A DNA stretch of 47,191 nucleotides, from the NCBI GenBank assembly GCA_020631435.1, contig JAHDHG010000001.1:1-47191 (forward strand), read 5' to 3'. The translations under genes and the position numbers were made by a program. The notes under the pieces were generated by a model. It saw only the letters and a list, made by a program, of their open reading frames with translations. It did no database searches and was not told the origin of the DNA. This stretch comes from Bacteriovoracaceae bacterium (GTDB taxonomy: Bacteria > Bdellovibrionota > Bacteriovoracia > Bacteriovoracales > Bacteriovoracaceae). How positions within the stretch are numbered: position 1 is the stretch's first letter; each line of letters begins with the position of its first letter. Positions 1-47,191 of the stretch are shown here, piece by piece.

Positions 1-427
<427 letters not shown>

Positions 428-656
428 ATCTTATAATTGATTAACTTAAATGTTTAAGCTCATTTATTATCTGTTCGATTGTTTTATGGTTTTAAGACGT
501 TTTGTTCAAAAGAATAAAACTTCTTCGATTTAGCTTCTAATCTCAATCAAGAGACAAACCAATACGCCAAATCTTAAAGTTTTCCATTAAACGGAGTTCT
601 TCTCATCTGATATCTAAAAACCCAAAAATATGGGTTCTAAGAAATTATTCTATATT

Positions 657-690
657 CAATTGTCAAAGAGCTACAGTTGCACTAACTGTG
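657..690 (-). promoter_or_regulatory. rRNA leader antitermination elements: boxB-like hairpin followed by a boxA-like box
   Basis: The minus strand reads ACAGTT-AGTGC-AACTGT (6-bp stem, 673-678/684-689). It is immediately followed by AGCTCTTTGACAATTG (657-672), which closely resembles the E. coli rrn boxA TGCTCTTTAACAATTT. The elements lie between the candidate promoter and the 16S 5' end. Confidence 0.6.
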
Positions 691-736
691 CAGCGCTTCA
701 TAGTAAATACTAATTAAAAACCTAAAGCGGTCTGTG

Positions 737-765
737 AATATAAGTCGATAAGCCAAGGAAGTCAA
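737..765 (-). promoter_or_regulatory. Candidate sigma70-type rRNA operon promoter
   Basis: The minus strand reads TTGACT (760-765), a 17-nt spacer, then TATATT (737-742). This is ~300 nt upstream of the mature 16S 5' end and upstream of the boxB/boxA-like elements. Confidence 0.6.
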
Positions 766-839
766 CAGGCAAAACGATTTTTTTTAATTATTTTTGAAAA
801 CTTGGAAAAACCAAATCAATGGCCAAGAATTAGATCGTT

Positions 840-1503
840 ATGAAGTTTAGAAAAATGGTCAATCTAGAGCAAAAGTGGCTTAAAGAATTAAACGAAGAAT
901 TTAGTAAAGATTATATGATTAATCTTGAAAGTTTTTTACTTCAAGAAGCTAAATCAAAGAAGATCTATCCTAGTGATATATACAGAGCATTTAACCTTAC
1001 ACCTCTTGATCAGGTCAGAGTTATTATCTTAGGTCAGGACCCCTATCATGGAGCAAATCAAGCTGATGGTCTAGCATTTTCAGTGAAAGATAAAACATCC
1101 ATCCCTCCAAGTTTAAAAAATATTTATAAAGAAATAGAAAAAGATTTAGGAGTTCCATCTCAAACAAGTGGTGACCTTACTAAGTGGGCAAAGCAAGGAG
1201 TACTTCTAATGAATTCAATTTTAACAGTAGAGCATGGCAATGCAGGATCAAAAAAAAGGATGGGAAAAATTTACAGATAAAGTAATAGAAATATTAAATA
1301 AAAAAAAAGAAAACTTAGTTTTCATACTTTGGGGTTCTTACGCGCAAAAAAAAGCTAATTTCATTAATACTAAAAAGCACCTTGTTCTAAAAGCACCTCA
1401 TCCTTCTCCTTTATCGGCCTATAGAGGCTTTTTTGGTTGCAAGCACTTTTCTAAAACAAATCAATATTTAGAAGAAAATAATAAATCAACAATTATCTGG
1501 TAG
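840..1503 (+). pseudogene. ung: Uracil-DNA glycosylase (family 1 UNG) split by a +1 frameshift in an A8 homopolymer (1250-1257)
   Basis: ORF 840-1280 carries GQDPYHG. ORF 1234-1503 (next frame) carries GWEKFTDKV and HPSPLSA. Removing one A from the A8 run fuses them into one 220-aa UNG-length ORF (…[15 protein letters not shown]…). Confidence 0.85.
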
Positions 1504-1543
1504 AAAAAATTAATGAGACTATAAAAAAATCCGAACTGATTAT

Positions 1544-3742
1544 ATGAAATTAATTTTGATAATTATTTCAATTCAGTTGTTTTCACAAGATTATATAGTC
1601 GACGGAATCGAATATTTAAATAATGAAGAAGAATGTAATGATGGAAGCCATTTAGAACCTTATGACGACTCTTGTTTCCCAGAAGTTTATAGTGAAATCA
1701 ATCATTATTATGAAAAACACAAAGAATATTCGAAAATATTATTTGAAAAAAAGAAAGCTCTTTACGAACAAGAGCATTATAAAAAAAGTCAGATCGCGAA
1801 CGCATATGTAAATCATTATGTTCCTAAATACTCAAAATTCAAAATAGATCAAAAGAAATATAAACGCTTTCACCAATTAAAAGAAATGGGGGTTGGATAT
1901 GACGAAGTTTATACACCAGATACAGCTAAGTTCATTTTAGATTTTTGTTCTAATAATGGAAAAGATCTTTATCCACCTATTGGTAAATGTAGAATTGAAG
2001 ATTATGAAGATGCTTCAAAGAAAAACTCATTTATAAGTTTTGCTGGAAAGTCTAAAAATGACGGTGTTGATGTACTTGATTACATAAGAAGTTTACAAGC
2101 TAAATCTATGGGATTTGGAGGAGAAGAAAATACAACTCTAACTGAAGAAGAAGCGAAGTTATTAATTGGATACAAAGATCAAAAGTTATCACACATCTAT
2201 ACTATGGGTGGTATCTTAGGAGACGATCCTTTGATGTCTGATTCTCTTTCCGAATATGGCTGTCCTGTAAAGCGTCGAGAAATGGCAAGTGGTAGACTTG
2301 GCGGAATGGATGGATTTGATGATGTATTTTTTAATATTCTTACAATGGGAGTGGGAAAATTAGTTTTACTTTCATTAAATAAATTAAGAAGCATGGCCCT
2401 CAGACTTGGATTTAAAAAATCTTTGAAAAATTATTCTAAACAACAATTGGCAAAGTTAATTTTGAGCCTAAAGAATACTGCAAATATAGCACTTGGGAAA
2501 AAACTTTCCGCAAAAGCTGATAAAGTTCTCAGAAACGAATTTGCAGAAGTAATAGTTGGCAGATCACTAAATAAAACCGAGAAAGAAGCTGTCTGGTTAG
2601 CACATTTAGTTGGATGGGGAAAAAAAGGGAAAAATGGAAAGTTAGCTGGCTATAATAATTACACTAAGGCCCAACTAAAAGAAAAATTTCAAATTTTAAA
2701 AAAAGCAGGGTTTAGTGATGATGAGATAAGAAGTCTAATCAGAAATGGAATTGTCGGCGATAAAGGTCCTGTTGATACGGCAATCATTATTAGAAGAAAT
2801 ATTAATAAATATATTGGACCAGAAGTTTTATTTAAACCTTCAAAAGAAATGAGTGAAGAAGCATTTGAGAAATTCGTAAAAAAACAGCTAGATGATGCTC
2901 TCAAAGGTTGCAAGGGAAATGAAGAATGCATAGACCTAGTTTTAAAGAGAGTAAGTAGATTAAATACTTATGGTAAAAAACATATCGATAAAGTGATTTC
3001 AGGTTACAAAACTGCCACTAACGCCGCCGCAAAAAATGCAACTAGTACATATACTAAAACAAAAGTTGTATCAGTAACGACCTCAAGACTAGACAGTGCA
3101 CCTTCAACGAAAGAATTCATAGAAAGAGCAGACAAAAACATTAAAAGTATGACTGAGGCAATAGAAAAAAACAAGAAGAGAAGAGATGAATTATTAAAGA
3201 AGTCAAAAGAAAGTGATGAGTTTGCAAAAAAAGCTAAGTCTGAACTTGATGAACTTAACTCAAATATAAAATATACAGAAAATAAAATTTCAGAGACGAT
3301 TGCTTCAAAAAAAGTAGTAGACAAAATAGAGACTTTTCCAATTCCAGAAAAGCTCGATGATTACATTAGTTTTGGAGGAGACAAATTCCAAGAAATAAAT
3401 AGATATCAAGATAAAATGGATGGCATAAGGTCAAATGTAAAATCAGAAGTTACTAAACTCAACACAACAGGCGTAGATGCAAAAGTTACGAAACAGTTAA
3501 AAACATTGGCGAATCAAAAGGTATATAAGTTTTCAAAATCTATTGATTCAGCAGAGAGAGTGAAAGTTGGATATTTAAATACAGTTAAACAATCACTTGA
3601 AACTATTTCAAAACGTTCTTCTAAAAAATACCAAGAGTTATTAAGTACAAAAAAATATACTCAAAATGATCTTTTAGAGTTTAGAGGACAAGGTTTCCTA
3701 ACCGATTTCGAATATACTAAACTCTCTAAACTTTTAGATTAA
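1544..3742 (+). CDS. Large hypothetical secreted protein (732 aa) with an N-terminal signal-like segment and a Lys-rich, coiled-coil-like C-terminal third
   Basis: Long uninterrupted ORF. The N-terminus MKLILIIISIQLFSQ is hydrophobic. I recognise no family motif. The C-terminal ~230 aa are K/E/S/T-rich with a heptad-like character. Confidence 0.8.
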   Translation: MKLILIIISIQLFSQDYIVDGIEYLNNEEECNDGSHLEPYDDSCFPEVYSEINHYYEKHKEYSKILFEKKKALYEQEHYKKSQIANAYVNHYVPKYSKFKIDQKKYKRFHQLKEMGVGYDEVYTPDTAKFILDFCSNNGKDLYPPIGKCRIEDYEDASKKNSFISFAGKSKNDGVDVLDYIRSLQAKSMGFGGEENTTLTEEEAKLLIGYKDQKLSHIYTMGGILGDDPLMSDSLSEYGCPVKRREMASGRLGGMDGFDDVFFNILTMGVGKLVLLSLNKLRSMALRLGFKKSLKNYSKQQLAKLILSLKNTANIALGKKLSAKADKVLRNEFAEVIVGRSLNKTEKEAVWLAHLVGWGKKGKNGKLAGYNNYTKAQLKEKFQILKKAGFSDDEIRSLIRNGIVGDKGPVDTAIIIRRNINKYIGPEVLFKPSKEMSEEAFEKFVKKQLDDALKGCKGNEECIDLVLKRVSRLNTYGKKHIDKVISGYKTATNAAAKNATSTYTKTKVVSVTTSRLDSAPSTKEFIERADKNIKSMTEAIEKNKKRRDELLKKSKESDEFAKKAKSELDELNSNIKYTENKISETIASKKVVDKIETFPIPEKLDDYISFGGDKFQEINRYQDKMDGIRSNVKSEVTKLNTTGVDAKVTKQLKTLANQKVYKFSKSIDSAERVKVGYLNTVKQSLETISKRSSKKYQELLSTKKYTQNDLLEFRGQGFLTDFEYTKLSKLLD

Positions 3743-6134
3743 ATCCTGCTTGAGCTAACTCATCAACAACCTTCTCCTCATAAGACTTGATCACCTCAGC
3801 AGAAAGAGTTTCATTAGAATTAGAGAAATTAAACCTTAAAGTGACAGCGTTATGCTCATCGTTTAAATCAAAAGATTTTACTATTTTAGCAGATTCTAAA
3901 TCTTTATTTTTTAACTTCTTTGTCACCTTCAAAGTCTCCGAAGCATGCATCGATTTTGGAACTAAAACAGTACAATCAAATTGCGAACTAGGAAACTTAG
4001 AAATTGGATTATATTTATGAGCCTTCTGAACTTGAGATTTACAAAAATCAGTTAAATCCAGCATTAAAATTGAGAGATGTCCTTTAATTTTAAAATCTCT
4101 TAAAACTATGGGGTGAACTGAAAAAGCAGCTCCTAAAGTTTTTCCTCTAATAGCGATATCCATATATTCATGAGGATGCAGACCTTTCCATTTTTGAGGT
4201 ATAAGTGAGCAAGGCTTTCTAGAATTTTCTTTTGTTGCGAGTTGATAATTTAGACCTAGAAAATTTAAAAACTTCTCGGAAGTATTCAATAAATTTACAA
4301 AAGAAGAAGAAGTCTTAGAGAAAAATGCTAGACCAAGCACATTTCTCTCATCTTCGAAGTCATTATATACTCTCCCCCACTCAAAGAAAGAAAAGTCTGA
4401 AAAGTTCTTAGTATTCACAGATGCCATTTCAAGAAAATTAGGAACAAGACTAGGTCTCATCCGATCTTGATCGACTGACAAAGAGTTAATCAAAGAAAGT
4501 TTTTCATTTAAATTTGGCCATGAGGCCTTTTTAAGAAGCTTTTTTCCTATAAGAGGATAACTCATCACTTCTAAACTCTTGGCATGTAAAGACATGAAGT
4601 CTTGTATCTTTCTTTCCATTTCTTTATAAGGGGTCAGTCTTACTGGATTGACTCCAAGAAAAGGTGATTTTATTGGAATTGTATCATAACCAACAATTCT
4701 TCCAATTTCTTCAGCTAAATCATGCTGCCCTTCAATATCTTTAGTTGCTCTATAAGTGGGAACTTTTACTTCAAAATCATTACTGCCAGTAACTTCAAAA
4801 TCTAAACTTTCTAGAATAGATTTAATTTTTCCACTCTCAAGTTCTAATCCCAAAATATTATTAATATAAGCCGAGGAAGTTTTTATTCGCGGCTTTTCAT
4901 TATTTATAGTTGATCCATCATAAACTGGCTTACCAACCACTTTAGCATCTGGGCAAAGTTCTAAAACTAAATCTAAAGTTCTTAGTAAAGTTCGATAACA
5001 AAGATTCAAATCTAGAGACTTTTCAAACCTTGTAGAAGAGTCTGTTCTAAGTCCAAGTCTCGTAGAAGTTTTTCTTACTTCTTCAGCTTTCCAATTTGCA
5101 ACTTCAATAAAAATATTTTTTGAATTATCTTGAACACCACTGTTAGCTCCGCCCATCACACCTGCTAAAACCAAAGCCTTATCGTTATCAGAAATTACTG
5201 TATCTGTATCAAGAAGAGTTCTTTCCATTTCATCTAAAGTTGTAAATTTTTCATTTTCTTTAGCAAGATGAATTTTTAACTCATTACCGTTAATAAGGTC
5301 TCTATCGTAAATGTGAAGTGGAAGCCCCAGCTCAATCATGACATAATTAGAAATGTCTACAATATTATTTATAGACCTAAGCCCCACGGCCTCTAACCTA
5401 TCGACCATCCATTGAGGACTTTCACTCACTGTAATATTATCAACACTGAGCCCCCAGAAACCTAAACAAGAAGATTCAGGCTGAACCTTAAGATTAATTG
5501 GATTTGGATCAGAATTAAACTTTGATTCTAGATTATTTTTCCAACTCTCACTAAATTTATCGTTAAGAGGAGTTTCATAGATAGCTGAAAACTCTCTAGC
5601 TAATCCAAAATGCCCCCATAGATCTGGTCGATGAGTAAGTGATTTATTATCAACATCAATTAAAGTATCAGAGTTAATATTTAAATGAGTTTTTAAATTT
5701 TCACCAAGAGGAGCATCGTTTGATAACTCCATTAAACCAGAAGCGCCATCTCCTAATCCTAGTTCAGATGCGGAACAAAGCATCCCTTCACTCAAAACTC
5801 CTCTAATTTTTTTAGGCTCTAGAGTAAATCCTCCAGGAAGAGTGACTCCAATTTTTGCATAAGGAACCTTGAGTCCAACTTTAACATTAGGAGCTCCACA
5901 GACTACTCTTGCTGTATTAGATCCATCAGTAAATGTTACCAAATTCAGCTTATCAGCTTCAGGATGTTTTGCGATTTCAGTGATTTCAACAACTCTAATT
6001 ACTTCAAGATGAGAATTTACTTTTTTAACTTCTTCGACTTCTGCAGTTTTCATCGTAAAAGTGTTAGCAAGATCGTGAATATTTACTTCTGGCAAATTAA
6101 CGAAGTCTTTTATCCAATTAAGAGAGATTAACAT
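3726..6134 (-). CDS. pheT: Phenylalanine--tRNA ligase beta subunit
   Basis: 802 aa. The N-terminus MLISLNWIKDF… with a tRNA-binding domain (KHPEADKL…VVCGAPN), B3/4 and B5 regions is typical of PheT. It lies directly downstream of pheS. Confidence 0.95.
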   Translation of the reverse strand: MLISLNWIKDFVNLPEVNIHDLANTFTMKTAEVEEVKKVNSHLEVIRVVEITEIAKHPEADKLNLVTFTDGSNTARVVCGAPNVKVGLKVPYAKIGVTLPGGFTLEPKKIRGVLSEGMLCSASELGLGDGASGLMELSNDAPLGENLKTHLNINSDTLIDVDNKSLTHRPDLWGHFGLAREFSAIYETPLNDKFSESWKNNLESKFNSDPNPINLKVQPESSCLGFWGLSVDNITVSESPQWMVDRLEAVGLRSINNIVDISNYVMIELGLPLHIYDRDLINGNELKIHLAKENEKFTTLDEMERTLLDTDTVISDNDKALVLAGVMGGANSGVQDNSKNIFIEVANWKAEEVRKTSTRLGLRTDSSTRFEKSLDLNLCYRTLLRTLDLVLELCPDAKVVGKPVYDGSTINNEKPRIKTSSAYINNILGLELESGKIKSILESLDFEVTGSNDFEVKVPTYRATKDIEGQHDLAEEIGRIVGYDTIPIKSPFLGVNPVRLTPYKEMERKIQDFMSLHAKSLEVMSYPLIGKKLLKKASWPNLNEKLSLINSLSVDQDRMRPSLVPNFLEMASVNTKNFSDFSFFEWGRVYNDFEDERNVLGLAFFSKTSSSFVNLLNTSEKFLNFLGLNYQLATKENSRKPCSLIPQKWKGLHPHEYMDIAIRGKTLGAAFSVHPIVLRDFKIKGHLSILMLDLTDFCKSQVQKAHKYNPISKFPSSQFDCTVLVPKSMHASETLKVTKKLKNKDLESAKIVKSFDLNDEHNAVTLRFNFSNSNETLSAEVIKSYEEKVVDELAQAGFNLKV

Positions 6135-6143
6135 AATGAATTC

Positions 6144-7184
6144 CTAGAAGTGAGAAAATTGAGAGTTAAATCTTAGATCACCTTTATGAAGGTATCTAAT
6201 ATCGTCGATTTTATAATTGACCATGACTAATCGATCAAGACCTAGTCCAAAAGCAAATCCTGTATATTTATCTGGATCTACTCCTCCGGCTTTTAAAACA
6301 TTAGGATGAACCATGCCACAAGGAAGAAGCTCGAGCCAACCTGAATGTTTTGCTTCTTCATCTTTGGGATCTGGTTTCTTCCAACGGATATCCAATTCAA
6401 AACCAGGTTCAACGAAAGGAAAGTATCCAGGCCTAAGCCTCACTTCCATATCTTTTTGAAAAATTTCTTTTAAAAGAGTTTTCATAAAGTAGATAAGGTG
6501 TCCTGTGTTAATATTTTCACCGACCATCATTCCTTCTAATTGATGAAAACAAGTTTCATGAGTTGCATCAGTTCTTTCACATCTAAATACTTTTCCAGGC
6601 CCAACGAAAGCAAAAGGTGGTTTTCTTTCTTCCATTCCTCTTATTTGAATCGTAGAAGTGTGTGTTCTTAAAAGATGCTTTTTATCCTGAAACCAAAAAG
6701 TATCTTGCATGTCTCTGGCTGGATGAGTTTCAGGAATATTTAAGGCCTCAAAATTATAATGTTCCGTTTCTATATGAGGGCCATCTAAAACTTCAAATCC
6801 CATAGAGAGAAAAATATCTTCAATCTTTCTTTGAATTTGGTGAGTTGGATGAATTCCTCCTGAGATAAGTCCTTGATCCATATTGGAATCTCTTAAGGAG
6901 AAATCGATTCTTTCTTTATCAAGTTTTTCGTTAATCTCTTTTATCTGAATATTTTTAAGAGAATCTTGAATTGAAGCTTCTATGATATTTTTAACTTCAT
7001 TTGATTTGGGACCAATCTGTTTTTTTTCTTCTACAGATGCGTCTCTTAAGCCTTTCATGATTTCAGAGAGTAAACCTTTTTTTCCAATATACTTAGCTTT
7101 TAGGTTTAAGACATCTGCTTGTTTTTCAAGAGAAGAAATTTCTTTTTGGAACTCTGTCCAGAGGGATTCTATTTTATCTAACAT
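6144..7184 (-). CDS. pheS: Phenylalanine--tRNA ligase alpha subunit
   Basis: 346 aa with class II aaRS motifs (HPARDMQDTF, LLRTHTS, FRCE…DATH, GFAFGLGLDRL). Confidence 0.95.
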   Translation of the reverse strand: MLDKIESLWTEFQKEISSLEKQADVLNLKAKYIGKKGLLSEIMKGLRDASVEEKKQIGPKSNEVKNIIEASIQDSLKNIQIKEINEKLDKERIDFSLRDSNMDQGLISGGIHPTHQIQRKIEDIFLSMGFEVLDGPHIETEHYNFEALNIPETHPARDMQDTFWFQDKKHLLRTHTSTIQIRGMEERKPPFAFVGPGKVFRCERTDATHETCFHQLEGMMVGENINTGHLIYFMKTLLKEIFQKDMEVRLRPGYFPFVEPGFELDIRWKKPDPKDEEAKHSGWLELLPCGMVHPNVLKAGGVDPDKYTGFAFGLGLDRLVMVNYKIDDIRYLHKGDLRFNSQFSHF

Positions 7185-7276
7185 ATGAAAGATATAATAA
7201 GCTTTGAGAAGGATTAACTCAAGAGTAATGAATCAATTCAGTCAAAATCAGGTTTATTATAACGGTTTGGTTTTAT

Positions 7277-7795
7277 TTAAACTGACAGGAGACTTGATCT
7301 ATTAGAATTAAAAAAATCAATTTTCTCAGGGCTTAAATAGTCGGGATATGTCCATGGAAGGCCTTGATAAGTCTTATTTTGAAAAGTGTAAGTTAACTCT
7401 GCATAGACACCATCTTTAAGGTGTACTCTATGCGAGTAAGGCTTGCCAGTGGCCAAGACTAGATTTTCTTTACTTATATAACCACAATCGAGATTTATTG
7501 ATCGTTTTCCTTCTAAAAGAGATTGGTTTTCAAGTTGAGTTGTGAGGAGTTTAAAATTAACAAGTTGATCTCTAGAGCCAATGTTTTTAAAAATATAAAT
7601 AGCTCTATCTAACTCATCCCCCATCTCGTTGGAGTAATAATCTATCAAAGGGTTTTCAGAAGGCCTAAGAATATCCTGAATAACGAAGTCAAAATGAAAG
7701 AAGAGATCTTCTATTTTTTTATCATCCCAAATTTTAGGATTAAAAAGGACAGAGCAAAAAAATAATACTTGGTCTGGTTTATTTAACTGACTCAT
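7277..7795 (-). CDS. Hypothetical protein (possibly DUF4416-like)
   Basis: 172-aa ORF whose start overlaps the stop of the upstream kinase gene by 4 nt (ATGA-type coupling). The family guess is from overall resemblance only. Confidence 0.6.
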   Translation of the reverse strand: MSQLNKPDQVLFFCSVLFNPKIWDDKKIEDLFFHFDFVIQDILRPSENPLIDYYSNEMGDELDRAIYIFKNIGSRDQLVNFKLLTTQLENQSLLEGKRSINLDCGYISKENLVLATGKPYSHRVHLKDGVYAELTYTFQNKTYQGLPWTYPDYLSPEKIDFFNSNRSSLLSV

Positions 7796-8733
7796 AACTT
7801 ATTAACCTCATTTTTAAATTCTTCGATATCAATTGTAGCAGTACCTACTTTTTGTATAACTAAGCCAGAAGCAATATTAGCAAGAGTTGCTGCTTGCTCT
7901 AAGGTCGAACCCGCCACTAACGAGGCAGTCAGAACAGCGATACTTGTATCACCTGCTCCACTGACATCGTAAACTTCCTTAGAGAAAGTAGGAACTAGTT
8001 TTTTTTCATTTTTATTAGAGATCAACATTCCCTCTGCACCTTTAGTAATGACTAAAGACTTAACGCCAAGGGAAGTTCTTAAAAAGTCAGGATCGATCTC
8101 AATTTTACCAAAAGATCTAGAGATAAAGCTTGCTTCTTTTTTATTTGGTTTAAAAAGATCAACACTTTTATAGACAGATGGGTCTTTGGTAATTGATGGA
8201 TCAACTGCGACAAAAATATGATGAGCTCGACATTCATCAATAATAATCTTTAAATTTTCTTCTGTAAGAAATCCCTTGCCATAATCTTGTATAATAACAC
8301 CATCAAACTTGGATATATTAGAAGTAATCCATTCTTTAACTTCCAAAGATTCAAAAGGGTTATGATCTTCATAATCAATTCTACAAATCTGCTGATTCCC
8401 TGCTAGAACTCTTTGCTTTAAGATAGTTCTTCTAGAAGGGTCTTTAAAACAATGAATTTCAATGTTTGAATCTTCTGCAAGTTTTTTCATTTCATCAGCA
8501 AGAGTGTCGTCTCCACTTAAACCTAAAAGGGAACATTTAATTCCAAGAGATGATAAATTTTCAGCGACATTTGCAGCAAGTCCTAACTTTTTCCATTCTT
8601 TCTCTACATTTAAAACAGGCACAGGTGCTTCAGGTGAAATTCTTTTTACTTCTCCTTGAGAATAAAAATCTACTCCAATATCACCAATAACCAAGATATT
8701 TAAATCACTAAATTTAGAAGTTATTTCTTTCAA
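7792..8733 (-). CDS. hldA: PfkB-family sugar kinase, D-glycero-beta-D-manno-heptose-7-phosphate kinase-like (stand-alone HldE domain I / HldA)
   Basis: The N-terminus ILVIGDIGVDFY…RISPEAPVPV is the characteristic RfaE/HldE kinase-domain motif. The C-terminal DVSGAGDT is the PfkB anion-hole motif. No adenylyltransferase domain is attached. Confidence 0.8.
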   Translation of the reverse strand: MKEITSKFSDLNILVIGDIGVDFYSQGEVKRISPEAPVPVLNVEKEWKKLGLAANVAENLSSLGIKCSLLGLSGDDTLADEMKKLAEDSNIEIHCFKDPSRRTILKQRVLAGNQQICRIDYEDHNPFESLEVKEWITSNISKFDGVIIQDYGKGFLTEENLKIIIDECRAHHIFVAVDPSITKDPSVYKSVDLFKPNKKEASFISRSFGKIEIDPDFLRTSLGVKSLVITKGAEGMLISNKNEKKLVPTFSKEVYDVSGAGDTSIAVLTASLVAGSTLEQAATLANIASGLVIQKVGTATIDIEEFKNEVNKL

Positions 8734-9416
8734 AGAATTCCTTTCTCTTCTATTAAGTCTGAGATTTTCCCAAGGACTTCATCAAAACCCAGAGATGTTG
8801 TATCAATTTCAATAGCATCATCTGCTTTTACCAAGGGAGCATGCTCCCTATTTATATCATTAAAATCTCTTTTTTCTACATCAGCAATCATCTGTTCTAA
8901 TGTGATTTCTTCGCTTGGATTTTTATTTTTTAATTCGTCTAGCCTTCTTTGAGCTCTCACTTTTGAACTAGCAGTTAGATAAACTTTAAGAAGTGCATTA
9001 GGAAAGACAAAAGATCCAATATCTCTTCCTTCCAAGATAGACATCTTTTTTGAAGATTTTACAATTTCTCTCTCAAGCTCTTCTACCTTACTTCTCACAT
9101 CTTTTAATTTAGAATATTTCGAAGCAAGTTCAGAAATATGGTGCTTTCTTATTTCTTGAGCATAATCAATGTGATTCACTTCAAGCTTTAAAGTATGTTG
9201 AGAGTTATCATAAGAAATATTTAAGTTCTTTAAATAACTTTGAATAGAATCTAATTCTATATCATCTTTATCTAGTAAAAGAGCGATAACTCTAAATAAA
9301 GCACCTGTATCAATATGATTAAGATTAAACTTATCAGCAATTGCCTTAGTAATAGATGATTTTCCACTACCTGCAGGTCCATCAATAGCAATTATCTGAT
9401 CTTTTAATTGAGACAT
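8730..9416 (-). CDS. cmk: Cytidylate kinase
   Basis: IIAIDGPAGSGKSS…HIDTGALFR is the typical Cmk P-loop plus NMP-binding signature. 228 aa. Confidence 0.92.
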   Translation of the reverse strand: MSQLKDQIIAIDGPAGSGKSSITKAIADKFNLNHIDTGALFRVIALLLDKDDIELDSIQSYLKNLNISYDNSQHTLKLEVNHIDYAQEIRKHHISELASKYSKLKDVRSKVEELEREIVKSSKKMSILEGRDIGSFVFPNALLKVYLTASSKVRAQRRLDELKNKNPSEEITLEQMIADVEKRDFNDINREHAPLVKADDAIEIDTTSLGFDEVLGKISDLIEEKGIL

Positions 9417-9478
9417 AAATCATGTTTAGCATTTAAGGTTTCATTCCTCAACATCTTGAATGACTAAAAGAGAGAAAA

Positions 9479-11479
9479 ATGAAAGAATTAAGCATGAATC
9501 AAGATAATAAATCCACTTTTTTTATGGCATTTAAAGACTCCAAGGTGAGTTGGAGAGAATTTAATAAAGAATCTTTGAAAATAGCAAAAGCTGAAAAAAA
9601 ACCTTTATTTATTCATCTTGGTTATTCAACATCTCACCTATCTACTGATTTACAATATAGAGTATTTGAAGATTCAGAGATTGCTAGTTTCTTAAATGAG
9701 AACTTCATTTCGATTTTAATTGATAAGGAGTTATCTCCCCATCTTGATCAATACTTTCAAAAAATGATGATTCTTCAATTTGGTGAGAATGGTTGGCCTG
9801 CAAATATTTTTCTCACTTCAGAATTAAAGCCACTTTTTCTTGGAACTTATCTTCCGTTAGAAGTCGATGATAAGTATCCAGGTTTTTTAAATATTATTAA
9901 AAACATTCTTCAAAGTTCAAAAGAAAAGAATTCAAAAAGAGATGAAGATTTTGAACTTCTAATAAAGAAAATTAAATCTCCCCTGCTTCCCAATCAAGAA
10001 ATTTCTTTTGAAGGTAGATTCCCTTCTCCTAATTCAATTTTTGATGCGCTTACGGAATACGAAGATAAAGAAAATGGGGGTTATGGCAAAGGGATTAAAC
10101 ATACTTATCTAAGCTTCATGGAATGGGCCGCTGAGCAGATCGTAGAAGGAGTGGTAGAAAAAGAATTTAGTGATTATATCATCATGACTTTAGAGAAAAT
10201 TTTAGCAAGTCCTGTGTATGATCATGTTGGAGGCGGGATTCATCATTTTTCTTTTTCTTCTGATTGGCAAAAACCAAATTTTGAAAAACATTTAAATGAC
10301 CAAGCAATGATTTTGAAAGTTCTTTCAAAAATTTCTGTTGCTTATCCAAGTCCTCTTTTTCTAGATGCTATCATTCAAACATTAGAATATTTAAATAATG
10401 AAATGTTCGATGATGAGAGAGGTTTTTTTACATCTCAAGGTTCCATTTCTGAAGGGATAGAAGGACTTTATTTTTGTTATACAGCAGAAGAATTCGATGA
10501 AGTCTTCCAAGATAGTGAAATAGATCTAGAAAATTTAAAAAAATGGTTCATGATTACCGAACAAGGTGATACCAATTACAAACTCAATACTATAAAGCTT
10601 GATTTAAATAAAATCGAAGAGATCATCACTCCTGAAAATTGGGAAATCGTAAGAAATGCAAAGAAATTACTTTTTCAGAAAAGATTTGATCGAATTCCTC
10701 CCAAAACAAATCCACAAAGTATTGCAAGTTCAAGTTTTAAATTAATTTCTGCCTTATGCGATGTTATTCAATATTGTAAAATTGGTATTATTCAAAAGGA
10801 TGCGACAAACTTATTAAATAAGGCCTTGGCTAATGTCTATCAATGTTTTTTCTCTAAATCATCTCAAGATGATTTTCATATTCACCATAGTAGCTTAAAA
10901 AATAGTTCAAAAAAATACTTAGAAGATTACGTTGCCTTCGCTGATGCTCATTCAAGACTTTATGAAATAACGGCCAATAAAAAATTTAAAAAAAATGCTC
11001 TAAAAGCATTAGATTTTATTGAAGAGAATTTCTTAGATAATAATAAATTACTTATTACGTCAAAAGGATCAGACTCTGCAGTTGTTAACTTTGAAAATTT
11101 AAGTTCTGATTTGATTAAAACCTCACCCATTTCAACTTATATTTTATTTATTAGAAAATGGTGTTTTGAAAACTCAAAGTATCAAGAAATCTTTGAAGGG
11201 CTCTTTACTCAATTTGCTCAATGTGTTCTTTTTAATCCTCTTGCTCATGGTGAAGGACTTAGATCACTTATATATCCTGAAGAAGTTTACAAAAAGCTAG
11301 TTATTCCTTCATCTTGGAAAAAAAATGAAAACTTCCTAAAGATCATCCCTTATTTCTCTTCTAGATTTCTAATTAACTATCACGATCAAGACAGTTGGAT
11401 TTTTGAGGGATTACAAGGAGTAGAAAAAACAGGAGAGGGTTTAGAAGAATTTGAAAATTTTCTCTTCAAAAAAAACTAG
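9479..11479 (+). CDS. DUF255/YyaL-like thioredoxin-domain plus (alpha/alpha)6-barrel protein; the thioredoxin CxxC is not conserved
   Basis: 666 aa. The N-terminus W-EFNKESLKIAKAEKKPLFIHLGYSTSHLS…FLNENFISILIDKE matches the family block (…GYSTCHWCH…FV.IKVDREE) but has Ser/Leu/Ser in place of the Cys/Trp/Cys core. Confidence 0.75.
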   Translation: MKELSMNQDNKSTFFMAFKDSKVSWREFNKESLKIAKAEKKPLFIHLGYSTSHLSTDLQYRVFEDSEIASFLNENFISILIDKELSPHLDQYFQKMMILQFGENGWPANIFLTSELKPLFLGTYLPLEVDDKYPGFLNIIKNILQSSKEKNSKRDEDFELLIKKIKSPLLPNQEISFEGRFPSPNSIFDALTEYEDKENGGYGKGIKHTYLSFMEWAAEQIVEGVVEKEFSDYIIMTLEKILASPVYDHVGGGIHHFSFSSDWQKPNFEKHLNDQAMILKVLSKISVAYPSPLFLDAIIQTLEYLNNEMFDDERGFFTSQGSISEGIEGLYFCYTAEEFDEVFQDSEIDLENLKKWFMITEQGDTNYKLNTIKLDLNKIEEIITPENWEIVRNAKKLLFQKRFDRIPPKTNPQSIASSSFKLISALCDVIQYCKIGIIQKDATNLLNKALANVYQCFFSKSSQDDFHIHHSSLKNSSKKYLEDYVAFADAHSRLYEITANKKFKKNALKALDFIEENFLDNNKLLITSKGSDSAVVNFENLSSDLIKTSPISTYILFIRKWCFENSKYQEIFEGLFTQFAQCVLFNPLAHGEGLRSLIYPEEVYKKLVIPSSWKKNENFLKIIPYFSSRFLINYHDQDSWIFEGLQGVEKTGEGLEEFENFLFKKN

Positions 11480-11501
11480 GGCATAGATAACTATGCCCTA
11501 G
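11468..11501 (-). terminator. Rho-independent terminator for the minus-strand lipoprotein gene (possibly bidirectional)
   Basis: Perfect 11-bp stem CTAGGGCATAG/CTATGCCCTAG (11476-11486/11491-11501) with a 4-nt loop. On the minus strand it is followed by a T-run (plus-strand A-run 11468-11475). It overlaps the stop codon of the convergent plus-strand gene. Confidence 0.75.
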
Positions 11502-11524
11502 GTGTAACGGTTATGAAGCCTCTT

Positions 11525-12502
11525 TTAATCGCAATCTTCGCAAGAGTCATCAACATATTTAATAGTCCTAGAGTCTTCTCCAATATTGAAGATTCTTCTA
11601 TTTTTCTCGGACTTATATTTTACAGGGTGAATTGTTTCAATCGCTTCAAGATTAAAATCAATTCTCTTTCTTGATCCAAGGAATCCTGTTCCTTGTCTCG
11701 TATATACTCTATAAACTTCGTACTGATGCATATCTAGTTTATCCATCTTGAACTTTAAAGTTATAGTGTCATCATTTTCAGTATCTTTACATGTTTTGAA
11801 AGTTTTTCTAAAAGCGTTACATTGTTGGTATCCATATTGATCAAAACATTGCGCTCTTAAGTTTGAAATTGAAATAATATTTCCTTTATCATCTACTCTT
11901 GAGTCATATAATGCTTCACATCCATTAGCTTCGATCGCTTGAATAGCTTTTACATATTCAGCGTTTGCATCAACTTTCTCTCCACAAAGCTTTGATTCAT
12001 CGATATGAAAATCAATAAATTCTTGGAAGTTATCAGTTTCAACATATTTATACATATTAGCTCTCATCTTTACCTTAACTTTTGAAGGAGTTAGGTTTGT
12101 TCGAACTAAGCATGCTAAGTTTGAATTCGTTTCTACTCTATCACTATTTAATTCAATTACTCTAGCATGAGTTACAGCAGCTCCAGATCCATCATGTAGA
12201 CCTTGAATACATTTACTGTGAATTTCAGCTCTTTGAACTGGTGTTAAAGTGTAGACATCAGTAGAATTGGCTACAAATTCTGATTCAAGTGGAATAGCTT
12301 GAGTAGTGTCTACTTGTTCAGTTTGTTGTGTTTGAGGTGGAATTTCTACTTGAGTTCCTTGAGGAAAAGTTGTTGTGACAACAGGGCTTGTTTCGATTCC
12401 TGCTTCAGCAGTTTTCTTTTTGTTCGTTTTAACTTTTCCAATTTTTTCTTCTGAGCTACAAGATGCTAGAAGAAGAGAAATGACTAATAATAAAGTTTTC
12501 AT
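11525..12502 (-). CDS. Hypothetical lipoprotein (Cys-rich mature part)
   Basis: The N-terminus MKTLLLVISLLLASCSS is a signal peptide plus lipobox (LLASC). 325-aa ORF with a terminator downstream. Confidence 0.85.
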   Translation of the reverse strand: MKTLLLVISLLLASCSSEEKIGKVKTNKKKTAEAGIETSPVVTTTFPQGTQVEIPPQTQQTEQVDTTQAIPLESEFVANSTDVYTLTPVQRAEIHSKCIQGLHDGSGAAVTHARVIELNSDRVETNSNLACLVRTNLTPSKVKVKMRANMYKYVETDNFQEFIDFHIDESKLCGEKVDANAEYVKAIQAIEANGCEALYDSRVDDKGNIISISNLRAQCFDQYGYQQCNAFRKTFKTCKDTENDDTITLKFKMDKLDMHQYEVYRVYTRQGTGFLGSRKRIDFNLEAIETIHPVKYKSEKNRRIFNIGEDSRTIKYVDDSCEDCD

Positions 12503-12633
12503 AATTTGACTTCCTTTTAACTGTTACAGATTTTATGATAAGCGGAATTTTTGCGTCAGAGTGTAACATTGGTAGATATTACAAATTGTGCATATTTTTT
12601 GATCAAAATCACGAATTGGGATATGATCAAAAT

Positions 12634-13296
12634 ATGAAATTTGAGGTACTTACAGGCAGAACTGATGAACATCTAGTAAATCTAGAGCATGGTCAAAGAA
12701 TTCATAAAAGCTGTTATGACGATTTTTTTAGACTCAAAGGTACATTATCCAGCAAAAAAATCGATATGAGATCTGCTAGCTCCTTTCGCTCATATGAGAG
12801 ACAAAGAACTATTTGGAACGAAAAAGCTGAAGGAAAACGTATATTAAGAGATATTAATGGAAATCCTCTTAATTATGATGAACTTAATTGTGAAGAAATT
12901 TTTTGGGCAATTTTAAATTGGAGCTCAATCCCTGGAACTTCAAGACATCATTGGGGTACAGATCTAGATGTTTATGATCACTCTAAATACTTGAATGGAG
13001 AGAGATTAAGATTAATAAATAGTGAGTATCAAGGCGAAGGCCCTAATGCGAAATTAAGCGAAGAGTTATTTAAAAATACAGATCTTTTCTATAGGCCCTA
13101 TCTTGATGGTAAAAGTTATCAAATGGAATTATGGCATATGAGCCATGTTAAAATCTCTAAAGAATTTTCTGATAAATATACGATCGATGTATTTAAAAAA
13201 TCAGTCAGCGAAGACCCTAAATTACTGCTTAAAGAGCATATAATTAAGAATATTGATTTTTTGTATAAGAAGTATATCGCTCTTAAAGGTGCATAA
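12634..13296 (+). CDS. Peptidase M15 family (VanY/LdcB-like D,D- or L,D-carboxypeptidase fold), no obvious signal peptide
   Basis: SFRSYERQ…, SRHHWGTDLDV and ELWHMSH fit the M15 His/Asp/His zinc-site arrangement. I prefer the ATG at 12634 (MKFEVL…) to the track start at 12535, because 12535 leaves only 32 nt to the divergent gene. Confidence 0.75.
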   Translation: MKFEVLTGRTDEHLVNLEHGQRIHKSCYDDFFRLKGTLSSKKIDMRSASSFRSYERQRTIWNEKAEGKRILRDINGNPLNYDELNCEEIFWAILNWSSIPGTSRHHWGTDLDVYDHSKYLNGERLRLINSEYQGEGPNAKLSEELFKNTDLFYRPYLDGKSYQMELWHMSHVKISKEFSDKYTIDVFKKSVSEDPKLLLKEHIIKNIDFLYKKYIALKGA

Positions 13297-13523
13297 AGTC
13301 ACTGATTTGATCTATAAAATCCCTTTATTTTCCATCTAAAGCCACCTTTGCCAAATCTGTCATTTTCTAAACTTTTTTTGAGCGATTTCTCTTACCTAAC
13401 AGTTAGACTTATTCCTTTTGAGAATTCACAATTCTTTGTTAATTTCATATTAATTGTTCATTTGGAGAAAGAATCTCAGAATCGAATTTATCTAATTTAA
13501 TAAACTTTGGAGGAGCTAAGTTT

Positions 13524-14732
13524 ATGAGAAATTTATCAGTTTATAATGTATTCATGACATTATTCTTTTGTTTAGCATTTGGTGTTGAAACCTATGCTAA
13601 CGATAGAGGGGGAAGTCGACGGGGCGGTGTATCCCGATCTGGAGGAAGTTCAAGAACTTCAACTCCTAGAAGAGCACCATCAAGATCACCAAGAACTACT
13701 CCGAGCAGAAGCTCGAGCAGATCTTCTGGATCCACGACTAGTCGATCAAGAACTTCGACACCAAGAAGATCATCTGGTTCAACAACTGGAAGATCAAGAA
13801 CTCAACCACCAAGAAGGGGTTCTTCTACTGGTTCTAGAACTACTCCAAGAAGCGGTTCTTCAACTGGATCAAGAACGACACCTCCAAGAAGAGGATCTAC
13901 AACTGGGTCAAGAACTACTCCTAGAAGAGGATCAACGACAGGATCAAGAACTACTCCTAGAAGAGGATCAACGACAGGTTCAAGAACTACTCCTAGAAGT
14001 GGTGGTTCTAGAACAACTCCTCCAAGAAGAGGAACTGGTAGAACAACTCCTAGAACTGGAAATAGAAGACCTGTACCACAGAGACATAGAGCTTCTAGAA
14101 GAGGTCATATTAGATCGAGAGTTTATTCTTCTTATGGAACAAATAGATACTTTAGACCTTATAGAACTCATAGAGTTAACAGATATGTTTATAGACCACA
14201 TAGAGTTTATACTAATATCTATTACCATAGCTTTTTCTGGTCACCGTTCTCTTACTCAAACTATGTATTAAGTGTTCATAGAAGACACTTCTACAGAAAT
14301 TGGATTTATTTCTATCACTATGGACATACGGGATATTTAGTTCATAACGGATATCCATATTTTGTCTACAATAGCTACAGACATAGATATTCAAGAATTG
14401 ATACTTGTAACTACCAATTAGTAGATAAGTGTTATGGAACAACGATTAAAACTTATTGGAATCAATTCTGTAACATCGGTTATGATAGATGTGCAGAACA
14501 AAGAGATCTATTAAATAGATATGAAGGTGAGTATAGATTCTCATGTGCTGAAACACACAGAGCTAGTACATACTCTTATTTCAACAATAGAGATACGAGA
14601 TACTTACAATGTGATGGCTCAGCAAACTTCGATGATCATTACTATGATGATGAATATGATCATGATGATTACTATGATGATTATTACTCATCAAGTTCAT
14701 ATGGAAACGATGATTATTATGATCCATTTTAG
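13524..14732 (+). CDS. Secreted low-complexity protein: signal peptide, Arg/Ser/Thr/Pro/Gly tandem repeats, Tyr/His/Arg-rich region, Cys-containing module, Asp/Tyr acidic tail
   Basis: GGAGG lies 8 nt upstream of the ATG. The N-terminus is hydrophobic (FMTLFFCLAFGVETYA). The 402-aa ORF is followed by a strong terminator. The alternative-frame ORFs in the track are repeat artefacts. Confidence 0.85.
   Translation: MRNLSVYNVFMTLFFCLAFGVETYANDRGGSRRGGVSRSGGSSRTSTPRRAPSRSPRTTPSRSSSRSSGSTTSRSRTSTPRRSSGSTTGRSRTQPPRRGSSTGSRTTPRSGSSTGSRTTPPRRGSTTGSRTTPRRGSTTGSRTTPRRGSTTGSRTTPRSGGSRTTPPRRGTGRTTPRTGNRRPVPQRHRASRRGHIRSRVYSSYGTNRYFRPYRTHRVNRYVYRPHRVYTNIYYHSFFWSPFSYSNYVLSVHRRHFYRNWIYFYHYGHTGYLVHNGYPYFVYNSYRHRYSRIDTCNYQLVDKCYGTTIKTYWNQFCNIGYDRCAEQRDLLNRYEGEYRFSCAETHRASTYSYFNNRDTRYLQCDGSANFDDHYYDDEYDHDDYYDDYYSSSSYGNDDYYDPF
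13818..14000 (+). repeat. In-frame 36-39 nt tandem repeats (five clear units encoding GS[ST]TGSRTTP(P)R[RS]), with degenerate copies flanking (~13727-14057)
   Basis: Units start at 13818, 13854, 13893, 13929 and 13965. Units 13929-13964 and 13965-14000 differ at only 2 of 36 positions. Confidence 0.9.
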
Positions 14733-14793
14733 AAATATGATTTAACGAATTTGAAGGTGGGTGTACCTCTACTTTCAAATCCAAGCACACCAA

Positions 14794-14822
14794 GGGGTCG
14801 TCTTCGGATGGCCCTTTTTTTT
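14794..14822 (+). terminator. Rho-independent terminator
   Basis: GGGTCGTC-TTCG-GATGGCCC forms an 8-bp stem (two G.U pairs) with a TTCG tetraloop, followed by T8. Confidence 0.8.
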
Positions 14823-15240
14823 ACTCTATTATTATTCCACAAGCATCAAACCATTCTTGATTAGCTGCTATCAACTTTCTTTCTTTTAAGTCAAAAAAGC
14901 CAACCATGAATTCTGCTCTAGAGCAAAGCTCTCCTTCTCTCGTCATCGATTGATTTAAGAACATATACTTGCCTTCAACCCTGCTGGCCTTAGAGATGAT
15001 TTGAATTTGATCTAAGTTTTTAATTTCTCTTCTAAACTGAATATTGGCATTTAATAAAACAGGGCCTTTCATTTCTGATCTGATTTTATCTAATCCAAAA
15101 CCATTTTTTTCTATAAAGTCCCAACGTGCAATTTCATAAAGAGTTGAATATCTTGCATTATTCATGTGCCCGAAGGGATCTAAGTCTGCACCATTTACTT
15201 GATAAGAGTAAGTAAACTCTTTTGCTGATAAAATTTTCAT
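14821..15240 (-). CDS. Hotdog-fold acyl-CoA thioesterase (4HBT/YbgC-like)
   Basis: 139 aa. The N-terminal DLDPFGHMNNARY motif is typical of the 4-hydroxybenzoyl-CoA thioesterase family. Confidence 0.8.
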   Translation of the reverse strand: MKILSAKEFTYSYQVNGADLDPFGHMNNARYSTLYEIARWDFIEKNGFGLDKIRSEMKGPVLLNANIQFRREIKNLDQIQIISKASRVEGKYMFLNQSMTREGELCSRAEFMVGFFDLKERKLIAANQEWFDACGIIIE

Positions 15241-15242
15241 TC

Positions 15243-16829
15243 TTAATTTTTAAACTTATTATGCGAATACACCATGATTTTTCTAGCTTTATAACTTTTT
15301 CTATGAGCTCTCGTGATTCTCTTAAACAATGTAAAGCCAGAAGATTTTCTCACACCTTCTTGTGCTAGTGCTCTTTTGAGCTTATTAGAATCTTTTATAT
15401 TAAGTCCACCTTTACTCTTTTTAAGCTTTGCCAGTGGATTAAAGTTAAAATCTTTCTTTTTTCTTTTGTTTCTCTGAGATAATTTAAAAAGCCTTCTCGC
15501 TTTAGACCTCTTATAACTATTTAGTTTATTAGCTCCTCTTGAAGCTACTGCACCACTACCATCTTTATCTTTTTCTCCTGCTCCAGGAGCTCCTCCAGAA
15601 CTCCCACCACTTGTACCACCACCACCGGCTCCACTTGCTACAACAGGACTTGCTGCACCGGGGTTTCCTGCCTCTGGTTTAATCGCATTAGGATCTTCTG
15701 GTGAATCGTCTTCTGCTAATTTTCCATCTGGTGCGCCAATACCGCCACCAGAATCACCACCACTATCACTAGATCCCGAAGAACTTCCACCTGAAGAACT
15801 TCCTCCGCTAGATCTTCCGCCTATTCTTGGGGCACCTGGCCCACCTGAGTATGGGTTATCTCCGTTTGGATTTGTTGGTGTTATACATTCAGCGGGTAAT
15901 GGAGTTTGGTTACAGTAATTGAATGGGTCTGGTGTATTTTCAACTAACCCAACTTTTTCCAATTCACTTTTTAATACATCTTGATGTTCAATTCCTGCTA
16001 CTACTTCGGTACCATGTTGTATTGCAAGTTGAGCAAATTCAGCTTTTTTATTTTCAACTTCAGTTCGCTCTTTAGCAGAAAAACGAGTATTCCAATTGTT
16101 TAAATTTTTATTTAACTTAAGTACGGCCCTAGCATAAGTAGCTCCTGCAACTGTGTTATGTTGATTTTTAGATTTATTTGTATTCATTTGACCTTCAAGG
16201 GCAACTCTTTGAATACTACCACCTATCTCTTGGGCACTTTCTAATTCCTTTCTTGTTTTATTACTTTGTAGTTGAATTCTACCTATAGAAGCACCTTTTA
16301 ATAAAAGAACTTGTTTTTCTACTCTAGCTATGACGTTGAATGAGTTTTCACAAAGTGCAATTTCCTCTTCAACATATTGTTGGAATGTACCTCTATCCAA
16401 CCCCTCTTTAAAGTTATCCTCCACATACTGAGTTATAGAACTCTCACTAGATCCTGGCTGACATCTACTTCTATTAGCTAATCGACTTTCATTTCTAGAT
16501 ATTCGATCTTTCCAGTGTTGATTAGCAGAGACTCCATCTTCAGGACAACTTTTATAAATTTCCTTGTAATGCTTTTTATTTCCAAAATGAAATGCAGTAT
16601 TTAGTTGTGCTTGGCACTTATCTGAATTTATAACTCCGTCAGAGTTTGTTGCTTCTGATTCCGAGCTAGTAGCACTCCCCAAACCAGTTGATCCAACAGA
16701 ACCTAAATCTTGCTCAAGGAAAGCAGCAGCACCAGGTTTCAATTCCTCAGAATCAATTGAATCCTGACCTGACTCCTGAACATAAGCATTAAAACTAAAT
16801 AAAATAAAAAACCCCATTAAAATCTTCAT
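15243..16829 (-). CDS. Hypothetical secreted protein with a Gly/Ser-rich tract and a strongly basic C-terminal tail
   Basis: Signal-like N-terminus MKILMGFFILFSFNAYVQE. The tract GGRSSGGSSSGGSSSGSSDSGGDSGGG and the last ~110 aa (K/R-rich) are distinctive. The stop lies 2 nt from the downstream thioesterase gene. Confidence 0.8.
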   Translation of the reverse strand: MKILMGFFILFSFNAYVQESGQDSIDSEELKPGAAAFLEQDLGSVGSTGLGSATSSESEATNSDGVINSDKCQAQLNTAFHFGNKKHYKEIYKSCPEDGVSANQHWKDRISRNESRLANRSRCQPGSSESSITQYVEDNFKEGLDRGTFQQYVEEEIALCENSFNVIARVEKQVLLLKGASIGRIQLQSNKTRKELESAQEIGGSIQRVALEGQMNTNKSKNQHNTVAGATYARAVLKLNKNLNNWNTRFSAKERTEVENKKAEFAQLAIQHGTEVVAGIEHQDVLKSELEKVGLVENTPDPFNYCNQTPLPAECITPTNPNGDNPYSGGPGAPRIGGRSSGGSSSGGSSSGSSDSGGDSGGGIGAPDGKLAEDDSPEDPNAIKPEAGNPGAASPVVASGAGGGGTSGGSSGGAPGAGEKDKDGSGAVASRGANKLNSYKRSKARRLFKLSQRNKRKKKDFNFNPLAKLKKSKGGLNIKDSNKLKRALAQEGVRKSSGFTLFKRITRAHRKSYKARKIMVYSHNKFKN

Positions 16830-16922
16830 ATATTTATTCTAAGTCCCTTAACACAAATCAATTTTGTAAACACCTGTTTGTAAGTAATTTTAGACACTTA
16901 AGTATGAAAAACATTCAAAAAA

Positions 16923-16950
16923 TTGCCTAAAAATGTAGGCAAATTAGGCA
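16923..16950. promoter_or_regulatory. Inverted repeat TTGCCTA-N6-TAGGCAA plus a third TAGGCA half-site in a divergent intergenic region (candidate operator)
   Basis: 16923-16929 and 16936-16942 are exact reverse complements. TAGGCA recurs at 16945-16950. The site lies between the divergent genes 15243-16829 (-) and 17044-17373 (+). Confidence 0.3.
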
Positions 16951-17043
16951 GAGTCAAAAAAATAGACAGCAAATTTTTCTTGATTTTGAATAGATTACAC
17001 GACACCTAGAAGTTCATTTTTAAAGTGTTATATTGATCACGAA

Positions 17044-17373
17044 ATGAGATCAAAAGAACATGACTCACATTCAAACGTTACTTACTTGTGGCGAGACACT
17101 AACGGGGAACCTCTTTCAGATGATCCTCTTGGAGACTTACTTAATGAGTTTGGAACAGAAGAGATTGAAGTAGAAGAAACCCTACCAACTCCCAATATCT
17201 CAGAAGTAGAAGAAAGCTCTATAGACGAAGAGCTTAGAGATCATTTCTACGAAAACAAGTTCTCAACCAAAGAGTTTAGAAATGACCTTGAAGAGCTTGA
17301 GTACCTTTTAGCTAAGACACAATACCTCACAAAGAAAATTAAATATTACTCAGACTTTATGATGAGAAAATAA
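17044..17373 (+). CDS. Small acidic hypothetical protein (109 aa)
   Basis: ORF with a terminator-like hairpin right after the stop. It is very Glu/Asp-rich, has no signal peptide, and I recognise no family. Confidence 0.55.
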   Translation: MRSKEHDSHSNVTYLWRDTNGEPLSDDPLGDLLNEFGTEEIEVEETLPTPNISEVEESSIDEELRDHFYENKFSTKEFRNDLEELEYLLAKTQYLTKKIKYYSDFMMRK

Positions 17374-17397
17374 AAAAGGGAGAAATTTCTTTCTCCC
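17372..17397. terminator. Hairpin terminator between convergent genes (T-run on the minus-strand side)
   Basis: GGGAGAAA-TTTC-TTTCTCCC (17378-17397) forms a perfect 8-bp stem. The plus-strand A6 (17372-17377) supplies the U-tract for the minus-strand M14 peptidase transcript. Confidence 0.7.
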
Positions 17398-17427
17398 CTT
17401 AAATAATTAAAATAAAAAATCCGTCTT

Positions 17428-18645
17428 CTATTTTAATACTCTATATACGTCATCTGTATATTCTAAAAGATAAGTGACAGGCTTAATATTCTCTTTAAAA
17501 GTAGAATTGATTACTTTTGCTCCTGGATAAAATCCCCCACTCCACATTGATGAAGGAGTTAACTCAAAAGTGAAGCAAAAAATATTATGCTCTGCGAATG
17601 CCCAGTCACAAGTATCTCCAGTTGCTACATATAAATCTGAAGACTGCTGAGGTTTATATCCATTCCATTCTGCCATTGTATTTGCCATTTTCTTAAAAAC
17701 TTTTTCTTCTTGTCCTCCAACTGGATCATAAGTCCCACCCCAAGGATAAAGAATTAACTCAGAAAAAGTATGAAAACTAATCATTGTTTTAATATTTGAG
17801 TGAGATTCCACAAACTTCTTCACTGCTTTTGTTTCTGGCTCAGAAAATGGCTCTGTTCCCATATAAACATCTGACCCAGGCGCAGTAGAAGATCCTCCCT
17901 GACCCCATCTATATGAATAGTTTCTGTTAAGGTCTACACCCATTCTATCAGTACCTTTATTTTTCTTTCTATTTTTTCTCCACATCTTATATTTTTTTCC
18001 AACAATATCGTGAAGAGCACCATCTGGATTTAGAAGAGGCACTATATAAACAACTCTATCTTTCATTAAGCTCTTGAACTTAGAGTCTTTTTTAATTTGT
18101 TCAACAAAATACTCTGCCAGCATTAAAGGAATTTCAGTTGAAAGATGTTCTCTCGCATGATGAGTTCCAATTAACATCATCGCAGGTTTTTGAGTTTCTT
18201 TTTTAGAGCTACCTACAGTAATTGTTACACCTAAAAGATCTCTACCTTCGATACTCTTCCCCATCACGAATGTATTAACATACTCAGGGTTACCTTTTGC
18301 TAATTTTTTTAGATCATCCAGTACTTCATCGTAAGTATGAAAATCTTCATCACCTTTTGGAAATTCATATTCTCCATTTCCTGGAATTTTATTTTTTTTG
18401 TGGTTGTGAGAATCAAAAGATTTTTCAATCTTCATTTGTGAAGGTCTGAATTTCTTTTTTAACTTCTCAAGATCATGCGTATTAACAATTGCTGTAACAA
18501 AATTATCAGATACTGACTCCATATGAGCATAGTTTGCAATAACAGATCTTTGCTCTTTAGTACTTGCTTTAATTTTAACTAAATGCATTTTGGATGCGAA
18601 AGCAGGCAATAGAACAAGGGATAATAGAATACTAAGTTTAGTCAT
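17428..18645 (-). CDS. Secreted zinc carboxypeptidase, peptidase M14 family
   Basis: Signal peptide MTKLSILLSLVLLPAFA. GTHHAREHLS (HxxE zinc motif), DLNRNY and SFHTFSELILYPWG blocks are typical of M14. Confidence 0.88.
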   Translation of the reverse strand: MTKLSILLSLVLLPAFASKMHLVKIKASTKEQRSVIANYAHMESVSDNFVTAIVNTHDLEKLKKKFRPSQMKIEKSFDSHNHKKNKIPGNGEYEFPKGDEDFHTYDEVLDDLKKLAKGNPEYVNTFVMGKSIEGRDLLGVTITVGSSKKETQKPAMMLIGTHHAREHLSTEIPLMLAEYFVEQIKKDSKFKSLMKDRVVYIVPLLNPDGALHDIVGKKYKMWRKNRKKNKGTDRMGVDLNRNYSYRWGQGGSSTAPGSDVYMGTEPFSEPETKAVKKFVESHSNIKTMISFHTFSELILYPWGGTYDPVGGQEEKVFKKMANTMAEWNGYKPQQSSDLYVATGDTCDWAFAEHNIFCFTFELTPSSMWSGGFYPGAKVINSTFKENIKPVTYLLEYTDDVYRVLK

Positions 18646-18736
18646 AACTCCTCCATTGAGTAAAAACTTGAATATACTACTATGCTTTCAAAGTTGAAGT
18701 GTTAGGTCAATTAATATTATTAACCTATAAAAATGA

Positions 18737-19657
18737 TCAGGAAATATTCTTAGAGAAAGATTCGGCTTCAATAAAAACTTTTTTAAATCTTCCATCTATC
18801 TTTTTAATTACATTTGTCATGGAAGAAATTGATTTTTCTAACTCTCCAGCACTGAGATCATCTTTAAAATCAATGCTCATATTTAGTAAAATATCAGAAG
18901 GGCCAAGGTGCATTGTAAGAACTTGATTGATATTTGTGATATCTGGATGATCTTTGAGCTCCCCTTTAATGGCATTTACAATAATCGGATCAGCTGATTC
19001 ACCAATTAAAAGGCCTTTGGTTTCTTTAGCCAACCAGATAGCAACGAAAACTAATAATAGTCCAATAATAGTTGAAGCAATTCCATCAAAAATAGGATTT
19101 TTTGTATAATCAGTTAAAACTATTCCAACTAAAGCAACTAAGAGTCCCATAATGGCCGCTGAATCTTCAAAAATAATTGCGATCAAAGATGGATCTTTAT
19201 TATCATTAATGGCCTGAACCATATTTTTCTTTCCCTTCGTTTTCCAAAATTCTTTAAAAGCAAAAAAGCAGGCGCCACCTTCAAATATAATTGCAGAAAT
19301 CAAAATGGCATAATTGATCCATGTAGAGACAGATAATGAAGGATTTATTATTTGAGATATACCTTTATAAAGAGAAACTCCTCCCCCTAAAGAAAAAATT
19401 AAAATTGAAACCACAAAGCTCCAAAAATAAACTTCTTTTCCATGACCGAATGGGAACCTCTCACTTGCAGGTTTTTGAGAGATTTTATGAGAATGCAGTA
19501 ATAACCCTTGATTGCCAGTATCGACTAAGGAATGAACTCCTTCACTAAACATGGCAGAGCTTCCAGATATCGCTGCACCAATAAACTTACAAACTGCTAT
19601 TAACAAATTTCCTATTAAAGCAGCGATGATAGCAATTTTAGAATCACTTTTTGCCAT
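18737..19657 (-). CDS. Cation diffusion facilitator (CDF) family metal efflux transporter
   Basis: SGSSAMFSEGVHSLVDTGNQ (TM2 HxxxD-type motif), six hydrophobic segments and a C-terminal cytoplasmic domain. 306 aa. Confidence 0.85.
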   Translation of the reverse strand: MAKSDSKIAIIAALIGNLLIAVCKFIGAAISGSSAMFSEGVHSLVDTGNQGLLLHSHKISQKPASERFPFGHGKEVYFWSFVVSILIFSLGGGVSLYKGISQIINPSLSVSTWINYAILISAIIFEGGACFFAFKEFWKTKGKKNMVQAINDNKDPSLIAIIFEDSAAIMGLLVALVGIVLTDYTKNPIFDGIASTIIGLLLVFVAIWLAKETKGLLIGESADPIIVNAIKGELKDHPDITNINQVLTMHLGPSDILLNMSIDFKDDLSAGELEKSISSMTNVIKKIDGRFKKVFIEAESFSKNIS

Positions 19658-20570
19658 GAGATTCCTTTACAACGATAAAGTTAACTGGAACGTTCTTTAT
19701 TAAATCATAACTTGTCGAATTAAATCTAAAGCCATTTTTAAATCCAGGGTGAGGCTCCACGAATAATAAATCAACAGGATTTTCTGTGAAATATTTTTTT
19801 AAGTTTTCTGCTGGAGTTTTATCTACTGAAAAAATTAATTCTACTCTTGTGTTAATTCCTTCTTTTTCAAATGCTTTTTCATACTCTTCAAATTTTTCTT
19901 CTGCTAGTTTTCTTTTATAAGCGAGATAATTATTTTTATTTTTTTCAGCATCTTGATTAGTAGCAAAAACATTTTGATGCAAATCTCTTGAATCAAATGA
20001 TTCCACGTAGATAATCTCTACTTCACATTCAAAAACTTTAGCGAAGTTCTTTACTTGATTTAAAAAATTTAATTGATCATGTTCTGGATCAAAACATACG
20101 CCGATTTTTTTAGGAAGATGAGTTATCTCTTTTTTTGCAAGATAAACTGCTTGTTCTGTTCCAAAGATTAATTTTTCTACAAAATTTCCAAAGAATACTC
20201 TTTCAAAAAAAGTATCATCACTTGTTGTAATTAAAATCAAATCATCTTTATCTTGAGACTTAAAATATTCTTGAAGAGCAGAAAACTTTTTGCCTTCAAT
20301 AACATCTAATTCAAAATCTTTCATCGCAACTGAACATCTTTGATATTGCTCTTTCATTTCATCAACTAAATGAAGGGGAACTTTTTTACTCCATTCTTCA
20401 ATCTCTTTATAAAGTTGATCAGGATTAATAATTCCCATAGATTTTAATTTTTCAATTGTATAATCCCAATGAAATACTTTTGTATTGAGTTTCTCTTGAA
20501 ATTTCTTAGCTAAACTTAAAGCTAAATCACTATGAGGGGAAAAATCTGTAGCTACAAATAAGTTTTTCAT
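19644..20570 (-). CDS. Tandem universal stress protein (UspA) domain protein
   Basis: 308 aa. The N-terminus MKNLFVATDFSPHSDLALSLA is typical of Usp, and a second Usp-like half follows (KKIGVCFDPE…). It overlaps the CDF gene start by 14 nt. Confidence 0.7.
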   Translation of the reverse strand: MKNLFVATDFSPHSDLALSLAKKFQEKLNTKVFHWDYTIEKLKSMGIINPDQLYKEIEEWSKKVPLHLVDEMKEQYQRCSVAMKDFELDVIEGKKFSALQEYFKSQDKDDLILITTSDDTFFERVFFGNFVEKLIFGTEQAVYLAKKEITHLPKKIGVCFDPEHDQLNFLNQVKNFAKVFECEVEIIYVESFDSRDLHQNVFATNQDAEKNKNNYLAYKRKLAEEKFEEYEKAFEKEGINTRVELIFSVDKTPAENLKKYFTENPVDLLFVEPHPGFKNGFRFNSTSYDLIKNVPVNFIVVKESHGKK

Positions 20571-20661
20571 ATTTAATCCTGAGTTTATGTATAAGACTCT
20601 TTTTTAATCATCTTAAAAAAATGATAAGATTTAAAGAACTATTTATTCAAGGAAGAATAAA

Positions 20662-21414
20662 ATGATTATTAGGATGATACCTTTCTGGCTTGTATTTACG
20701 GCCTTTGCTCAATCAAACAAAAATTTTTGCGAAGCTAAAACCAATTACTCCACATTGATTAAAGACTTTAACAAGAAAGAAAATCTACTTGGCTTTAAAA
20801 ATGATGCAGGTTTATTTGATGAAGGAGTCTGCTGGTGGCATAGTCGGTTTCAAAGAAAAGCTCATTATTTATTACAATTTAAACCAGAGCAAAATAAATT
20901 AAGTGAAAAAGAGAATAAAAAAATTATCAGAAAGTTGATTAGAAATGAAAATGTCATTTCTATTCCTGGTTTCAAAAACTTAAATGAATTTAGCAAAACT
21001 TATAAGGATTATATTTTAAAGCGTTTGACTCTCTGGCAGGTAAAAGATGGCGGGCTTCGGTTTGCATGGATTAATGGTTTAGCTGGTAGAAGAGTTTTAA
21101 GTGAAGAAAAATTAAGAACAAAAATGGATGAGTTATATCAATATTTAAGCTTAGAGAATATAGCTTATGTAAAACAGCAATTAAAAGGCATTCCTTCACA
21201 TTCTTGGCTTATTCATGAAATGAAAAAGAATGAAGATGGCTACCTTATTAAGTATGTTGATAGTAATTACTCTGAAAAAGTTAAAACTCAAAAATATGTT
21301 CATGGTGATAAGACTTTTTATAAAAGGTCCGGAAAAGCATTTATGATTTTTTTAGAGCAAAGAAAAGAACAAGAGAAAATTAAAAAGACCGTAAAGACGT
21401 TCTGTGAACTATAA
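20662..21414 (+). CDS. Hypothetical secreted protein; possible clan-CA-like cysteine peptidase fold
   Basis: Signal-like N-terminus. GVCWWHS (Cys57) resembles the papain-type G-x-C-W-x-x-S block, and HSWLIHE…GYLIKYVDSNY (His180, Asp200/Asn202) lies at papain-like spacing. This is motif-level resemblance only. Confidence 0.75.
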   Translation: MIIRMIPFWLVFTAFAQSNKNFCEAKTNYSTLIKDFNKKENLLGFKNDAGLFDEGVCWWHSRFQRKAHYLLQFKPEQNKLSEKENKKIIRKLIRNENVISIPGFKNLNEFSKTYKDYILKRLTLWQVKDGGLRFAWINGLAGRRVLSEEKLRTKMDELYQYLSLENIAYVKQQLKGIPSHSWLIHEMKKNEDGYLIKYVDSNYSEKVKTQKYVHGDKTFYKRSGKAFMIFLEQRKEQEKIKKTVKTFCEL

Positions 21415-21427
21415 GTCTTTACGGTCT
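21386..21427. terminator. 13-bp inverted repeat between convergent genes (possible terminator, no clear U-tract)
   Basis: AGACCGTAAAGAC (21386-21398) and GTCTTTACGGTCT (21415-21427) are exact complements. The first arm lies inside the end of the plus-strand CDS. Confidence 0.4.
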
Positions 21428-21444
21428 AATATCTTTAAGAAGAA

Positions 21445-23031
21445 TTAATCTTCCATATAGTTTTTCATTTTGTATCTTGAAGCAACTAGAGCGAACGCTG
21501 CAGCAGCCACAAACATTAGAATAGCAAATACCCAAAATACTATATATTCAGTCGAAGCTGTAATCCCTAAACTATTCTTTGCATAATTAGTCATAAAATC
21601 TCCAGCATTTACAATGAAGCTTACGATTTGGTTTCCTAAAGAAACTGTTAAAAGCCAAAGACTCATCACGATAGACTTCATTGATCTTGGTGCTTGTGTA
21701 TAAGCAAACTCAAGACCTGTAATAGAAACCATTACTTCAGCTAATGTTATAATGACATAAGGAAGTCCTTGCCAAGCAACGTTAACCGATGCTCCGCCGT
21801 CCATCCTAGATTGAATCATTGCAACGACAACAAATGAAAGTCCTGCCATTGCCATACCAATAGTCATTTTTCTAAGAGGTGTTAGTTCAAAGAATTTATT
21901 TAACATTGGATACATAAATGATGCTGTAAATGGAATTAAAATCATCACTAAAATTGGATTGATACCTTGAACTTGTGAAGGAAGGATATTAAAGCTATCA
22001 CCTAAGAAAGGGAAAGCTCCAGCTAAATCTAAATTCATTTCCTTTGCTTGCAATACCCAAGTAGAACCCTGTTGATCAAAAAGTGCCCAGAAGACAGAAA
22101 CCATAAAGAAAATAGGAAAAATTCCAAAAACCGCATTCATACCTTCGAGACTATCTTTTCCATGCTTTTTGATAACACCCTCTTTGCCCGAACTTATTCT
22201 CGTAAAAAGTGTTTTAGAAAAAGAGTTTTTATCTTTACTAGCAATTAACCCATAAATAAATACAGGTGCTAAAATGATAAGAGGAAAGAAAAGTGGATCG
22301 ATACTAGTGATTCCATTAAATCCAATCATTGAAAAAATTGGGAGTAAACATGTTAGAGCAACACTTCCCCAGAACATCACATTAAACCCTTTAGGAGATT
22401 CTTCTGCTGGTGGAACGTGGACAAAGTGATTTCTTCCCATCCAAAAAATAACTGTAGCTATCGCCATTAAAATTCCTGGGATTCCAAATGCAATACCTGG
22501 TCCAAATTTATCAAGAGTCCAAGGAGTGATGAAACTTGAGAACATCGCTCCAAAATTAATCATAAAGTAAAATAAACCAAAGACTTTATTTAAAAGAGTT
22601 TCTTGTCCTTTCTTAAACTGATCTCCAACGTGAGCGGAAACACAAGGCTTAATCCCACCAGAACCAAGAGCAATCAAAGATAGTCCCGTAGCAAAACCGA
22701 ATTGATTTGTTTCAAAAACTGCAAGGTATAAATGCCCTAGACAATAAACAATAGATAAATAAAGAATTGTTTTATATTTTCCCCAAAATTTATCAGAGAT
22801 CAAAGCTCCAAAAACAGGGAATAAGTAACACATTGATGCAAAGTTATGATAAAGAACAGTTGAATCTTCTTTCGTCATTAATAAAAACTGAACAAGAAAA
22901 ACTGTAAGGATTGATCTCATTCCATAATAACTATATCTTTCACATGCTTCGTTCCCGACTATGTACTTTACTTGAGGTGGATACCTATCCAAATCCACTG
23001 TTTTATTCATCACTTTTGTTTTTGTATTCAT
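21445..23031 (-). CDS. Proton-dependent oligopeptide transporter (POT/PTR2 family, DtpA-like)
   Basis: GNEACERYSYYGMRSIL (PTR2 signature 1), FYFMINFGAMFS (signature 2) and multiple TM segments. 528 aa. Confidence 0.9.
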   Translation of the reverse strand: MNTKTKVMNKTVDLDRYPPQVKYIVGNEACERYSYYGMRSILTVFLVQFLLMTKEDSTVLYHNFASMCYLFPVFGALISDKFWGKYKTILYLSIVYCLGHLYLAVFETNQFGFATGLSLIALGSGGIKPCVSAHVGDQFKKGQETLLNKVFGLFYFMINFGAMFSSFITPWTLDKFGPGIAFGIPGILMAIATVIFWMGRNHFVHVPPAEESPKGFNVMFWGSVALTCLLPIFSMIGFNGITSIDPLFFPLIILAPVFIYGLIASKDKNSFSKTLFTRISSGKEGVIKKHGKDSLEGMNAVFGIFPIFFMVSVFWALFDQQGSTWVLQAKEMNLDLAGAFPFLGDSFNILPSQVQGINPILVMILIPFTASFMYPMLNKFFELTPLRKMTIGMAMAGLSFVVVAMIQSRMDGGASVNVAWQGLPYVIITLAEVMVSITGLEFAYTQAPRSMKSIVMSLWLLTVSLGNQIVSFIVNAGDFMTNYAKNSLGITASTEYIVFWVFAILMFVAAAAFALVASRYKMKNYMED

Positions 23032-23272
23032 TATTTCTCCATAAAATTTGACTATAAATACTTAACTTTTTCCCTCGGATAAATCAATCAAATTGAGTCT
23101 TATGTAAGAAACAAATAAAAATAAATCGATATTAAGATCTTTTTATTCAAATTCTTGAACTGAAAAGTCAGAATGGACGCACTTTTGTAAGAATTATGGA
23201 GAGAATGCCCCAGTAGCGTTATAATATCTTGAATACTAAACACTAAAATTTAAACAAAGGATTGGGAGTAAA

Positions 23273-24166
23273 ATGAGTTCTCATTCTAGTAGAAAAACCG
23301 TAACAACTAAGACCAGATCAATGAAACCAAGAAGCCCTCTCTGGCTTTTACTTTGGTTAATCCTTGCTGCACTTTGGGCATTTCTCTCGGGGGATTGGTA
23401 TGTATGCGTTATAGGGAAACAATGTGTTCCACCAACCACCACAACAACGACAACCACCACCACAACAACTACTATGATTACAACTACTACTTTAAAGGTA
23501 GCTGTCCAGGAGTTTGAAAAATTTTATTTCAAAAATAATGACTCACAAGTTTACTTCACTGGAAATTTAAATTCTTCTTATCCAATAATTAAAGAACTTG
23601 CTGAAGAAGATAAAAAGTTAAAAATTGTTGGGCATTACTTTAATGGTGAAGACAAAGAAGTTGGTCTAGCTAGAGCAAGTTCTATAAAAGAAAAATTTAA
23701 ATCTTTTGATTGGTATCAATCAATATCTCTTGATGCTAAAAAAATTGAGTCTGATTTTAGTCCTTCAAAATATGATGAATTTTCATTGGCAAGTGAGCTT
23801 CTAGTTGAAAAAGAACTCGATACCTTCAGAATTGAAAATCAAACGATTTACTTTGGGAAAAATGCAAGCAATCCTCATGAGTCTAAAAAGATCATTGATT
23901 TTCTAAAATCCATTGCTTCACAAATAAAAGCTAAGAAAATCAAAAAAGTTCATGTTGTAGGCCATACTGATAGCGATGGACAAGCTGATAAAAACTATAG
24001 ACTTGGTTTCAAAAGGGCCAAAACGATTAGAAGTCTACTTATAAAGCAAGGGGTTAGCTCAAAGAAAGTTACTTTTGAGTCAAAAGGTGAAGCGAAACCT
24101 GCTGCATCTAATAAAACAAAAGAAGGTAAGGCCTTGAATAGAAGAGTGGAATTAATTACTAAATAG
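23273..24166 (+). CDS. Inner-membrane-anchored OmpA/MotB-like peptidoglycan-binding protein with a poly-Thr linker
   Basis: Basic N-terminus, one TM (PLWLLLWLILAALWAFL) and a T13-MI-T4 linker encoded by mixed ACC/ACA/ACG/ACT codons (23435-23491). The C-terminal VGHTDSDG…NYRLGFKRA…NRRVEL is the OmpA_C-like signature. Confidence 0.88.
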   Translation: MSSHSSRKTVTTKTRSMKPRSPLWLLLWLILAALWAFLSGDWYVCVIGKQCVPPTTTTTTTTTTTTTMITTTTLKVAVQEFEKFYFKNNDSQVYFTGNLNSSYPIIKELAEEDKKLKIVGHYFNGEDKEVGLARASSIKEKFKSFDWYQSISLDAKKIESDFSPSKYDEFSLASELLVEKELDTFRIENQTIYFGKNASNPHESKKIIDFLKSIASQIKAKKIKKVHVVGHTDSDGQADKNYRLGFKRAKTIRSLLIKQGVSSKKVTFESKGEAKPAASNKTKEGKALNRRVELITK

Positions 24167-24178
24167 TAAGGGGAATAT

Positions 24179-25963
24179 ATGTACGAACATTTTGATATTA
24201 TTAAAAACGGATCGCCTTTATTAGAGATACTTGCAATGCTAGCTGGTGCTGGTATTTTAGGCTATCTATTATGTTGGTGGTTTATGTCTCGGAAATACTC
24301 CAGCACGGAAGTAAGTTACGATGATGAACACATATTTTCTAAATTTAGAGATATAGAAGGTCATTTAAATCATTTTGCAACAAGAGATATGATTCCTTCA
24401 CTTCCAGATTTTTCTAAGTTTGCTCTTAAAAGTGATTTAAGTCCTGATATTCCATTACCTGATTTTTCTGTGTTTGCAAAAAAGTCTGATATTCCTAATG
24501 TTCCATCAGCTCCTGACTTATCTCTTTTTATGAAAAAATCAGATCTTAAAATGCCAGAGATGCCTGATTTGAGTGGGTTTGTAAGAAAATCTGACTTAGA
24601 TAATTTTGCAAGTAAAAGTGATATTCCTGAAATTAACTTAAGCGAATATGCCAAAAAATCTGAAATTCCTGAAGTAAGCAGTTTTGCAAGAAAATCAGAT
24701 TTACCTTCTATGCCTGATTTACCAAATATGAATTTATATGCTCTTAAATCAGATATCCCAAATATCGATCTTAGTTTATATGCTAAAAAATCTGATATTC
24801 CTGAGTTTAATAGTGATGACTATGCAAAGAAATCTGATATACCGCAAATAGATCTTTCACCATATGCAAAGAAAAGTGAAATGCCTGTAGCTCAAGACTT
24901 AACTCAATATGTAAGAAGGTCTGAATTACCTGCTCAACCAGATTTAAGTCCTTATGTGAGAAAATCTGAATTACCTGCTCAACCGGATCTAAGTTCTTAT
25001 GTGAAAAAATCTGAATTGCCAGCACAACCAGATCTAAGCTTATATGCTAAAAAGTTTGAGATCCCTGTCATGCCAAATCTTCCAAACTTTTCTGAGTTTG
25101 CAAAAAAATCTGAAGTTCCAAGTTATAACCTTGCTAACTATGCTCTAAAATCTGAACTTCCAAAAATTGATTTAAGTGAATATGCAAAAAAATCAGATTT
25201 ACCTGAAATTGATATGAGTGATTATGCCAAAAAATCTGATCTCCCAGAGATTGATTTAAGCGCTTATGCGAAAATAACTAATCTTCCAAGCTCACCAGAT
25301 CTTAGTTTTTATGCTAAAAAATCAGAAATTCCAGCTCAACCAGATCTTTCTAAGTATGCTAAGAAATCAGAAATACCGAATTCTCCAGACTTATCAAGAT
25401 ATGCCAGAAAATCAGAGATACCAAATCAACCAGACCTTTCTAAGTATGCTAAGAAATCTGATATTCCTAAAATACCAAGTTCTCCTGATTTAAAGCCTTA
25501 TGCTAAAAAGTCTGATCTTCCACAAGATCATAAAAAAGATGTAAAAGCTCTTTATGCAAAAATAGAAAAGTTAGAAAAACTTATTGAAAAGTTAAAAGCT
25601 AAACCTGCTCCTAAAAAAGTAGCTAAAAAGAAAGTTGTAAAAAAGAAAAAAGTGGCTAAAAAAGTTACTAAAAAACCAGTCATGAAATATGACAAAAGTG
25701 GCGTTCCAAAAACTAAAATTACAAACTTTCTATCTATTAAAAACATTAAGGCAGATAAAAGAAAGAAAGATGATCTTCAAAGAATTAAAGGTGTTGGACC
25801 ATTTATAGAGAAAAAAGTTAATGCTTTAGGTATATATACTTTTAAGCAGATTAAGAACTTAAATAAACAAGACATCGAAATCATTACTGATGCAATCAAG
25901 TTTTTCCCTGGTAGAATAAAACGAGATAAGTGGGTTAATCAAGCTAAAAAGCTCGACAAGTAA
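24179..25963 (+). CDS. Single-pass membrane protein with ~25 copies of a ~15-aa repeat ([DN]LSxYAKKS[DE][IL]P…), a Lys-rich segment and a C-terminal H3TH/HhH-like domain
   Basis: AAGGGG RBS, 12 nt after the OmpA-like stop. N-terminal TM LLEILAMLAGAGILGYLLCWWF followed by RK (N-out/C-in predicted). KPAPKKVAKKKVVKKKKVAKKVTKKP tract. C-terminus DDLQRIKGVGPFIEKKVNALGIYTFKQI…FPGRIKRDKWVNQAKKL. Confidence 0.88.
   Translation: MYEHFDIIKNGSPLLEILAMLAGAGILGYLLCWWFMSRKYSSTEVSYDDEHIFSKFRDIEGHLNHFATRDMIPSLPDFSKFALKSDLSPDIPLPDFSVFAKKSDIPNVPSAPDLSLFMKKSDLKMPEMPDLSGFVRKSDLDNFASKSDIPEINLSEYAKKSEIPEVSSFARKSDLPSMPDLPNMNLYALKSDIPNIDLSLYAKKSDIPEFNSDDYAKKSDIPQIDLSPYAKKSEMPVAQDLTQYVRRSELPAQPDLSPYVRKSELPAQPDLSSYVKKSELPAQPDLSLYAKKFEIPVMPNLPNFSEFAKKSEVPSYNLANYALKSELPKIDLSEYAKKSDLPEIDMSDYAKKSDLPEIDLSAYAKITNLPSSPDLSFYAKKSEIPAQPDLSKYAKKSEIPNSPDLSRYARKSEIPNQPDLSKYAKKSDIPKIPSSPDLKPYAKKSDLPQDHKKDVKALYAKIEKLEKLIEKLKAKPAPKKVAKKKVVKKKKVAKKVTKKPVMKYDKSGVPKTKITNFLSIKNIKADKRKKDDLQRIKGVGPFIEKKVNALGIYTFKQIKNLNKQDIEIITDAIKFFPGRIKRDKWVNQAKKLDK
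24386..25535 (+). repeat. In-frame tandem repeat array, mostly 42-48 nt units
   Basis: Three adjacent 45-nt units start at 24920, 24965 and 25010 (SELPAQPDLSxYVxK) and are near-identical. CCAGA(T/C)CTTTCTAAGTATGCTAAGAAATC recurs at ~25341 and ~25431. Confidence 0.9.
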
Positions 25964-25993
25964 TCTCAAGATTTAAAAAATTTTTATTACATT

Positions 25994-26020
25994 AAGGCCT
26001 AATTTTTAGGCCTTTTTTTT
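25994..26020 (+). terminator. Rho-independent terminator
   Basis: AAGGCCT-AATTTTT-AGGCCTT hairpin followed by T-run (26013-26020). Confidence 0.8.
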
Positions 26021-26084
26021 CGCCTAGAAATAGAAAGATATTCCCCTGATATAATTAAAACGTAATCAATCTAAGGATTTAAGT

Positions 26085-27512
26085 ATGTATAACAATTTTA
26101 ATATTTTTCACCATGGATCTTCTCTTCAAGAAATATTATACATGCTCGCTATCGCTGGCATACTTGGGTATTTATTATGTTGGTTGTTTGCTACTAGAAA
26201 ATTAAGAGAGTATTGGGCAAGGATCAATCTTAATAAGCATGAAATTGAAAAACTTCAAAATGCTAAGAATTATGATGATTTATTAACTACTCTTTCAACC
26301 AAGATTGCAACATTTGAAAAAAAATTGGCAAAACTTAAGGTGCCGACATTAGATCAATTAGATCTATCTGATTATGTTACTAAAGATATGCTGCCTAAAA
26401 AACAAGATCTTTCAAACTATGTAACTAAAGATATGCTTCCCAAAAAACAAGATCTTTCAAATTATGCTACCAAGGATATGATTCCTAAAAAAATGGATCT
26501 ATCGAACTATGCAACAAAAGATATGATCCCGAAAATTGATCATCTTAAAAGTTTTATTAAAAAAGATGAACTTCACAATCTCTTACCTAAAAATAATAAT
26601 TCAGACTTAGATCTTTCTCAATTTGTAAAAAAAGATGAATTAAATAAAGATGAAATTGATACTAGTCAATTTGCTTTAAAAAGTGATTTGCAAAAGTATG
26701 CTTTATCAAATCAACTTCAAAAATTTGCATCTGTAGATAAGCTGACTTCATTCGTGAAACTAACTGACTTGAAAAATCATTTTAAAAACTATTCTCATGA
26801 AAGTGCTGACATAGTAAAAAAAGAAGATCTTTCTCATTACTTAAGAAAATCTGAGGTTCCCGAAATTCCAAGCATGGATAATTTCGCTAAAAAAGATGAC
26901 CTTGCTCATTATTTAAGAAAATCTGAATTACCGAAAACTGATCTCTCACAGTTTGCAAAGAAAGAAGAATTATCTCACTTCTTAAGAAAATCTGAAATGC
27001 CCAAAAGTGATGAAAGTAAATTTGTGAAAAAAGATGACCTTGCACCCTATTTAAAAAAATCAGAGCTTCCACAAAGTCCTGACTTTTCGGGTTATGCAAA
27101 AAAAGAAGATCTTAATCCATTAAGAGAAAAAATCGAAACAGTAGATAGTGAGAACTCAAAACAAGATGAAAACATTGAAGAATTAAAAGCTATTTTAAGT
27201 GAAATTCCTAAGCCAAAAAAGAAAGTTGTAGAGCTAGATAAAAGAGGAATTCCAAAGAGTACAATTCTTCATCTTCTTTCAATTAAAGACGTGGAATATG
27301 ACAAAAGAAAAAGAGATGATCTTCAAGAAATTAAAGGTATTGGTCCATTTATAGAAAAAAAGGTTAACGCTCTTGGGATTTATACATTTAAGCAAATTTC
27401 ACTACTAAACGACGAAGATATAAGTGTTATTACAGAAGCAATTAAATTTTTTCCAGGAAGAATCATCAGGGATGATTGGGTCGGGCAAGCTGAAGAGCTT
27501 GCCAAGGCATAA
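26085..27512 (+). CDS. Paralog of 24179-25963: same N-terminal TM anchor, different ~15-aa repeats (DLSNYVTKDMLPKKQ; DLSHYLRKSE[LV]P), same C-terminal H3TH/HhH-like domain
   Basis: The N-terminus MYNNFNIFHHGSSLQEILYMLAIAGILGYLLCWLF aligns with MYEHFDIIKNGSPLLEILAMLAGAGILGYLLCWWF. The C-terminal ~90 aa are highly similar (DDLQEIKGIGPFIEKKVNALGIYTFKQI…FPGRIIRDDWVGQAEEL). Confidence 0.88.
   Translation: MYNNFNIFHHGSSLQEILYMLAIAGILGYLLCWLFATRKLREYWARINLNKHEIEKLQNAKNYDDLLTTLSTKIATFEKKLAKLKVPTLDQLDLSDYVTKDMLPKKQDLSNYVTKDMLPKKQDLSNYATKDMIPKKMDLSNYATKDMIPKIDHLKSFIKKDELHNLLPKNNNSDLDLSQFVKKDELNKDEIDTSQFALKSDLQKYALSNQLQKFASVDKLTSFVKLTDLKNHFKNYSHESADIVKKEDLSHYLRKSEVPEIPSMDNFAKKDDLAHYLRKSELPKTDLSQFAKKEELSHFLRKSEMPKSDESKFVKKDDLAPYLKKSELPQSPDFSGYAKKEDLNPLREKIETVDSENSKQDENIEELKAILSEIPKPKKKVVELDKRGIPKSTILHLLSIKDVEYDKRKRDDLQEIKGIGPFIEKKVNALGIYTFKQISLLNDEDISVITEAIKFFPGRIIRDDWVGQAEELAKA
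26361..26540 (+). repeat. Four consecutive in-frame 45-nt units (DLS[DN]Y[VA]TKDM[LI]PK…), with more degenerate repeats continuing to ~27120
   Basis: Read directly from DNA and translation. Units begin at aa 93, 108, 123 and 138. Confidence 0.9.
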
Positions 27513-27710
27513 CTACATTTTCAGAAAAGACTGATCAAATCCAAAATTTCTTAAAACACTTTCTTTGATATTTAAATTATTTTGAAGGGTAACCTCTTCT
27601 TGAGAAAGAAATTTGTTTTGATTAGTTAACTCAACTTGAGAATTCTGATGCATATCAAAATTCTGCGAATTAAAAATTGTCTTATTAACATCACTAAAAT
27701 TTGTTTCCAT
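27513..27710 (-). CDS. Small Asn/Gln-rich hypothetical protein (65 aa from the ATG at 27710; the track ORF extends to a TTG at 27794)
   Basis: The ATG at 27710 is preceded by GGAGTTTGAA (a good SD at 6-nt spacing), whereas the TTG at 27794 has no SD. No family recognised, so coding status is uncertain. Confidence 0.4.
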   Translation of the reverse strand: METNFSDVNKTIFNSQNFDMHQNSQVELTNQNKFLSQEEVTLQNNLNIKESVLRNFGFDQSFLKM

Positions 27711-27812
27711 TTCAAACTCCAAACACTTAATTATTGATAACAAGGTGGTGCCATTATGACAATCTTTTAGGTGTAAGACCTGTAAGTTTTTCAAAAGAGA
27801 AATGGAATAAGT

Positions 27813-29141
27813 TTAAGTTCTAGCTCTATAGCAAGAAATTATTCGAGGGAATACCAAGTCATATCCTGATGTAAAAAAGCCAAGATCATCAGAAGATGAG
27901 CCTGTTACAGACTTCATAGTGTTATGAAAATCATCCCATAAAACTCCGTTTTGGTCTTCAAATGGATTTGAGCTAAGTTCTCCACCTCTTTGCAGGTAAG
28001 ATATGTCTTGCAAGCAAGATGAGTATGAAATCCATTGATTTTCATCAATACCGATCTGATGCGTATGGTCAAAACCAAGCATGTGCCCAATCTCATGAGA
28101 GTAAACTGTTCCTTTCTCGTTTCCAATTTTTGAATATTCAGAAACAACTGTAGATTCTTTGCTTTCTGGAACTCTATTAAGTTTCGCAATTCCTGCAACA
28201 TTTCCTTGAATTTCTTTTACAAAAACTAAAGAGACCTCTCCTACTTTTCCATATTTATCCAAGATGTTTTCAAAATCATTACAAGATAGATCTCTCGGGT
28301 CACAGTGAACATGAACCAAATTATCTTCAACTTCTATCGCTTCTGAGATTTCAAATTGAAAGAAAGATGAACTTCCATCTCTATTTATCTTTTCATTTAA
28401 AGTTTTTAAAACAAGATCAGCATCCGCACTCACATCTTCAGATAAAGTTGTTTGAGAGCTATTTACAAAAACTATCCTAATAGGAATTTTGTTACTATCA
28501 ATTTCTGAAATAGTTTTATTAAAATGAAGTTTAGCAGAAGAAGTTCTTCCAGTGTTATCTGCAATGGTATAAGAAATTTCAAATGAAGACTCAAGATCAA
28601 AATTTTCATCAAAATTTACTTTAATTCTATTGTTTTCGATAGTTGTGCTTACTCCCTCTATCGATTCAACTTCGTTGATAGTTATAGGATCCCCATCTAC
28701 ATCAATATCGTTTTCTAAAACGTTGACTAAAATTTCATCATTTGATTCTAAATTAACTAGATCATCTGATGAATTTGGGTTGTCTGCTACTGCTCTCACT
28801 TCTAAGATCAATTCGGAAACTACAATCTCATTTGTTGAAAGATTCTCCCAGAACACTCTTACCAAATCAGCTCCTGAATAGTTATGATGAGGGTGATATA
28901 TAAATTTGCCTCCATTTTCTTGAATTTCAATATTGGAATGAACACCATCCATCTTAATCAGCTTATGAGTTTTAGAAAGTGGTAAGTCTCTAAAAACTAT
29001 CTCTTTAGAAAAATTTACTTCAATGTCTTCAGTGGTCACAACCTTGGTTGTTAAGAGGCCATCAGAGTTTGTATTTCCGGGATCTTCTCCATCTGTCGTT
29101 ATTGAGCATGATAAAAATAATGTAAGTAGAAGTATTCTCAC
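27813..29141 (-). CDS. Lipoprotein metzincin-type zinc metallopeptidase with an N-terminal cadherin-like/VCBS-type domain
   Basis: MRILLLTLFLSCS (lipobox LFLSC, GTG start). NVLENDIDVDGDPITI is typical of cadherin-like bacterial adhesion repeats. HEIGHMLGFDHTH matches HExxHxxGxxH. Confidence 0.85.
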   Translation of the reverse strand: MRILLLTLFLSCSITTDGEDPGNTNSDGLLTTKVVTTEDIEVNFSKEIVFRDLPLSKTHKLIKMDGVHSNIEIQENGGKFIYHPHHNYSGADLVRVFWENLSTNEIVVSELILEVRAVADNPNSSDDLVNLESNDEILVNVLENDIDVDGDPITINEVESIEGVSTTIENNRIKVNFDENFDLESSFEISYTIADNTGRTSSAKLHFNKTISEIDSNKIPIRIVFVNSSQTTLSEDVSADADLVLKTLNEKINRDGSSSFFQFEISEAIEVEDNLVHVHCDPRDLSCNDFENILDKYGKVGEVSLVFVKEIQGNVAGIAKLNRVPESKESTVVSEYSKIGNEKGTVYSHEIGHMLGFDHTHQIGIDENQWISYSSCLQDISYLQRGGELSSNPFEDQNGVLWDDFHNTMKSVTGSSSDDLGFFTSGYDLVFPRIISCYRART

Positions 29142-29263
29142 TTAATTATTTTATGTGATCGCACTAAATGTCACTTAGTAGTTTTTTACTTTTAGAGTAT
29201 TAACGAATTAAAGAGTTTTTACTTATGGTTTATGCCTCAATTTTTGGGCACTCTCCTCTAGGA

Positions 29264-30733
29264 TTAAAGCATTGAAGCTGTAAAGTTAAATGGATAGACT
29301 ACAGTTGCTGGTCCACCTTTAGGCCCTGGTGCAAAGCTAATCTTATTAAGAACTCCTGTTAAGCAACCATGAAGCTTTTGATTATTTAATTGAGATTTTA
29401 CTATTCTAGTACCACTAACTCGACCACCGGGAGCAATCTTCCAGCTAATATTAACAATCCCTGCAAGGTTTGGATTTGATAGTAATGACTTTTCATAACA
29501 ATAAGTAAACTTACTCATATGCTTAGCTATAATTTTTCTAATTAAGCTTTGAGACATCTTCCCACCTTTAACAGACATCGATTGTGGCCCTAAGTGAGAG
29601 AGTCCTCCTCCTGAACCACCTGCAGCATGAAGACCAGATACACTTACTTTACCCTGAACATAGTTATAAGATCTTCCTCCCTCAATACCATTAATCTCAC
29701 CATTAGATAAGACTCTACCAGATGCAACAGTTCTAGATCCTTTTGTATTAATCGCACCACTTGATGATCCAAGAACGTTTTTACCCGTTACTTTTGCTAG
29801 AAAGTTTGTACCTTTAACATTTTTTGCTCCAGCAAGACCTTTTCCTCCACCAACAGCAAATCCTCTACCGCCTTTTCCACCTGGTGGGATATTAAAATCC
29901 CCTTTACCTTTAGTAAGGAAGTTAAGTGAGTTAGCAACTTTTGCTTTTGTTTGTGCCAATCTCTTTGCCTGTGCCCTTGCAGCTGTATTACCTTTTGCAT
30001 TTGGATTTCTTGGACCTGTACCACCTCTTTTAGGAGGACCTTTTTCAACAACAAGTCTCTTCATTGGTCTCTTATCATTTACTACTTTTACAGTTCCTTT
30101 AGTCTTATTCGGACTTGGCCTTTTTGATTTTTTCTCACTAAGTAGATTTGATCTTTTCTTTGGCTTCTTCTGAGGTTGAATTTTTCTTTTCGGTTTTGGC
30201 TTAGGTTTCTCAGCAACTTTTGGCTTAGGTCTCGTAGTTGTAGTCGGAGCTAGAGTTGTTGTTGTCGCTTTTACAACTATCTTCTTTTCTTCGGATAATT
30301 TCTTTAATAACTTCTCAACTCTTTTTTCACTCTCTTTCTCTTCTTTGACTTCAGCAACTGGAGAAGAGCTATCTGATCCTGTCGGTAACATCATTGCAAT
30401 CGCTAAATTTAAAAAAACAGAGAATGCAACATAAGCATACATTCCATAATCAAGTGCGTATAAAAAATCTTCATAAAGATCAAAGTAAATATCTGTCCCA
30501 TCTTTATGCTTCATTCTTAGAGAAGAACCTATATTGATACTTCTAACTTTTTTCTCGTCTCCGTAAACATCATACTGACCATTTTTTCCAATCTTCTTGA
30601 AAAAATAGTTTGTTCCCTTAATATTTATCTTGAATTGATTACTATCAGTAACAGAGAACTGTTTATCTAGTAACCTTAGACTATCGGATTTTCTCTTATA
30701 CTTAACATTTAATAATTTTTTCTTTTTTAACAT
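29264..30733 (-). CDS. TonB-like bitopic protein with an AgmX/PglI-type C-terminal domain (GltG/GltJ-like candidate)
   Basis: A ~95-aa cytoplasmic N-domain, one TM (MYAYVAFSVFLNLAIAMML), a Pro/Lys spacer (KPKVAEKPKPKPKRKIQPQKKPKK) and a Gly-rich tract. The C-terminus …FTYCYEKSLLSNPNLAGIVNISWKI…GRV…HGCLTGVL…F…VVYPFNF is TonB_C-like with the two-Cys pattern I associate with myxobacterial AgmX/PglI tails. Confidence 0.7.
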   Translation of the reverse strand: MLKKKKLLNVKYKRKSDSLRLLDKQFSVTDSNQFKINIKGTNYFFKKIGKNGQYDVYGDEKKVRSINIGSSLRMKHKDGTDIYFDLYEDFLYALDYGMYAYVAFSVFLNLAIAMMLPTGSDSSSPVAEVKEEKESEKRVEKLLKKLSEEKKIVVKATTTTLAPTTTTRPKPKVAEKPKPKPKRKIQPQKKPKKRSNLLSEKKSKRPSPNKTKGTVKVVNDKRPMKRLVVEKGPPKRGGTGPRNPNAKGNTAARAQAKRLAQTKAKVANSLNFLTKGKGDFNIPPGGKGGRGFAVGGGKGLAGAKNVKGTNFLAKVTGKNVLGSSSGAINTKGSRTVASGRVLSNGEINGIEGGRSYNYVQGKVSVSGLHAAGGSGGGLSHLGPQSMSVKGGKMSQSLIRKIIAKHMSKFTYCYEKSLLSNPNLAGIVNISWKIAPGGRVSGTRIVKSQLNNQKLHGCLTGVLNKISFAPGPKGGPATVVYPFNFTASML

Positions 30734-30734
30734 T

Positions 30735-30956
30735 TTAAAAACTCTGTGATTTTATTTCTTTTTTATAATTTTTTCTTAATTTAATGAAATCAATTGCCTC
30801 TCTCTCATTCTGTAGTTTCAATAGCATATTAAGATTTCTGGATTGACCTCGAACCTCAATAGGTTTATCACTTGGCGCATCTAGTGCACTTAGCCCTGAA
30901 CCCGTTTGCTGAGCAAAAACTGATAATGAAAATAAAAAGCAAAAAATTAACTTCAA
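30735..30956 (-). CDS. Small secreted/periplasmic protein (73 aa) embedded in the motor operon
   Basis: Signal-like MKLIFCFLFSLSVFAQQ. There is a 4-nt overlap with the upstream ExbD-like gene and a 1-nt gap to the downstream gene. Confidence 0.6.
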   Translation of the reverse strand: MKLIFCFLFSLSVFAQQTGSGLSALDAPSDKPIEVRGQSRNLNMLLKLQNEREAIDFIKLRKNYKKEIKSQSF

Positions 30957-31441
30957 TTCTTTTCCTTATTCATTGAAACAAAATCAACGTAGTTCAAGCT
31001 CAACTCAGAAGCACCTCTAATAATTTCATCTATATAAAGATAAGGTACGTCTTTATCTGCTTGAATTGTTAACTTTATTTTATCATCTTTTTTATTTGAA
31101 GCTATGTTGCGGTCAAGATGCTCTTTTCTTAAGTCTTCTAATTCTTCTTTCACCTGAACAAGAATTTGCTCTCTTTCGCCATCAAAATTAGAAAAATTAA
31201 TGATTTCCCCTTTTCCAACTTTGATTTGGCTCTCACCTATGACCATAGTAATTCCAAAACTTGACTGAGCTGCTTTACCTTCAACAGTTGGCAGTTCAAT
31301 AAAACTTGGAATTTCTTTCTCTTCATTAACTTCTGAATAATTCACGAGTAAAAAAATCAGGATAATTGTAAGTGCATCCATCAAGGATGTAATATTCAAT
31401 TTCTCTGGCTTTTTTCTTCCTCTTCCTGAAAACTTTCCCAT
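30953..31441 (-). CDS. ExbD/TolR-family protein (AglQ/AglS-like), conserved TM Asp present
   Basis: KLNITSLMDALTIILIFLLV matches the ExbD/TolR N-terminal block (…N-[IV]-T-P-L-I-D-V…), retaining the Asp (D22). 162 aa. Confidence 0.8.
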   Translation of the reverse strand: MGKFSGRGRKKPEKLNITSLMDALTIILIFLLVNYSEVNEEKEIPSFIELPTVEGKAAQSSFGITMVIGESQIKVGKGEIINFSNFDGEREQILVQVKEELEDLRKEHLDRNIASNKKDDKIKLTIQADKDVPYLYIDEIIRGASELSLNYVDFVSMNKEKN

Positions 31442-31448
31442 AATTCCT

Positions 31449-31985
31449 CTAATCTATATTCATTTCAGTTAATGCTGGAAGCATCACAACTTTAAACTTA
31501 AACTCTTTTCCTTCATCTTCTGACGCCAATCCTCTTAGAGGTTTTTTCAAACCTTCAAGCACTGGAATAAGCTTTCCGTAAACAACGTCATCTTTTGTCG
31601 TCACCAGAACAGTTTCAAGTTTTGAATATTTATCTTTAATTTTTTCTAACAGTCCTAAAATTTTCTCAGCACCTTCTAAAGTAGAATCTGCTTTTCTTTT
31701 TAAAACAACTGCTCCATTTTCTTCATCAAGAATATTTAATCGAGTAATTTCTTGATCGATATAAACTTGAGCCGTTACCATTTTTTCTTTATTTACTTTT
31801 TCCGGAATAGGCTGATCTTCACTAGGAGGAGAACTTGCTCCTGGGACTGAAGTTTCAACAACTCTAAAGTGATAAAACGCTAAGTTTGATAAGAGTAATG
31901 GAATAATGATGATCAAAAGACTCATGAAAGGTAGGATTGCATCTACTTCTTCCATTTCTTTTTTTACAAACTTTTGTTTTTTCAT
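31449..31985 (-). CDS. ExbD/TolR-family protein paralog; the TM Asp position is apparently occupied by Ser
   Basis: VDAILPFMSLLIIIIPLLL aligns with the ExbD block with Pro conserved, but has FMS where LID is expected. 178 aa with a periplasmic domain of ExbD size. Confidence 0.7.
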   Translation of the reverse strand: MKKQKFVKKEMEEVDAILPFMSLLIIIIPLLLSNLAFYHFRVVETSVPGASSPPSEDQPIPEKVNKEKMVTAQVYIDQEITRLNILDEENGAVVLKRKADSTLEGAEKILGLLEKIKDKYSKLETVLVTTKDDVVYGKLIPVLEGLKKPLRGLASEDEGKEFKFKVVMLPALTEMNID

Positions 31986-32013
31986 TCTTTCTTCCTTAAA
32001 AAAGCTTTAACTA

Positions 32014-32692
32014 TTAACCGTGTCTTTTAAATTCTTTATACTCTTGAAACTGAGTTTCACTGTTCACTGTCTCTGCATGAGGCTTGTGAACTACTAAGTG
32101 AGTCATCTCTGAAACAACTTCATCATACTTTTTAAGAATTCTATCTTCTTTAGAACTTAAAATTGTGTACATAATGATACATGGAATTGCGAAGACCGAA
32201 TGCCGTCGTATTCATAGCTGTCGAAATACCTGCAGCAAGAAGAGCAGCTTTATCAGCACCACTTGCAGCACCTAAAGATGAGAATGATTGAACAAGTCCA
32301 GCAATTGTTCCAAGTAATCCAATTAGAGTTGAAACGTTACCAATCATATTAATATAATTTGTCCTTGCTTGAATCCCTGGTAATACTTTTTGAAATTCAA
32401 TATCACTCGCTGACTCAATTGCATCTTGAGATTTATTTGCATTATAAAGAACTGCAGCGATAACTTTTGCTAATGGATGTGATGTTGTTAAACATGCATT
32501 ATAAGCTTCTCTTAATCTTCCATCTTTAACCATTGACTTTACTCTCGCAAAAAATTTATTCTTTACATGATAGTTCATAAATAAAGCAACAAATCTCTCG
32601 ATTCCAAATGCTACAGCAGCAACTAATAAGCAAGTAATGGCGATCATATAACCATCTGCAAATAAAAAATCTATAATCTTACCCAAATTCAT
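32014..32692 (-). pseudogene. MotA/TolQ/ExbB-family proton channel (AglR-like) interrupted by a frameshift near 32190-32192
   Basis: Track ORF 32150-32692 ends …GISTAMNTTAFGL then reads out of frame (RNSMYHYVHNFKF*). Skipping the base at 32191 gives …TTAFGL-AIPCIIMYTILSSKEDRILKKYDEVV…KRHG* (stop at 32014-32016). That restores the canonical GL..AIP TM3 block and a 225-aa TolQ-sized protein. Confidence 0.85.
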
Positions 32693-32807
32693 AATCCTCT
32701 CCTTAGGCTTTCATGAGTTTTCTTTCTTAAATGTTTATCGGTGTTTTTTAAAAGAGCTTTATTTTTAGATGATTAAGGCAAATTATTCCCGAGTCAATTA
32801 CTTGGTT

Positions 32808-33563
32808 TTAGTACAGATAAGAAAACTCAATCATCATCACTGTATCAGCCTCAAGTTCAGCAAAAATAACAGGATCATTAAATGCTGCCAAATCAGCAGT
32901 AGTTGGTACCCTATCCCATTTCTTATCATTTTTTTTCAAATCAAAGCTTTGCTTATAAAAGACTTCATTAATTTGAAAGATATTTCCATTTTTGAGCCTT
33001 ACAGACTGAGAAAGAATTCCTCCAAATATAGTACCAGTTGAAGATAACTTTACAGGCCTTTTAGTTTGATATGCGCCACCACCAGGAAGAGCATTAGGAG
33101 ATCTAAAAAATACTTCCACATCCGGATACTGCACACCTTCTATTCCAAAAAGACCGCCAATACTTAAATCGACATTATCAAATAAGGTAAAGAGTTTTAA
33201 CTTTGGAGCAGTTCTAAAAGAAAAGTTCCAAGACTTAGCAAACTCTGTTGAAGTAAAAGTTCTTCCTAGAGATACAGATAAAATTTCCCAATCAAGAATA
33301 CCTGTCTTCCAATGAATTTGAAGAGGGCTTAATGCCATAAAATACTTTGATCCCATTAGACCAAGTGGTGATAATCCTAGACCTATAAAAAATGAATTTT
33401 CTGGTGGAGTAAAAAGAAATTTCTTAAGCTCTGGATACTCCTTAATGACCTTCGCATCTTTTTGTTCATCTTTATTTTGATTAAATTGATATTTATTTGA
33501 TGCTTGAAAGGTTTTTGAAAAAACCAAACTAGAAAATAATGAAATAATCAAAATTAGCTTCAA
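32808..33563 (-). CDS. Predicted small outer-membrane beta-barrel protein (GltA/B/K-like candidate)
   Basis: Signal peptide MKLILIISLFSSLVFS. The C-terminus …MIEFSYLY has alternating hydrophobic/aromatic residues ending in an aromatic (OMP beta-signal). There is a 1-nt gap from the upstream gene. Confidence 0.7.
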   Translation of the reverse strand: MKLILIISLFSSLVFSKTFQASNKYQFNQNKDEQKDAKVIKEYPELKKFLFTPPENSFFIGLGLSPLGLMGSKYFMALSPLQIHWKTGILDWEILSVSLGRTFTSTEFAKSWNFSFRTAPKLKLFTLFDNVDLSIGGLFGIEGVQYPDVEVFFRSPNALPGGGAYQTKRPVKLSSTGTIFGGILSQSVRLKNGNIFQINEVFYKQSFDLKKNDKKWDRVPTTADLAAFNDPVIFAELEADTVMMIEFSYLY

Positions 33564-33564
33564 A

Positions 33565-36500
33565 TTATAAACCTTTTAAACAACTAGCTTTTAGTCCACC
33601 AAGAGATGAGCCGTTTTTCAAGAAATATTTTGCTTCACTTAATAAATTTAATTTTTTAGAACTACAACCAATAATTGTATTTAAACTCTGAGTATCAGCT
33701 TCATCTAAAGATAAAGCATAAGTTGAGGCAGCTGCTGCATAATTATAAGCACCTTGCTTATAATATTTTTGAGCAATATCAAATAATGAGTCGGCTTTAA
33801 AGCTAGAAAATAAACTCTTTTTAATGGAAGCATGACTAGATTCTGGCATTGAAGCAACTGATCTAAATGGCTTTCCTTGAGTCCAAAACGCAACACTAGA
33901 AAAACTCTTCTGCTGTCCAGTCTTACAAAATTTATTTGTAGGAGTGACTAAACCAGAACTTGCAACAATTTCTCTACATCTTGAAAGAAAACTTTTTGCA
34001 TTGACTTCAGATTCTTGAATCTTTCCAGCGAGTACTTCTTTAATACTAGGGTTTTTAGAAGCAACTCTTTTTAAATAATTTGCAAAACTTGAAAATAATT
34101 TATATTGCCTTAATGAACTCACCATCCCAAGTTGTGCATCATCTCCACCTTCAAGTTGAGAATAAGCTCCAGCAAGTTCTGAAAAAGTTGTTGCATATTT
34201 TTCAATTGATTCAGCAGCAAGATTTGCATTTTTCAAACTAGAATTAAAACTTTTTGCTTTGTTATCAACTTGTTCTAGTCCTATCCAATTACAAACTGAT
34301 CCACCTCCACCAGAGGCACAAAGTCTAGAGCTCATAGATTTAGCATATCCATTTAAAGAAGAGCTTAATCTAGGCCTTGCTTTAAATAAAGATTTTGCAA
34401 GATCAGGGTTAGCTCCCAAAGCTTTAACTGTACTAGAAATATTAGATGGAACTCTTACAGGTGACTCTAAAATACTTCCAATCTGTTGAACTAACTGAGC
34501 TTTGTAATCAGAGCCAAGAGCTTGAATCATAGATGATTTAGAGCCTAGCTTGGCAATCTTATTTGGATCTTTCAAAGCTACTGCAAGCGAAACTGCCTGC
34601 TTAAAAGCAGCTACTTTACTATCACTACTTCCATTTGAAGCGATACTCATATACCTATTAAAGGCCTGATCAAAATTAGTCATTTTTAATTGCTCTTGAG
34701 CAATCGATGATTCAATTTCACTTCTTTTACTAGGGTCCTTTTCATTTTTTGCCATTAAAGAAGCAGTCTTCATAAAAGTTTTAAAATCTTTTTCCGCTTT
34801 AGAAGCATCAAGTGCTTTTTTAAGTGCTAAATTTCTTAAATCTGAATCTAGGTTAGCAGCTTGTTGTAAATAACTTTGACCAGTAGAGCTGCTTGATCCA
34901 GCTTTATTATGAACAATTTTTTGAAGCTTTTTTAACTTTGCTTGATCTCTAATTGCAGCAACTTTTGAATTAATAGATGAATTAGGTAACTTCATTGCTA
35001 ATATTTTATTTGAAGCATTGATAATACCTTTGAAATCAGATTTTACATTATAATAATCCAAGACAAGGTTACTAGCATCTTCGGCATGAGAATGCTTAGG
35101 AAATCTCTTCATATAAGAATAAAGCATAGGCAATGCTTTTCTATAAAAGCCCTGATCATAGTGAGCTTTAGCAAAAGAATAATTAGTTTTAGGATCTCTT
35201 TTTTTCGAAGGATCAAATCTCATATAGTTTTTTATTGATTCTATAAGAAGTCCATTGACTCTTCTCGTTTCATAAAAAGAATACTCTTTGTTTTTTTGAA
35301 GGGCGTAAATTGCATTTTTAATTGCATCCCCTTTTTGTTTTGTTTTACCAAAGTCACCTTTAAAAACTCTTAAATAGTAGTCACCACTTTTCAGATAATC
35401 TTTGAGTCTAAAATGGGTGTCCCCCATATTCATCGCTAACTTAACTGAGTGCTTAGTTTTAGGGAAAGTAGCAAAATATAAATTATAAAATGCATCTGCT
35501 TTTTTCAAATAATCTTTTTGGATTTCCCCAGTCGTTTTCTTACCTTTTTCATGGGATCTTGTTGCTAAATCTCTTAATTGCTTTTCAAAAAAATCATAAG
35601 TACTTTTCTTCACACTTCTTTTGAGATTGAAGAAATTATTAAATTGTAGGTATCTTCCAATAACATACTCAATTTCAGATATTGGAACATCCACTCTTCT
35701 ATTAAGTGGAATCATAAGAAGTACTTCTTTATAAATATTCAGAACTTTCTCAGGGCTAGAATTTCTTTCACTTAAAGTTCTTAATAACTTCACCGCATCA
35801 TTATATTTCTTTTGATGAATATATCGATAAGATAATTTCTCTATTACTTCCTGAAATAAATTCTCAGTAGGAGCAATAGCAGAATAATAACTTACTGGCT
35901 TTGCATTCTTCTTGTAAACTTCTGTGAAGGCCCTCACCGAATCAATTAGTGCTTCTCTTTTTAGTGAAGATTTCACATCTTTAGAATCAAGAGACAGTTT
36001 CTTTTCATTATCTTCAGCTTGAAGTTCTTTATCAGTCACAACTTCTTTGAATAAATCTAATGCTAACTTATGTTTTCCTTGTGCAAGTCTAATCAAGCCC
36101 ATTTTATATTTTGCAGCATTTCTCTCATAAGAATAGTTCGATTTCGAAACTGGAGACAAGCTTTTATAAGCTTCATCGTAAACTCCACCATCAAATTGAA
36201 ACTGCCCTAATAACAATCTCGATTGGACAGCTTCTTTCGAGCTAGGATATTTTTTAATTATCTGATTAGCCGTTTGCATAAAAGGAACTCTATCATCGAT
36301 AGATCTTTGAGCTAATGCCATAGCATAGTAGGCCCTAGGTAATCCTTTAAATTTAGGAAATTCTTTAGTTATTTTTTTATAAACTGCAATTGATTCTTTT
36401 GTAACCGCAACGACATCTTCAAATTGCCTTGCTCCATCATCACCTTCAGCTTTCTCACCTTTTAGTTTTTCCATTTTAAGGTAATACATTACATTGGCTT

Positions 36501-36705
36501 TTTGACTTAATAATCCACCAAGCTCCATATAAAGATTCGCTAGATAAGGTGCTGCTTGATTTGAGGTGATTTGATCTCTTAAGATATCAACAGATTTATT
36601 TATTCTACTGTACATCTTTTGAAGTTTTCGATTAAATTCTCTTTCTGAGTTTTGACCGAAAGCCATTGAGAAACAAAGAATGATACTAATATATATTAAT
36701 CGCAT
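33565..36705 (-). CDS. Large periplasmic TPR-repeat protein (1046 aa; GltD/AgmU-like candidate)
   Basis: Signal peptide MRLIYISIILCFSMAFG. Recurrent TPR-like A-x-Y-x-x-A/G…P patterns occur throughout (for example YYAMALAQ, AKYKMGLIRLAQGKH, FAKAHYDQGFYRKALP). Confidence 0.7.
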   Translation of the reverse strand: MRLIYISIILCFSMAFGQNSEREFNRKLQKMYSRINKSVDILRDQITSNQAAPYLANLYMELGGLLSQKANVMYYLKMEKLKGEKAEGDDGARQFEDVVAVTKESIAVYKKITKEFPKFKGLPRAYYAMALAQRSIDDRVPFMQTANQIIKKYPSSKEAVQSRLLLGQFQFDGGVYDEAYKSLSPVSKSNYSYERNAAKYKMGLIRLAQGKHKLALDLFKEVVTDKELQAEDNEKKLSLDSKDVKSSLKREALIDSVRAFTEVYKKNAKPVSYYSAIAPTENLFQEVIEKLSYRYIHQKKYNDAVKLLRTLSERNSSPEKVLNIYKEVLLMIPLNRRVDVPISEIEYVIGRYLQFNNFFNLKRSVKKSTYDFFEKQLRDLATRSHEKGKKTTGEIQKDYLKKADAFYNLYFATFPKTKHSVKLAMNMGDTHFRLKDYLKSGDYYLRVFKGDFGKTKQKGDAIKNAIYALQKNKEYSFYETRRVNGLLIESIKNYMRFDPSKKRDPKTNYSFAKAHYDQGFYRKALPMLYSYMKRFPKHSHAEDASNLVLDYYNVKSDFKGIINASNKILAMKLPNSSINSKVAAIRDQAKLKKLQKIVHNKAGSSSSTGQSYLQQAANLDSDLRNLALKKALDASKAEKDFKTFMKTASLMAKNEKDPSKRSEIESSIAQEQLKMTNFDQAFNRYMSIASNGSSDSKVAAFKQAVSLAVALKDPNKIAKLGSKSSMIQALGSDYKAQLVQQIGSILESPVRVPSNISSTVKALGANPDLAKSLFKARPRLSSSLNGYAKSMSSRLCASGGGGSVCNWIGLEQVDNKAKSFNSSLKNANLAAESIEKYATTFSELAGAYSQLEGGDDAQLGMVSSLRQYKLFSSFANYLKRVASKNPSIKEVLAGKIQESEVNAKSFLSRCREIVASSGLVTPTNKFCKTGQQKSFSSVAFWTQGKPFRSVASMPESSHASIKKSLFSSFKADSLFDIAQKYYKQGAYNYAAAASTYALSLDEADTQSLNTIIGCSSKKLNLLSEAKYFLKNGSSLGGLKASCLKGL

Positions 36706-38030
36706 TTGCTCTCCATTGCTCCATAATATTTATGTCTTTCATCTCTCCAATAATCACCTAATTGTTTCCACTTAAAGATGAAACCTTTATTTTCATAATC
36801 AATAACATCCACTAAACTTTCTTGCTCCTTATCTCTTGGAATAAAGACTGTCAGAGGATTATATTTCTCTCTAGCTGTAGAGTACCCTAAAAATTTTAAT
36901 GACTCTGATAACATCGTCAGTTCTTCTGCGGCCCTATCTAAAGCCTTTTCTTTGTAAAAGCCTGCGTACTTCTTTAAAATTTTCAGCTCTGAAGAATATA
37001 AGTATTTTGCCAGAGAAGCATTTCTTCTATTTAACTCTCCAACCTCTTTTCTTTCATCAATCAATGAAGTAATTGAATCTAATACTTTTTTATATTGAGG
37101 GTGAGTATTTCTAGCAACCTTATGAAGCTGCTTTAACTTAGCTAATCTTTTACCTTTAACAATACCATCAACAGAACCTTTAAATTCTTTATTAAAACTT
37201 CTCATCAGGTTCGTAATATTTTTCACTCTACAGTTTTCTAAGTAGACCTGTGCTCTTAAAATATATTTTTCGAATGATGGATATTTTTTTGAAGATTCTG
37301 CTTCTAAGTTATAAAGAGTTCCCATGAGCTCATCATATTTTTTCAAATAATAAAGATTCCATGCTTTTTCCATCCAATCACTTGGTGTAAGAGGATTTAC
37401 CTTAAGTAAAAAATCATCGTAATAACTTAAAGATTTCTCATATTCTTTTCTTTCAAAGTGAATTCTTGCTTTCGTTCTCACTACTTTTTTAGCAAAAGTA
37501 AAGTCTTGTTCTTTAAGAGGATTTCTTAAAATTTGATCAAGTACAATAGAGCTCTCAAAGAGTTGCCCCTTATTATAAAGATCAATCGCTTGATAAAATT
37601 GATACTTCTTAAAATTATCTTTATCTATCCTCTTAAAAAAATCTTGTGACCACTTTTCTAAGTTTTTAATCTTATTAGTCACACCTTTATAAAAATTATA
37701 ACTTTGGGTAAACTGATCTCGTTCTGTTCTATCGAGATCACCAACAAAGAAAATATCCATCAGACTATGAGGATATCCAATATCAATTAAGGCCACTAAA
37801 TATTCGAATGCTTTTTCCTTGCTCTTCAAATCATCAAAGAAATGAATCATTCTAAAAGAGGCTGCCAGTACCCCGTAATACATGCCTTTTTCATAAAGAT
37901 CATCTATTAACTTGTGCCATCTTTCTGGCTTGCTAGCTATAGAAGGAATCTTACCTTCCCACTTTACTTTAGCCGCTTGAGAAAAACTCAAGTTCACAAA
38001 AATAGATAGAATGACTAAATATTTAATCAT
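36696..38030 (-). CDS. Periplasmic helical-repeat/TPR-like protein (444 aa; GltE/AglT-like candidate)
   Basis: Signal peptide MIKYLVILSIFVNLSFSQA and helical repeat character. It overlaps the downstream TPR gene by 10 nt. Confidence 0.65.
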   Translation of the reverse strand: MIKYLVILSIFVNLSFSQAAKVKWEGKIPSIASKPERWHKLIDDLYEKGMYYGVLAASFRMIHFFDDLKSKEKAFEYLVALIDIGYPHSLMDIFFVGDLDRTERDQFTQSYNFYKGVTNKIKNLEKWSQDFFKRIDKDNFKKYQFYQAIDLYNKGQLFESSIVLDQILRNPLKEQDFTFAKKVVRTKARIHFERKEYEKSLSYYDDFLLKVNPLTPSDWMEKAWNLYYLKKYDELMGTLYNLEAESSKKYPSFEKYILRAQVYLENCRVKNITNLMRSFNKEFKGSVDGIVKGKRLAKLKQLHKVARNTHPQYKKVLDSITSLIDERKEVGELNRRNASLAKYLYSSELKILKKYAGFYKEKALDRAAEELTMLSESLKFLGYSTAREKYNPLTVFIPRDKEQESLVDVIDYENKGFIFKWKQLGDYWRDERHKYYGAMESKCD

Positions 38031-38033
38031 TTA

Positions 38034-38705
38034 TTAAAATCTCCAAGCGAGCATACCTTTGAACTCTCCAAATTCAAGAAAGTTATTTCCAACTCCACTT
38101 CTTTCAAGATTGATATGATTCATATACTCCAATTTCCAAGACATAGTTTTAGTAATAGAAAAATCTAATTGAAATCCTAAATTTGCAGCGATATAAGTCT
38201 GACCGCTTCCACCACCCGTATCAATTTGACCAGAGGTTCCAATAACTCCTAACCCAAACAAAAGTTCAGTTCGATTTAACCTGATGTACTTATCAAAAAA
38301 TATGTTTTTCCCATAACTTAAAACATATTTTAAGTTTGTATTCACCATGAATTCAGTTTGTTCTAAATCTTCAGATTCAATTGGATTTCCTGCTTTCGCA
38401 GTTTCTTCTAAAATTTCGTCTGCCAGAGGTGTTTGAATTCCAAATAAAAAATTACCACTAAGAACTTCCCACCCCCACTTCTTATTAAAGTACCTAGAGT
38501 AAGCAAGAGAAATTCCTATTCCATAAAAATATGGATCGAAAGGCAAAAAAGTTGCTCCAATAGCAAATTCATTCTTTTTCAAAGCAGGATAGTTATCAAC
38601 GGCCTTAATAAAGACTCCATCAAGATCTTCGTATTCAGTATCTGAATAACTAATAGTAGGACTTAACATTCCACTGATAACAATGAGACAAAACAAGTAT
38701 TTCAT
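38034..38705 (-). CDS. Predicted small outer-membrane beta-barrel protein (first gene of the operon)
   Basis: Signal peptide MKYLFCLIVISGMLSPTISYS, alternating beta-strand patterns and the C-terminal beta-signal …GMLAWRF. Confidence 0.75.
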   Translation of the reverse strand: MKYLFCLIVISGMLSPTISYSDTEYEDLDGVFIKAVDNYPALKKNEFAIGATFLPFDPYFYGIGISLAYSRYFNKKWGWEVLSGNFLFGIQTPLADEILEETAKAGNPIESEDLEQTEFMVNTNLKYVLSYGKNIFFDKYIRLNRTELLFGLGVIGTSGQIDTGGGSGQTYIAANLGFQLDFSITKTMSWKLEYMNHINLERSGVGNNFLEFGEFKGMLAWRF

Positions 38706-38807
38706 AAAATTTCATCCTAAAACAAATTAGGTTTATCAGGATTATTATAACATTGAGAAATTTAAACTAATCTTTACTGCAATCTTTGCAGTGTATAGAC
38801 TACTGAT

Positions 38808-38930
38808 ATGAACAGGAAAACATTAAGGCTGATTCTTTTACTCGGTTTTTTACTTGGAATATTTATCATGAAAAAAAACCTTGAAAGGCCGGAAGGAATC
38901 CCTTTCTTTCAAATATTTGAATCTAAGTGA
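38808..38930 (+). CDS. Possible small membrane protein (40 aa), below the track's size cut-off
   Basis: ATG…TGA ORF MNRKTLRLILLLGFLLGIFIMKKNLERPEGIPFFQIFESK with one hydrophobic helix. No clear SD, so it could be spurious. Confidence 0.25.
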   Translation: MNRKTLRLILLLGFLLGIFIMKKNLERPEGIPFFQIFESK

Positions 38931-38931
38931 A

Positions 38932-39642
38932 TTAACTTCTTCTTCTAAAAAATACAAACATCACTAATAATAAGAAGATACCACCGTAAAGAATCAAGTC
39001 ATCATTATCTTTATTGCTTTTCTTAACTACTTTTTTAGGCCCAGAATCAACAGCAATTGATGGAGCTTCTTCCTCGTCAGGTGTAAAAATATCAAAGCTC
39101 TTTTTCTTAATAGGTGTCTTTCTAGAACTAGCCTTAACACCTCTTTTTCTATAAACCCTTATGGAGCTGATCATTTTATTAAATAAATTTGAATAAGTTG
39201 AATAAAATGGTCTGGCAATGGAAATAGTAAAAGCAATTCCTAGATCTTCTTTTACTGTTGCTAAATACCTTGTGTAATAATCTGGAATTTCACTGGATAA
39301 ATGAAGAGCATCAACCCAGCTATGATTATTAATTTTATTCACTTTTAGAGACTTAGGCTCACTTACAATAACATCTCCACTGGCCAGTCTCATCTTCTTT
39401 CTTTTCTTTAGATAAGTTTGATAATGCCTTAGGGAATCAACTTCCCCTCTCATTTTAGCAGCAAAAATAATGATAGCTTCCTTCTTTCTTTCTTCTATCG
39501 TGCTCTGACAAATATATTCTGTACCTTCTAATGTACATTCCCAGCCAACAGGTAAATCAAATGCTATATAGTTATTCTCAAATCTCTTGGCAAAACTTTG
39601 AGAAAAGATAGTAGAAAAAAGAATGAATGCTAAAACTCTCAT
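38932..39642 (-). CDS. Hypothetical protein with an N-terminal signal peptide and a C-terminal TM anchor
   Basis: MRVLAFILFSTIFSQSFA signal, a Lys-rich spacer, then LILYGGIFLLLVMFVFFRRRS at the C-terminus. Confidence 0.75.
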   Translation of the reverse strand: MRVLAFILFSTIFSQSFAKRFENNYIAFDLPVGWECTLEGTEYICQSTIEERKKEAIIIFAAKMRGEVDSLRHYQTYLKKRKKMRLASGDVIVSEPKSLKVNKINNHSWVDALHLSSEIPDYYTRYLATVKEDLGIAFTISIARPFYSTYSNLFNKMISSIRVYRKRGVKASSRKTPIKKKSFDIFTPDEEEAPSIAVDSGPKKVVKKSNKDNDDLILYGGIFLLLVMFVFFRRRS

Positions 39643-39664
39643 AAATAAAGTACTTTGACTAAAA

Positions 39665-40279
39665 TTAATTAATTATCTTTATTGTAGACGATGTATCTTC
39701 AGATCCAAAATCATTATCTATCAAGTCAAATACAACTAAATCCTTAATTTTCTTCCATTGATGAAGATTTTTTTCAAAAATAGCAATACTTTTAATATTT
39801 AAATCAACTGGAAACCAGAATTCTTCCTGTGAACTTTTATAGGCATCTTGAAAGTCAGACTCAAAATTATACTTACCCATTAAAAGATAAGGACTTTTTG
39901 CTTCTCTTTTTTTCAAGGATACTGTTTGCTTTTTCTTAATATCTTTTAATGATTCTATACAATGATAAAAATCAATAGAAAATCTAGGATTTAAATACAA
40001 AAGAAATTTTTTGTAATGCTCGTAAACATCTAGTCCTGTAAATGTTACGGAATGAATTTCTTTAGTATCAATAAAAAAAGAAGAGACTTCTTCTTCAAAC
40101 ATTTCAAATGTTGATTCAAGTAAGTCTTTGTTCTTAAAGGTAAAAGGAGCAATAAGAGGAAGATTAATAGTAAAAGCATCATCATGCTTTAAAGAGTTTC
40201 TTTTCCTAAAATTACTCAGTTTTTTAAAGAATGAGTTATTCTCTTCAAAAGTCAGAGTAACAATATATTTTTTTTCCAT
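39665..40279 (-). CDS. Hypothetical cytoplasmic protein (204 aa)
   Basis: Clean ORF between eno and the next gene. No family motif recognised. Confidence 0.7.
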   Translation of the reverse strand: MEKKYIVTLTFEENNSFFKKLSNFRKRNSLKHDDAFTINLPLIAPFTFKNKDLLESTFEMFEEEVSSFFIDTKEIHSVTFTGLDVYEHYKKFLLYLNPRFSIDFYHCIESLKDIKKKQTVSLKKREAKSPYLLMGKYNFESDFQDAYKSSQEEFWFPVDLNIKSIAIFEKNLHQWKKIKDLVVFDLIDNDFGSEDTSSTIKIIN

Positions 40280-40291
40280 CCTAACCTCCTG

Positions 40292-41572
40292 TTAGATTTG
40301 GAAGTATTTTGCATTAGCTCCTAAATCTTCTTCAATCCTAATTAGTCGATTATACTTTTCTATTCTATCACTTCTACTAGCAGAACCAGTTTTGATATGA
40401 CCTGAAGAAGTTGCTACCGCTAAATCAGCAATAAAAGTATCTGCTGTTTCACCAGATCGATGACTAATAATAGAGCTAATCTTATTGGCAATAGCTAGTT
40501 CTATTGTATCAAATGTCTCAGAAAGACTACCTATCTGATTGACTTTAATTAGAATTGAGTTTGCTTGATTTAGCTCAATTCCTCTCTGAAGAATTTTTTT
40601 ATTTGTTACAAAAAGATCATCACCTATAGATAAAACTTTTGATCCAATTTCTTTATTAAGGGCAATCCAACCTTCTTGATCATGTTCAGCTAATCCATCT
40701 TCAATAGAATACATAGGGTATTTTTCTACCATTCCAGCAAGATAATTTATCATATCATTTGTAGAAAGATCCTCACCAGTTGAGAAATGATATAACTCGT
40801 CCTTATAAAATTCACTAGCAGCTACATCTAAACTTAAAAATATATCTTTTCCAAGGTTATACCCTGCTGCTCCAACTGCTTCTTTAATCGCTTCCATTGC
40901 TTCATCATGAGACTTTAAATTTGGAGCAAAACCACCTTCATCTCCAACATTTGTAGAAAAACCTTTTTTCGTTAAGACTTTTTTCAGATGATGAAAAACT
41001 TCAACACCTGCTCTCAAATTTCTTGAGAAACTATCACCCACTTGAGGAGCGATCATAAATTCTTGAATATCAAGTGAGTTAGATGCATGTTCTCCTCCAT
41101 TAATGATATTCATCAATGGCATAGGTAAAATATAATCCTCATTATATCTAGGACAATTTAGATCTTCTCTTAAATATTTATATAACTCTTTATTCGTCGC
41201 CTTGGCTCCGGCCTTTGCCGCTGCAAGACTTACGGCCAAAATCGCATTTGCTCCGAGCTTTTCTTTATTTTCAGTTCCATCAAGATTTAACATCTTTGTA
41301 TCAATTTCTCTTTGATTAAAAACTGTGAGTCCCTGAATTTCTTTCGCAATCAGGGTATTTATATTTTCAACTGCCTTATAAACAGACTTGCCAAGGAAAA
41401 CCCCAGCATCTTTGTCTCTTAACTCTAAAGCTTCTCTTGAACCGGTTGAAGCTCCCGAAGGAACAGACGCTAAAGATTTCTCTCCACTACTTAAAGTAAT
41501 TTCAGCTTCAACTGTTGGATTACCTCTAGAATCTAAAATTTGTCTTGCAAAAACTTTTTGAATAGTACTCAT
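40292..41572 (-). CDS. eno: Enolase (phosphopyruvate hydratase)
   Basis: MSTIQKVFARQILDSRGNPTVEAE… is the canonical enolase N-terminus, and the IKVNQIGSLSET and SHRSGETAD motifs are present. I chose the start at 41572 (M24 of the track ORF), which avoids overlap with the cpaF-like gene. Confidence 0.95.
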   Translation of the reverse strand: MSTIQKVFARQILDSRGNPTVEAEITLSSGEKSLASVPSGASTGSREALELRDKDAGVFLGKSVYKAVENINTLIAKEIQGLTVFNQREIDTKMLNLDGTENKEKLGANAILAVSLAAAKAGAKATNKELYKYLREDLNCPRYNEDYILPMPLMNIINGGEHASNSLDIQEFMIAPQVGDSFSRNLRAGVEVFHHLKKVLTKKGFSTNVGDEGGFAPNLKSHDEAMEAIKEAVGAAGYNLGKDIFLSLDVAASEFYKDELYHFSTGEDLSTNDMINYLAGMVEKYPMYSIEDGLAEHDQEGWIALNKEIGSKVLSIGDDLFVTNKKILQRGIELNQANSILIKVNQIGSLSETFDTIELAIANKISSIISHRSGETADTFIADLAVATSSGHIKTGSASRSDRIEKYNRLIRIEEDLGANAKYFQI

Positions 41573-41610
41573 GCAAATATTATAGAGAATATTTAATGTC
41601 TTGGCATTGA

Positions 41611-42741
41611 TTAAGCTGCTTTTTTTATCTTTTTCACCCAATCAGGAGCTTCAAATTTACTACTAGGAAAAGGAAGTCTATTTACTTTTATTTGATCAAA
41701 GAAAGTTGGAAGATACTGGCATGCAACCAACTCACCAACTAGATCTCCAGTTTCTGGATCTTTTGATTTCTGAACCCACTTGAAAATGTCTTTAAGCCTA
41801 TAAGATCCGTTATCATTAACACCAAGAAGCTCTGAAATATGAGAAACTCTTCTTTTTCCATCTGAGAATCTTTTAGTCTGTACAATCAAGTTAACAGCAT
41901 TAGAAATCATTAACTTCAAAGAATTTGCAGGAATAGATGTTTTAGCTTGCAGACAAAGAGTCTCTAATCTCAAGCATGCTTCGGGTGGATTATTCGCATG
42001 AACTGTTCCCATAGAGCCATCATGTCCTGTATTCATTGCATTCACTAAATCTAAAGCTTCCGCTCCTCTAACTTCTCCTACAATAATTCTATCTGGTCTC
42101 AATCTCATAGCAGAGTGTAATAACTCTTTTGTTCCTACTGCTTTAATATTTTGAGCAGGATCTTCTTTTCTTGTTATCAGGTGAACAACATGTTGATCAT
42201 CAAGATCCATTTCTTTTGTATCTTCGATAATGATAATTCTTTGATTATCTGAAATCCTTGATGCTAGTACATTTAAAAGAGTCGTCTTACCAGAACCTGT
42301 TCCACCTGAGACAAGCATGTTTTTTCCAAGATAAATACATATATCAAGAAACCTTGCTGCATCTTTACTTAAGGCTCCCCATTCAATGAGATCATTTAAA
42401 ATTATTTTTTCTTTAAAAAACTTTCTAATTGAGACAACTGTTCCGTTTGTACTTATAGGACTTATGACAGCTGCTAGCCTAGAACCATCTGGAAGATGTG
42501 CATCTAACCTCGGATCATCCTCATCAAACTTTTTCCCTACAGCTTGAGCAATCGCTCTCATCGCTGCCATTAAATTATCATTATCTTTAAATCGATTATC
42601 TGTTCTAATGATCTTTCCTTTTGATTCAATATAAATCTCAAAAGGCCCATTAATCATAATCTCTGAAATACTCTCGTCATCGAGAAGATCACTTATTGGG
42701 GATAAAAAATTCTGAATGGCATCATTAAAAACACTCATCAA
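41611..42741 (-). CDS. cpaF: CpaF/TadA-type secretion ATPase (type II/IV secretion system protein E family)
   Basis: Walker A VSGGTGSGKTTLLN, IIIEDTKE (Asp box/Walker B), RLRPDRIIVGEVRG and NTGHDGSMGTVHAN (His box). 376 aa. Confidence 0.85.
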   Translation of the reverse strand: MMSVFNDAIQNFLSPISDLLDDESISEIMINGPFEIYIESKGKIIRTDNRFKDNDNLMAAMRAIAQAVGKKFDEDDPRLDAHLPDGSRLAAVISPISTNGTVVSIRKFFKEKIILNDLIEWGALSKDAARFLDICIYLGKNMLVSGGTGSGKTTLLNVLASRISDNQRIIIIEDTKEMDLDDQHVVHLITRKEDPAQNIKAVGTKELLHSAMRLRPDRIIVGEVRGAEALDLVNAMNTGHDGSMGTVHANNPPEACLRLETLCLQAKTSIPANSLKLMISNAVNLIVQTKRFSDGKRRVSHISELLGVNDNGSYRLKDIFKWVQKSKDPETGDLVGELVACQYLPTFFDQIKVNRLPFPSSKFEAPDWVKKIKKAA

Positions 42742-42901
42742 TAATCTGATCGTAAAAACTCACTGAATGGATAGATGAATTATATAAGAGGAAAATATTG
42801 CCATTAAAAGTACTCAATTGATCAAGAATGAGAGTAAGTAATACTTAATTTTAAAGTTCACAACCAAATTTACGATAAAAGCTATAATTAAAGGAGTACA
42901 T

Positions 42902-43063
42902 ATGAAGATTTTATTATTATTAATTTCTATTTCCATTCTTTCTTCTTGTTCTTGTGAACCTAAGCAACTGCAAAGCAGTAGAGAGTTATCAAGTGATCAG
43001 AAAATAGAATTTTTACAAAATGATTGGAAGGTAGATAAAATAAAACTTAATCAAAAACTTTGA
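42902..43063 (+). CDS. Small lipoprotein (53 aa), below the track's size cut-off
   Basis: AAAGGAG SD lies 6 nt upstream of the ATG. MKILLLLISISILSSCS is a signal peptide plus lipobox. Confidence 0.6.
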   Translation: MKILLLLISISILSSCSCEPKQLQSSRELSSDQKIEFLQNDWKVDKIKLNQKL

Positions 43064-43076
43064 TAAAAGGTTATGA

Positions 43077-43463
43077 ATGAAAACTTTACTCGCTTTTCTT
43101 TTTCTTTTTTCACAAGGCTTATTTTCTGAAAGTTACTCAGAGAAAAGAAGAGATGTTCTGGATAAATACCGAGAAGCTCGAGTTGATTTAAGAAAAACAT
43201 CTGCTGATAATAGAAAAGAATATAGAAATAAAGTTATAAAACTTCATAATAAAAGAAATAATGATCTAAGAGCACTCAAGAATGAGCGATTTGGCAAAAA
43301 AAGAGAGATCCTCTCTGAAAGACAAGAGAGAAAACAAGCTTCCTTGGAAAAGTTAGACAAAAATCATGAAGATTTACAATCTGGTAAAATAAATAAACAA
43401 GAGTTTAGAAAAAAAAGAAGAGAGATTCTAAAAGAAGTAAGAACAGATAAGTCAGAGTTTTAG
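43077..43463 (+). CDS. Small basic, helical periplasmic protein (128 aa)
   Basis: Signal peptide MKTLLAFLFLFSQGLFS. The remainder is R/K/E-rich with predicted helical character. Confidence 0.7.
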   Translation: MKTLLAFLFLFSQGLFSESYSEKRRDVLDKYREARVDLRKTSADNRKEYRNKVIKLHNKRNNDLRALKNERFGKKREILSERQERKQASLEKLDKNHEDLQSGKINKQEFRKKRREILKEVRTDKSEF

Positions 43464-43777
43464 AAATCTATTTTTAAAATTTCAAAGATTCCATAAGCAG
43501 GTTCTTCATAAGGGTGACTTTCTTTCATTGCCTTTAATACCTCTCGAACTTTATCTTTCTCACACACCATCTCAACTTTATATTCTTCTATGAAATTAAG
43601 TGAATCAACATTGCCATACGTTGGATTACTTCCTTGATTCGGGAGATACTGCCCCTCACCTTTAAATTCAAATGAGCAATGAGAATAAGTTCCAATTTCT
43701 CCCCCACCAGCTTCAAACATGGCCTGCTTAACTTTCTCTTTATCTTTTTCCGGAACATAAAAATATATTTGATACAT
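43460..43777 (-). CDS. YqfO-insert/PII-like small protein (COG3323-like, NIF3-associated domain)
   Basis: MYQIYFYVPEKDKEKVKQAMFEAGGGEIG.YSHCSF…GEGQY.P…NP…G…E.K.EMV…V…AMK.SHPYEEPAY matches my memory of this family. I prefer the start at 43777 to 43843, which would overlap queF. Confidence 0.65.
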   Translation of the reverse strand: MYQIYFYVPEKDKEKVKQAMFEAGGGEIGTYSHCSFEFKGEGQYLPNQGSNPTYGNVDSLNFIEEYKVEMVCEKDKVREVLKAMKESHPYEEPAYGIFEILKIDF

Positions 43778-43826
43778 ATGATAATCCTTGGTAAGTTTCT
43801 TCATATTTTGAACAAAAAGGCTTAGC

Positions 43827-44318
43827 ATGACAAAGAAAATCAAGGGTTTGACGCATCTTGGAAATAATACAAAATATGAAACTCAGTATAATCCTAAAAT
43901 TTTAGAAAAATTCGAAAATAAAAATCCTAAAAATGATCAGTGGGTAAGTTTTGTATGCACTGAATTCACATCCTTATGTCCTTTAACTTCTCAACCTGAC
44001 TTCGCAAGAATATTTATTAATTATATTGCTGATAAGCACATGGTCGAATCAAAAGCATTAAAGCTATACCTTTTTAGCTTCAGAAATCATGGAGATTTTC
44101 ATGAAGACTGTGTTCAAAAAATTTGTAACGACTTAGTTAAGTTAATGAAGCCTAAGTTTATAGAAGTCATTGGTGAATTTACACCTCGAGGTGGAATTGC
44201 AATTTATCCTTATTCAAGTGCTCATAATGGGAAAGTTAAGTACAAGAAAATTCATGAAAACAGGCAAATGAATTATAAACCAGGAGCTTATAGTTTTGAG
44301 CTTGGTAGGCCTTACTAA
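43827..44318 (+). CDS. queF: NADPH-dependent 7-cyano-7-deazaguanine (preQ0) reductase, unimodular type
   Basis: [17 protein letters not shown] (catalytic Cys block), [20 protein letters not shown] (QueF motif) and EFTPRGGI. Confidence 0.92.
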
Positions 44319-45559
44319 TACTTTAAGACAAAGTAATAAACCGTAAAAACACTAAAAAATATTAAACTTGGTATATAAAGAAAATAAATCAAATTATCGT
44401 ATTTGGAGATTCCTTTAATCTTTAAAAATATCTTGAAGTTAAAATAACCAATAATAGGTGTGACAAGAAATGATATTGTCGTTGCAAAATCAACTAATTG
44501 CTTCATATTACTTAAAAATAAGCAAATAATGAGAAAACTTCCAAGTGCTAGAATAACTAAAAATTTTATATAATAATCTTTTTTTGACTCTGTTAAAATT
44601 TGAAAACTTTTTTCAAGCACTCTTGGATAAGCATCTAAACAAGTTAAGCTGGTGCTAATCATAGTTGCTAAGCAAGCAAAAGCAATAATAGGCTTTACCC
44701 AAAATCCTATACTATTAGTAAATAACTCAACAAGCTGAGAAGAGAACATGACTGCAGATGAAGAAAATTCAATGCCTTTTGAATTCATCACCATCGCACC
44801 TAAACTTAAAAAGATTAGAGCAAGAATCATGGTTACACAATAACCAACATGAAAATCTAAGAAAGCTGTTTTAAAGTTTTTCTTTTTTTCATACCATAGT
44901 GACTGCCAAACAGAAGTGTCTACTGGAGCAGGCATCCATCCCACGAGGGCCATAAGAAATAAAATATCTCTTGGGTTTGAAAACGAAAATTCGTTAAATA
45001 TAAAACTGATCTTATTAGAATCAAACTCCTTGAATGTTAAAAAAAATGAAAAGATACATGTAAAAGATAAAAGAATCACAATCCACTTAACAAGTTTATC
45101 TAGTAAATCATATCTTCCAATTATTAAAACTAGAGAGCAAAGAGTCAGGACAATTAAGCTCAGTAATACTATTGAAAGCTCAAATGGAAGAAAAATGGAA
45201 AAGATCCCAGCAGTCACAACAGATATTGCTGCAATAATCACAAACATTGTAAGAACTGTAATGATGTTAAAAAAATAGAAATAACCATCCCCTAAATCTT
45301 TATAGCCAACAAGAAGGTTTGAATTCGTTTTAGAAGGATACCTTACTCCCATTTCTAGAATTGGGAGTTTTAATATATTTGCAAGAATTACTATAGAAAC
45401 TAACTCAAAACTGTAAAGCGCTCCTGCTCTTGTTGATTGAACTAAATGCGATACACCTATTGCTGCACCTGCAAATAATAATCCTGGGCCTAGCTTTTTG
45501 ATAAATCTGATCATATTAATAAAGGATAAACATAAATTTTGCATATGAAAACGAAACAT
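44315..45559 (-). CDS. NRAMP-like divalent metal cation transporter
   Basis: [27 protein letters not shown] is an NRAMP-type N-terminal block, and there are ~11 hydrophobic segments. The true start may be an internal ATG at 45544 or 45514. Confidence 0.75.
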
Positions 45560-45605
45560 ATTGAGTTGCCTTTCGTTTTATATTAAGGACATAAAAGGAG
45601 CTCAA

Positions 45606-46145
45606 ATGAAGTGGTTATTTTTAATGATGATAATTTCTATAAACAGTTATCCTCAAAAAATATTTAAGAAAAATTACGATAAAGGCAAAATCAAACTAAA
45701 ATTTATCAGAGCCTATCCAGGAGATGTCAGCGATGAACATTTCAATCTTGTACTTCCGAGTTCAAGAGAGGTAGAAATTGTATGTGAGACAAACTATCAA
45801 CGAATAGATCATGAAGAGAACAAATCTTGGGTAGCTTATTATAATTTTTATAACTATTATCAAATTAGATATTCAATCGATACAAAAAAATGTCAAAGTT
45901 TTGTTCATTATTTACTAAAAGTTTTTCAAGCAGTAGATGAAAAAAATCCCATTTATCTCACCTTTAATCTCGAAACAAAGAAAGTATCTGAAATTTATTA
46001 TCCAGACATAAATCCATACACCTTAACTGGTGAATATGAAGACCTCTTTCCAAAACCTCCAGTAAGATTTAAAATTCCAAAAAAGAATAAAAAAGAAAAA
46101 CTTCCTAAAGAAGAAGATTACCTGCAAATACCTTTATTTCACTAA
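45606..46145 (+). CDS. Hypothetical secreted protein
   Basis: The ATG at 45606 is preceded by AAAGGAG, whereas the track start at 45561 is a TTG without an SD. The N-terminus MKWLFLMMIISINSYPQ is hydrophobic. Confidence 0.75.
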   Translation: MKWLFLMMIISINSYPQKIFKKNYDKGKIKLKFIRAYPGDVSDEHFNLVLPSSREVEIVCETNYQRIDHEENKSWVAYYNFYNYYQIRYSIDTKKCQSFVHYLLKVFQAVDEKNPIYLTFNLETKKVSEIYYPDINPYTLTGEYEDLFPKPPVRFKIPKKNKKEKLPKEEDYLQIPLFH

Positions 46146-46153
46146 GAGGACTT

Positions 46154-47137
46154 ATGAAACAACTTGTAAAAATTGCCTTAATAACATTAATTTCTTGTTC
46201 ATCACTATCAAAAAAAGATTGCATCAATATGAATTGGAAAAACAAAGGTGTTAAGGATGCTCATTCAAAAACATCATGGAAAGAAAATTTAGGTAACTAT
46301 AAAGAGCAATGCTCAGAACATAAGATCAAAGTAAATGAAGCTGCCTATACTTCTGGAATAAAATATGAAGGAGCAAAGATCTGTTCAGATCTTCAATCAT
46401 TTCATATAGATGGATGGCAAGAAGTTGGTAAAAGAGATGCCTTAGAAGGACAAAGTAAAATTGATTATCATAACAAGTGCTTGGAATACGGAGTTATACC
46501 TGTAAATAGTTTGTATGAGACAGGATACAATCGAGGCCTAGAAGTATTTTGCTCCGCCGATAGAGCTTATGAATTTGGTTTATCTGGAGGAGTATATAAT
46601 TATCAATGCCCTAAGCATTTAGAAGCAGAATTTTTGAGACATCATACCGCTGGCATTAAAGTCTTTGAAACTAAAAAACTAGAAAGACGAGTGGTGAATT
46701 TAGAAAATGAAATAGACTCTTTACATGCTACTCATGAAAGAAAAGAGAAAGAGCTTTATGAAACTGAGAGCGACTTAAGAGAACTTGAAATTCATGCTCC
46801 TAGGGAGATTGCGGATATAGAAGCAGAAATTTACTCTGTAAAAAGAAAAATTGATGTATTGAGAAGAGACTACTCCAATTCAAGTATTAAGCCTATTGGC
46901 AGCTCTCAACTTTCCAGCCTAGAGTCTCGTCTAAGAAGTCTTGAATCAGATCTTAGCTCTGAAAAGTCAGCATATCTTAGAGAACGTGAAGATTATTTAA
47001 GAGATATTCAAGACTTAAATGATGATTTAAACGATATTGATCAATCTATTAGAAACGCTAATATTGATTTATCAAACCTAAGAAGAAGATTACATGAATC
47101 TCATATGGATGCGAAAGATCATGAAAGAAATCTATAA
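46154..47137 (+). CDS. Lipoprotein with an N-terminal Cys-repeat domain (DUF2799-like) and a C-terminal coiled coil
   Basis: LITLISCSS lipobox. A C…W…G…DA..G module repeats (NMNWKNKGVKDAHSK; IDGWQEVGKRDALEG; YETGYNRGLEVFC). The last ~150 aa are heptad-like and E/R/L-rich. Confidence 0.75.
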   Translation: MKQLVKIALITLISCSSLSKKDCINMNWKNKGVKDAHSKTSWKENLGNYKEQCSEHKIKVNEAAYTSGIKYEGAKICSDLQSFHIDGWQEVGKRDALEGQSKIDYHNKCLEYGVIPVNSLYETGYNRGLEVFCSADRAYEFGLSGGVYNYQCPKHLEAEFLRHHTAGIKVFETKKLERRVVNLENEIDSLHATHERKEKELYETESDLRELEIHAPREIADIEAEIYSVKRKIDVLRRDYSNSSIKPIGSSQLSSLESRLRSLESDLSSEKSAYLREREDYLRDIQDLNDDLNDIDQSIRNANIDLSNLRRRLHESHMDAKDHERNL

Positions 47138-47191
47138 ATAGCAAGAAAATCTTTTTTCCTGTTGATTTTTTCTTTTATTGCTTCCATTTTT

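Follow-up and report, generated by a model that had tools for sequence, protein, structure and literature searches.

An uncharacterised family of predicted exported proteins in Bacteriovoracales that joins an Arg-rich low-complexity region to a conserved Tyr-rich domain

We find that the open reading frame at 13524-14732 of the window (the whole stretch of 47,191 nucleotides of a Bacteriovoracaceae bacterium analysed here) is a genuine gene that carries a ribosome-binding site and a terminator of its own and whose product is predicted to be exported. Judged by its sequence, this product is not an orphan: it belongs to a new, uncharacterised, conserved family of hypothetical proteins, which is confined, almost throughout, to the predatory order Bacteriovoracales. 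Prey recognition, attachment and entry are far less understood in this order (Halobacteriovorax, Bacteriovorax, Peredibacter) than in Bdellovibrio. The family, which is order-wide, mostly syntenic and predicted to be exported, is a tractable candidate for lineage-specific envelope or predation biology. This candidate status follows from the order-wide conservation, from a predicted domain without a solved relative and from repeats that have been rebuilt and yet remain cationic in a Lys-rich proteome. The family also provides an apparent natural example of selection on the composition of a disordered region and not on its sequence, and its domain is a new target for structure determination and a new entry for family databases.

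The gene and its family

The gene and its immediate surroundings comprise the following features.

12631-13296 (or from 12535), forward strand: upstream gene for a VanY-like (M15) peptidase without a signal peptide (Pfam VanY, E = 1.4e-19)
13509-13515, forward strand: Shine-Dalgarno sequence GGAGGAG, 8 nt 5' of the ATG, read directly from the sequence
13524-14732, forward strand: coding sequence with ATG start, 402 aa plus stop, from the list of open reading frames
13524-13598, forward strand: predicted signal peptide, aa 1-25, with n, h and c regions read from the sequence and predicted cleavage after ETYA
14792-14825, forward strand: intrinsic terminator, a hairpin (14792-14817) followed by a T-run, adjoining the stop codon of the convergent 4HBT gene
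14821-15240, reverse strand: convergent gene for a 4HBT-type thioesterase (Pfam 4HBT_2, E = 1.6e-22)

The ATG at 13524 is the first start codon past the in-frame stop, and the frame is backed by homologs whose C-terminal halves are 41-72% identical. An earlier note on this DNA had described an independent unit with a strong Shine-Dalgarno sequence and a strong terminator, and both are present: according to the terminator scan the hairpin has 11 pairs, five of them G-C, and a loop of 4, in a region with 4 terminator-like sites against 0.5 expected from shuffles. That note had also allowed for a different conserved frame; the homologs share the frame of 13524-14732. Since architecture and frame are both common to the homologs, the gene is more than a chance product.

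The full-length query was swamped by low-complexity candidates (8000 scored, one match), a difficulty resolved by restricting the query to the C-terminal half and later by using a profile. The window protein is the first row of the core alignments A2 and A3, the source of the family profiles. The profile search returned 141 representatives at E ≤ 1e-3 among 1.84 billion proteins and a further search 112 clusters; the family occurs in at least 84 species genomes. Almost all hosts are labelled Bacteriovoracaceae, Halobacteriovoraceae or Bacteriovoracales, the exceptions being one MAG labelled Bdellovibrio sp. and three labelled Bdellovibrionales. Cultured examples are DAY19_07005 of Halobacteriovorax vibrionivorans and a member in Peredibacter HCB2-198. 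Pairwise, the window protein shows 41% identity to one relative (P0001, E = 1e-23) and 68-72% to three others (L083, L084 and L003). The family has a fixed layout of a Sec signal peptide, an Arg-rich net-positive region, a Tyr-rich domain and, often, an acidic Tyr/Asp tail, and in the window protein the signal peptide is likewise followed by a net-positive low-complexity region in which Arg far exceeds Lys.

The earlier note had recognised no known family with this architecture, and profile searches bear this out, having brought up homologs that are all unannotated and no match to a known family. Pfam gave no family for the window protein even at E ≤ 10 and none or only noise for 20 relatives, and NCBIfam gave none for the window protein or for four out of five relatives. 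PDB sequences searched by hmmsearch with a 58-sequence profile contained no match at E ≤ 10. Foldseek of the predicted domain model (pLDDT 83) against the PDB returned nothing significant (best E = 0.6, TM ≤ 0.2), and nor did a fold search of BFVD (best E = 0.011, over 60 columns of an uncharacterised protein). As modelled, the domain appears to have no detectable relative among solved structures. Literature searches brought up neither a description of the family nor a Halobacteriovorax expression data set linkable to it. Three faint matches fell below their cut-offs and were all tied to signal-peptide or low-complexity sequence: Por_Secre_tail in P0167 (E = 0.065, 13.2 bits against a cut-off of 23), New_glue in P0172 (21 bits against 31) and PFF1_TM.

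The window gene lies between the VanY-like and 4HBT genes, at the orthologous position. Among 82 related loci, 37 have the VanY-like gene upstream on the same strand, many loci being cut off upstream, and 57 have the 4HBT gene downstream and convergent. These two neighbours, both cytoplasmic-type enzymes, mark orthology, and the syntenic copy stays in a core-genome neighbourhood (pheST, cmk, enolase, VanY-like, 4HBT) across deeply diverged genomes. Some genomes carry extra copies beside the syntenic one, and the copies of the genus Halobacteriovorax sit elsewhere, in unrelated contexts. Gene context implies no ligand, partner or enzyme, with the VanY-like neighbour devoid of a signal peptide and the Halobacteriovorax copies elsewhere. 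The 47-kb window contains no kinase (CotH-like included), sulfotransferase, glycosyltransferase or tyrosinase gene.

The N-terminus, composed of MRNLSVYN, the hydrophobic stretch VFMTLFFCLAFGV and ETYA, resembles a signal peptide, as the earlier note had supposed in calling the protein secreted, and relatives have clearer, canonical Sec signal peptides ending in A-x-A-Q. One Cys, C16, lies inside the signal peptide, in addition to six in the mature protein; its context, LFFC, departs from the lipobox [LVI][ASTVI][GAS]C. The signal peptides of relatives contain no Cys, and neither the window protein nor the family signal peptides carry a membrane anchor or lipobox. Stable disulfides form outside the cytoplasm. 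Because signal peptides occur family-wide and conserved Cys pairs are lost together (see below), the family proteins are, on this reading of their sequences, exported.

The Arg-rich low-complexity region

The segment that follows the signal peptide contains two features.

13599-14123, forward strand: Arg/Ser/Thr/Gly/Pro low-complexity region, aa 26-200, recognised by composition; net charge +44, presumed disordered
13818-14000, forward strand: five near-perfect tandem units of 36 or 39 nt encoding GS[ST]TGSRTTP(P)R[RS], aa 99-159 (TRF, unit listing)

The earlier note had seen about 170 residues made almost entirely of R, S, T, G and P; over the 175 aa of the region these account for 92.6% (R 26%, S 22%, T 20%, G 14%, P 10%), with 45 R, no K, one acidic and six hydrophobic residues. 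The whole protein has 66 R and 2 K, in a window whose other open reading frames encode 10.4% K and 3.6% R. The five units of 12 or 13 aa conform to the repeat that the note had given; degenerate copies flank them on both sides, and TRF reports a period of 36 nt, 5.6 copies and 84% matches. Of their 36 nt, the last two units (13929-13964 and 13965-14000) share all but 2, in agreement with the claimed recent duplication. The length polymorphism that the note had expected is found between species and genera, but not at close range, where loci with 90-100% identical core DNA differ by only 0-3 aa. Contingency-locus hypervariation is unsupported, as near-identical loci carry identical or nearly identical arrays.

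Across the family, the equivalent region is net positive in 69 of 69 unique relatives and has more R than K in 68 of them; pooled, these regions contain 18.7% R and 0.5% K, a roughly 37-fold excess. Tandem repeats occur in 59 of the 69, with a period that is a multiple of 3 in 58 of the 59. The units differ between lineages, those of other members (RPST, PRGPRYNPNPG, DRRYDDSRTRR) being quite unlike the window's, and the length of the region ranges from near zero to about 250 aa. The region has been rebuilt in each lineage from different in-frame tandem repeats while staying Arg-rich, Lys-poor and net positive. This constancy of charge and of Arg over Lys, with differing units and against a Lys-rich background, argues from sequence that selection acts on the Arg and charge of the region, not on its sequence.

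The SR-, protamine- or mucin-like look noted earlier holds for composition but not for homology, the longest Arg run being 2 and the units of relatives being unrelated. As in protamines and SR proteins, Arg leads the composition of the region, accompanied by Ser, Thr, Pro and Gly; the region has many SR and RS dipeptides and is strongly positive. Its 17 SR and 10 RS dipeptides are scattered within the 12-aa units and not in runs, and in contrast to SR/RS splicing factors, which are nuclear or cytoplasmic, the protein is bacterial, bears a signal peptide and lacks an RRM or RS runs. Protamines exceed 50% Arg, in clusters of 4-6, whereas here the share is 26% and Arg never occurs in more than pairs, the 10 RR dibasic sites being found one per repeat. 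Mucin-like domains are densely O-glycosylated tandem repeats rich in Ser, Thr and Pro; here S, T and P add up to 52% of the region, in a window without a glycosyltransferase gene.

Two bacterial systems offer parallels of organisation. The CotG and CotB spore-coat proteins of Bacillus carry basic Ser/Arg/Lys tandem repeats that are phosphorylated by the CotH kinase. The window protein resembles them as a bacterial extracytoplasmic protein of structural type with basic Ser-rich repeats that evolve fast by unit duplication. However, Pfam and NCBIfam searches reveal no sequence relation, the window has no CotH-like kinase, the host is a Gram-negative, non-sporulating predator and the repeats are attached to a conserved folded domain. 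Staphylococcal Sdr/Clf proteins, which carry Ser-Asp repeat stalks, likewise combine a signal peptide, a folded domain (ligand-binding in Sdr/Clf) and composition-constrained repeats of lineage-dependent length. Here the repeats are instead cationic and precede the domain, the protein lacks LPXTG or any other anchor, and Foldseek gave no match to MSCRAMM folds.

The Tyr-rich domain and the tail

Downstream of the low-complexity region we distinguish the following features.

14124-14186, forward strand: low-confidence conserved lead-in, aa 201-221, with a YGT..Y.RPY motif; P212 and Y221 invariant in a 7-sequence alignment
14187-14576, forward strand: Tyr-rich alpha/beta domain, aa 222-351, from AlphaFold2 prediction and conserved residues
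14406-14548, forward strand: family-wide Cys C295, C316, C323 and C341, from 215 aligned members
14577-14639, forward strand: linker with the subclade-specific C363 (mean pLDDT 56-59)
14640-14729, forward strand: acidic Asp/Tyr tail, aa 373-402, recognised by composition

The earlier note had separated a Tyr/His/Arg block from a 6-Cys module. The composition (Y 23%, R 13%, H 10% and N 8% over aa 201-290) and the count of mature Cys (295, 303, 316, 323, 341, 363) stand, but the separation does not: AlphaFold2, given a 58-sequence alignment, confidently predicts that both belong to one folded, globular alpha/beta domain of about 130 aa (mean pLDDT 83, pTM 0.78; five concordant models, 80.6-83.0). 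Means over blocks of ten residues are 88-97 for aa 222-341 and 86 for aa 342-351; the lead-in reaches only 41-53. The predicted fold begins with a helix, continues through three short aromatic beta-hairpin strands and a long hairpin, and closes with a long helix and one last strand.

The family core motif, W..(N)GY....YPY.V.NGY..RYS..D.C.YQLVD ... C..(G)YD.C...RD..N ... RY.C.E, includes four Cys, and all of its invariant and nearly invariant columns are present in the window protein. As a family trait, the six-Cys segment of the earlier note therefore reduces to four; C303 and C363 are subclade-specific, and both also occur in L084 and L085, the closest two orthologs. The patterns among 215 aligned members are CCCC in 204, xxCC in 8, xxxC in 2 and xxCx in 1, the first two Cys always being lost together. 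This joint loss points to disulfides C295-C316 and C323-C341, and C303 is the probable partner of C363. The conserved polar residues of the domain (R288, D301, D321, R327, D328, N331 and E343) could equally mark an enzyme active site.

Sub-threshold partial matches from Foldseek were mostly to aromatic beta-hairpin binders of carbohydrates or cell walls, namely choline-binding repeats, TcdA CROPs, CBM51 and SGBP-B, a weak hint that the modelled domain may bind glycans. Like the choline-binding repeats (CW_binding_1) and the CROPs of TcdA/TcsH, the domain has short beta-hairpins with alternating Tyr/Phe/Trp and Asn-Gly turns (NGYPYFVYNSYRHRY). It differs in that its hairpins would pack with two helices and the two putative disulfides into a single domain and not a solenoid; the Foldseek matches have E of 1.3 or worse and TM ≤ 0.3, and Pfam gave none at E ≤ 10. 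The carbohydrate-binder matches lie far below significance (probability ≤ 0.1).

The tail has the Asp/Tyr acidic character ascribed to it earlier, with 33% Y, 33% D and a net charge of -11. Across the family, short simple tails have a net negative charge and much Tyr; roughly half of the members lack an acidic tail, and 48 of 301 relatives carry one to three C-x-D-x-[DN]-x-D-G-x-C-D modules at the tail position. The Dx[DN]xDG motif, which serves calcium binding in many protein families (PMC3123361), is absent from the window protein's tail, which sets it apart from calcium-loop proteins of the Excalibur/TSP3-like kind. Since this motif is missing here and about half of the family has no acidic tail, the tail cannot be essential to the core function.

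Possible functions and an upstream element

We tentatively propose that the protein is exported and binds polyanions of the envelope, possibly as an adhesive, a sticky tether at the predator or prey envelope. The domain, once exported, would be locked by its disulfides in the periplasm or outside the cell and would bind a specific ligand there, an envelope glycan being the most plausible one. The Arg stretch would provide multivalent, salt-tolerant contacts, guanidinium-phosphate or guanidinium-carboxylate, with polyanionic polymers of the envelope (LPS phosphates or peptidoglycan, for example) and possibly also with nucleic acid. The acidic tail would bind divalent cations or fold back onto the basic stretch, and the whole protein would act as a tether or adhesin on either partner. 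Among the roles suggested in the earlier note (polyanion binder, adhesive or phase-separating matrix protein, putative substrate for modification), the family-wide selection for Arg and the acidic tails with calcium motifs in relatives make the first two more plausible.

It is rather doubtful that the protein is instead a housekeeping component of the predator's own envelope, with the domain docked on its own peptidoglycan or outer membrane, the Arg region as a flexible spacer across the periplasm and no direct role towards prey. The core-genome setting of the syntenic copy would suit such a role, as would the richness of the region in P, G, S and T, which recalls known linkers (SPOR/FtsN-type, TonB-type). 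Moreover, arrays that vary by 0-3 aa among close relatives fit a structural length better than an arms race. However, a spacer needs no Arg, and the 37-fold excess of R over K and the positive charge in every relative point to charge or guanidinium chemistry. There is also no membrane anchor or lipobox, and a length that ranges from near zero to about 250 aa speaks against a fixed spanning distance.

By analogy with marine bioadhesives, the protein might be a self-assembling underwater glue or coacervate, in which the basic, Arg- and Tyr-containing N-terminus of one molecule binds the acidic Tyr/Asp tail of another, with Ca2+ or Mg2+ bridging, and the condensed adhesive matrix so formed fixes predator to prey; we consider this unlikely. 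Mussel foot proteins and sandcastle-worm cement are secreted adhesives in which polybasic and polyacidic segments are separate. In phase-separating proteins, Arg and Tyr are well known as sticker residues. The window protein is similarly rich in Tyr, Arg, His, Gly and Asn, has its opposite charges in separate blocks of one chain (+44 and -11), contains 42 Tyr (10.4% against a background of 3.8%), has relatives with calcium-motif loops in their tails and comes from aquatic or marine predators that must attach under water. On the other hand, the likeness is one of analogy and not homology, positive charge greatly outweighs negative, about half of the family would lack the acidic partner, most Tyr lie inside the folded domain and not in disordered sequence, nothing points to modification to DOPA or phosphoserine, and the neighbourhood contains no gene for a tyrosinase, a DOPA-forming enzyme or a kinase.

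Quite unlikely is a predator-specific factor for attachment or breaching, in which the Arg repeats would displace the divalent cations cross-linking prey LPS and bind its phosphates, the acidic tail, with calcium-binding loops in relatives, would take up the cations and the domain, of an as yet unseen fold, would recognise a glycan of the prey envelope, giving a condensed underwater glue and an outer-membrane-weakening patch in one at the contact site. If true, this would be a new mechanism of prey adhesion or entry, belonging to Bacteriovoracales and not to Bdellovibrio. For Bdellovibrio bacteriovorus, Bd0108 has been described as a secreted, intrinsically disordered predation-switch protein (PMC4267844). 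Bd0108 resembles the window protein in bearing a signal peptide, in being largely disordered and in being specific to predatory Bdellovibrionota, but it is small and without Arg repeats or a Cys/Tyr domain; no search returned sequence similarity between the two.

Very unlikely, in our estimate, is a pro-protein of polycationic, outer-membrane-permeabilising peptides, whose repeats would be cut at RR or R-S and displace divalent cations from prey LPS, with domain and tail as a carrier or neutralising pro-piece. Protamine and polyarginine do displace divalent cations from LPS, and precursors of cationic peptides carry an acidic segment on the same chain. The protamine-like palette (R, S, P, G, T) and an RR site in every repeat would fit. 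Nevertheless, the Arg content and run length are far from those of protamine, many relatives have no dibasic sites (RPST and PRGPRYNPNPG units) or mix in Asp/Glu, and it is the domain, not the supposed active peptide, that is most conserved.

Local G+C is raised, as the earlier note had remarked: the repeat region reaches 0.45-0.48, whereas the flanks lie at about 0.31. The rise comes from amino-acid composition (R/S/T/G/P codons) with native codon usage: GC1+2 is 0.63 and GC3 only 0.12, and AGA supplies 61 of the gene's 66 Arg codons, against 78% of Arg codons in the window's other open reading frames. On codon usage and GC3, we reject a foreign origin. That the frame is no functional gene, but a chance frame in repetitive DNA or a recent foreign or eukaryote-like acquisition, is hardly tenable and already contradicted by the evidence: low-complexity DNA does make long shadow frames (13579-14271, for example) and the G+C is raised, but frame and architecture persist in over 100 relatives, the domain is strongly conserved, gene order is maintained, codon usage is native, and Shine-Dalgarno sequence and terminator are both present.

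Finally, the gene is preceded by a putative regulatory element.

13396-13413, forward strand: gene-specific upstream cis element, here in the diverged form CTAACAGTTAGACTTATT; the consensus across the family reads [CT]TGTAAGTAAAAT

Its G/T/A/G/TT/TT positions are invariant in a four-way alignment of upstream sequences. The RNAalifold consensus contains no pairs in the element, some flanks appear palindromic by eye, and comparison of the upstream region with Rfam gave nothing above noise. In 841 kb of related loci, 18 of the 22 occurrences of [CT]TGTAAGTAA lie 60-120 nt upstream of a gene of this family, and the element may be a promoter or an operator.

The family gene and its distribution

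The open reading frame at 13524-14732 is a real gene, and the coding potential, Shine-Dalgarno sequence and terminator that the earlier note had read from the sequence all hold (four terminator-like sites were found in the region, with 0.5 expected by chance). Its product belongs to a lineage-specific family of considerable size, which has a single new folded domain.

Features of the gene and its product
13524-14732, + strand: family gene, 402 aa (ORF list; the start is the first ATG past the in-frame stop)
13509-13515, + strand: ribosome-binding site GGAGGAG, 8 nt 5' of the ATG
14792-14825, + strand: terminator, 11-pair hairpin plus T-run (terminator scan)
13396-13413, + strand: diverged copy of the upstream element, CTAACAGTTAGACTTATT (alignment with the related loci L084, L085 and L001)
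aa 99-159, + strand: five units of 12/13 aa, GS[ST]TGSRTTP(P)R[RS], with degenerate copies flanking both sides

About 85 nt 5' of the family ATG we found a gene-specific element, [CT]TGTAAGTAA(AAT), with a conserved GGTA about 30 nt downstream of it; of the 22 copies present in 841 kb of loci, 18 are at that upstream position. RNAalifold gave no shared RNA fold and Rfam no match for the element, which makes it more likely a promoter or operator feature.

Searching with the full-length protein was swamped by low-complexity words and returned a single match, P0001, a related protein of the same layout with 41% identity over aa 202-352. The wider family was recovered with the C-terminal half as query and then with profiles, the latter a type of search that the earlier note had proposed. 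This yielded 112 clusters in a 5.8-billion collection and, among 1.84 billion cluster representatives, 141 at E <= 1e-3, 126 of them at E <= 1e-10. The family occurs in 84 species genomes, from which 80 loci were kept; the closest relatives are L003 (72% core identity) and L083 and L084 (68%). Labels are almost all Bacteriovoracaceae, Halobacteriovoraceae, Bacteriovoracales, Bacteriovorax stolpii, Peredibacter or Halobacteriovorax, which fall in class Bacteriovoracia, order Bacteriovoracales. Binning errors probably account for three metagenome-assembled genomes (MAGs) with the labels Flavobacteriaceae, Sulfitobacter and Cloacimonadota, and the Flavobacteriaceae-labelled contig (L005) has the family's typical gene order.

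In that order, the gene follows a VanY-like M15 peptidase gene, whose product in the window has no signal peptide, and is convergent with a downstream 4HBT thioesterase gene; the same arrangement surrounds P0001. Of 82 loci fetched, 57 had the 4HBT gene and 37 the VanY-like gene, many loci being cut off upstream. Since these neighbours are just 35-55% identical to those of the window, the shared order marks an old orthologous position, and it suggests no functional link to the family gene. A second set of loci lacks this order, some MAGs carry two or three family copies, and in cultured Halobacteriovorax the copies have unrelated surroundings.

The earlier note knew of no characterised family with this architecture, and our comparisons agree: the family has no sequence or fold relative in Pfam, NCBIfam, PDB or BFVD. 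The window protein had no match in Pfam (E <= 10) or NCBIfam (E <= 1), nor did the core profile in a PDB sequence-profile search (E <= 10), and relatives gave noise only against the family libraries. Foldseek of the confident model against PDB reached at best E = 0.6 with TM <= 0.2, while the best BFVD match (E = 0.011 over 60 columns) was an uncharacterised phage protein. Sub-threshold partial fold matches recur to choline-binding repeats, TcdA/TcsH CROPs, CBM51 and SGBP-B, all aromatic beta-hairpin binders of carbohydrate or cell wall, which we take as a lead and not as evidence. Every source calls the family proteins hypothetical, no Pfam domain is on record for the clusters, and no description of the family was found in the literature.

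The arginine-rich repeat region

The predicted signal-like N-terminus is supported: aa 1-25 resemble a Sec signal peptide with no lipobox, and Sec signal peptides are evident in full-length relatives, typically with the ending A-x-A-Q. Residues 26-200 consist to 92.6% of R, S, T, G and P, much as had been described, and contain 45 Arg, no Lys and one acidic residue, for a net charge of +44. The tandem repeats reported there were recovered (by TRF, period 36 nt, 5.6 copies, 84% matches), as was the near-identical pair of units, 13929-13964 and 13965-14000, which differ at exactly 2 of 36 nt. The suggested likeness to SR, protamine or mucin sequences is compositional only: unlike SR proteins, the window protein lacks an RRM and has a signal peptide, and, compared with protamines, its Arg content is 26% with a longest Arg run of two.

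Across the family the region ranges from almost none to about 250 aa. All 69 unique full-length genes taken from species genomes encode a region of net positive charge, and in 68 of them R outnumbers K; pooled, these regions hold 19% each of P and R, 15% G, 10% each of T and N, 9% S and 0.5% K. The other proteins of the window, in contrast, contain 10.4% K and 3.6% R; therefore arginine itself, not merely positive charge, is selected.

DNA tandem repeats were present in 59 of the 69 genes, with a period that is a multiple of three in 58 (range 9-144 nt, match usually 80-97%), and the units are unrelated from lineage to lineage. The two closest orthologs, L084 and L085, illustrate this turnover: their cores are 53-68% identical to that of the window, yet L084 repeats GNGSTTGRTNRSPRT seven times plus GN(G/R)NPRT, and L085 repeats RPST in about 28 copies. 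Further units are PRGPRYNPNPG, EPRREAPSRPAPS, PTRVERPRPTTP and DRRYDDSRTRR. Loci with 90-100% identical core DNA differ in array length by 0-3 aa, which places the turnover at roughly genus scale and argues against turnover of the contingency-locus type. The repeat region is strictly cationic, Arg-specific and tolerant of sequence change.

The locally raised G+C that had been noticed is present, at 0.45-0.48 over the repeats against about 0.31. GC3 is only 0.12 (GC1+2 0.63) and 61 of the 66 Arg codons are AGA, the genome's preferred codon; the rise therefore follows from the amino-acid composition and is no sign of foreign DNA.

In many MAG contigs, among them L003 (at the contig start), L010, L012, L025 and L035, the family gene lies at a contig end and lacks its repeat-coding 5' part; tandem repeats evidently break short-read assemblies, which accounts for the frequent N-terminally truncated database copies. 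A long shadow ORF in another frame (13579-14271, + strand), coding for 230 aa with much Glu, Leu and Gln, runs across the window's repeats. No start signals were seen for it, and it most simply reflects stop-free AGA/ACT/CCT-rich repeats; L084 has an analogous one at 3330-3794.

The core domain and C-terminal tails

The earlier note had described an aromatic block and a separate six-Cys module. The composition (Tyr 23%, Arg 13% and His 10% over aa 201-290) and the Cys count (295, 303, 316, 323, 341 and 363 in the mature protein) stand, but AlphaFold2 confidently predicts one domain in place of two modules. A 7-sequence alignment gave pLDDT 74 and a 58-sequence alignment a mean pLDDT of 83 and pTM of 0.78 (five models, 80.6-83.0), with 10-residue block means of 88-97 over aa 222-341 and 86 over aa 342-351. 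The predicted fold opens with a helix, followed by three short strands with Asn-Gly-type turns between them (GYLVH-NG-YPYFVY-NS-YRHR); next come a long hairpin (TCNYQLVD / TTIKTYWNQF) and a 19-residue helix (CNIGYDRCAEQRDLLNRYE), and a strand (FSCAET) closes the series. The residues that vary little or not at all are W260, G270, Y277, P278, V281, G284, R288, Y289, S290, C295, Y297, L299, V300, D301, C316, Y320, D321, C323, R327, D328, N331, R338, Y339, C341 and E343.

All four conserved Cys are retained in 204 of 215 aligned members (xxCC in 8, xxxC in 2, xxCx in 1), and the first two are always lost jointly, which argues for disulfides C295-C316 and C323-C341. C303 and C363 are confined to the window's subclade and retained in L084 and L085, suggesting a third disulfide between them. 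One subfamily, with cores such as SYDPGSYDLVDS...SIKQSYDRCAELRD, has replaced the first Cys pair by Gly and Ile/Leu, carries Lys instead of Arg immediately before the core and has the Trp/Tyr/Asp motif DYPDWYWY at its end.

Roughly half of the family proteins stop right past the core. The others have short, net-negative, Tyr/Asp-rich tails like that of the window protein, in whose last 30 residues Asp and Tyr each account for a third, in line with the acidic tail first described. In 48 of 301 members we found one to three modules of 11 residues, C-x-D-x-[DN]-x-D-G-x-C-D, too short for Pfam; relatives carrying them in their tails include P0114, P0117, P0029, L014 and L019. Dx[DN]xDG is described as a calcium-binding motif (PMC3123361), and the module corresponds to this type of loop enclosed by a disulfide. 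The motif is absent from the window protein's tail. In a paralog class (P0164, P0174, P0134, P0182, P0188, P0139, P0155 and P0171) an extra Cys-containing domain of about 110 aa, without a Pfam match and ending in A(I/V)xxG(Y/R)C(F/L/I), replaces the acidic tail.

Proposed role and other genes of the window

The window protein carries apparent export signals, and we tentatively favour a sticky tether that binds the envelope or polyanions. The protein would be exported by Sec and oxidised outside the cytoplasm, and its core would bind a specific ligand; the conserved Arg, Asp, Asn, Glu and Tyr residues and aromatic hairpins would fit a glycan or envelope ligand, although the polar residues may form an enzymatic site. 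The Arg stretch could make further, multivalent contacts with phosphate or carboxylate groups on LPS, peptidoglycan or nucleic acid. Guanidinium-phosphate pairing is more salt-tolerant than that of Lys, which fits the marine family members. The acidic tail, for its part, may be a binding site for Ca2+ or Mg2+ or may fold back onto the basic stretch.

A housekeeping periplasmic spacer in the predator's own envelope is conceivable but rather unlikely. A self-assembling glue or coacervate seems improbable, and we give little credence to a precursor of polycationic peptides that permeabilise outer membranes. An artefact or foreign sequence is contradicted by the data and can be dismissed. Lineage-specific secreted proteins without known function are common; this family is well defined and offers a testable candidate for envelope or predation biology peculiar to Bacteriovoracales, and its N-terminal region clearly illustrates selection that acts on the composition of disordered sequence.

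Otherwise the window holds ordinary chromosomal genes, such as those for pheST, cmk, enolase, a POT transporter, ExbBD and a pilus-type ATPase, and no kinase, glycosyltransferase or tyrosinase gene is present in its 47 kb. The adjoining gene (15243-16829, - strand) encodes a second exported-looking low-complexity protein of 528 aa without a Pfam match, with a signal-like N-terminus, a long Ser/Gly-rich middle, which raises G+C to 0.53 at 15550-15850, and a C-terminus rich in Lys; a 50%-identical homolog has the same relative position in L003. Between a DsbH-like thioredoxin gene and the VanY-like gene lies a putative lipoprotein gene (11525-12502, - strand; 325 aa, lipobox-like LLASCSS, several Cys in the C-terminal half), also without a Pfam match and not conserved in the related loci examined. 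Finally, the predicted protein at 27813-29141 (- strand) has, besides bacterial Ig/cadherin-like domains, a weak signature of a reprolysin-type (M12B) metalloprotease and may be a predation hydrolase.

Follow-up and report, generated by a model that had tools for sequence, protein, structure and literature searches.

A widespread gene pair encoding an OmpA-like protein and a membrane-anchored rod with an HhH-type head, a possible wall-anchored tether in Bacteriovoracaceae and Bacteroidota

Introduction

For a cytoplasmic scaffold fixed to the cell wall, the proteins HubP, FimV and TspA offer the best functional analogy to the locus described here. PMC12918733 describes HubP/FimV proteins that bind peptidoglycan through a periplasmic domain, have one transmembrane (TM) helix, and continue through a very long, repetitive and acidic cytoplasmic part to a C-terminal domain that is conserved. 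HubP/FimV joins LysM and a FimV TPR head in a single polypeptide, whereas in our locus the OmpA-like wall binder and the rod are separate proteins, presumably joined through their TM helices, and the head is of the helix-hairpin-helix (HhH) type. MotB/PomB/TagL/YiaD-type proteins have the layout of our gene 1 (cytoplasmic N-terminus, TM helix, linker, and periplasmic OmpA_C domain with GHTD and R motifs), but gene 1 lacks both a MotA-like partner and a TM aspartate and has instead a Cx5C motif, a probable degenerate extra OmpA-like domain and a single-pass rod partner.

Other relatives resemble the rod proteins encoded by genes 2 and 3. ComEA, a membrane-anchored periplasmic HhH DNA binder, likewise has an N-terminal anchor and a C-terminal HhH domain; its head is periplasmic and basic, however, whereas the heads described here are predicted to be cytoplasmic, are mostly acidic family-wide and sit on a long rod. 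The histone-H1-like Lys/Ala/Pro tracts of PhaF, PhaM and AlgP, which bind DNA non-specifically, have a counterpart in the KAKPAPKKVAKKK-type tract beside the head of gene 2, although here such a tract is confined to gene 2 orthologues. Homologous C-terminal domains occur on NuoE, L21, S2, PhaH and Urf1 (protein-O/protein-3h of RC-LH1), of which Urf1 is also membrane-anchored, but these are soluble complex subunits or two-helix hairpin anchors in photosynthetic complexes, with neither an OmpA partner nor a long rod. According to two recent structural papers, this domain is unresolved in cryo-EM maps and its function is unknown or obscure, and in Urf1 it is tied to the membrane anchor through a flexible linker. 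The repeat of gene 2 is the same as in phage tail-fibre-like proteins (phrog_19741, phrog_30808 and phrog_6049) and GH25 lysins, but gene 2 has no phage context and no receptor-binding or lysin domain, and is membrane-anchored.

Few known bacterial structures link the cell wall mechanically to the interior, and the gene pair analysed here is a clean and widespread candidate, found in most Bacteroidota loci examined and in predatory Bacteriovoracaceae. A preliminary description of the locus knew of no comparable system, and our literature searches (on the head domain, on the NuoE extension, and on HhH together with OmpA) likewise returned no description of the pair. We rate the module as real, widespread and without a published description found.

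Results

Organization of the locus. Within the window (the whole stretch of DNA that was analysed, 47,191 nucleotides), the following genes and control elements were located.

23197..23225, + strand: sigma-70-like promoter candidate 5' of gene 1 (TGGAGA-17-TATAAT, 10/12 consensus matches)
23273-24166, + strand: gene 1, 297 aa, predicted inner-membrane-anchored OmpA-like peptidoglycan binder
24167..24178, + strand: gene 1-gene 2 junction, 12 nt with an AAGGGG Shine-Dalgarno sequence for gene 2, by direct reading
24179-25963, + strand: gene 2, 594 aa, comprising an anchor, a rod of fibre repeats, a short stretch of coiled coil, a tract rich in Lys and a basic head of HhH type
25994..26022, + strand: intrinsic terminator 3' of gene 2, a hairpin with a 9-bp stem followed by a T-run
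26047..26055, + strand: candidate extended -10 element, TGATATAAT, 5' of gene 3, by direct reading
26085-27512, + strand: gene 3, 475 aa, gene 2 paralogue with an acidic HhH head

The three open reading frames, the 12-nt junction, the AAGGGG sequence and the terminator were thus all present as first described; the terminator hairpin and its T-run were placed at 25994-26014. Read directly, the 12 nt 'taaggggaatat' separate the gene 1 stop codon TAG from the gene 2 ATG. A consensus scan found fewer promoter-like sites around the gene 1 promoter candidate than in shuffles of the region, which makes this candidate weak evidence. The other strand encodes a TonB-ExbB-ExbD cluster 3-5 kb downstream, whose conservation is limited to close relatives.

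A conserved two-gene pair. In a set of 79 loci, one per species, the OmpA-like gene lay directly upstream of, and on the same strand as, the anchor-rod-HhH gene in 63, and it was the only conserved neighbour of that gene. The pairing spans Bacteriovoracaceae and several Bacteroidota orders, and most of the Bacteroidota loci examined contain it; a GC-rich lineage pairs a BON+OmpA gene with an anchor-repeat-HhH gene. Our window shows the features of the pair: the two genes are neighbours read in one direction, TM1 is followed by a Cx4-6C motif, and the anchor carries an acidic residue, Gly and Trp. The synteny on which the preliminary description had made its reading depend holds in close relatives and across phyla. 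The preliminary description had proposed a three-gene module, and three genes are indeed present here, but the conserved unit is a two-gene pair and gene 3 is a lineage-specific duplication.

Gene 1 encodes an OmpA-like protein. Five segments could be distinguished in the protein.

23273..23392, + strand: basic cytoplasmic tail (aa 1-21) and TM helix 1 (aa 22-40), from hydropathy and flank charges
23405..23425, + strand: juxtamembrane periplasmic Cys motif C45-x5-C51 (DWYVCVIGKQC)
23435..23491, + strand: T13-MI-T4 poly-threonine linker (aa 55-73)
23510..23752, + strand: probable degenerate first OmpA-like domain (aa ~80-160), 'IVGHYFNGEDKEVGLARASSI'
23849..24163, + strand: canonical OmpA_C-like domain (aa 193-297) with GHTD and LGFKRA motifs

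Hydropathy and Pfam agree with the original reading of this protein as a basic N-terminus, one TM helix, a T13-MI-T4 linker and an OmpA_C-like domain. The first 21 residues include six K/R, and the sole hydrophobic segment (residues 22-40, 'PLWLLLWLILAALWAFLSG') contains no acidic residue. Pfam OmpA (PF00691) matches residues 205-290 (E 6e-19; 68.6 bits, where the curated threshold is 27.2), and the protein carries the peptidoglycan-contacting Asp and Arg motifs, VVGHTDSDG (GHTD) and LGFKRAK (LxxxRA), from which binding is predicted. Of 64 OmpA partner proteins, 61 have a GHTD-like motif, and in 58, across phyla, a Cx4-6C motif follows the TM helix. The poly-threonine linker uses mixed ACN codons; at its position the relatives are rich in Pro/Thr/Ala/Val instead. 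Residues ~80-160 probably form a second, degenerate OmpA-like domain. Its signal is weak in gene 1 (a weak HMM match at 110-144 and a self-BLAST E of 0.017) and clear in the relatives, where 38 of 64 partner proteins have two to four OmpA-like domains.

Genes 2 and 3 are paralogues with repeat rods of variable length. Both proteins start with a TM anchor and end in an HhH-type domain.

24218..24286, + strand: gene 2 anchor TM (aa 14-36), LLEILAMLAGAGILGYLLCWWFM, with conserved acidic residue, Gly and Trp
24407..25564, + strand: gene 2 repeat rod, ~25 units of 12-18 aa, consensus DLSxYAKKS[DE][IL]P(xxP)
25565..25738, + strand: gene 2 short helical segment and Lys/Ala/Val/Pro tract (aa 463-520), net charge +18
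25739..25960, + strand: gene 2 HhH-type domain (aa 521-594), with a 64-aa core (aa 531-594) of net charge +7
26124..26192, + strand: gene 3 anchor TM (aa 14-36), flanked by 5 K/R on its C-terminal side and none on its N-terminal side
26196..26345, + strand: gene 3 helical segment next to the membrane (aa 38-87), probably a coiled coil, from AF2
26346..27140, + strand: gene 3 repeat rod, DLSxY[AV]TKDM[IL]PKK units, then 23-aa double units
27237..27509, + strand: gene 3 HhH-type domain and conserved pre-domain segment (aa 385-475), core net charge -4

BLASTP aligned the two proteins across their repeat and C-terminal regions (E 5e-77), and a second alignment (E 4e-39) takes in the N-terminal anchor, which is nearly identical in both, as had been noted. 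Hydropathy shows one hydrophobic segment per protein, near residues 14-36. The periodicity of ~15 aa given in the preliminary description was recovered as 14-15-aa repeats, both in the proteins and in the DNA, where TRF reports periods of 45 and 42 nt.

The gene 2 repeat matches the PHROG families phrog_19741 (E 3e-29), phrog_30808 (E 3e-22) and the tail-fibre family phrog_6049 (E 4e-11), and more than 1,100 proteins carry a repeat of this type. Overlooked before, this is a widespread fibre-type repeat common to phage tail-fibre-like proteins. It also occurs in GH25 lysins and in secreted Bacteroidales proteins with signal peptides, so that the repeats do not settle the compartment. The DLSxYAKKSDIP repeat appears to be a generic rod or spacer.

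In the AF2 model of gene 3, helices span residues 11-59 and 63-83, with pLDDT falling from 82-86 at residues ~21-40 to 54-62 by residues 41-80. The gene 3 rod has a pLDDT of ~40 in the full-length monomer and is uninformative there, the fibre being probably oligomeric. Spacer length varies among relatives, in agreement with the extensible spacer first proposed: the Bacteroidota spacers are coiled coils of about 100 to 750 aa, and in Bacteriovoracaceae a variable repeat copy number gives proteins of 546-604 aa. The Lys/Ala/Val/Pro tract reported for gene 2 is present, spanning about residues 473 to 500 within the +18 segment.

The C-terminal head probably belongs to the HhH superfamily. The last ~105 residues of genes 2 and 3 are 68% identical, bearing out the highly conserved C-terminus reported for the two proteins. 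These residues hit NF009040, a NuoE model, in its C-terminal part (E 1e-20 and 5.5e-17); the match covers model positions 216-384 of 400 and scores 74.8 bits against a cut-off of 514, which means that these proteins are not NuoE itself. The heads also match models for long-form L21, S2 and the phasin PhaH, and align residue by residue over long stretches with the PDB chains 9wqv_a (E 2.5e-13) and 8yy9_O (E 1.1e-12). Judged by these alignments, the head is a homologue of the COG3743/PRK12373-type module on alphaproteobacterial NuoE, L21, S2, PhaH and Urf1/protein-O, the identity that the preliminary description had given it.

With Pfam HHH_5 the single domains of genes 2 and 3 score 15.9 and 13.4 bits, below the cut-off of 27, while homologous multi-copy relatives reach 93-120 bits, above gathering, and also match IMS_HHH, HHH and SAM_BAF. 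The conserved hairpins read G[IV]G (GVGP in gene 2, GIGP in gene 3) and, for the second, PGRI. On this sequence evidence the C-terminal domain probably belongs to the HhH superfamily. The preliminary assignment to H3TH/HhH is supported to that extent, and its FEN-1-like H3TH label is not supported: Pfam gave only generic HhH families, with no 5'-3' exonuclease match and no nuclease domain, and FEN-1 was absent among the Foldseek matches listed. The AF2 head model is of moderate confidence (pLDDT 72.8). Foldseek found no significant match for it in the PDB (best E 0.75) and does not separate DNA binding from protein binding; the best local superpositions, all non-significant, were with the RadA/Rad51 N-terminal (HhH)2, NusA AR, Y-family polymerase HhH and SAM domains.

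The domain family comprises more than 13,000 sequence clusters, with one to three head copies in paired proteins and up to 25-26 in tandem in membrane-anchored relatives. In gene 2, the 40 aa before the head carry a net charge of +13. Basic head and Lys tract are conserved together in gene 2 orthologues and limited to them; the tract is absent from gene 3 and from the Bacteroidota relatives. Acidic heads are not what one expects of a protein that binds DNA non-specifically, and in their charge they resemble the NusA AR (HhH)2 domains, which bind protein.

Discussion

The sequences show the domain content of the module, its conserved gene pairing, its predicted topology and its variable spacer; the contact between the TM helices, the oligomeric state of the rod, the ligand and the cellular role are inferred. 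Tentatively, and with somewhat less than even confidence, we read it as a two-component cell-wall-anchored tether that crosses the inner membrane and holds a cytoplasmic ligand at a set distance. Gene 1 would have its N-terminus in the cytoplasm and its TM helix in the inner membrane, with its OmpA-like domain(s) gripping peptidoglycan. The gene 2 and gene 3 proteins would leave a short N-terminus outside, their conserved TM helix packing on that of gene 1, and the remainder would extend into the cytoplasm as a fibre-repeat rod, probably oligomeric, that ends in the HhH-type head. A cytoplasmic ligand would thereby be kept at a fixed distance from a point on the wall. For gene 2 this ligand would most likely be DNA or another polyanion, since its basic head is preceded by a Lys-rich H1-like tract, and the protein would then act as a wall-to-nucleoid tether. 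The ligand of the acidic gene 3 head may be some protein partner, or else gene 2; as the domain is acidic in 84% of relatives (median -3) as well as in gene 3, the head may bind protein instead.

Speculatively, the pair could be a bacterial LINC-type bridge, a wall-fixed inner-membrane complex whose rods of genetically set length couple the wall to the nucleoid or another large cytoplasmic assembly. The HhH head on NuoE, S2, L21, phasins and Urf1 in Alphaproteobacteria would then serve generally as an address tag, docking abundant complexes on the cytoplasmic target that the pair also binds. We consider this broader proposal rather improbable. The head ligand, once found, would explain both the module and the C-terminal extensions of NuoE, S2, L21 and the RC-LH1 subunit Urf1, and the natural variation of the spacer (~100 to 750 coiled-coil residues, or repeat number) provides a built-in test of a 'ruler' function.

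With the same architecture, the module might instead be a HubP/FimV-like cortical or polar landmark, its HhH/SAM-like head recruiting protein clients or self-associating rather than binding DNA. This would suit the acidic head of gene 3 and most relatives, the protein-binding NusA AR2 and SAM domains among the nearest (non-significant) local structural matches, and the comparable layout outlined for HubP/FimV in PMC12918733. Chemotaxis genes adjoin the pair in two Bacteroidales contexts, but they are not conserved across loci. Neither Pfam nor NCBIfam gave a LysM or FimV match for the three proteins, and no homology to HubP/FimV in sequence came to light, which makes the resemblance one of analogy only; moreover, the head and tract of gene 2 are strongly basic, and tandem arrays of up to 25 heads fit a polymer ligand better than a single client. 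We regard a landmark of this kind as somewhat unlikely, but a protein target of this sort is a serious rival to DNA.

Both the tether and the landmark place the head in the cytoplasm. Genes 2 and 3 are probably oriented N-out/C-in with their bulk cytoplasmic, as the preliminary description had predicted from the positive-inside rule: the C-flank has the K/R excess in 76 of 77 anchors (3.66 versus 0.52, p 2e-14). The family anchor has an acidic residue near its outer end and a conserved Gly and Trp, a pattern also present in the window. In two natural fusion proteins (L068 and L082), an OmpA-partner-type TM1 is joined to the anchor TM2 via a short loop, which puts the anchor N-terminus on the OmpA side. 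The opposite topology, with repeats and head in the periplasm as a ComEA-type DNA receptor or a periplasmic fibre beside the OmpA-like protein, has the precedent of ComEA and the presence of the repeat type in signal-peptide proteins and GH25 lysins in its favour. Beyond the charge bias and the fusions, it is opposed by the domain otherwise residing on cytoplasmic proteins, as NuoE, L21, S2 and the phasin are, and by MGII archaea, in which the domain follows a TM helix behind a giant N-terminal region that has no other strong hydrophobic segment and is presumed extracellular. A periplasmic head is therefore very unlikely.

The combination of a single-pass protein, whose cytoplasmic domain is of a nucleic-acid-binding type, with a co-transcribed periplasmic partner also recalls ToxR/ToxS-like membrane-tethered regulation, in which the OmpA-like protein would sense the envelope and the anchored protein bind specific promoters. 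HhH domains, however, bind DNA through its backbone and regardless of sequence, ToxR-like regulators have neither rods of 100-750 aa nor tandem heads, and the periplasmic part of the anchor is just ~13 residues, so that such a regulator is hardly credible.

Equally implausible is an ion-driven stator or energy transducer of the MotB/ExbD type, or a defence system like Zorya, suggested by the likeness of the OmpA domain to MotB and ZorB models and by the nearby Ton cluster. Neither the operon nor the conserved surroundings of the pair contain a MotA/ExbB/ZorA-like multi-TM partner, and the gene 1 TM helix carries no acidic residue within the membrane. What PADLOC recognises is the generic OmpA domain alone (MotB/ZorB), with no match for gene 2 or gene 3, and the Ton cluster, encoded on the other strand, is restricted to close relatives. 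We accordingly rejected a stator for want of a MotA-like partner, and a known defence system because PADLOC gives only generic MotB/ZorB similarity for gene 1. A prophage remnant or phage tail fibre was rejected as well: the similarity to phage families is confined to the repeat, and the surrounding genes are chromosomal, with synteny in relatives.

Gene organization

The sequence features of the preliminary description were confirmed in every particular (ORFs, 12-nt junction, hairpin, anchors, repeats, gene 2 tract, and C-termini). The features are as follows.

23273-24166, co-directional with genes 2 and 3: gene 1, ORF of 297 aa
24179-25963, co-directional with genes 1 and 3: gene 2, ORF of 594 aa
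25739-25960, within gene 2: C-terminal HhH-type domain (head), net charge +7
25994-26014, 3' of gene 2: 9-bp GC-containing hairpin with a T-run
26047-26055, upstream of gene 3: TGATATAAT element, read off the sequence
26085-27512, co-directional with genes 1 and 2: gene 3, ORF of 475 aa
27237-27509, within gene 3: paralogous head, of opposite net charge (-4)

Gene 1 ends with TAG, followed by only 12 nt (taaggggaatat) before the start of gene 2. Given this junction, the hairpin after gene 2, and the TGATATAAT element before gene 3, genes 1 and 2 appear to share a transcript, and a separate start is probable for gene 3.

An OmpA-like gene is paired with an anchor-rod-HhH gene across genomes

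The association of OmpA-like genes with genes encoding a membrane anchor, a rod, and an HhH-type head held up well outside the window. A scan of one genome per species gave 385 confirmed loci, of which we examined the best 80; 79 of these had a callable gene, and an OmpA-domain gene lay directly upstream on the same strand in 63 of the 79. The remainder comprised truncated contigs, a few odd cases, and six giant surface proteins of MGII archaea. When the neighbors were clustered all against all, OmpA was the only conserved one. Three Bacteriovoracaceae metagenome-assembled genomes (MAGs) retain the entire three-gene block with its flanks, which on its own reflects close relatedness only. In distant Bacteroidales, too, an anchor of the same kind leads into a coiled coil and three head copies, and 4 to 22 nt upstream of each such gene lies an OmpA gene of 175 to 186 aa. 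Common to the anchors are a conserved Gly, a Trp, and an acidic residue close to the outer end of the transmembrane (TM) helix. One OmpA gene with two rod genes, as in the window, was found at seven Cytophagales loci (Spirosoma, Rudanella, Catalinimonas, and an uncultured Cytophagales MAG). Proteins of a GC-rich lineage join an anchor and a head to the same DLSxYAxKSDIP repeats and a coiled coil; one of the genes has a BON+OmpA gene upstream, and another has none. By these comparative loci, a two-gene pair is the conserved unit, gene 3 being a duplication.

In some Bacteroidales (L005 7192-10110, L008 7326-13233), chemotaxis genes come after the pair, either a CheB/CheR fusion or CheW-CheR-CheW-MCP-CheA, and a conserved protein of 295 to 306 aa with no Pfam match comes before it; neither is conserved beyond that group. 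The MGII/Poseidoniales proteins (L036, L039, L048, L054, L073, and L084; 820 to 1,940 aa) have one strong TM helix preceded by a very large N-terminal part, and two head copies at the C-terminus, without an OmpA partner. There, the head appears to be the cytoplasmic tail of surface proteins.

Gene 1 encodes an anchored OmpA-like protein

Residues 1 to 21 of gene 1 contain six Lys/Arg residues and precede its one hydrophobic segment (residues 22 to 40), after which a DWYVCVIGKQC motif follows directly. The T13-MI-T4 linker occupies residues 55 to 73 and is encoded by mixed codons. The canonical OmpA_C domain scored 68.6 bits against a Pfam cut-off of 27.2, and residues ∼80 to 160 look, on weak evidence, like a decayed second OmpA-like domain. 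Among the 64 partner proteins of relatives, 38 carry two to four OmpA-like domains, and 58 have a Cx4-6C motif immediately after the TM helix, typically [WY]YVCxIKxxC. Gene 1 is an anchored OmpA-like protein in the style of MotB/YiaD, but it differs from them in having neither a MotA-type partner nor an acidic residue in the TM helix; its PADLOC matches reflected generic ZorB/MotB similarity only.

The rod and head are predicted to be cytoplasmic

In 77 nonredundant anchors, Lys/Arg content was 3.66 in the C-flank versus 0.52 in the N-flank (P = 2e-14), the C-flank being richer in 76 of the 77. NuoE, S2, and L21, which carry the same head, are cytoplasmic. In addition, two Cytophagales genomes (L068 4440-5216, L082 4620-5459) encode both TM helices in one protein: a TM1 of the OmpA-partner type (…WYMFSIKGL), a short loop, an anchor TM2 (…IIEILLL…G…W), a coiled coil, and the head. 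TM1 of these fusions lacks the cysteines and the OmpA domain, and no OmpA gene lies nearby. Given the necessarily periplasmic position of the OmpA domain, this layout would orient the anchor with its N-terminus outside the membrane and the rod on the cytoplasmic side; Rosetta-stone logic further suggests an association of TM1 with TM2. The flank charges, the cytoplasmic carriers of the head, and the fusions make a periplasmic rod and head unlikely, and they favor the N-out/C-in orientation with a cytoplasmic bulk proposed in the preliminary description, which had named periplasmic repeats as an outcome that would refute it. ComEA has a predicted topology opposite to that of genes 2 and 3.

Two types of spacer separate anchor and head

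Genes 2 and 3 are paralogous (BLASTP E value, 5e-77), with nearly identical N-terminal anchors, one hydrophobic segment each, and 68% identity over the last ∼105 residues. Both contain tandem units of 14 to 15 aa at the protein level, with periods of 45 and 42 nt in the DNA, and a KAKPAPKKVAKKKVVKKKKVAKK tract is present in gene 2 and absent from gene 3. The Bacteriovoracaceae spacer is a DLSxYAKKS[DE][IL]P repeat whose copy number varies among relatives (proteins of 546 to 604 aa); that of Bacteroidota is an α-helical coiled coil of about 100 to about 750 residues. That the same anchor and head are joined by two unrelated types of rod supports length as the main role of the spacer.

We read the repeat as a generic fiber module, probably oligomeric; AF2 could not model the rod as a monomer. 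It occurs in >1,100 proteins, including phage tail-fiber-like proteins, GH25 lysins, and secreted Bacteroidales proteins, and the matches of gene 2 to phage protein families were phrog_19741 (E value, 3e-29), phrog_30808, and one tail-fiber PHROG. Proteins with the gene 2 form, DLSxYAKKSDIP, include P0121, P0199, P0134, P0156, and P0233; among the carriers are signal-peptide-bearing Bacteroidales proteins, a Limosilactobacillus protein with a tail-fiber PHROG match, and GH25 lysozyme-domain proteins. This widely shared fiber repeat has no Pfam name and gave weak DUF7864 matches only.

The head belongs to a large HhH family

In NCBIfam, the head matches the C-terminal part of long-form NuoE (NF009040; E value, 1e-20), L21, S2, and the phasin PhaH. 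A sequence search of the PDB returned 9wqv_a and 8yy9_O (E values of 1e-12 to 1e-13), namely, Urf1/"protein-3h" of the Rhodovulum RC-LH1 and "protein-O" of the Dinoroseobacter RC-LH1, in whose structures the membrane part alone is resolved. Single head copies fall below the Pfam thresholds (HHH_5, 15.9 bits); homologues with many tandem copies clear HHH_5, IMS_HHH, and HHH comfortably, and because of these we assign the head, by sequence, to the HhH superfamily. The AF2 model (pLDDT, 72.8) has six helical elements. Foldseek found no significant neighbor for it in the PDB, the best local, nonsignificant fits being the RadA/Rad51 N-terminal (HhH)2 (root mean square deviation of 1.7 Å over 60 columns), NusA AR, the Y-family polymerase HhH, and SAM domains. 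The earlier FEN-1 H3TH label stems from COG/IMG annotation and was not borne out: Pfam gave generic HhH, and neither Pfam nor the Foldseek matches listed pointed specifically to FEN-1.

The family comprises 13,568 clusters (50% identity, E ≤ 1e-3), with up to 25 to 26 tandem head copies in some proteins and an N-terminal TM helix in 91 of the 150 best representatives. The giant proteins P0240 (3033 aa, starting with a TM anchor), P0241 (3115 aa), and P0242 (2280 aa) contain 20 to 26 tandem copies of the same HhH-type domain, a layout reminiscent of topoisomerase V with its multi-HhH arrays. Some Chitinophagales proteins carry a second, different HhH-type domain after the main head, as in L019 2520-5471 (DDLKKVEGIGPKIEQLL…STWPKQAQMA, residues ∼895 to 960 of 983).

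Ligand of the head

We favor a wall-anchored cytoplasmic tether, the architecture of which is well supported. DNA or another polyanion as the ligand would fit the HhH ancestry with both hairpins conserved, the frequent tandem heads (up to 25 copies), and the basic tract (+13) and head of gene 2, whose charges are conserved in its orthologues (heads consistently +6 to +7). Against DNA as a general ligand, 84% of the heads in related loci carry a net negative charge (median, -3), as does the gene 3 head, and acidic (HhH)2 domains of the NusA AR type are protein binders. DNA is thus likely to be a ligand of gene 2 only, and the main rival is a protein scaffold like HubP/FimV, which the mostly acidic heads, including that of gene 3, would suit. 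HubP/FimV is the closest functional analogy to the pair but differs in that genes 1 to 3 lack LysM and FimV domains. Heads of gene 3 orthologues are near neutral (0 to +1), and both heads of Spirosoma-type duplicates are acidic. A putative head-head or tract-head interaction between the paralogues is possible. Literature searches found no description of the pair, which we class as a new form of peptidoglycan-anchored membrane scaffold, real, widespread, and uncharacterized, whose mechanism we infer.

Neighboring genes

At the start of the window is the 5' part of a bacterial 16S rRNA gene (1-426, minus strand; Rfam SSU_rRNA_bacteria, 306 bits), which is truncated by the window edge. Directly downstream of gene 3 lies a convergent small ORF, listed as 93 aa (27513-27794, minus strand); at the matching position, three Bacteriovoracaceae relatives have a gene of 67 to 68 aa with no Pfam match (L001 9298-9501, L002 9241-9447, and L004 9310-9516). 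A 442-aa protein (27813-29141, minus strand) with a zinc-metalloprotease-like HEIGHMLGFDH motif, whose orthologues match Cadherin_4/5 and Big_9, is probably a protease that is secreted or located at the surface. Further on (29264-32692, minus strand) come a 489-aa Lys/Pro-rich protein with no family match, possibly TonB-like from its composition and position, and ORFs whose orthologues in relatives match ExbD (PF02472) and MotA_ExbB (PF01618). This cluster, elsewhere not associated with the pair, is kept in close relatives.

Follow-up and report, generated by a model that had tools for sequence, protein, structure and literature searches.

Nine co-directional open reading frames (ORFs) occupy the minus strand between positions 29264 and 38705 of the 47,191-nucleotide stretch of Bacteriovoracaceae DNA analyzed here (the window), and an ORF check recovered each of the nine genes where an earlier note on this DNA had placed it (Table 1). 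The genes are tightly packed: g1 and g2 are 3 nt apart, g2 and g3 overlap by 10 nt, a single nucleotide separates g3 from g4, and 115 nt lie between g4 and the channel gene g5; further on, 7 nt separate g6 from g7, g7 overlaps g8 by 4 nt, and one nucleotide lies between g8 and g9. The ORF of g5 ends 164 nt before g6 as sequenced. The overlaps or gaps of 1-28 nt that the earlier note gave for all junctions except the 115-nt one hold elsewhere, whereas the 28 nt downstream of the channel gene require read-through of a frameshift. The host DNA has a GC content of about 32%, and the nearest relatives of the host are metagenome-assembled genomes (MAGs) of Bacteriovoracaceae/Halobacteriovoraceae.

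Table 1. Genes of the cluster and the gene downstream of it, with the basis of each assignment
Gene	Coordinates	Strand	Length (aa)	Assignment	Basis
g1	38034..38705	-	223	Outer membrane (OM) beta-barrel, OMP_myx_plus type (GltA/GltB-like)	signal peptide, TIGR04565
g2	36696..38030	-	444	Periplasmic helical/TPR protein, GltC homologue	signal peptide, NF033756
g3	33565..36705	-	1046	Periplasmic TPR scaffold, probably GltD-like	signal peptide, TPR matches, synteny
g4	32808..33563	-	251	Predicted second OM barrel	signal peptide, hhalign to g1 family
g5	32014..32692	-	180 (ORF 32150-32692)	TolQ/ExbB-like (AglR-like) channel gene, interrupted	MotA_ExbB, DNA alignment
g6	31449..31985	-	178	TolR/ExbD-like subunit without transmembrane Asp	ExbD 18 bits
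g7	30953..31441	-	162	TolR/ExbD-like subunit with transmembrane Asp (D22)	ExbD 48.8 bits
g8	30735..30956	-	73	Secreted protein, possibly GltF/CglF-like	signal peptide, conserved C-terminal motif
g9	29264..30733	-	489	GltG-like bitopic transducer	NF033768, AlphaFold fold
downstream gene	27813..29141	-	442	Candidate accessory gene, predicted lipoprotein	Pfam, motif, position

The first four genes encode predicted OM and periplasmic components. The g1 protein, which ends in ...LAWRF, scores 42.6 bits against OMP_myx_plus, under the cutoff of 60, but the model is matched by all 14 members of the g1 family, and those from two loci, L024 (the gammaproteobacterium Alteromonadaceae Bs31) and L032, exceed the cutoff, which bears out the first OM beta-barrel proposed earlier. 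The g2 protein matches the gliding_GltC model with 30 bits (E 1.9e-7; equivalog cutoff 450), as do 14 of the 15 members of its family (best E 1.9e-22), and the g2 profile matches a 505-aa protein of L032 that itself reaches 209.8 bits on GltC. The TPR repeats claimed for the g3 protein are present; they form a CpoB/YbgF-like region (the YbgF model is matched by 27 of 27 aligned sequences) that follows a type I signal peptide and is flanked by helical segments without TPR, and six cysteines are conserved. About 60 full-length g3 homologues are found in Bdellovibrionota, and the g3 profile is colinear with the large TPR protein whose gene adjoins those of GltC and GltG in L024, L033 and L032 (phmmer E 3.8e-44, 2e-67 and 6.5e-20, respectively). 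Proteins of 987-1237 aa in similar clusters of Bdellovibrio bacteriovorus have been assigned to GltD (Luciano et al., 2011, Table S3, PMC3169522), and the similar size and cluster setting suggest that g3 is GltD-like as well. The g4 gene directly follows g3 in 12 loci, and its product, which ends in ...FSYLY, has no match in Pfam or NCBIfam and yields a single-sequence AlphaFold model with a pLDDT of 33. Nevertheless, alignment of the g1 and g4 families with hhalign (92.7% probability, E 4.3e-7, 82 columns), together with the signal peptide and the C-terminus, points to a predicted barrel that would be a distant paralogue of g1, so that the second small OM barrel of the earlier note is retained as a prediction.

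The profile searches proposed in the earlier note (MotA_ExbB, ExbD, the AgmX/PglI C-terminal domain and TPR) all gave matches in the cluster. Both of the anticipated ExbD/TolR-like proteins were identified, and they are unlike each other. The g6 protein contains a single N-terminal transmembrane helix; every family member, that of L024 included, has LPFMSLL there in place of the P-x-x-D motif, whereas the g7 motif ITSLMDAL is conserved family-wide; replacement of the equivalent Asp in Myxococcus xanthus AglQ (D28N) abolishes Agl function (PMC3858216). Members of the g8 family, with the C-terminal motif GQSRNL...F.K.R.DY..EI, adjoin the motor genes in 16 loci. They do not match the CglF model directly, but the positional equivalent of g8 in L024 matches gliding_CglF (25 bits, E 1.2e-5) and is linked to the g8 family by hhalign (70.7% probability, E 3.8e-5). 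The secreted protein is thus possibly GltF/CglF-like through a weak two-step chain, a more guarded statement than the GltF counterpart claimed before. The C-terminal domain of g9 scores 85.7 bits on the AgmX/PglI model (cutoff 40), the CYE...GC...YPFNF motif including both Cys is invariant across the family, and the AlphaFold model of this domain (pLDDT about 90) has TonB-family C-terminal domains as all of its 15 best fold matches in the PDB (TM up to 0.71), in agreement with the TonB-like protein with a two-Cys domain described earlier. The remainder of g9 includes a long Pro/Lys- and Gly-rich linker and a beta domain of about 92 aa, and no FHA domain was detected in Pfam searches, the family alignment or the model. 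The TonB_C score of g9 is under the cutoff, and its GltG equivalog score is 64 bits (cutoff 650). With equivalog scores so far short of the GltC and GltG cutoffs, g2 and g9 are to be regarded as homologues rather than orthologue-grade matches.

The channel gene g5 belongs to the proposed MotA/TolQ/ExbB-like group (MotA_ExbB, 68.8 bits), but the earlier note overlooked that it is interrupted. DNA alignment to relatives, in all of which the gene is intact (225-227 aa), reveals a 5-nt deletion at about 32191/32192 (GGTCTT|ATYGT|xGCAATT, with the middle block absent), within the GLIVAIP motif of the third transmembrane helix; the frameshifted product reaches a stop after 13 codons, and the rest of the gene lies in a different frame that ends with the stop at 32014. 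The nearest PDB match of the repaired protein is TolQ (E 4e-14), followed by ExbB, although it remains under every TolQ/ExbB equivalog cutoff; the g5 protein scores 116 bits against the channel of the L024 cluster, which in turn scores only 39 bits against Escherichia coli TolQ. Because g5 is frameshifted as sequenced, the function of this copy cannot be taken for granted: barring an error of assembly or replacement by a paralogous motor, it is inactive. That the deletion is real, the channel dead and the work done by a paralogous Agl-Glt set appears to us a serious possibility with somewhat less than an even chance. The deletion hits the most conserved transmembrane motif outside any homopolymer run, the contig ends within a 16S gene, which is typical of short-read assemblies, where indel errors of this kind are presumably rare, and paralogous motor/GltG sets are present in the relatives L010 and L014, with four sets in Bdellovibrio. 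Conversely, neither the remaining eight genes nor the two flanking ones are truncated, their lengths being the same as in relatives, so that any inactivation would be very recent, and an assembly or consensus error may still account for the deletion. Metagenome scans across the deletion junction gave no match, and the proteins of the window were found on this contig only.

The order of the nine genes is kept in the nearest Bacteriovoracaceae/Halobacteriovoraceae genomes. More broadly, linkage of the four-gene outer module to the motor/GltG module recurs in at least 15 genomes, drawn from Bdellovibrionota/Oligoflexia plus one gammaproteobacterium (L024), a set that also includes L032 with its FHA-type GltG. 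The modules are co-directional, swapped or divergent depending on the genome, and the recurrence of the arrangement in many genomes indicates that it is not due to chance. In relatives that share the gene order of the window, the gene directly downstream of the GltG-like gene encodes the predicted lipoprotein (442 aa in the window), which combines a Big_9/cadherin-like domain (Pfam Big_9, 51 bits) with reprolysin-like matches; the metzincin motif HEIGHMLGFDH and lipobox-like N-termini are conserved in its family, and the same gene is found downstream in L003 and L008 even though their upstream flanks differ. An OmpA-family gene is located 5 kb from the cluster on the opposite strand.

A divergent Tol-Pal or TonB-ExbBD system, involved in OM tethering and division or in energized uptake, shares several of these features, namely the proton-driven TolQR-type stator, the channel of which has TolQ and, after it, ExbB as its nearest solved structures, the extended TolA/TonB-like transducer with a TonB fold in its C-terminal domain, the CpoB/YbgF-like TPR partner and the nearby OmpA-family gene. 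We consider this identity highly improbable. None of the equivalog models for TolQ, TolR or ExbB is matched anywhere near its cutoff (e.g., 47.8 versus 221), g9 is well above the cutoff of the AgmX/PglI model and not of TonB_C, and the genes conserved alongside encode GltC-like, GltD-like and OMP_myx_plus proteins. About 30 loci were free of TolB, and the window and the Pfam-annotated neighborhoods contain none of the TonB-dependent receptor, TolB and Pal families; neither a TonB-dependent receptor nor tolB-pal, which the earlier note had named as the neighbors that would contradict its reading, is conserved in relatives.

The closest known counterparts are the four "expanded core complexes" of B. 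bacteriovorus (Luciano et al., 2011; PMC3169522), which encompass GltC, GltB, GltG, (GltF), GltD, AglS, AglQ and AglR (Table S3 therein). By gene content and protein sizes, the HD100 sets (Bd0413-0420, Bd0828-0838, Bd1474-1481 and Bd2369-2376) are nearly the same as the cluster described here: AglR/AglQ/AglS-like motor genes occur together with genes for a TonB-type protein resembling GltG (488 aa in Bd1476 versus 489 aa), a small GltF-like product (82 versus 73 aa), a TPR protein resembling GltD (about 1000-1240 aa), a GltC-like protein and a barrel of about 250 aa that resembles GltB, with GltE missing here and in three of the four sets; both hosts are predatory Bdellovibrionota. The present cluster differs in belonging to a Bacteriovoracaceae/Halobacteriovoraceae-like family with 32% GC, in the order of its nine co-directional genes, in the two barrels, in the length of GltC (444 versus 355-713 aa) and in the frameshifted channel gene.

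Compared with M. xanthus Agl-Glt (AglRQS, GltA-K and CglB), the TolQR-like motor with two unlike TolR-type subunits, the GltG-type AgmX/PglI domain with a TonB C-terminal fold, the GltC homologue, the large TPR scaffold, the OMP_myx_plus barrels and the small periplasmic protein gene beside gltG are shared. In contrast to the three loci of M. xanthus (G1, G2 and M1), the cluster is a single 9.4-kb block; g9 carries its beta domain instead of the two FHA domains of GltG, the signal peptide of g3 is of type I and lacks a lipoprotein Cys, and one TolR-like subunit, g6, lacks the Asp. GltE, GltH, GltI, GltJ, GltK, CglB, AglZ and MglA are absent from the window, as the earlier note had observed for the GltI/AglZ/MglA-type genes. 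Its "one for one" match to the M. xanthus parts list is therefore not upheld, the GltF link being weak and the GltD link indirect, and neither is the GltD/AgmU plus GltE/AglT pair of TPR proteins, in place of which there are a single large TPR protein and a GltC homologue, with no equivalent of GltE/AglT.

The seven-gene core complex of gammaproteobacteria, Geobacter and Fibrobacter, a concept introduced together with the AglR-GltG interaction (Luciano et al., 2011; PMC3169522), was represented in our comparison by L024 and L032, where homologues of AglR, AglQ, AglS, GltG, the OMP_myx_plus barrel, GltC and the GltD-like protein are detectable and clustered. In these loci, unlike the present cluster, the GltD-like gene is followed by one for an additional protein (of 463 aa in L024; in L032, a 311-aa TPR protein where GltE would be expected), the second barrel is absent and, in L032, GltG is of the FHA type. 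The minimal self-sufficient core envisaged earlier is a concept already published in the form of the seven-gene and expanded core complexes, the latter close to the present cluster in gene content, and the channel gene here is frameshifted.

Taken together, the GltG-type domain above its cutoff, the family-wide GltC and OMP_myx_plus matches and the linkage across genomes argue for the Agl-Glt-type motor proposed in the earlier note, and we consider it probable that the locus is a Bdellovibrionota-type Agl-Glt cluster ("expanded core complex") encoding an envelope-spanning motor. By homology to M. xanthus Agl-Glt and to Tol/Ton systems, a TolQ-like inner-membrane pentamer of g5 and the two TolR-type subunits would turn proton flow into movement, with g7 supplying the proton-binding Asp that g6 appears to have lost. 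The movement would be handed to the transmembrane helix of g9, the linker of which would cross the peptidoglycan so that the TonB-like domain docks on the TPR scaffold g3, and g2, perhaps aided by the secreted g8, would bridge the scaffold to the small barrels g1 and g4. A published structural model similarly places the TonB-like domain of GltG on GltD, and GltC under the GltA/B barrels (PMC11761067).

The same architecture could instead serve a non-motility role, either "basal" envelope transport or maintenance, as for the core complex of gammaproteobacteria that do not glide, or an Nfs-like movement of a surface polymer. The core complex alone has been argued to be insufficient for motility and also occurs in non-gliding bacteria (PMC3169522), where its function is probably different, and M. 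xanthus paralogues perform non-motility jobs (Luciano et al., 2011; Wartel et al., 2013). The homologous cluster of Alteromonadaceae, the lack of the cytoplasmic platform genes GltI, AglZ and MglA and of the adhesin CglB in the window, and the conserved Ig-like/metzincin lipoprotein, which might exemplify a surface protein or polymer that the device moves or exposes, are compatible with such a role. However, the missing genes concern a 47-kb window and are silent on the remaining genome, B. bacteriovorus with its four such clusters glides, and a transposon mutant of Bd0838 (aglS) in one of these clusters fails to attach to, kill and round prey (PMC6561027), a defect at the prey-contact stage, so that we regard a non-motility output as unlikely. 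Our literature search found no report of gliding in this lineage. By analogy with Bdellovibrio, the most likely output of the Agl-Glt-type motor would be surface force for gliding and prey-surface contact, and a kind of cluster that has been known in Bdellovibrio since 2011 is encountered here in a Bacteriovorax-like predator.

The nine genes considered here (g1 to g9) form a cluster of the Agl-Glt type that is real and conserved and belongs to a Bacteriovorax-like predator. The core Agl-Glt reading of the earlier note proved right: the AgmX/PglI domain of the GltG-like protein scores above its cutoff, and the families of the GltC-like protein and of the first outer-membrane barrel match the GltC and OMP_myx_plus models. 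The nine minus-strand ORFs delineated in that note are confirmed, sizes included. From g1 onwards, consecutive genes are separated by 3 nt, overlap by 10 nt, and are separated by 1 nt and, before the channel gene, by 115 nt; further on, they lie 7 nt apart, overlap by 4 nt and lie 1 nt apart. A spacing of 28 nt directly after the channel gene, also claimed previously, holds if the frame of that gene is mentally repaired and does not hold as sequenced. The GC content of the window is ~32%. A promoter and terminator scan of the window was uninformative, with counts at or below those in shuffled controls.

Features of the window and of the compared loci, with coordinates
Feature	Coordinates	Strand	Description
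Agl-Glt-type cluster, g1-g9	29264-38705	minus	nine genes
Channel gene g5, ORF as sequenced	32150-32692	minus	stops at 180 aa
Channel gene g5, remainder	down to 32014	minus	in another frame
Deletion in g5	~32191/32192		five bases missing
Predicted lipoprotein	27813-29141	minus	442 aa; Big_9/cadherin-like domain and metzincin zinc motif HEIGHMLGFDH
OmpA-family gene and following ORFs	23273-27512	plus	297-aa gene with Pal-like C-terminal domain, then ORFs of 594 and 475 aa
Genes upstream of the cluster	38932-40279
Secretion ATPase	41611-42741	minus	TadA/VirB11/TrbB-type, 376 aa, immediately upstream of enolase
16S rRNA gene fragment	1-426	minus	5' part of a bacterial gene, comprising its first 363 nt and truncated by the window end
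Alteromonadaceae bacterium Bs31 (L024), barrel	10320-11024		OMP_myx_plus, 75 bits, above cutoff
Alteromonadaceae bacterium Bs31 (L024), small gene	7601-7915		CglF/GltF-like
Bacteriovoracaceae MAG (L010), paralogous set	4711-10297		channel, small protein, 146-aa GltG-like fragment, second channel, two TolR-like genes, 709-aa FHA-type GltG

Several features outside the cluster are listed in the table as well. The 16S rRNA fragment suggests that the contig breaks at an rRNA operon and could be used to identify the organism. Beside the TadA/VirB11/TrbB-type ATPase, the window shows no further genes for pili or secretion. The genes upstream of the cluster were rejected as parts of the system since none but the closest relatives keep them and a Halobacteriovoraceae MAG (L003) lacks them.

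The channel protein g5 matches the MotA_ExbB family of Pfam (68.8 bits) and lies far below all TolQ/ExbB equivalog cutoffs of NCBIfam. The earlier note overlooked a frameshift in this gene. The ORF ends in an unrelated tail (...TAFGLRNSMYHYVHNFKF), the remaining part of the protein (FAIPCIIMYTILSSKEDRILKKYDEVV...KRHG) is displaced to another frame, and a DNA alignment with relatives, in which the gene is intact and encodes 225-227 aa, places the 5-nt gap between GGTCTT and GCAATT, within the third transmembrane helix and inside its GLIVAIP motif. Because the lengths of the other eight genes and of both flanks equal those of relatives, either the lesion arose very recently or it is an error of assembly; the deletion junction had no match in two junction-spanning metagenome scans, and no independent assembly or metagenome contig was found. 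In practical terms, this genome as sequenced has a broken channel gene. The g5 protein matches the channel of the gammaproteobacterial cluster in L024 with 116 bits and the latter matches E. coli TolQ with only 39 bits, which speaks for a separate lineage of TolQ-like proteins associated with such clusters.

The frameshifted channel gene is followed by two different TolR/ExbD-like genes, the arrangement characteristic of AglR, AglQ and AglS, and this order is kept in relatives. The ExbD family of Pfam is matched by g6 (178 aa) with 18 bits and by g7 (162 aa) with 48.8 bits. The proton-binding transmembrane Asp is retained only in the second subunit, g7 (ITSLMDAL, with SLMDAL as the g7-type motif); in g6 (LPFMSLL) it is lost family-wide, and every Bdellovibrionota member, like the gammaproteobacterial one, has Ser or Asn in its place. 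Both TolR-like subunits retain the Asp in the FHA-type clusters L032 (from a metagenomic contig) and L033.

The 489-aa product of g9 has the organization of a GltG-type bitopic protein, with a transmembrane helix (residues 97-117), a Pro-rich linker and an AgmX/PglI C-terminal domain (NF033768, 85.7 bits against a cutoff of 40) that has a TonB C-terminal fold. It does not reach the GltG equivalog cutoff (64 bits against 650), and the GltJ alignment is also weak. An AlphaFold model built on a 23-sequence alignment consists of four parts, namely a cytoplasmic all-beta domain of ~92 residues, the transmembrane helix, a long disordered linker rich in Pro/Lys and Gly, and a confident C-terminal domain whose best 15 Foldseek matches in the PDB, with TM up to 0.71, are without exception C-terminal domains of the TonB family. 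A TonB C-terminal fold has likewise been reported for GltG and GltJ of M. xanthus (PMC11761067). No FHA domain was detected in g9; the N-terminal beta domain gave only a weak FHA match (rank 35, probability 0.35), and no fold was assigned to it. A PDB sequence search with g9 returned no match. The adjacent 73-aa protein g8 fits GltF, which is the same as CglF (PMC4488436), in its position beside the gltG-like gene, its size and its signal peptide. The CglF model gave no direct match to the g8 family, and the connection runs only via the small protein of L024, which matches CglF with 25 bits and the g8 family in hhalign with 70.7%; through this weak chain, g8 might be GltF/CglF-like.

On the periplasmic side, the 444-aa protein g2 is a GltC homologue, at homologue level only (the equivalog cutoff is 450): its own match to the GltC model NF033756 is weak (E 1.9e-7), and 14 of the 15 family members match the model (best E 1.9e-22). 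Among solved structures (PDB), the g2 profile matched only generic TPR proteins. The 1046-aa protein g3 contains CpoB/YbgF-like TPRs, with helical flanks around the repeats, and is probably GltD-like, judging from its size, architecture and position, which fit the GltD (AgmU) scaffold of ~1000-1200 aa, and from the match of its profile to the large TPR protein of GltC/GltG clusters in other phyla. There is no GltD model match in NCBIfam, and word-indexed searches with the single sequence and with a 19-sequence profile yielded no named GltD/AgmU, only unnamed or generic 'TPR' or 'TolA-binding' proteins, all from Bdellovibrionota. A HMMER scan of 1.84 billion representatives gave 220 matches to g3 below 1e-30, and cluster look-ups on 20 of these brought no informative names. 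A GltE (AglT) homologue is absent, there being no third TPR protein in the cluster and the gene after g3 being barrel-like. We also note six cysteines conserved family-wide in the non-TPR C-terminal region of g3 (residues ~796-1042: C796, C805, C910, C927, C1014 and C1042) and two invariant ones in g2 (C267 and C443), which suggests disulfide-stabilised periplasmic domains.

A GltA/GltB-type outer-membrane barrel is represented by the g1 family. The 223-aa g1 itself scores 42.6 bits on OMP_myx_plus (cutoff 60), all 14 family members match this model and two of them pass the cutoff. The 251-aa g4 has a signal peptide and an aromatic C-terminus, and no Pfam, NCBIfam or TPR match; it is tied to g1 only by hhalign of the two families (92.7%, E 4e-7), from which it appears to be a distant paralogue of the g1 family. 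A single-sequence AlphaFold model of g4 was unusable (pLDDT 33), and neither protein matches a GltA or GltB equivalog.

Two other readings of a TolQ/TolR-like gene set were considered. Tol-Pal would require TolB and Pal, and it fails: an E. coli TolB query found no match in the window or in ~30 related loci, TolQ and TolR score under their equivalog cutoffs (47.8 against 221 and 23 against 127), and an E. coli Pal query retrieved only the OmpA-family gene, which lies on the opposite strand at a distance of 5 kb and is not conserved beyond close relatives. Uptake by TonB-ExbB-ExbD fails too, with TonB_C of g9 (17.1 against 24.6) and ExbB (28.7 against 206) under cutoff and no receptor domains. 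No TonB-dependent receptor, TolB or Pal families were found in the Pfam-annotated neighbourhoods or among the scanned window ORFs, so the exclusion of both systems in the earlier note stands. The OmpA-family gene has homologues in the nearest relatives (L001/L005 and L007) and none in L003/L008; the two ORFs that follow it have no Pfam match, and these genes are convergent with the cluster.

Conservation was assessed by examining homologues of g9 on their contigs and by one genome-collection scan with a narrow C-terminal-domain alignment (pattern YCYE[KR][SA]LL[ST]), and all loci were compared by phmmer and hmmsearch. The pattern scan retrieved neither M. xanthus nor B. bacteriovorus HD100, and the Myxococcales loci that it did retrieve (L025-L031) contain the AgmX/PglI-domain gene alone, with no other cluster genes. 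The identical nine-gene order is found in Bacteriovoracaceae and Halobacteriovoraceae MAGs (58-84% identity of the GltG-like protein). In distant Bdellovibrionota/Oligoflexia, a module of barrel, GltC-like protein, large TPR protein and second barrel stays linked to a motor module of small protein, channel, two TolR-like proteins and GltG-like protein; the two modules are swapped in L009, L016 and L019, and divergently transcribed in L012, L015, L018 and L020-L023. The 'Anaeromyxobacter dehalogenans' MAG (L016, DYRY01000045.1) was rejected as a myxobacterial link: it has 28.6% GC and carries a Bdellovibrionota-type cluster, and its taxonomic label is almost certainly wrong. Beyond this group, L024 encodes the channel, two TolR-like proteins, a 104-aa protein and the GltG-like protein, followed by an OMP_myx_plus barrel, a GltC-like protein, a large TPR protein and a 463-aa protein. 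In L032, the channel and two TolR-like genes are accompanied by a barrel, a GltC-like protein (209.8 bits on the GltC model), TPR proteins of 1031 and 311 aa and a GltG with FHA domains; the window-family profiles match every corresponding L032 protein, with colinear matches for the large TPR protein. The gltA, gltB and gltF genes have been listed as restricted to Myxococcales and Bdellovibrio (Luciano 2011, PMC3169522); the gammaproteobacterial core complex of L024 has a barrel of the OMP_myx_plus type and a small CglF/GltF-like gene, and what is called the 'additional gene' in core complexes may be a barrel of the GltA/B type. The paralogous set in L010, with no barrel/GltC/TPR module nearby, shows that multiple Agl/GltG sets occur in Bacteriovoracaceae.

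A seven-gene 'core complex' (aglRQS, gltC, gltD, gltE and gltG) has been described in gammaproteobacteria, some deltaproteobacteria and Fibrobacter, together with four 'expanded core complexes' in B. bacteriovorus, and any bacterium with AglRQS and GltA-G was suggested to be a potential glider (Luciano et al., 2011, PMC3169522). One of these sets, Bd1474-1481, consists of GltC (713 aa), GltB (254), GltG (488), GltF (82), GltD (1237), AglS, AglQ and AglR, and a GltE homologue is encoded only in Bd0828-0838, being missing from the other three sets (PMC3169522). In content, the window falls into this published class: it encodes AglR/Q/S-like and GltC-like proteins, two barrels, a probably GltD-like TPR protein of ~1050 aa and, beside the 489-aa GltG-like protein, a small secreted protein, and it has no GltE. 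In contrast to M. xanthus, all genes are contiguous, GltE/H/I/J/K, CglB, AglZ and MglA are missing from the window, no FHA domain is detectable in the GltG-like protein, the signal peptide of the GltD-like protein is of type I and one TolR-like subunit lacks the Asp. Consistent with the earlier note, which saw no cytoplasmic GltI, AglZ or MglA, the Pfam/NCBIfam scan of ORFs in the 47-kb window found none of these and no GltH, GltJ, GltK or CglB. The claim of a one-for-one match to the M. xanthus parts list was too strong, given the missing GltE/H/I/J/K and CglB and the weak GltF link, and the idea of a minimal core had already been published (PMC3169522). The core and expanded-core concept, including its presence in predatory Bdellovibrionales, dates from 2011, and the present locus adds little in kind.

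The mechanism can be modelled on Tol/Ton systems and the experimentally grounded M. xanthus machine, in which AglR interacts with GltG (PMC3169522), function is lost in AglQ D28N (PMC3858216), and a structural model has the GltG linker and TonB-like domain binding GltD, GltC under the GltA/B barrels and GltF bridging (PMC11761067). By analogy, proton flow through a TolQ-like pentamer and a TolR-like heterodimer would move the GltG-like transducer, whose linker would cross the peptidoglycan and whose C-terminal domain would engage the large TPR scaffold at its CpoB-like region; the GltC-like protein would link this scaffold with both barrels of the outer membrane. The machine most likely serves gliding on surfaces or contact with the prey surface. 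Bdellovibrio glides (PMC13104615), and its Bd0838 (aglS) transposon mutant fails in prey attachment, killing and rounding (PMC6561027). Non-motility transport, a role proposed for the core complexes of non-gliders, is a serious rival. The predicted lipoprotein is encoded 122 nt downstream of the GltG-like gene, and its position is kept in relatives with the gene order of the window, including the Halobacteriovoraceae MAG L003/L008 in which the upstream flank differs. This conserved Ig-like/metzincin protein is possibly an accessory adhesin or protease of the machine and is a candidate for the surface output. A bolder version, which we consider improbable, is that ten genes form a unit sufficient in itself in Bacteriovoracaceae/Halobacteriovoraceae, with neither GltE/H/I/J/K and CglB nor a GltI-type cytoplasmic platform, and with the lipoprotein as its output, a motor-coupled prey-surface adhesin or protease. 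If true, this would not be a classical focal-adhesion glider, and two features would count as adaptations to a simplified design, namely the GltG-like protein's short cytoplasmic domain of non-FHA type and the TolR-like subunit without the Asp.

The gliding machinery of Bdellovibrionota is still described as "unidentified" in a 2026 review (PMC13104615), and the four paralogous sets complicate B. bacteriovorus genetics. [quoted passage not shown] The cluster would matter more only if the reduced set turned out to suffice by itself or to be coupled to a new output at the surface.
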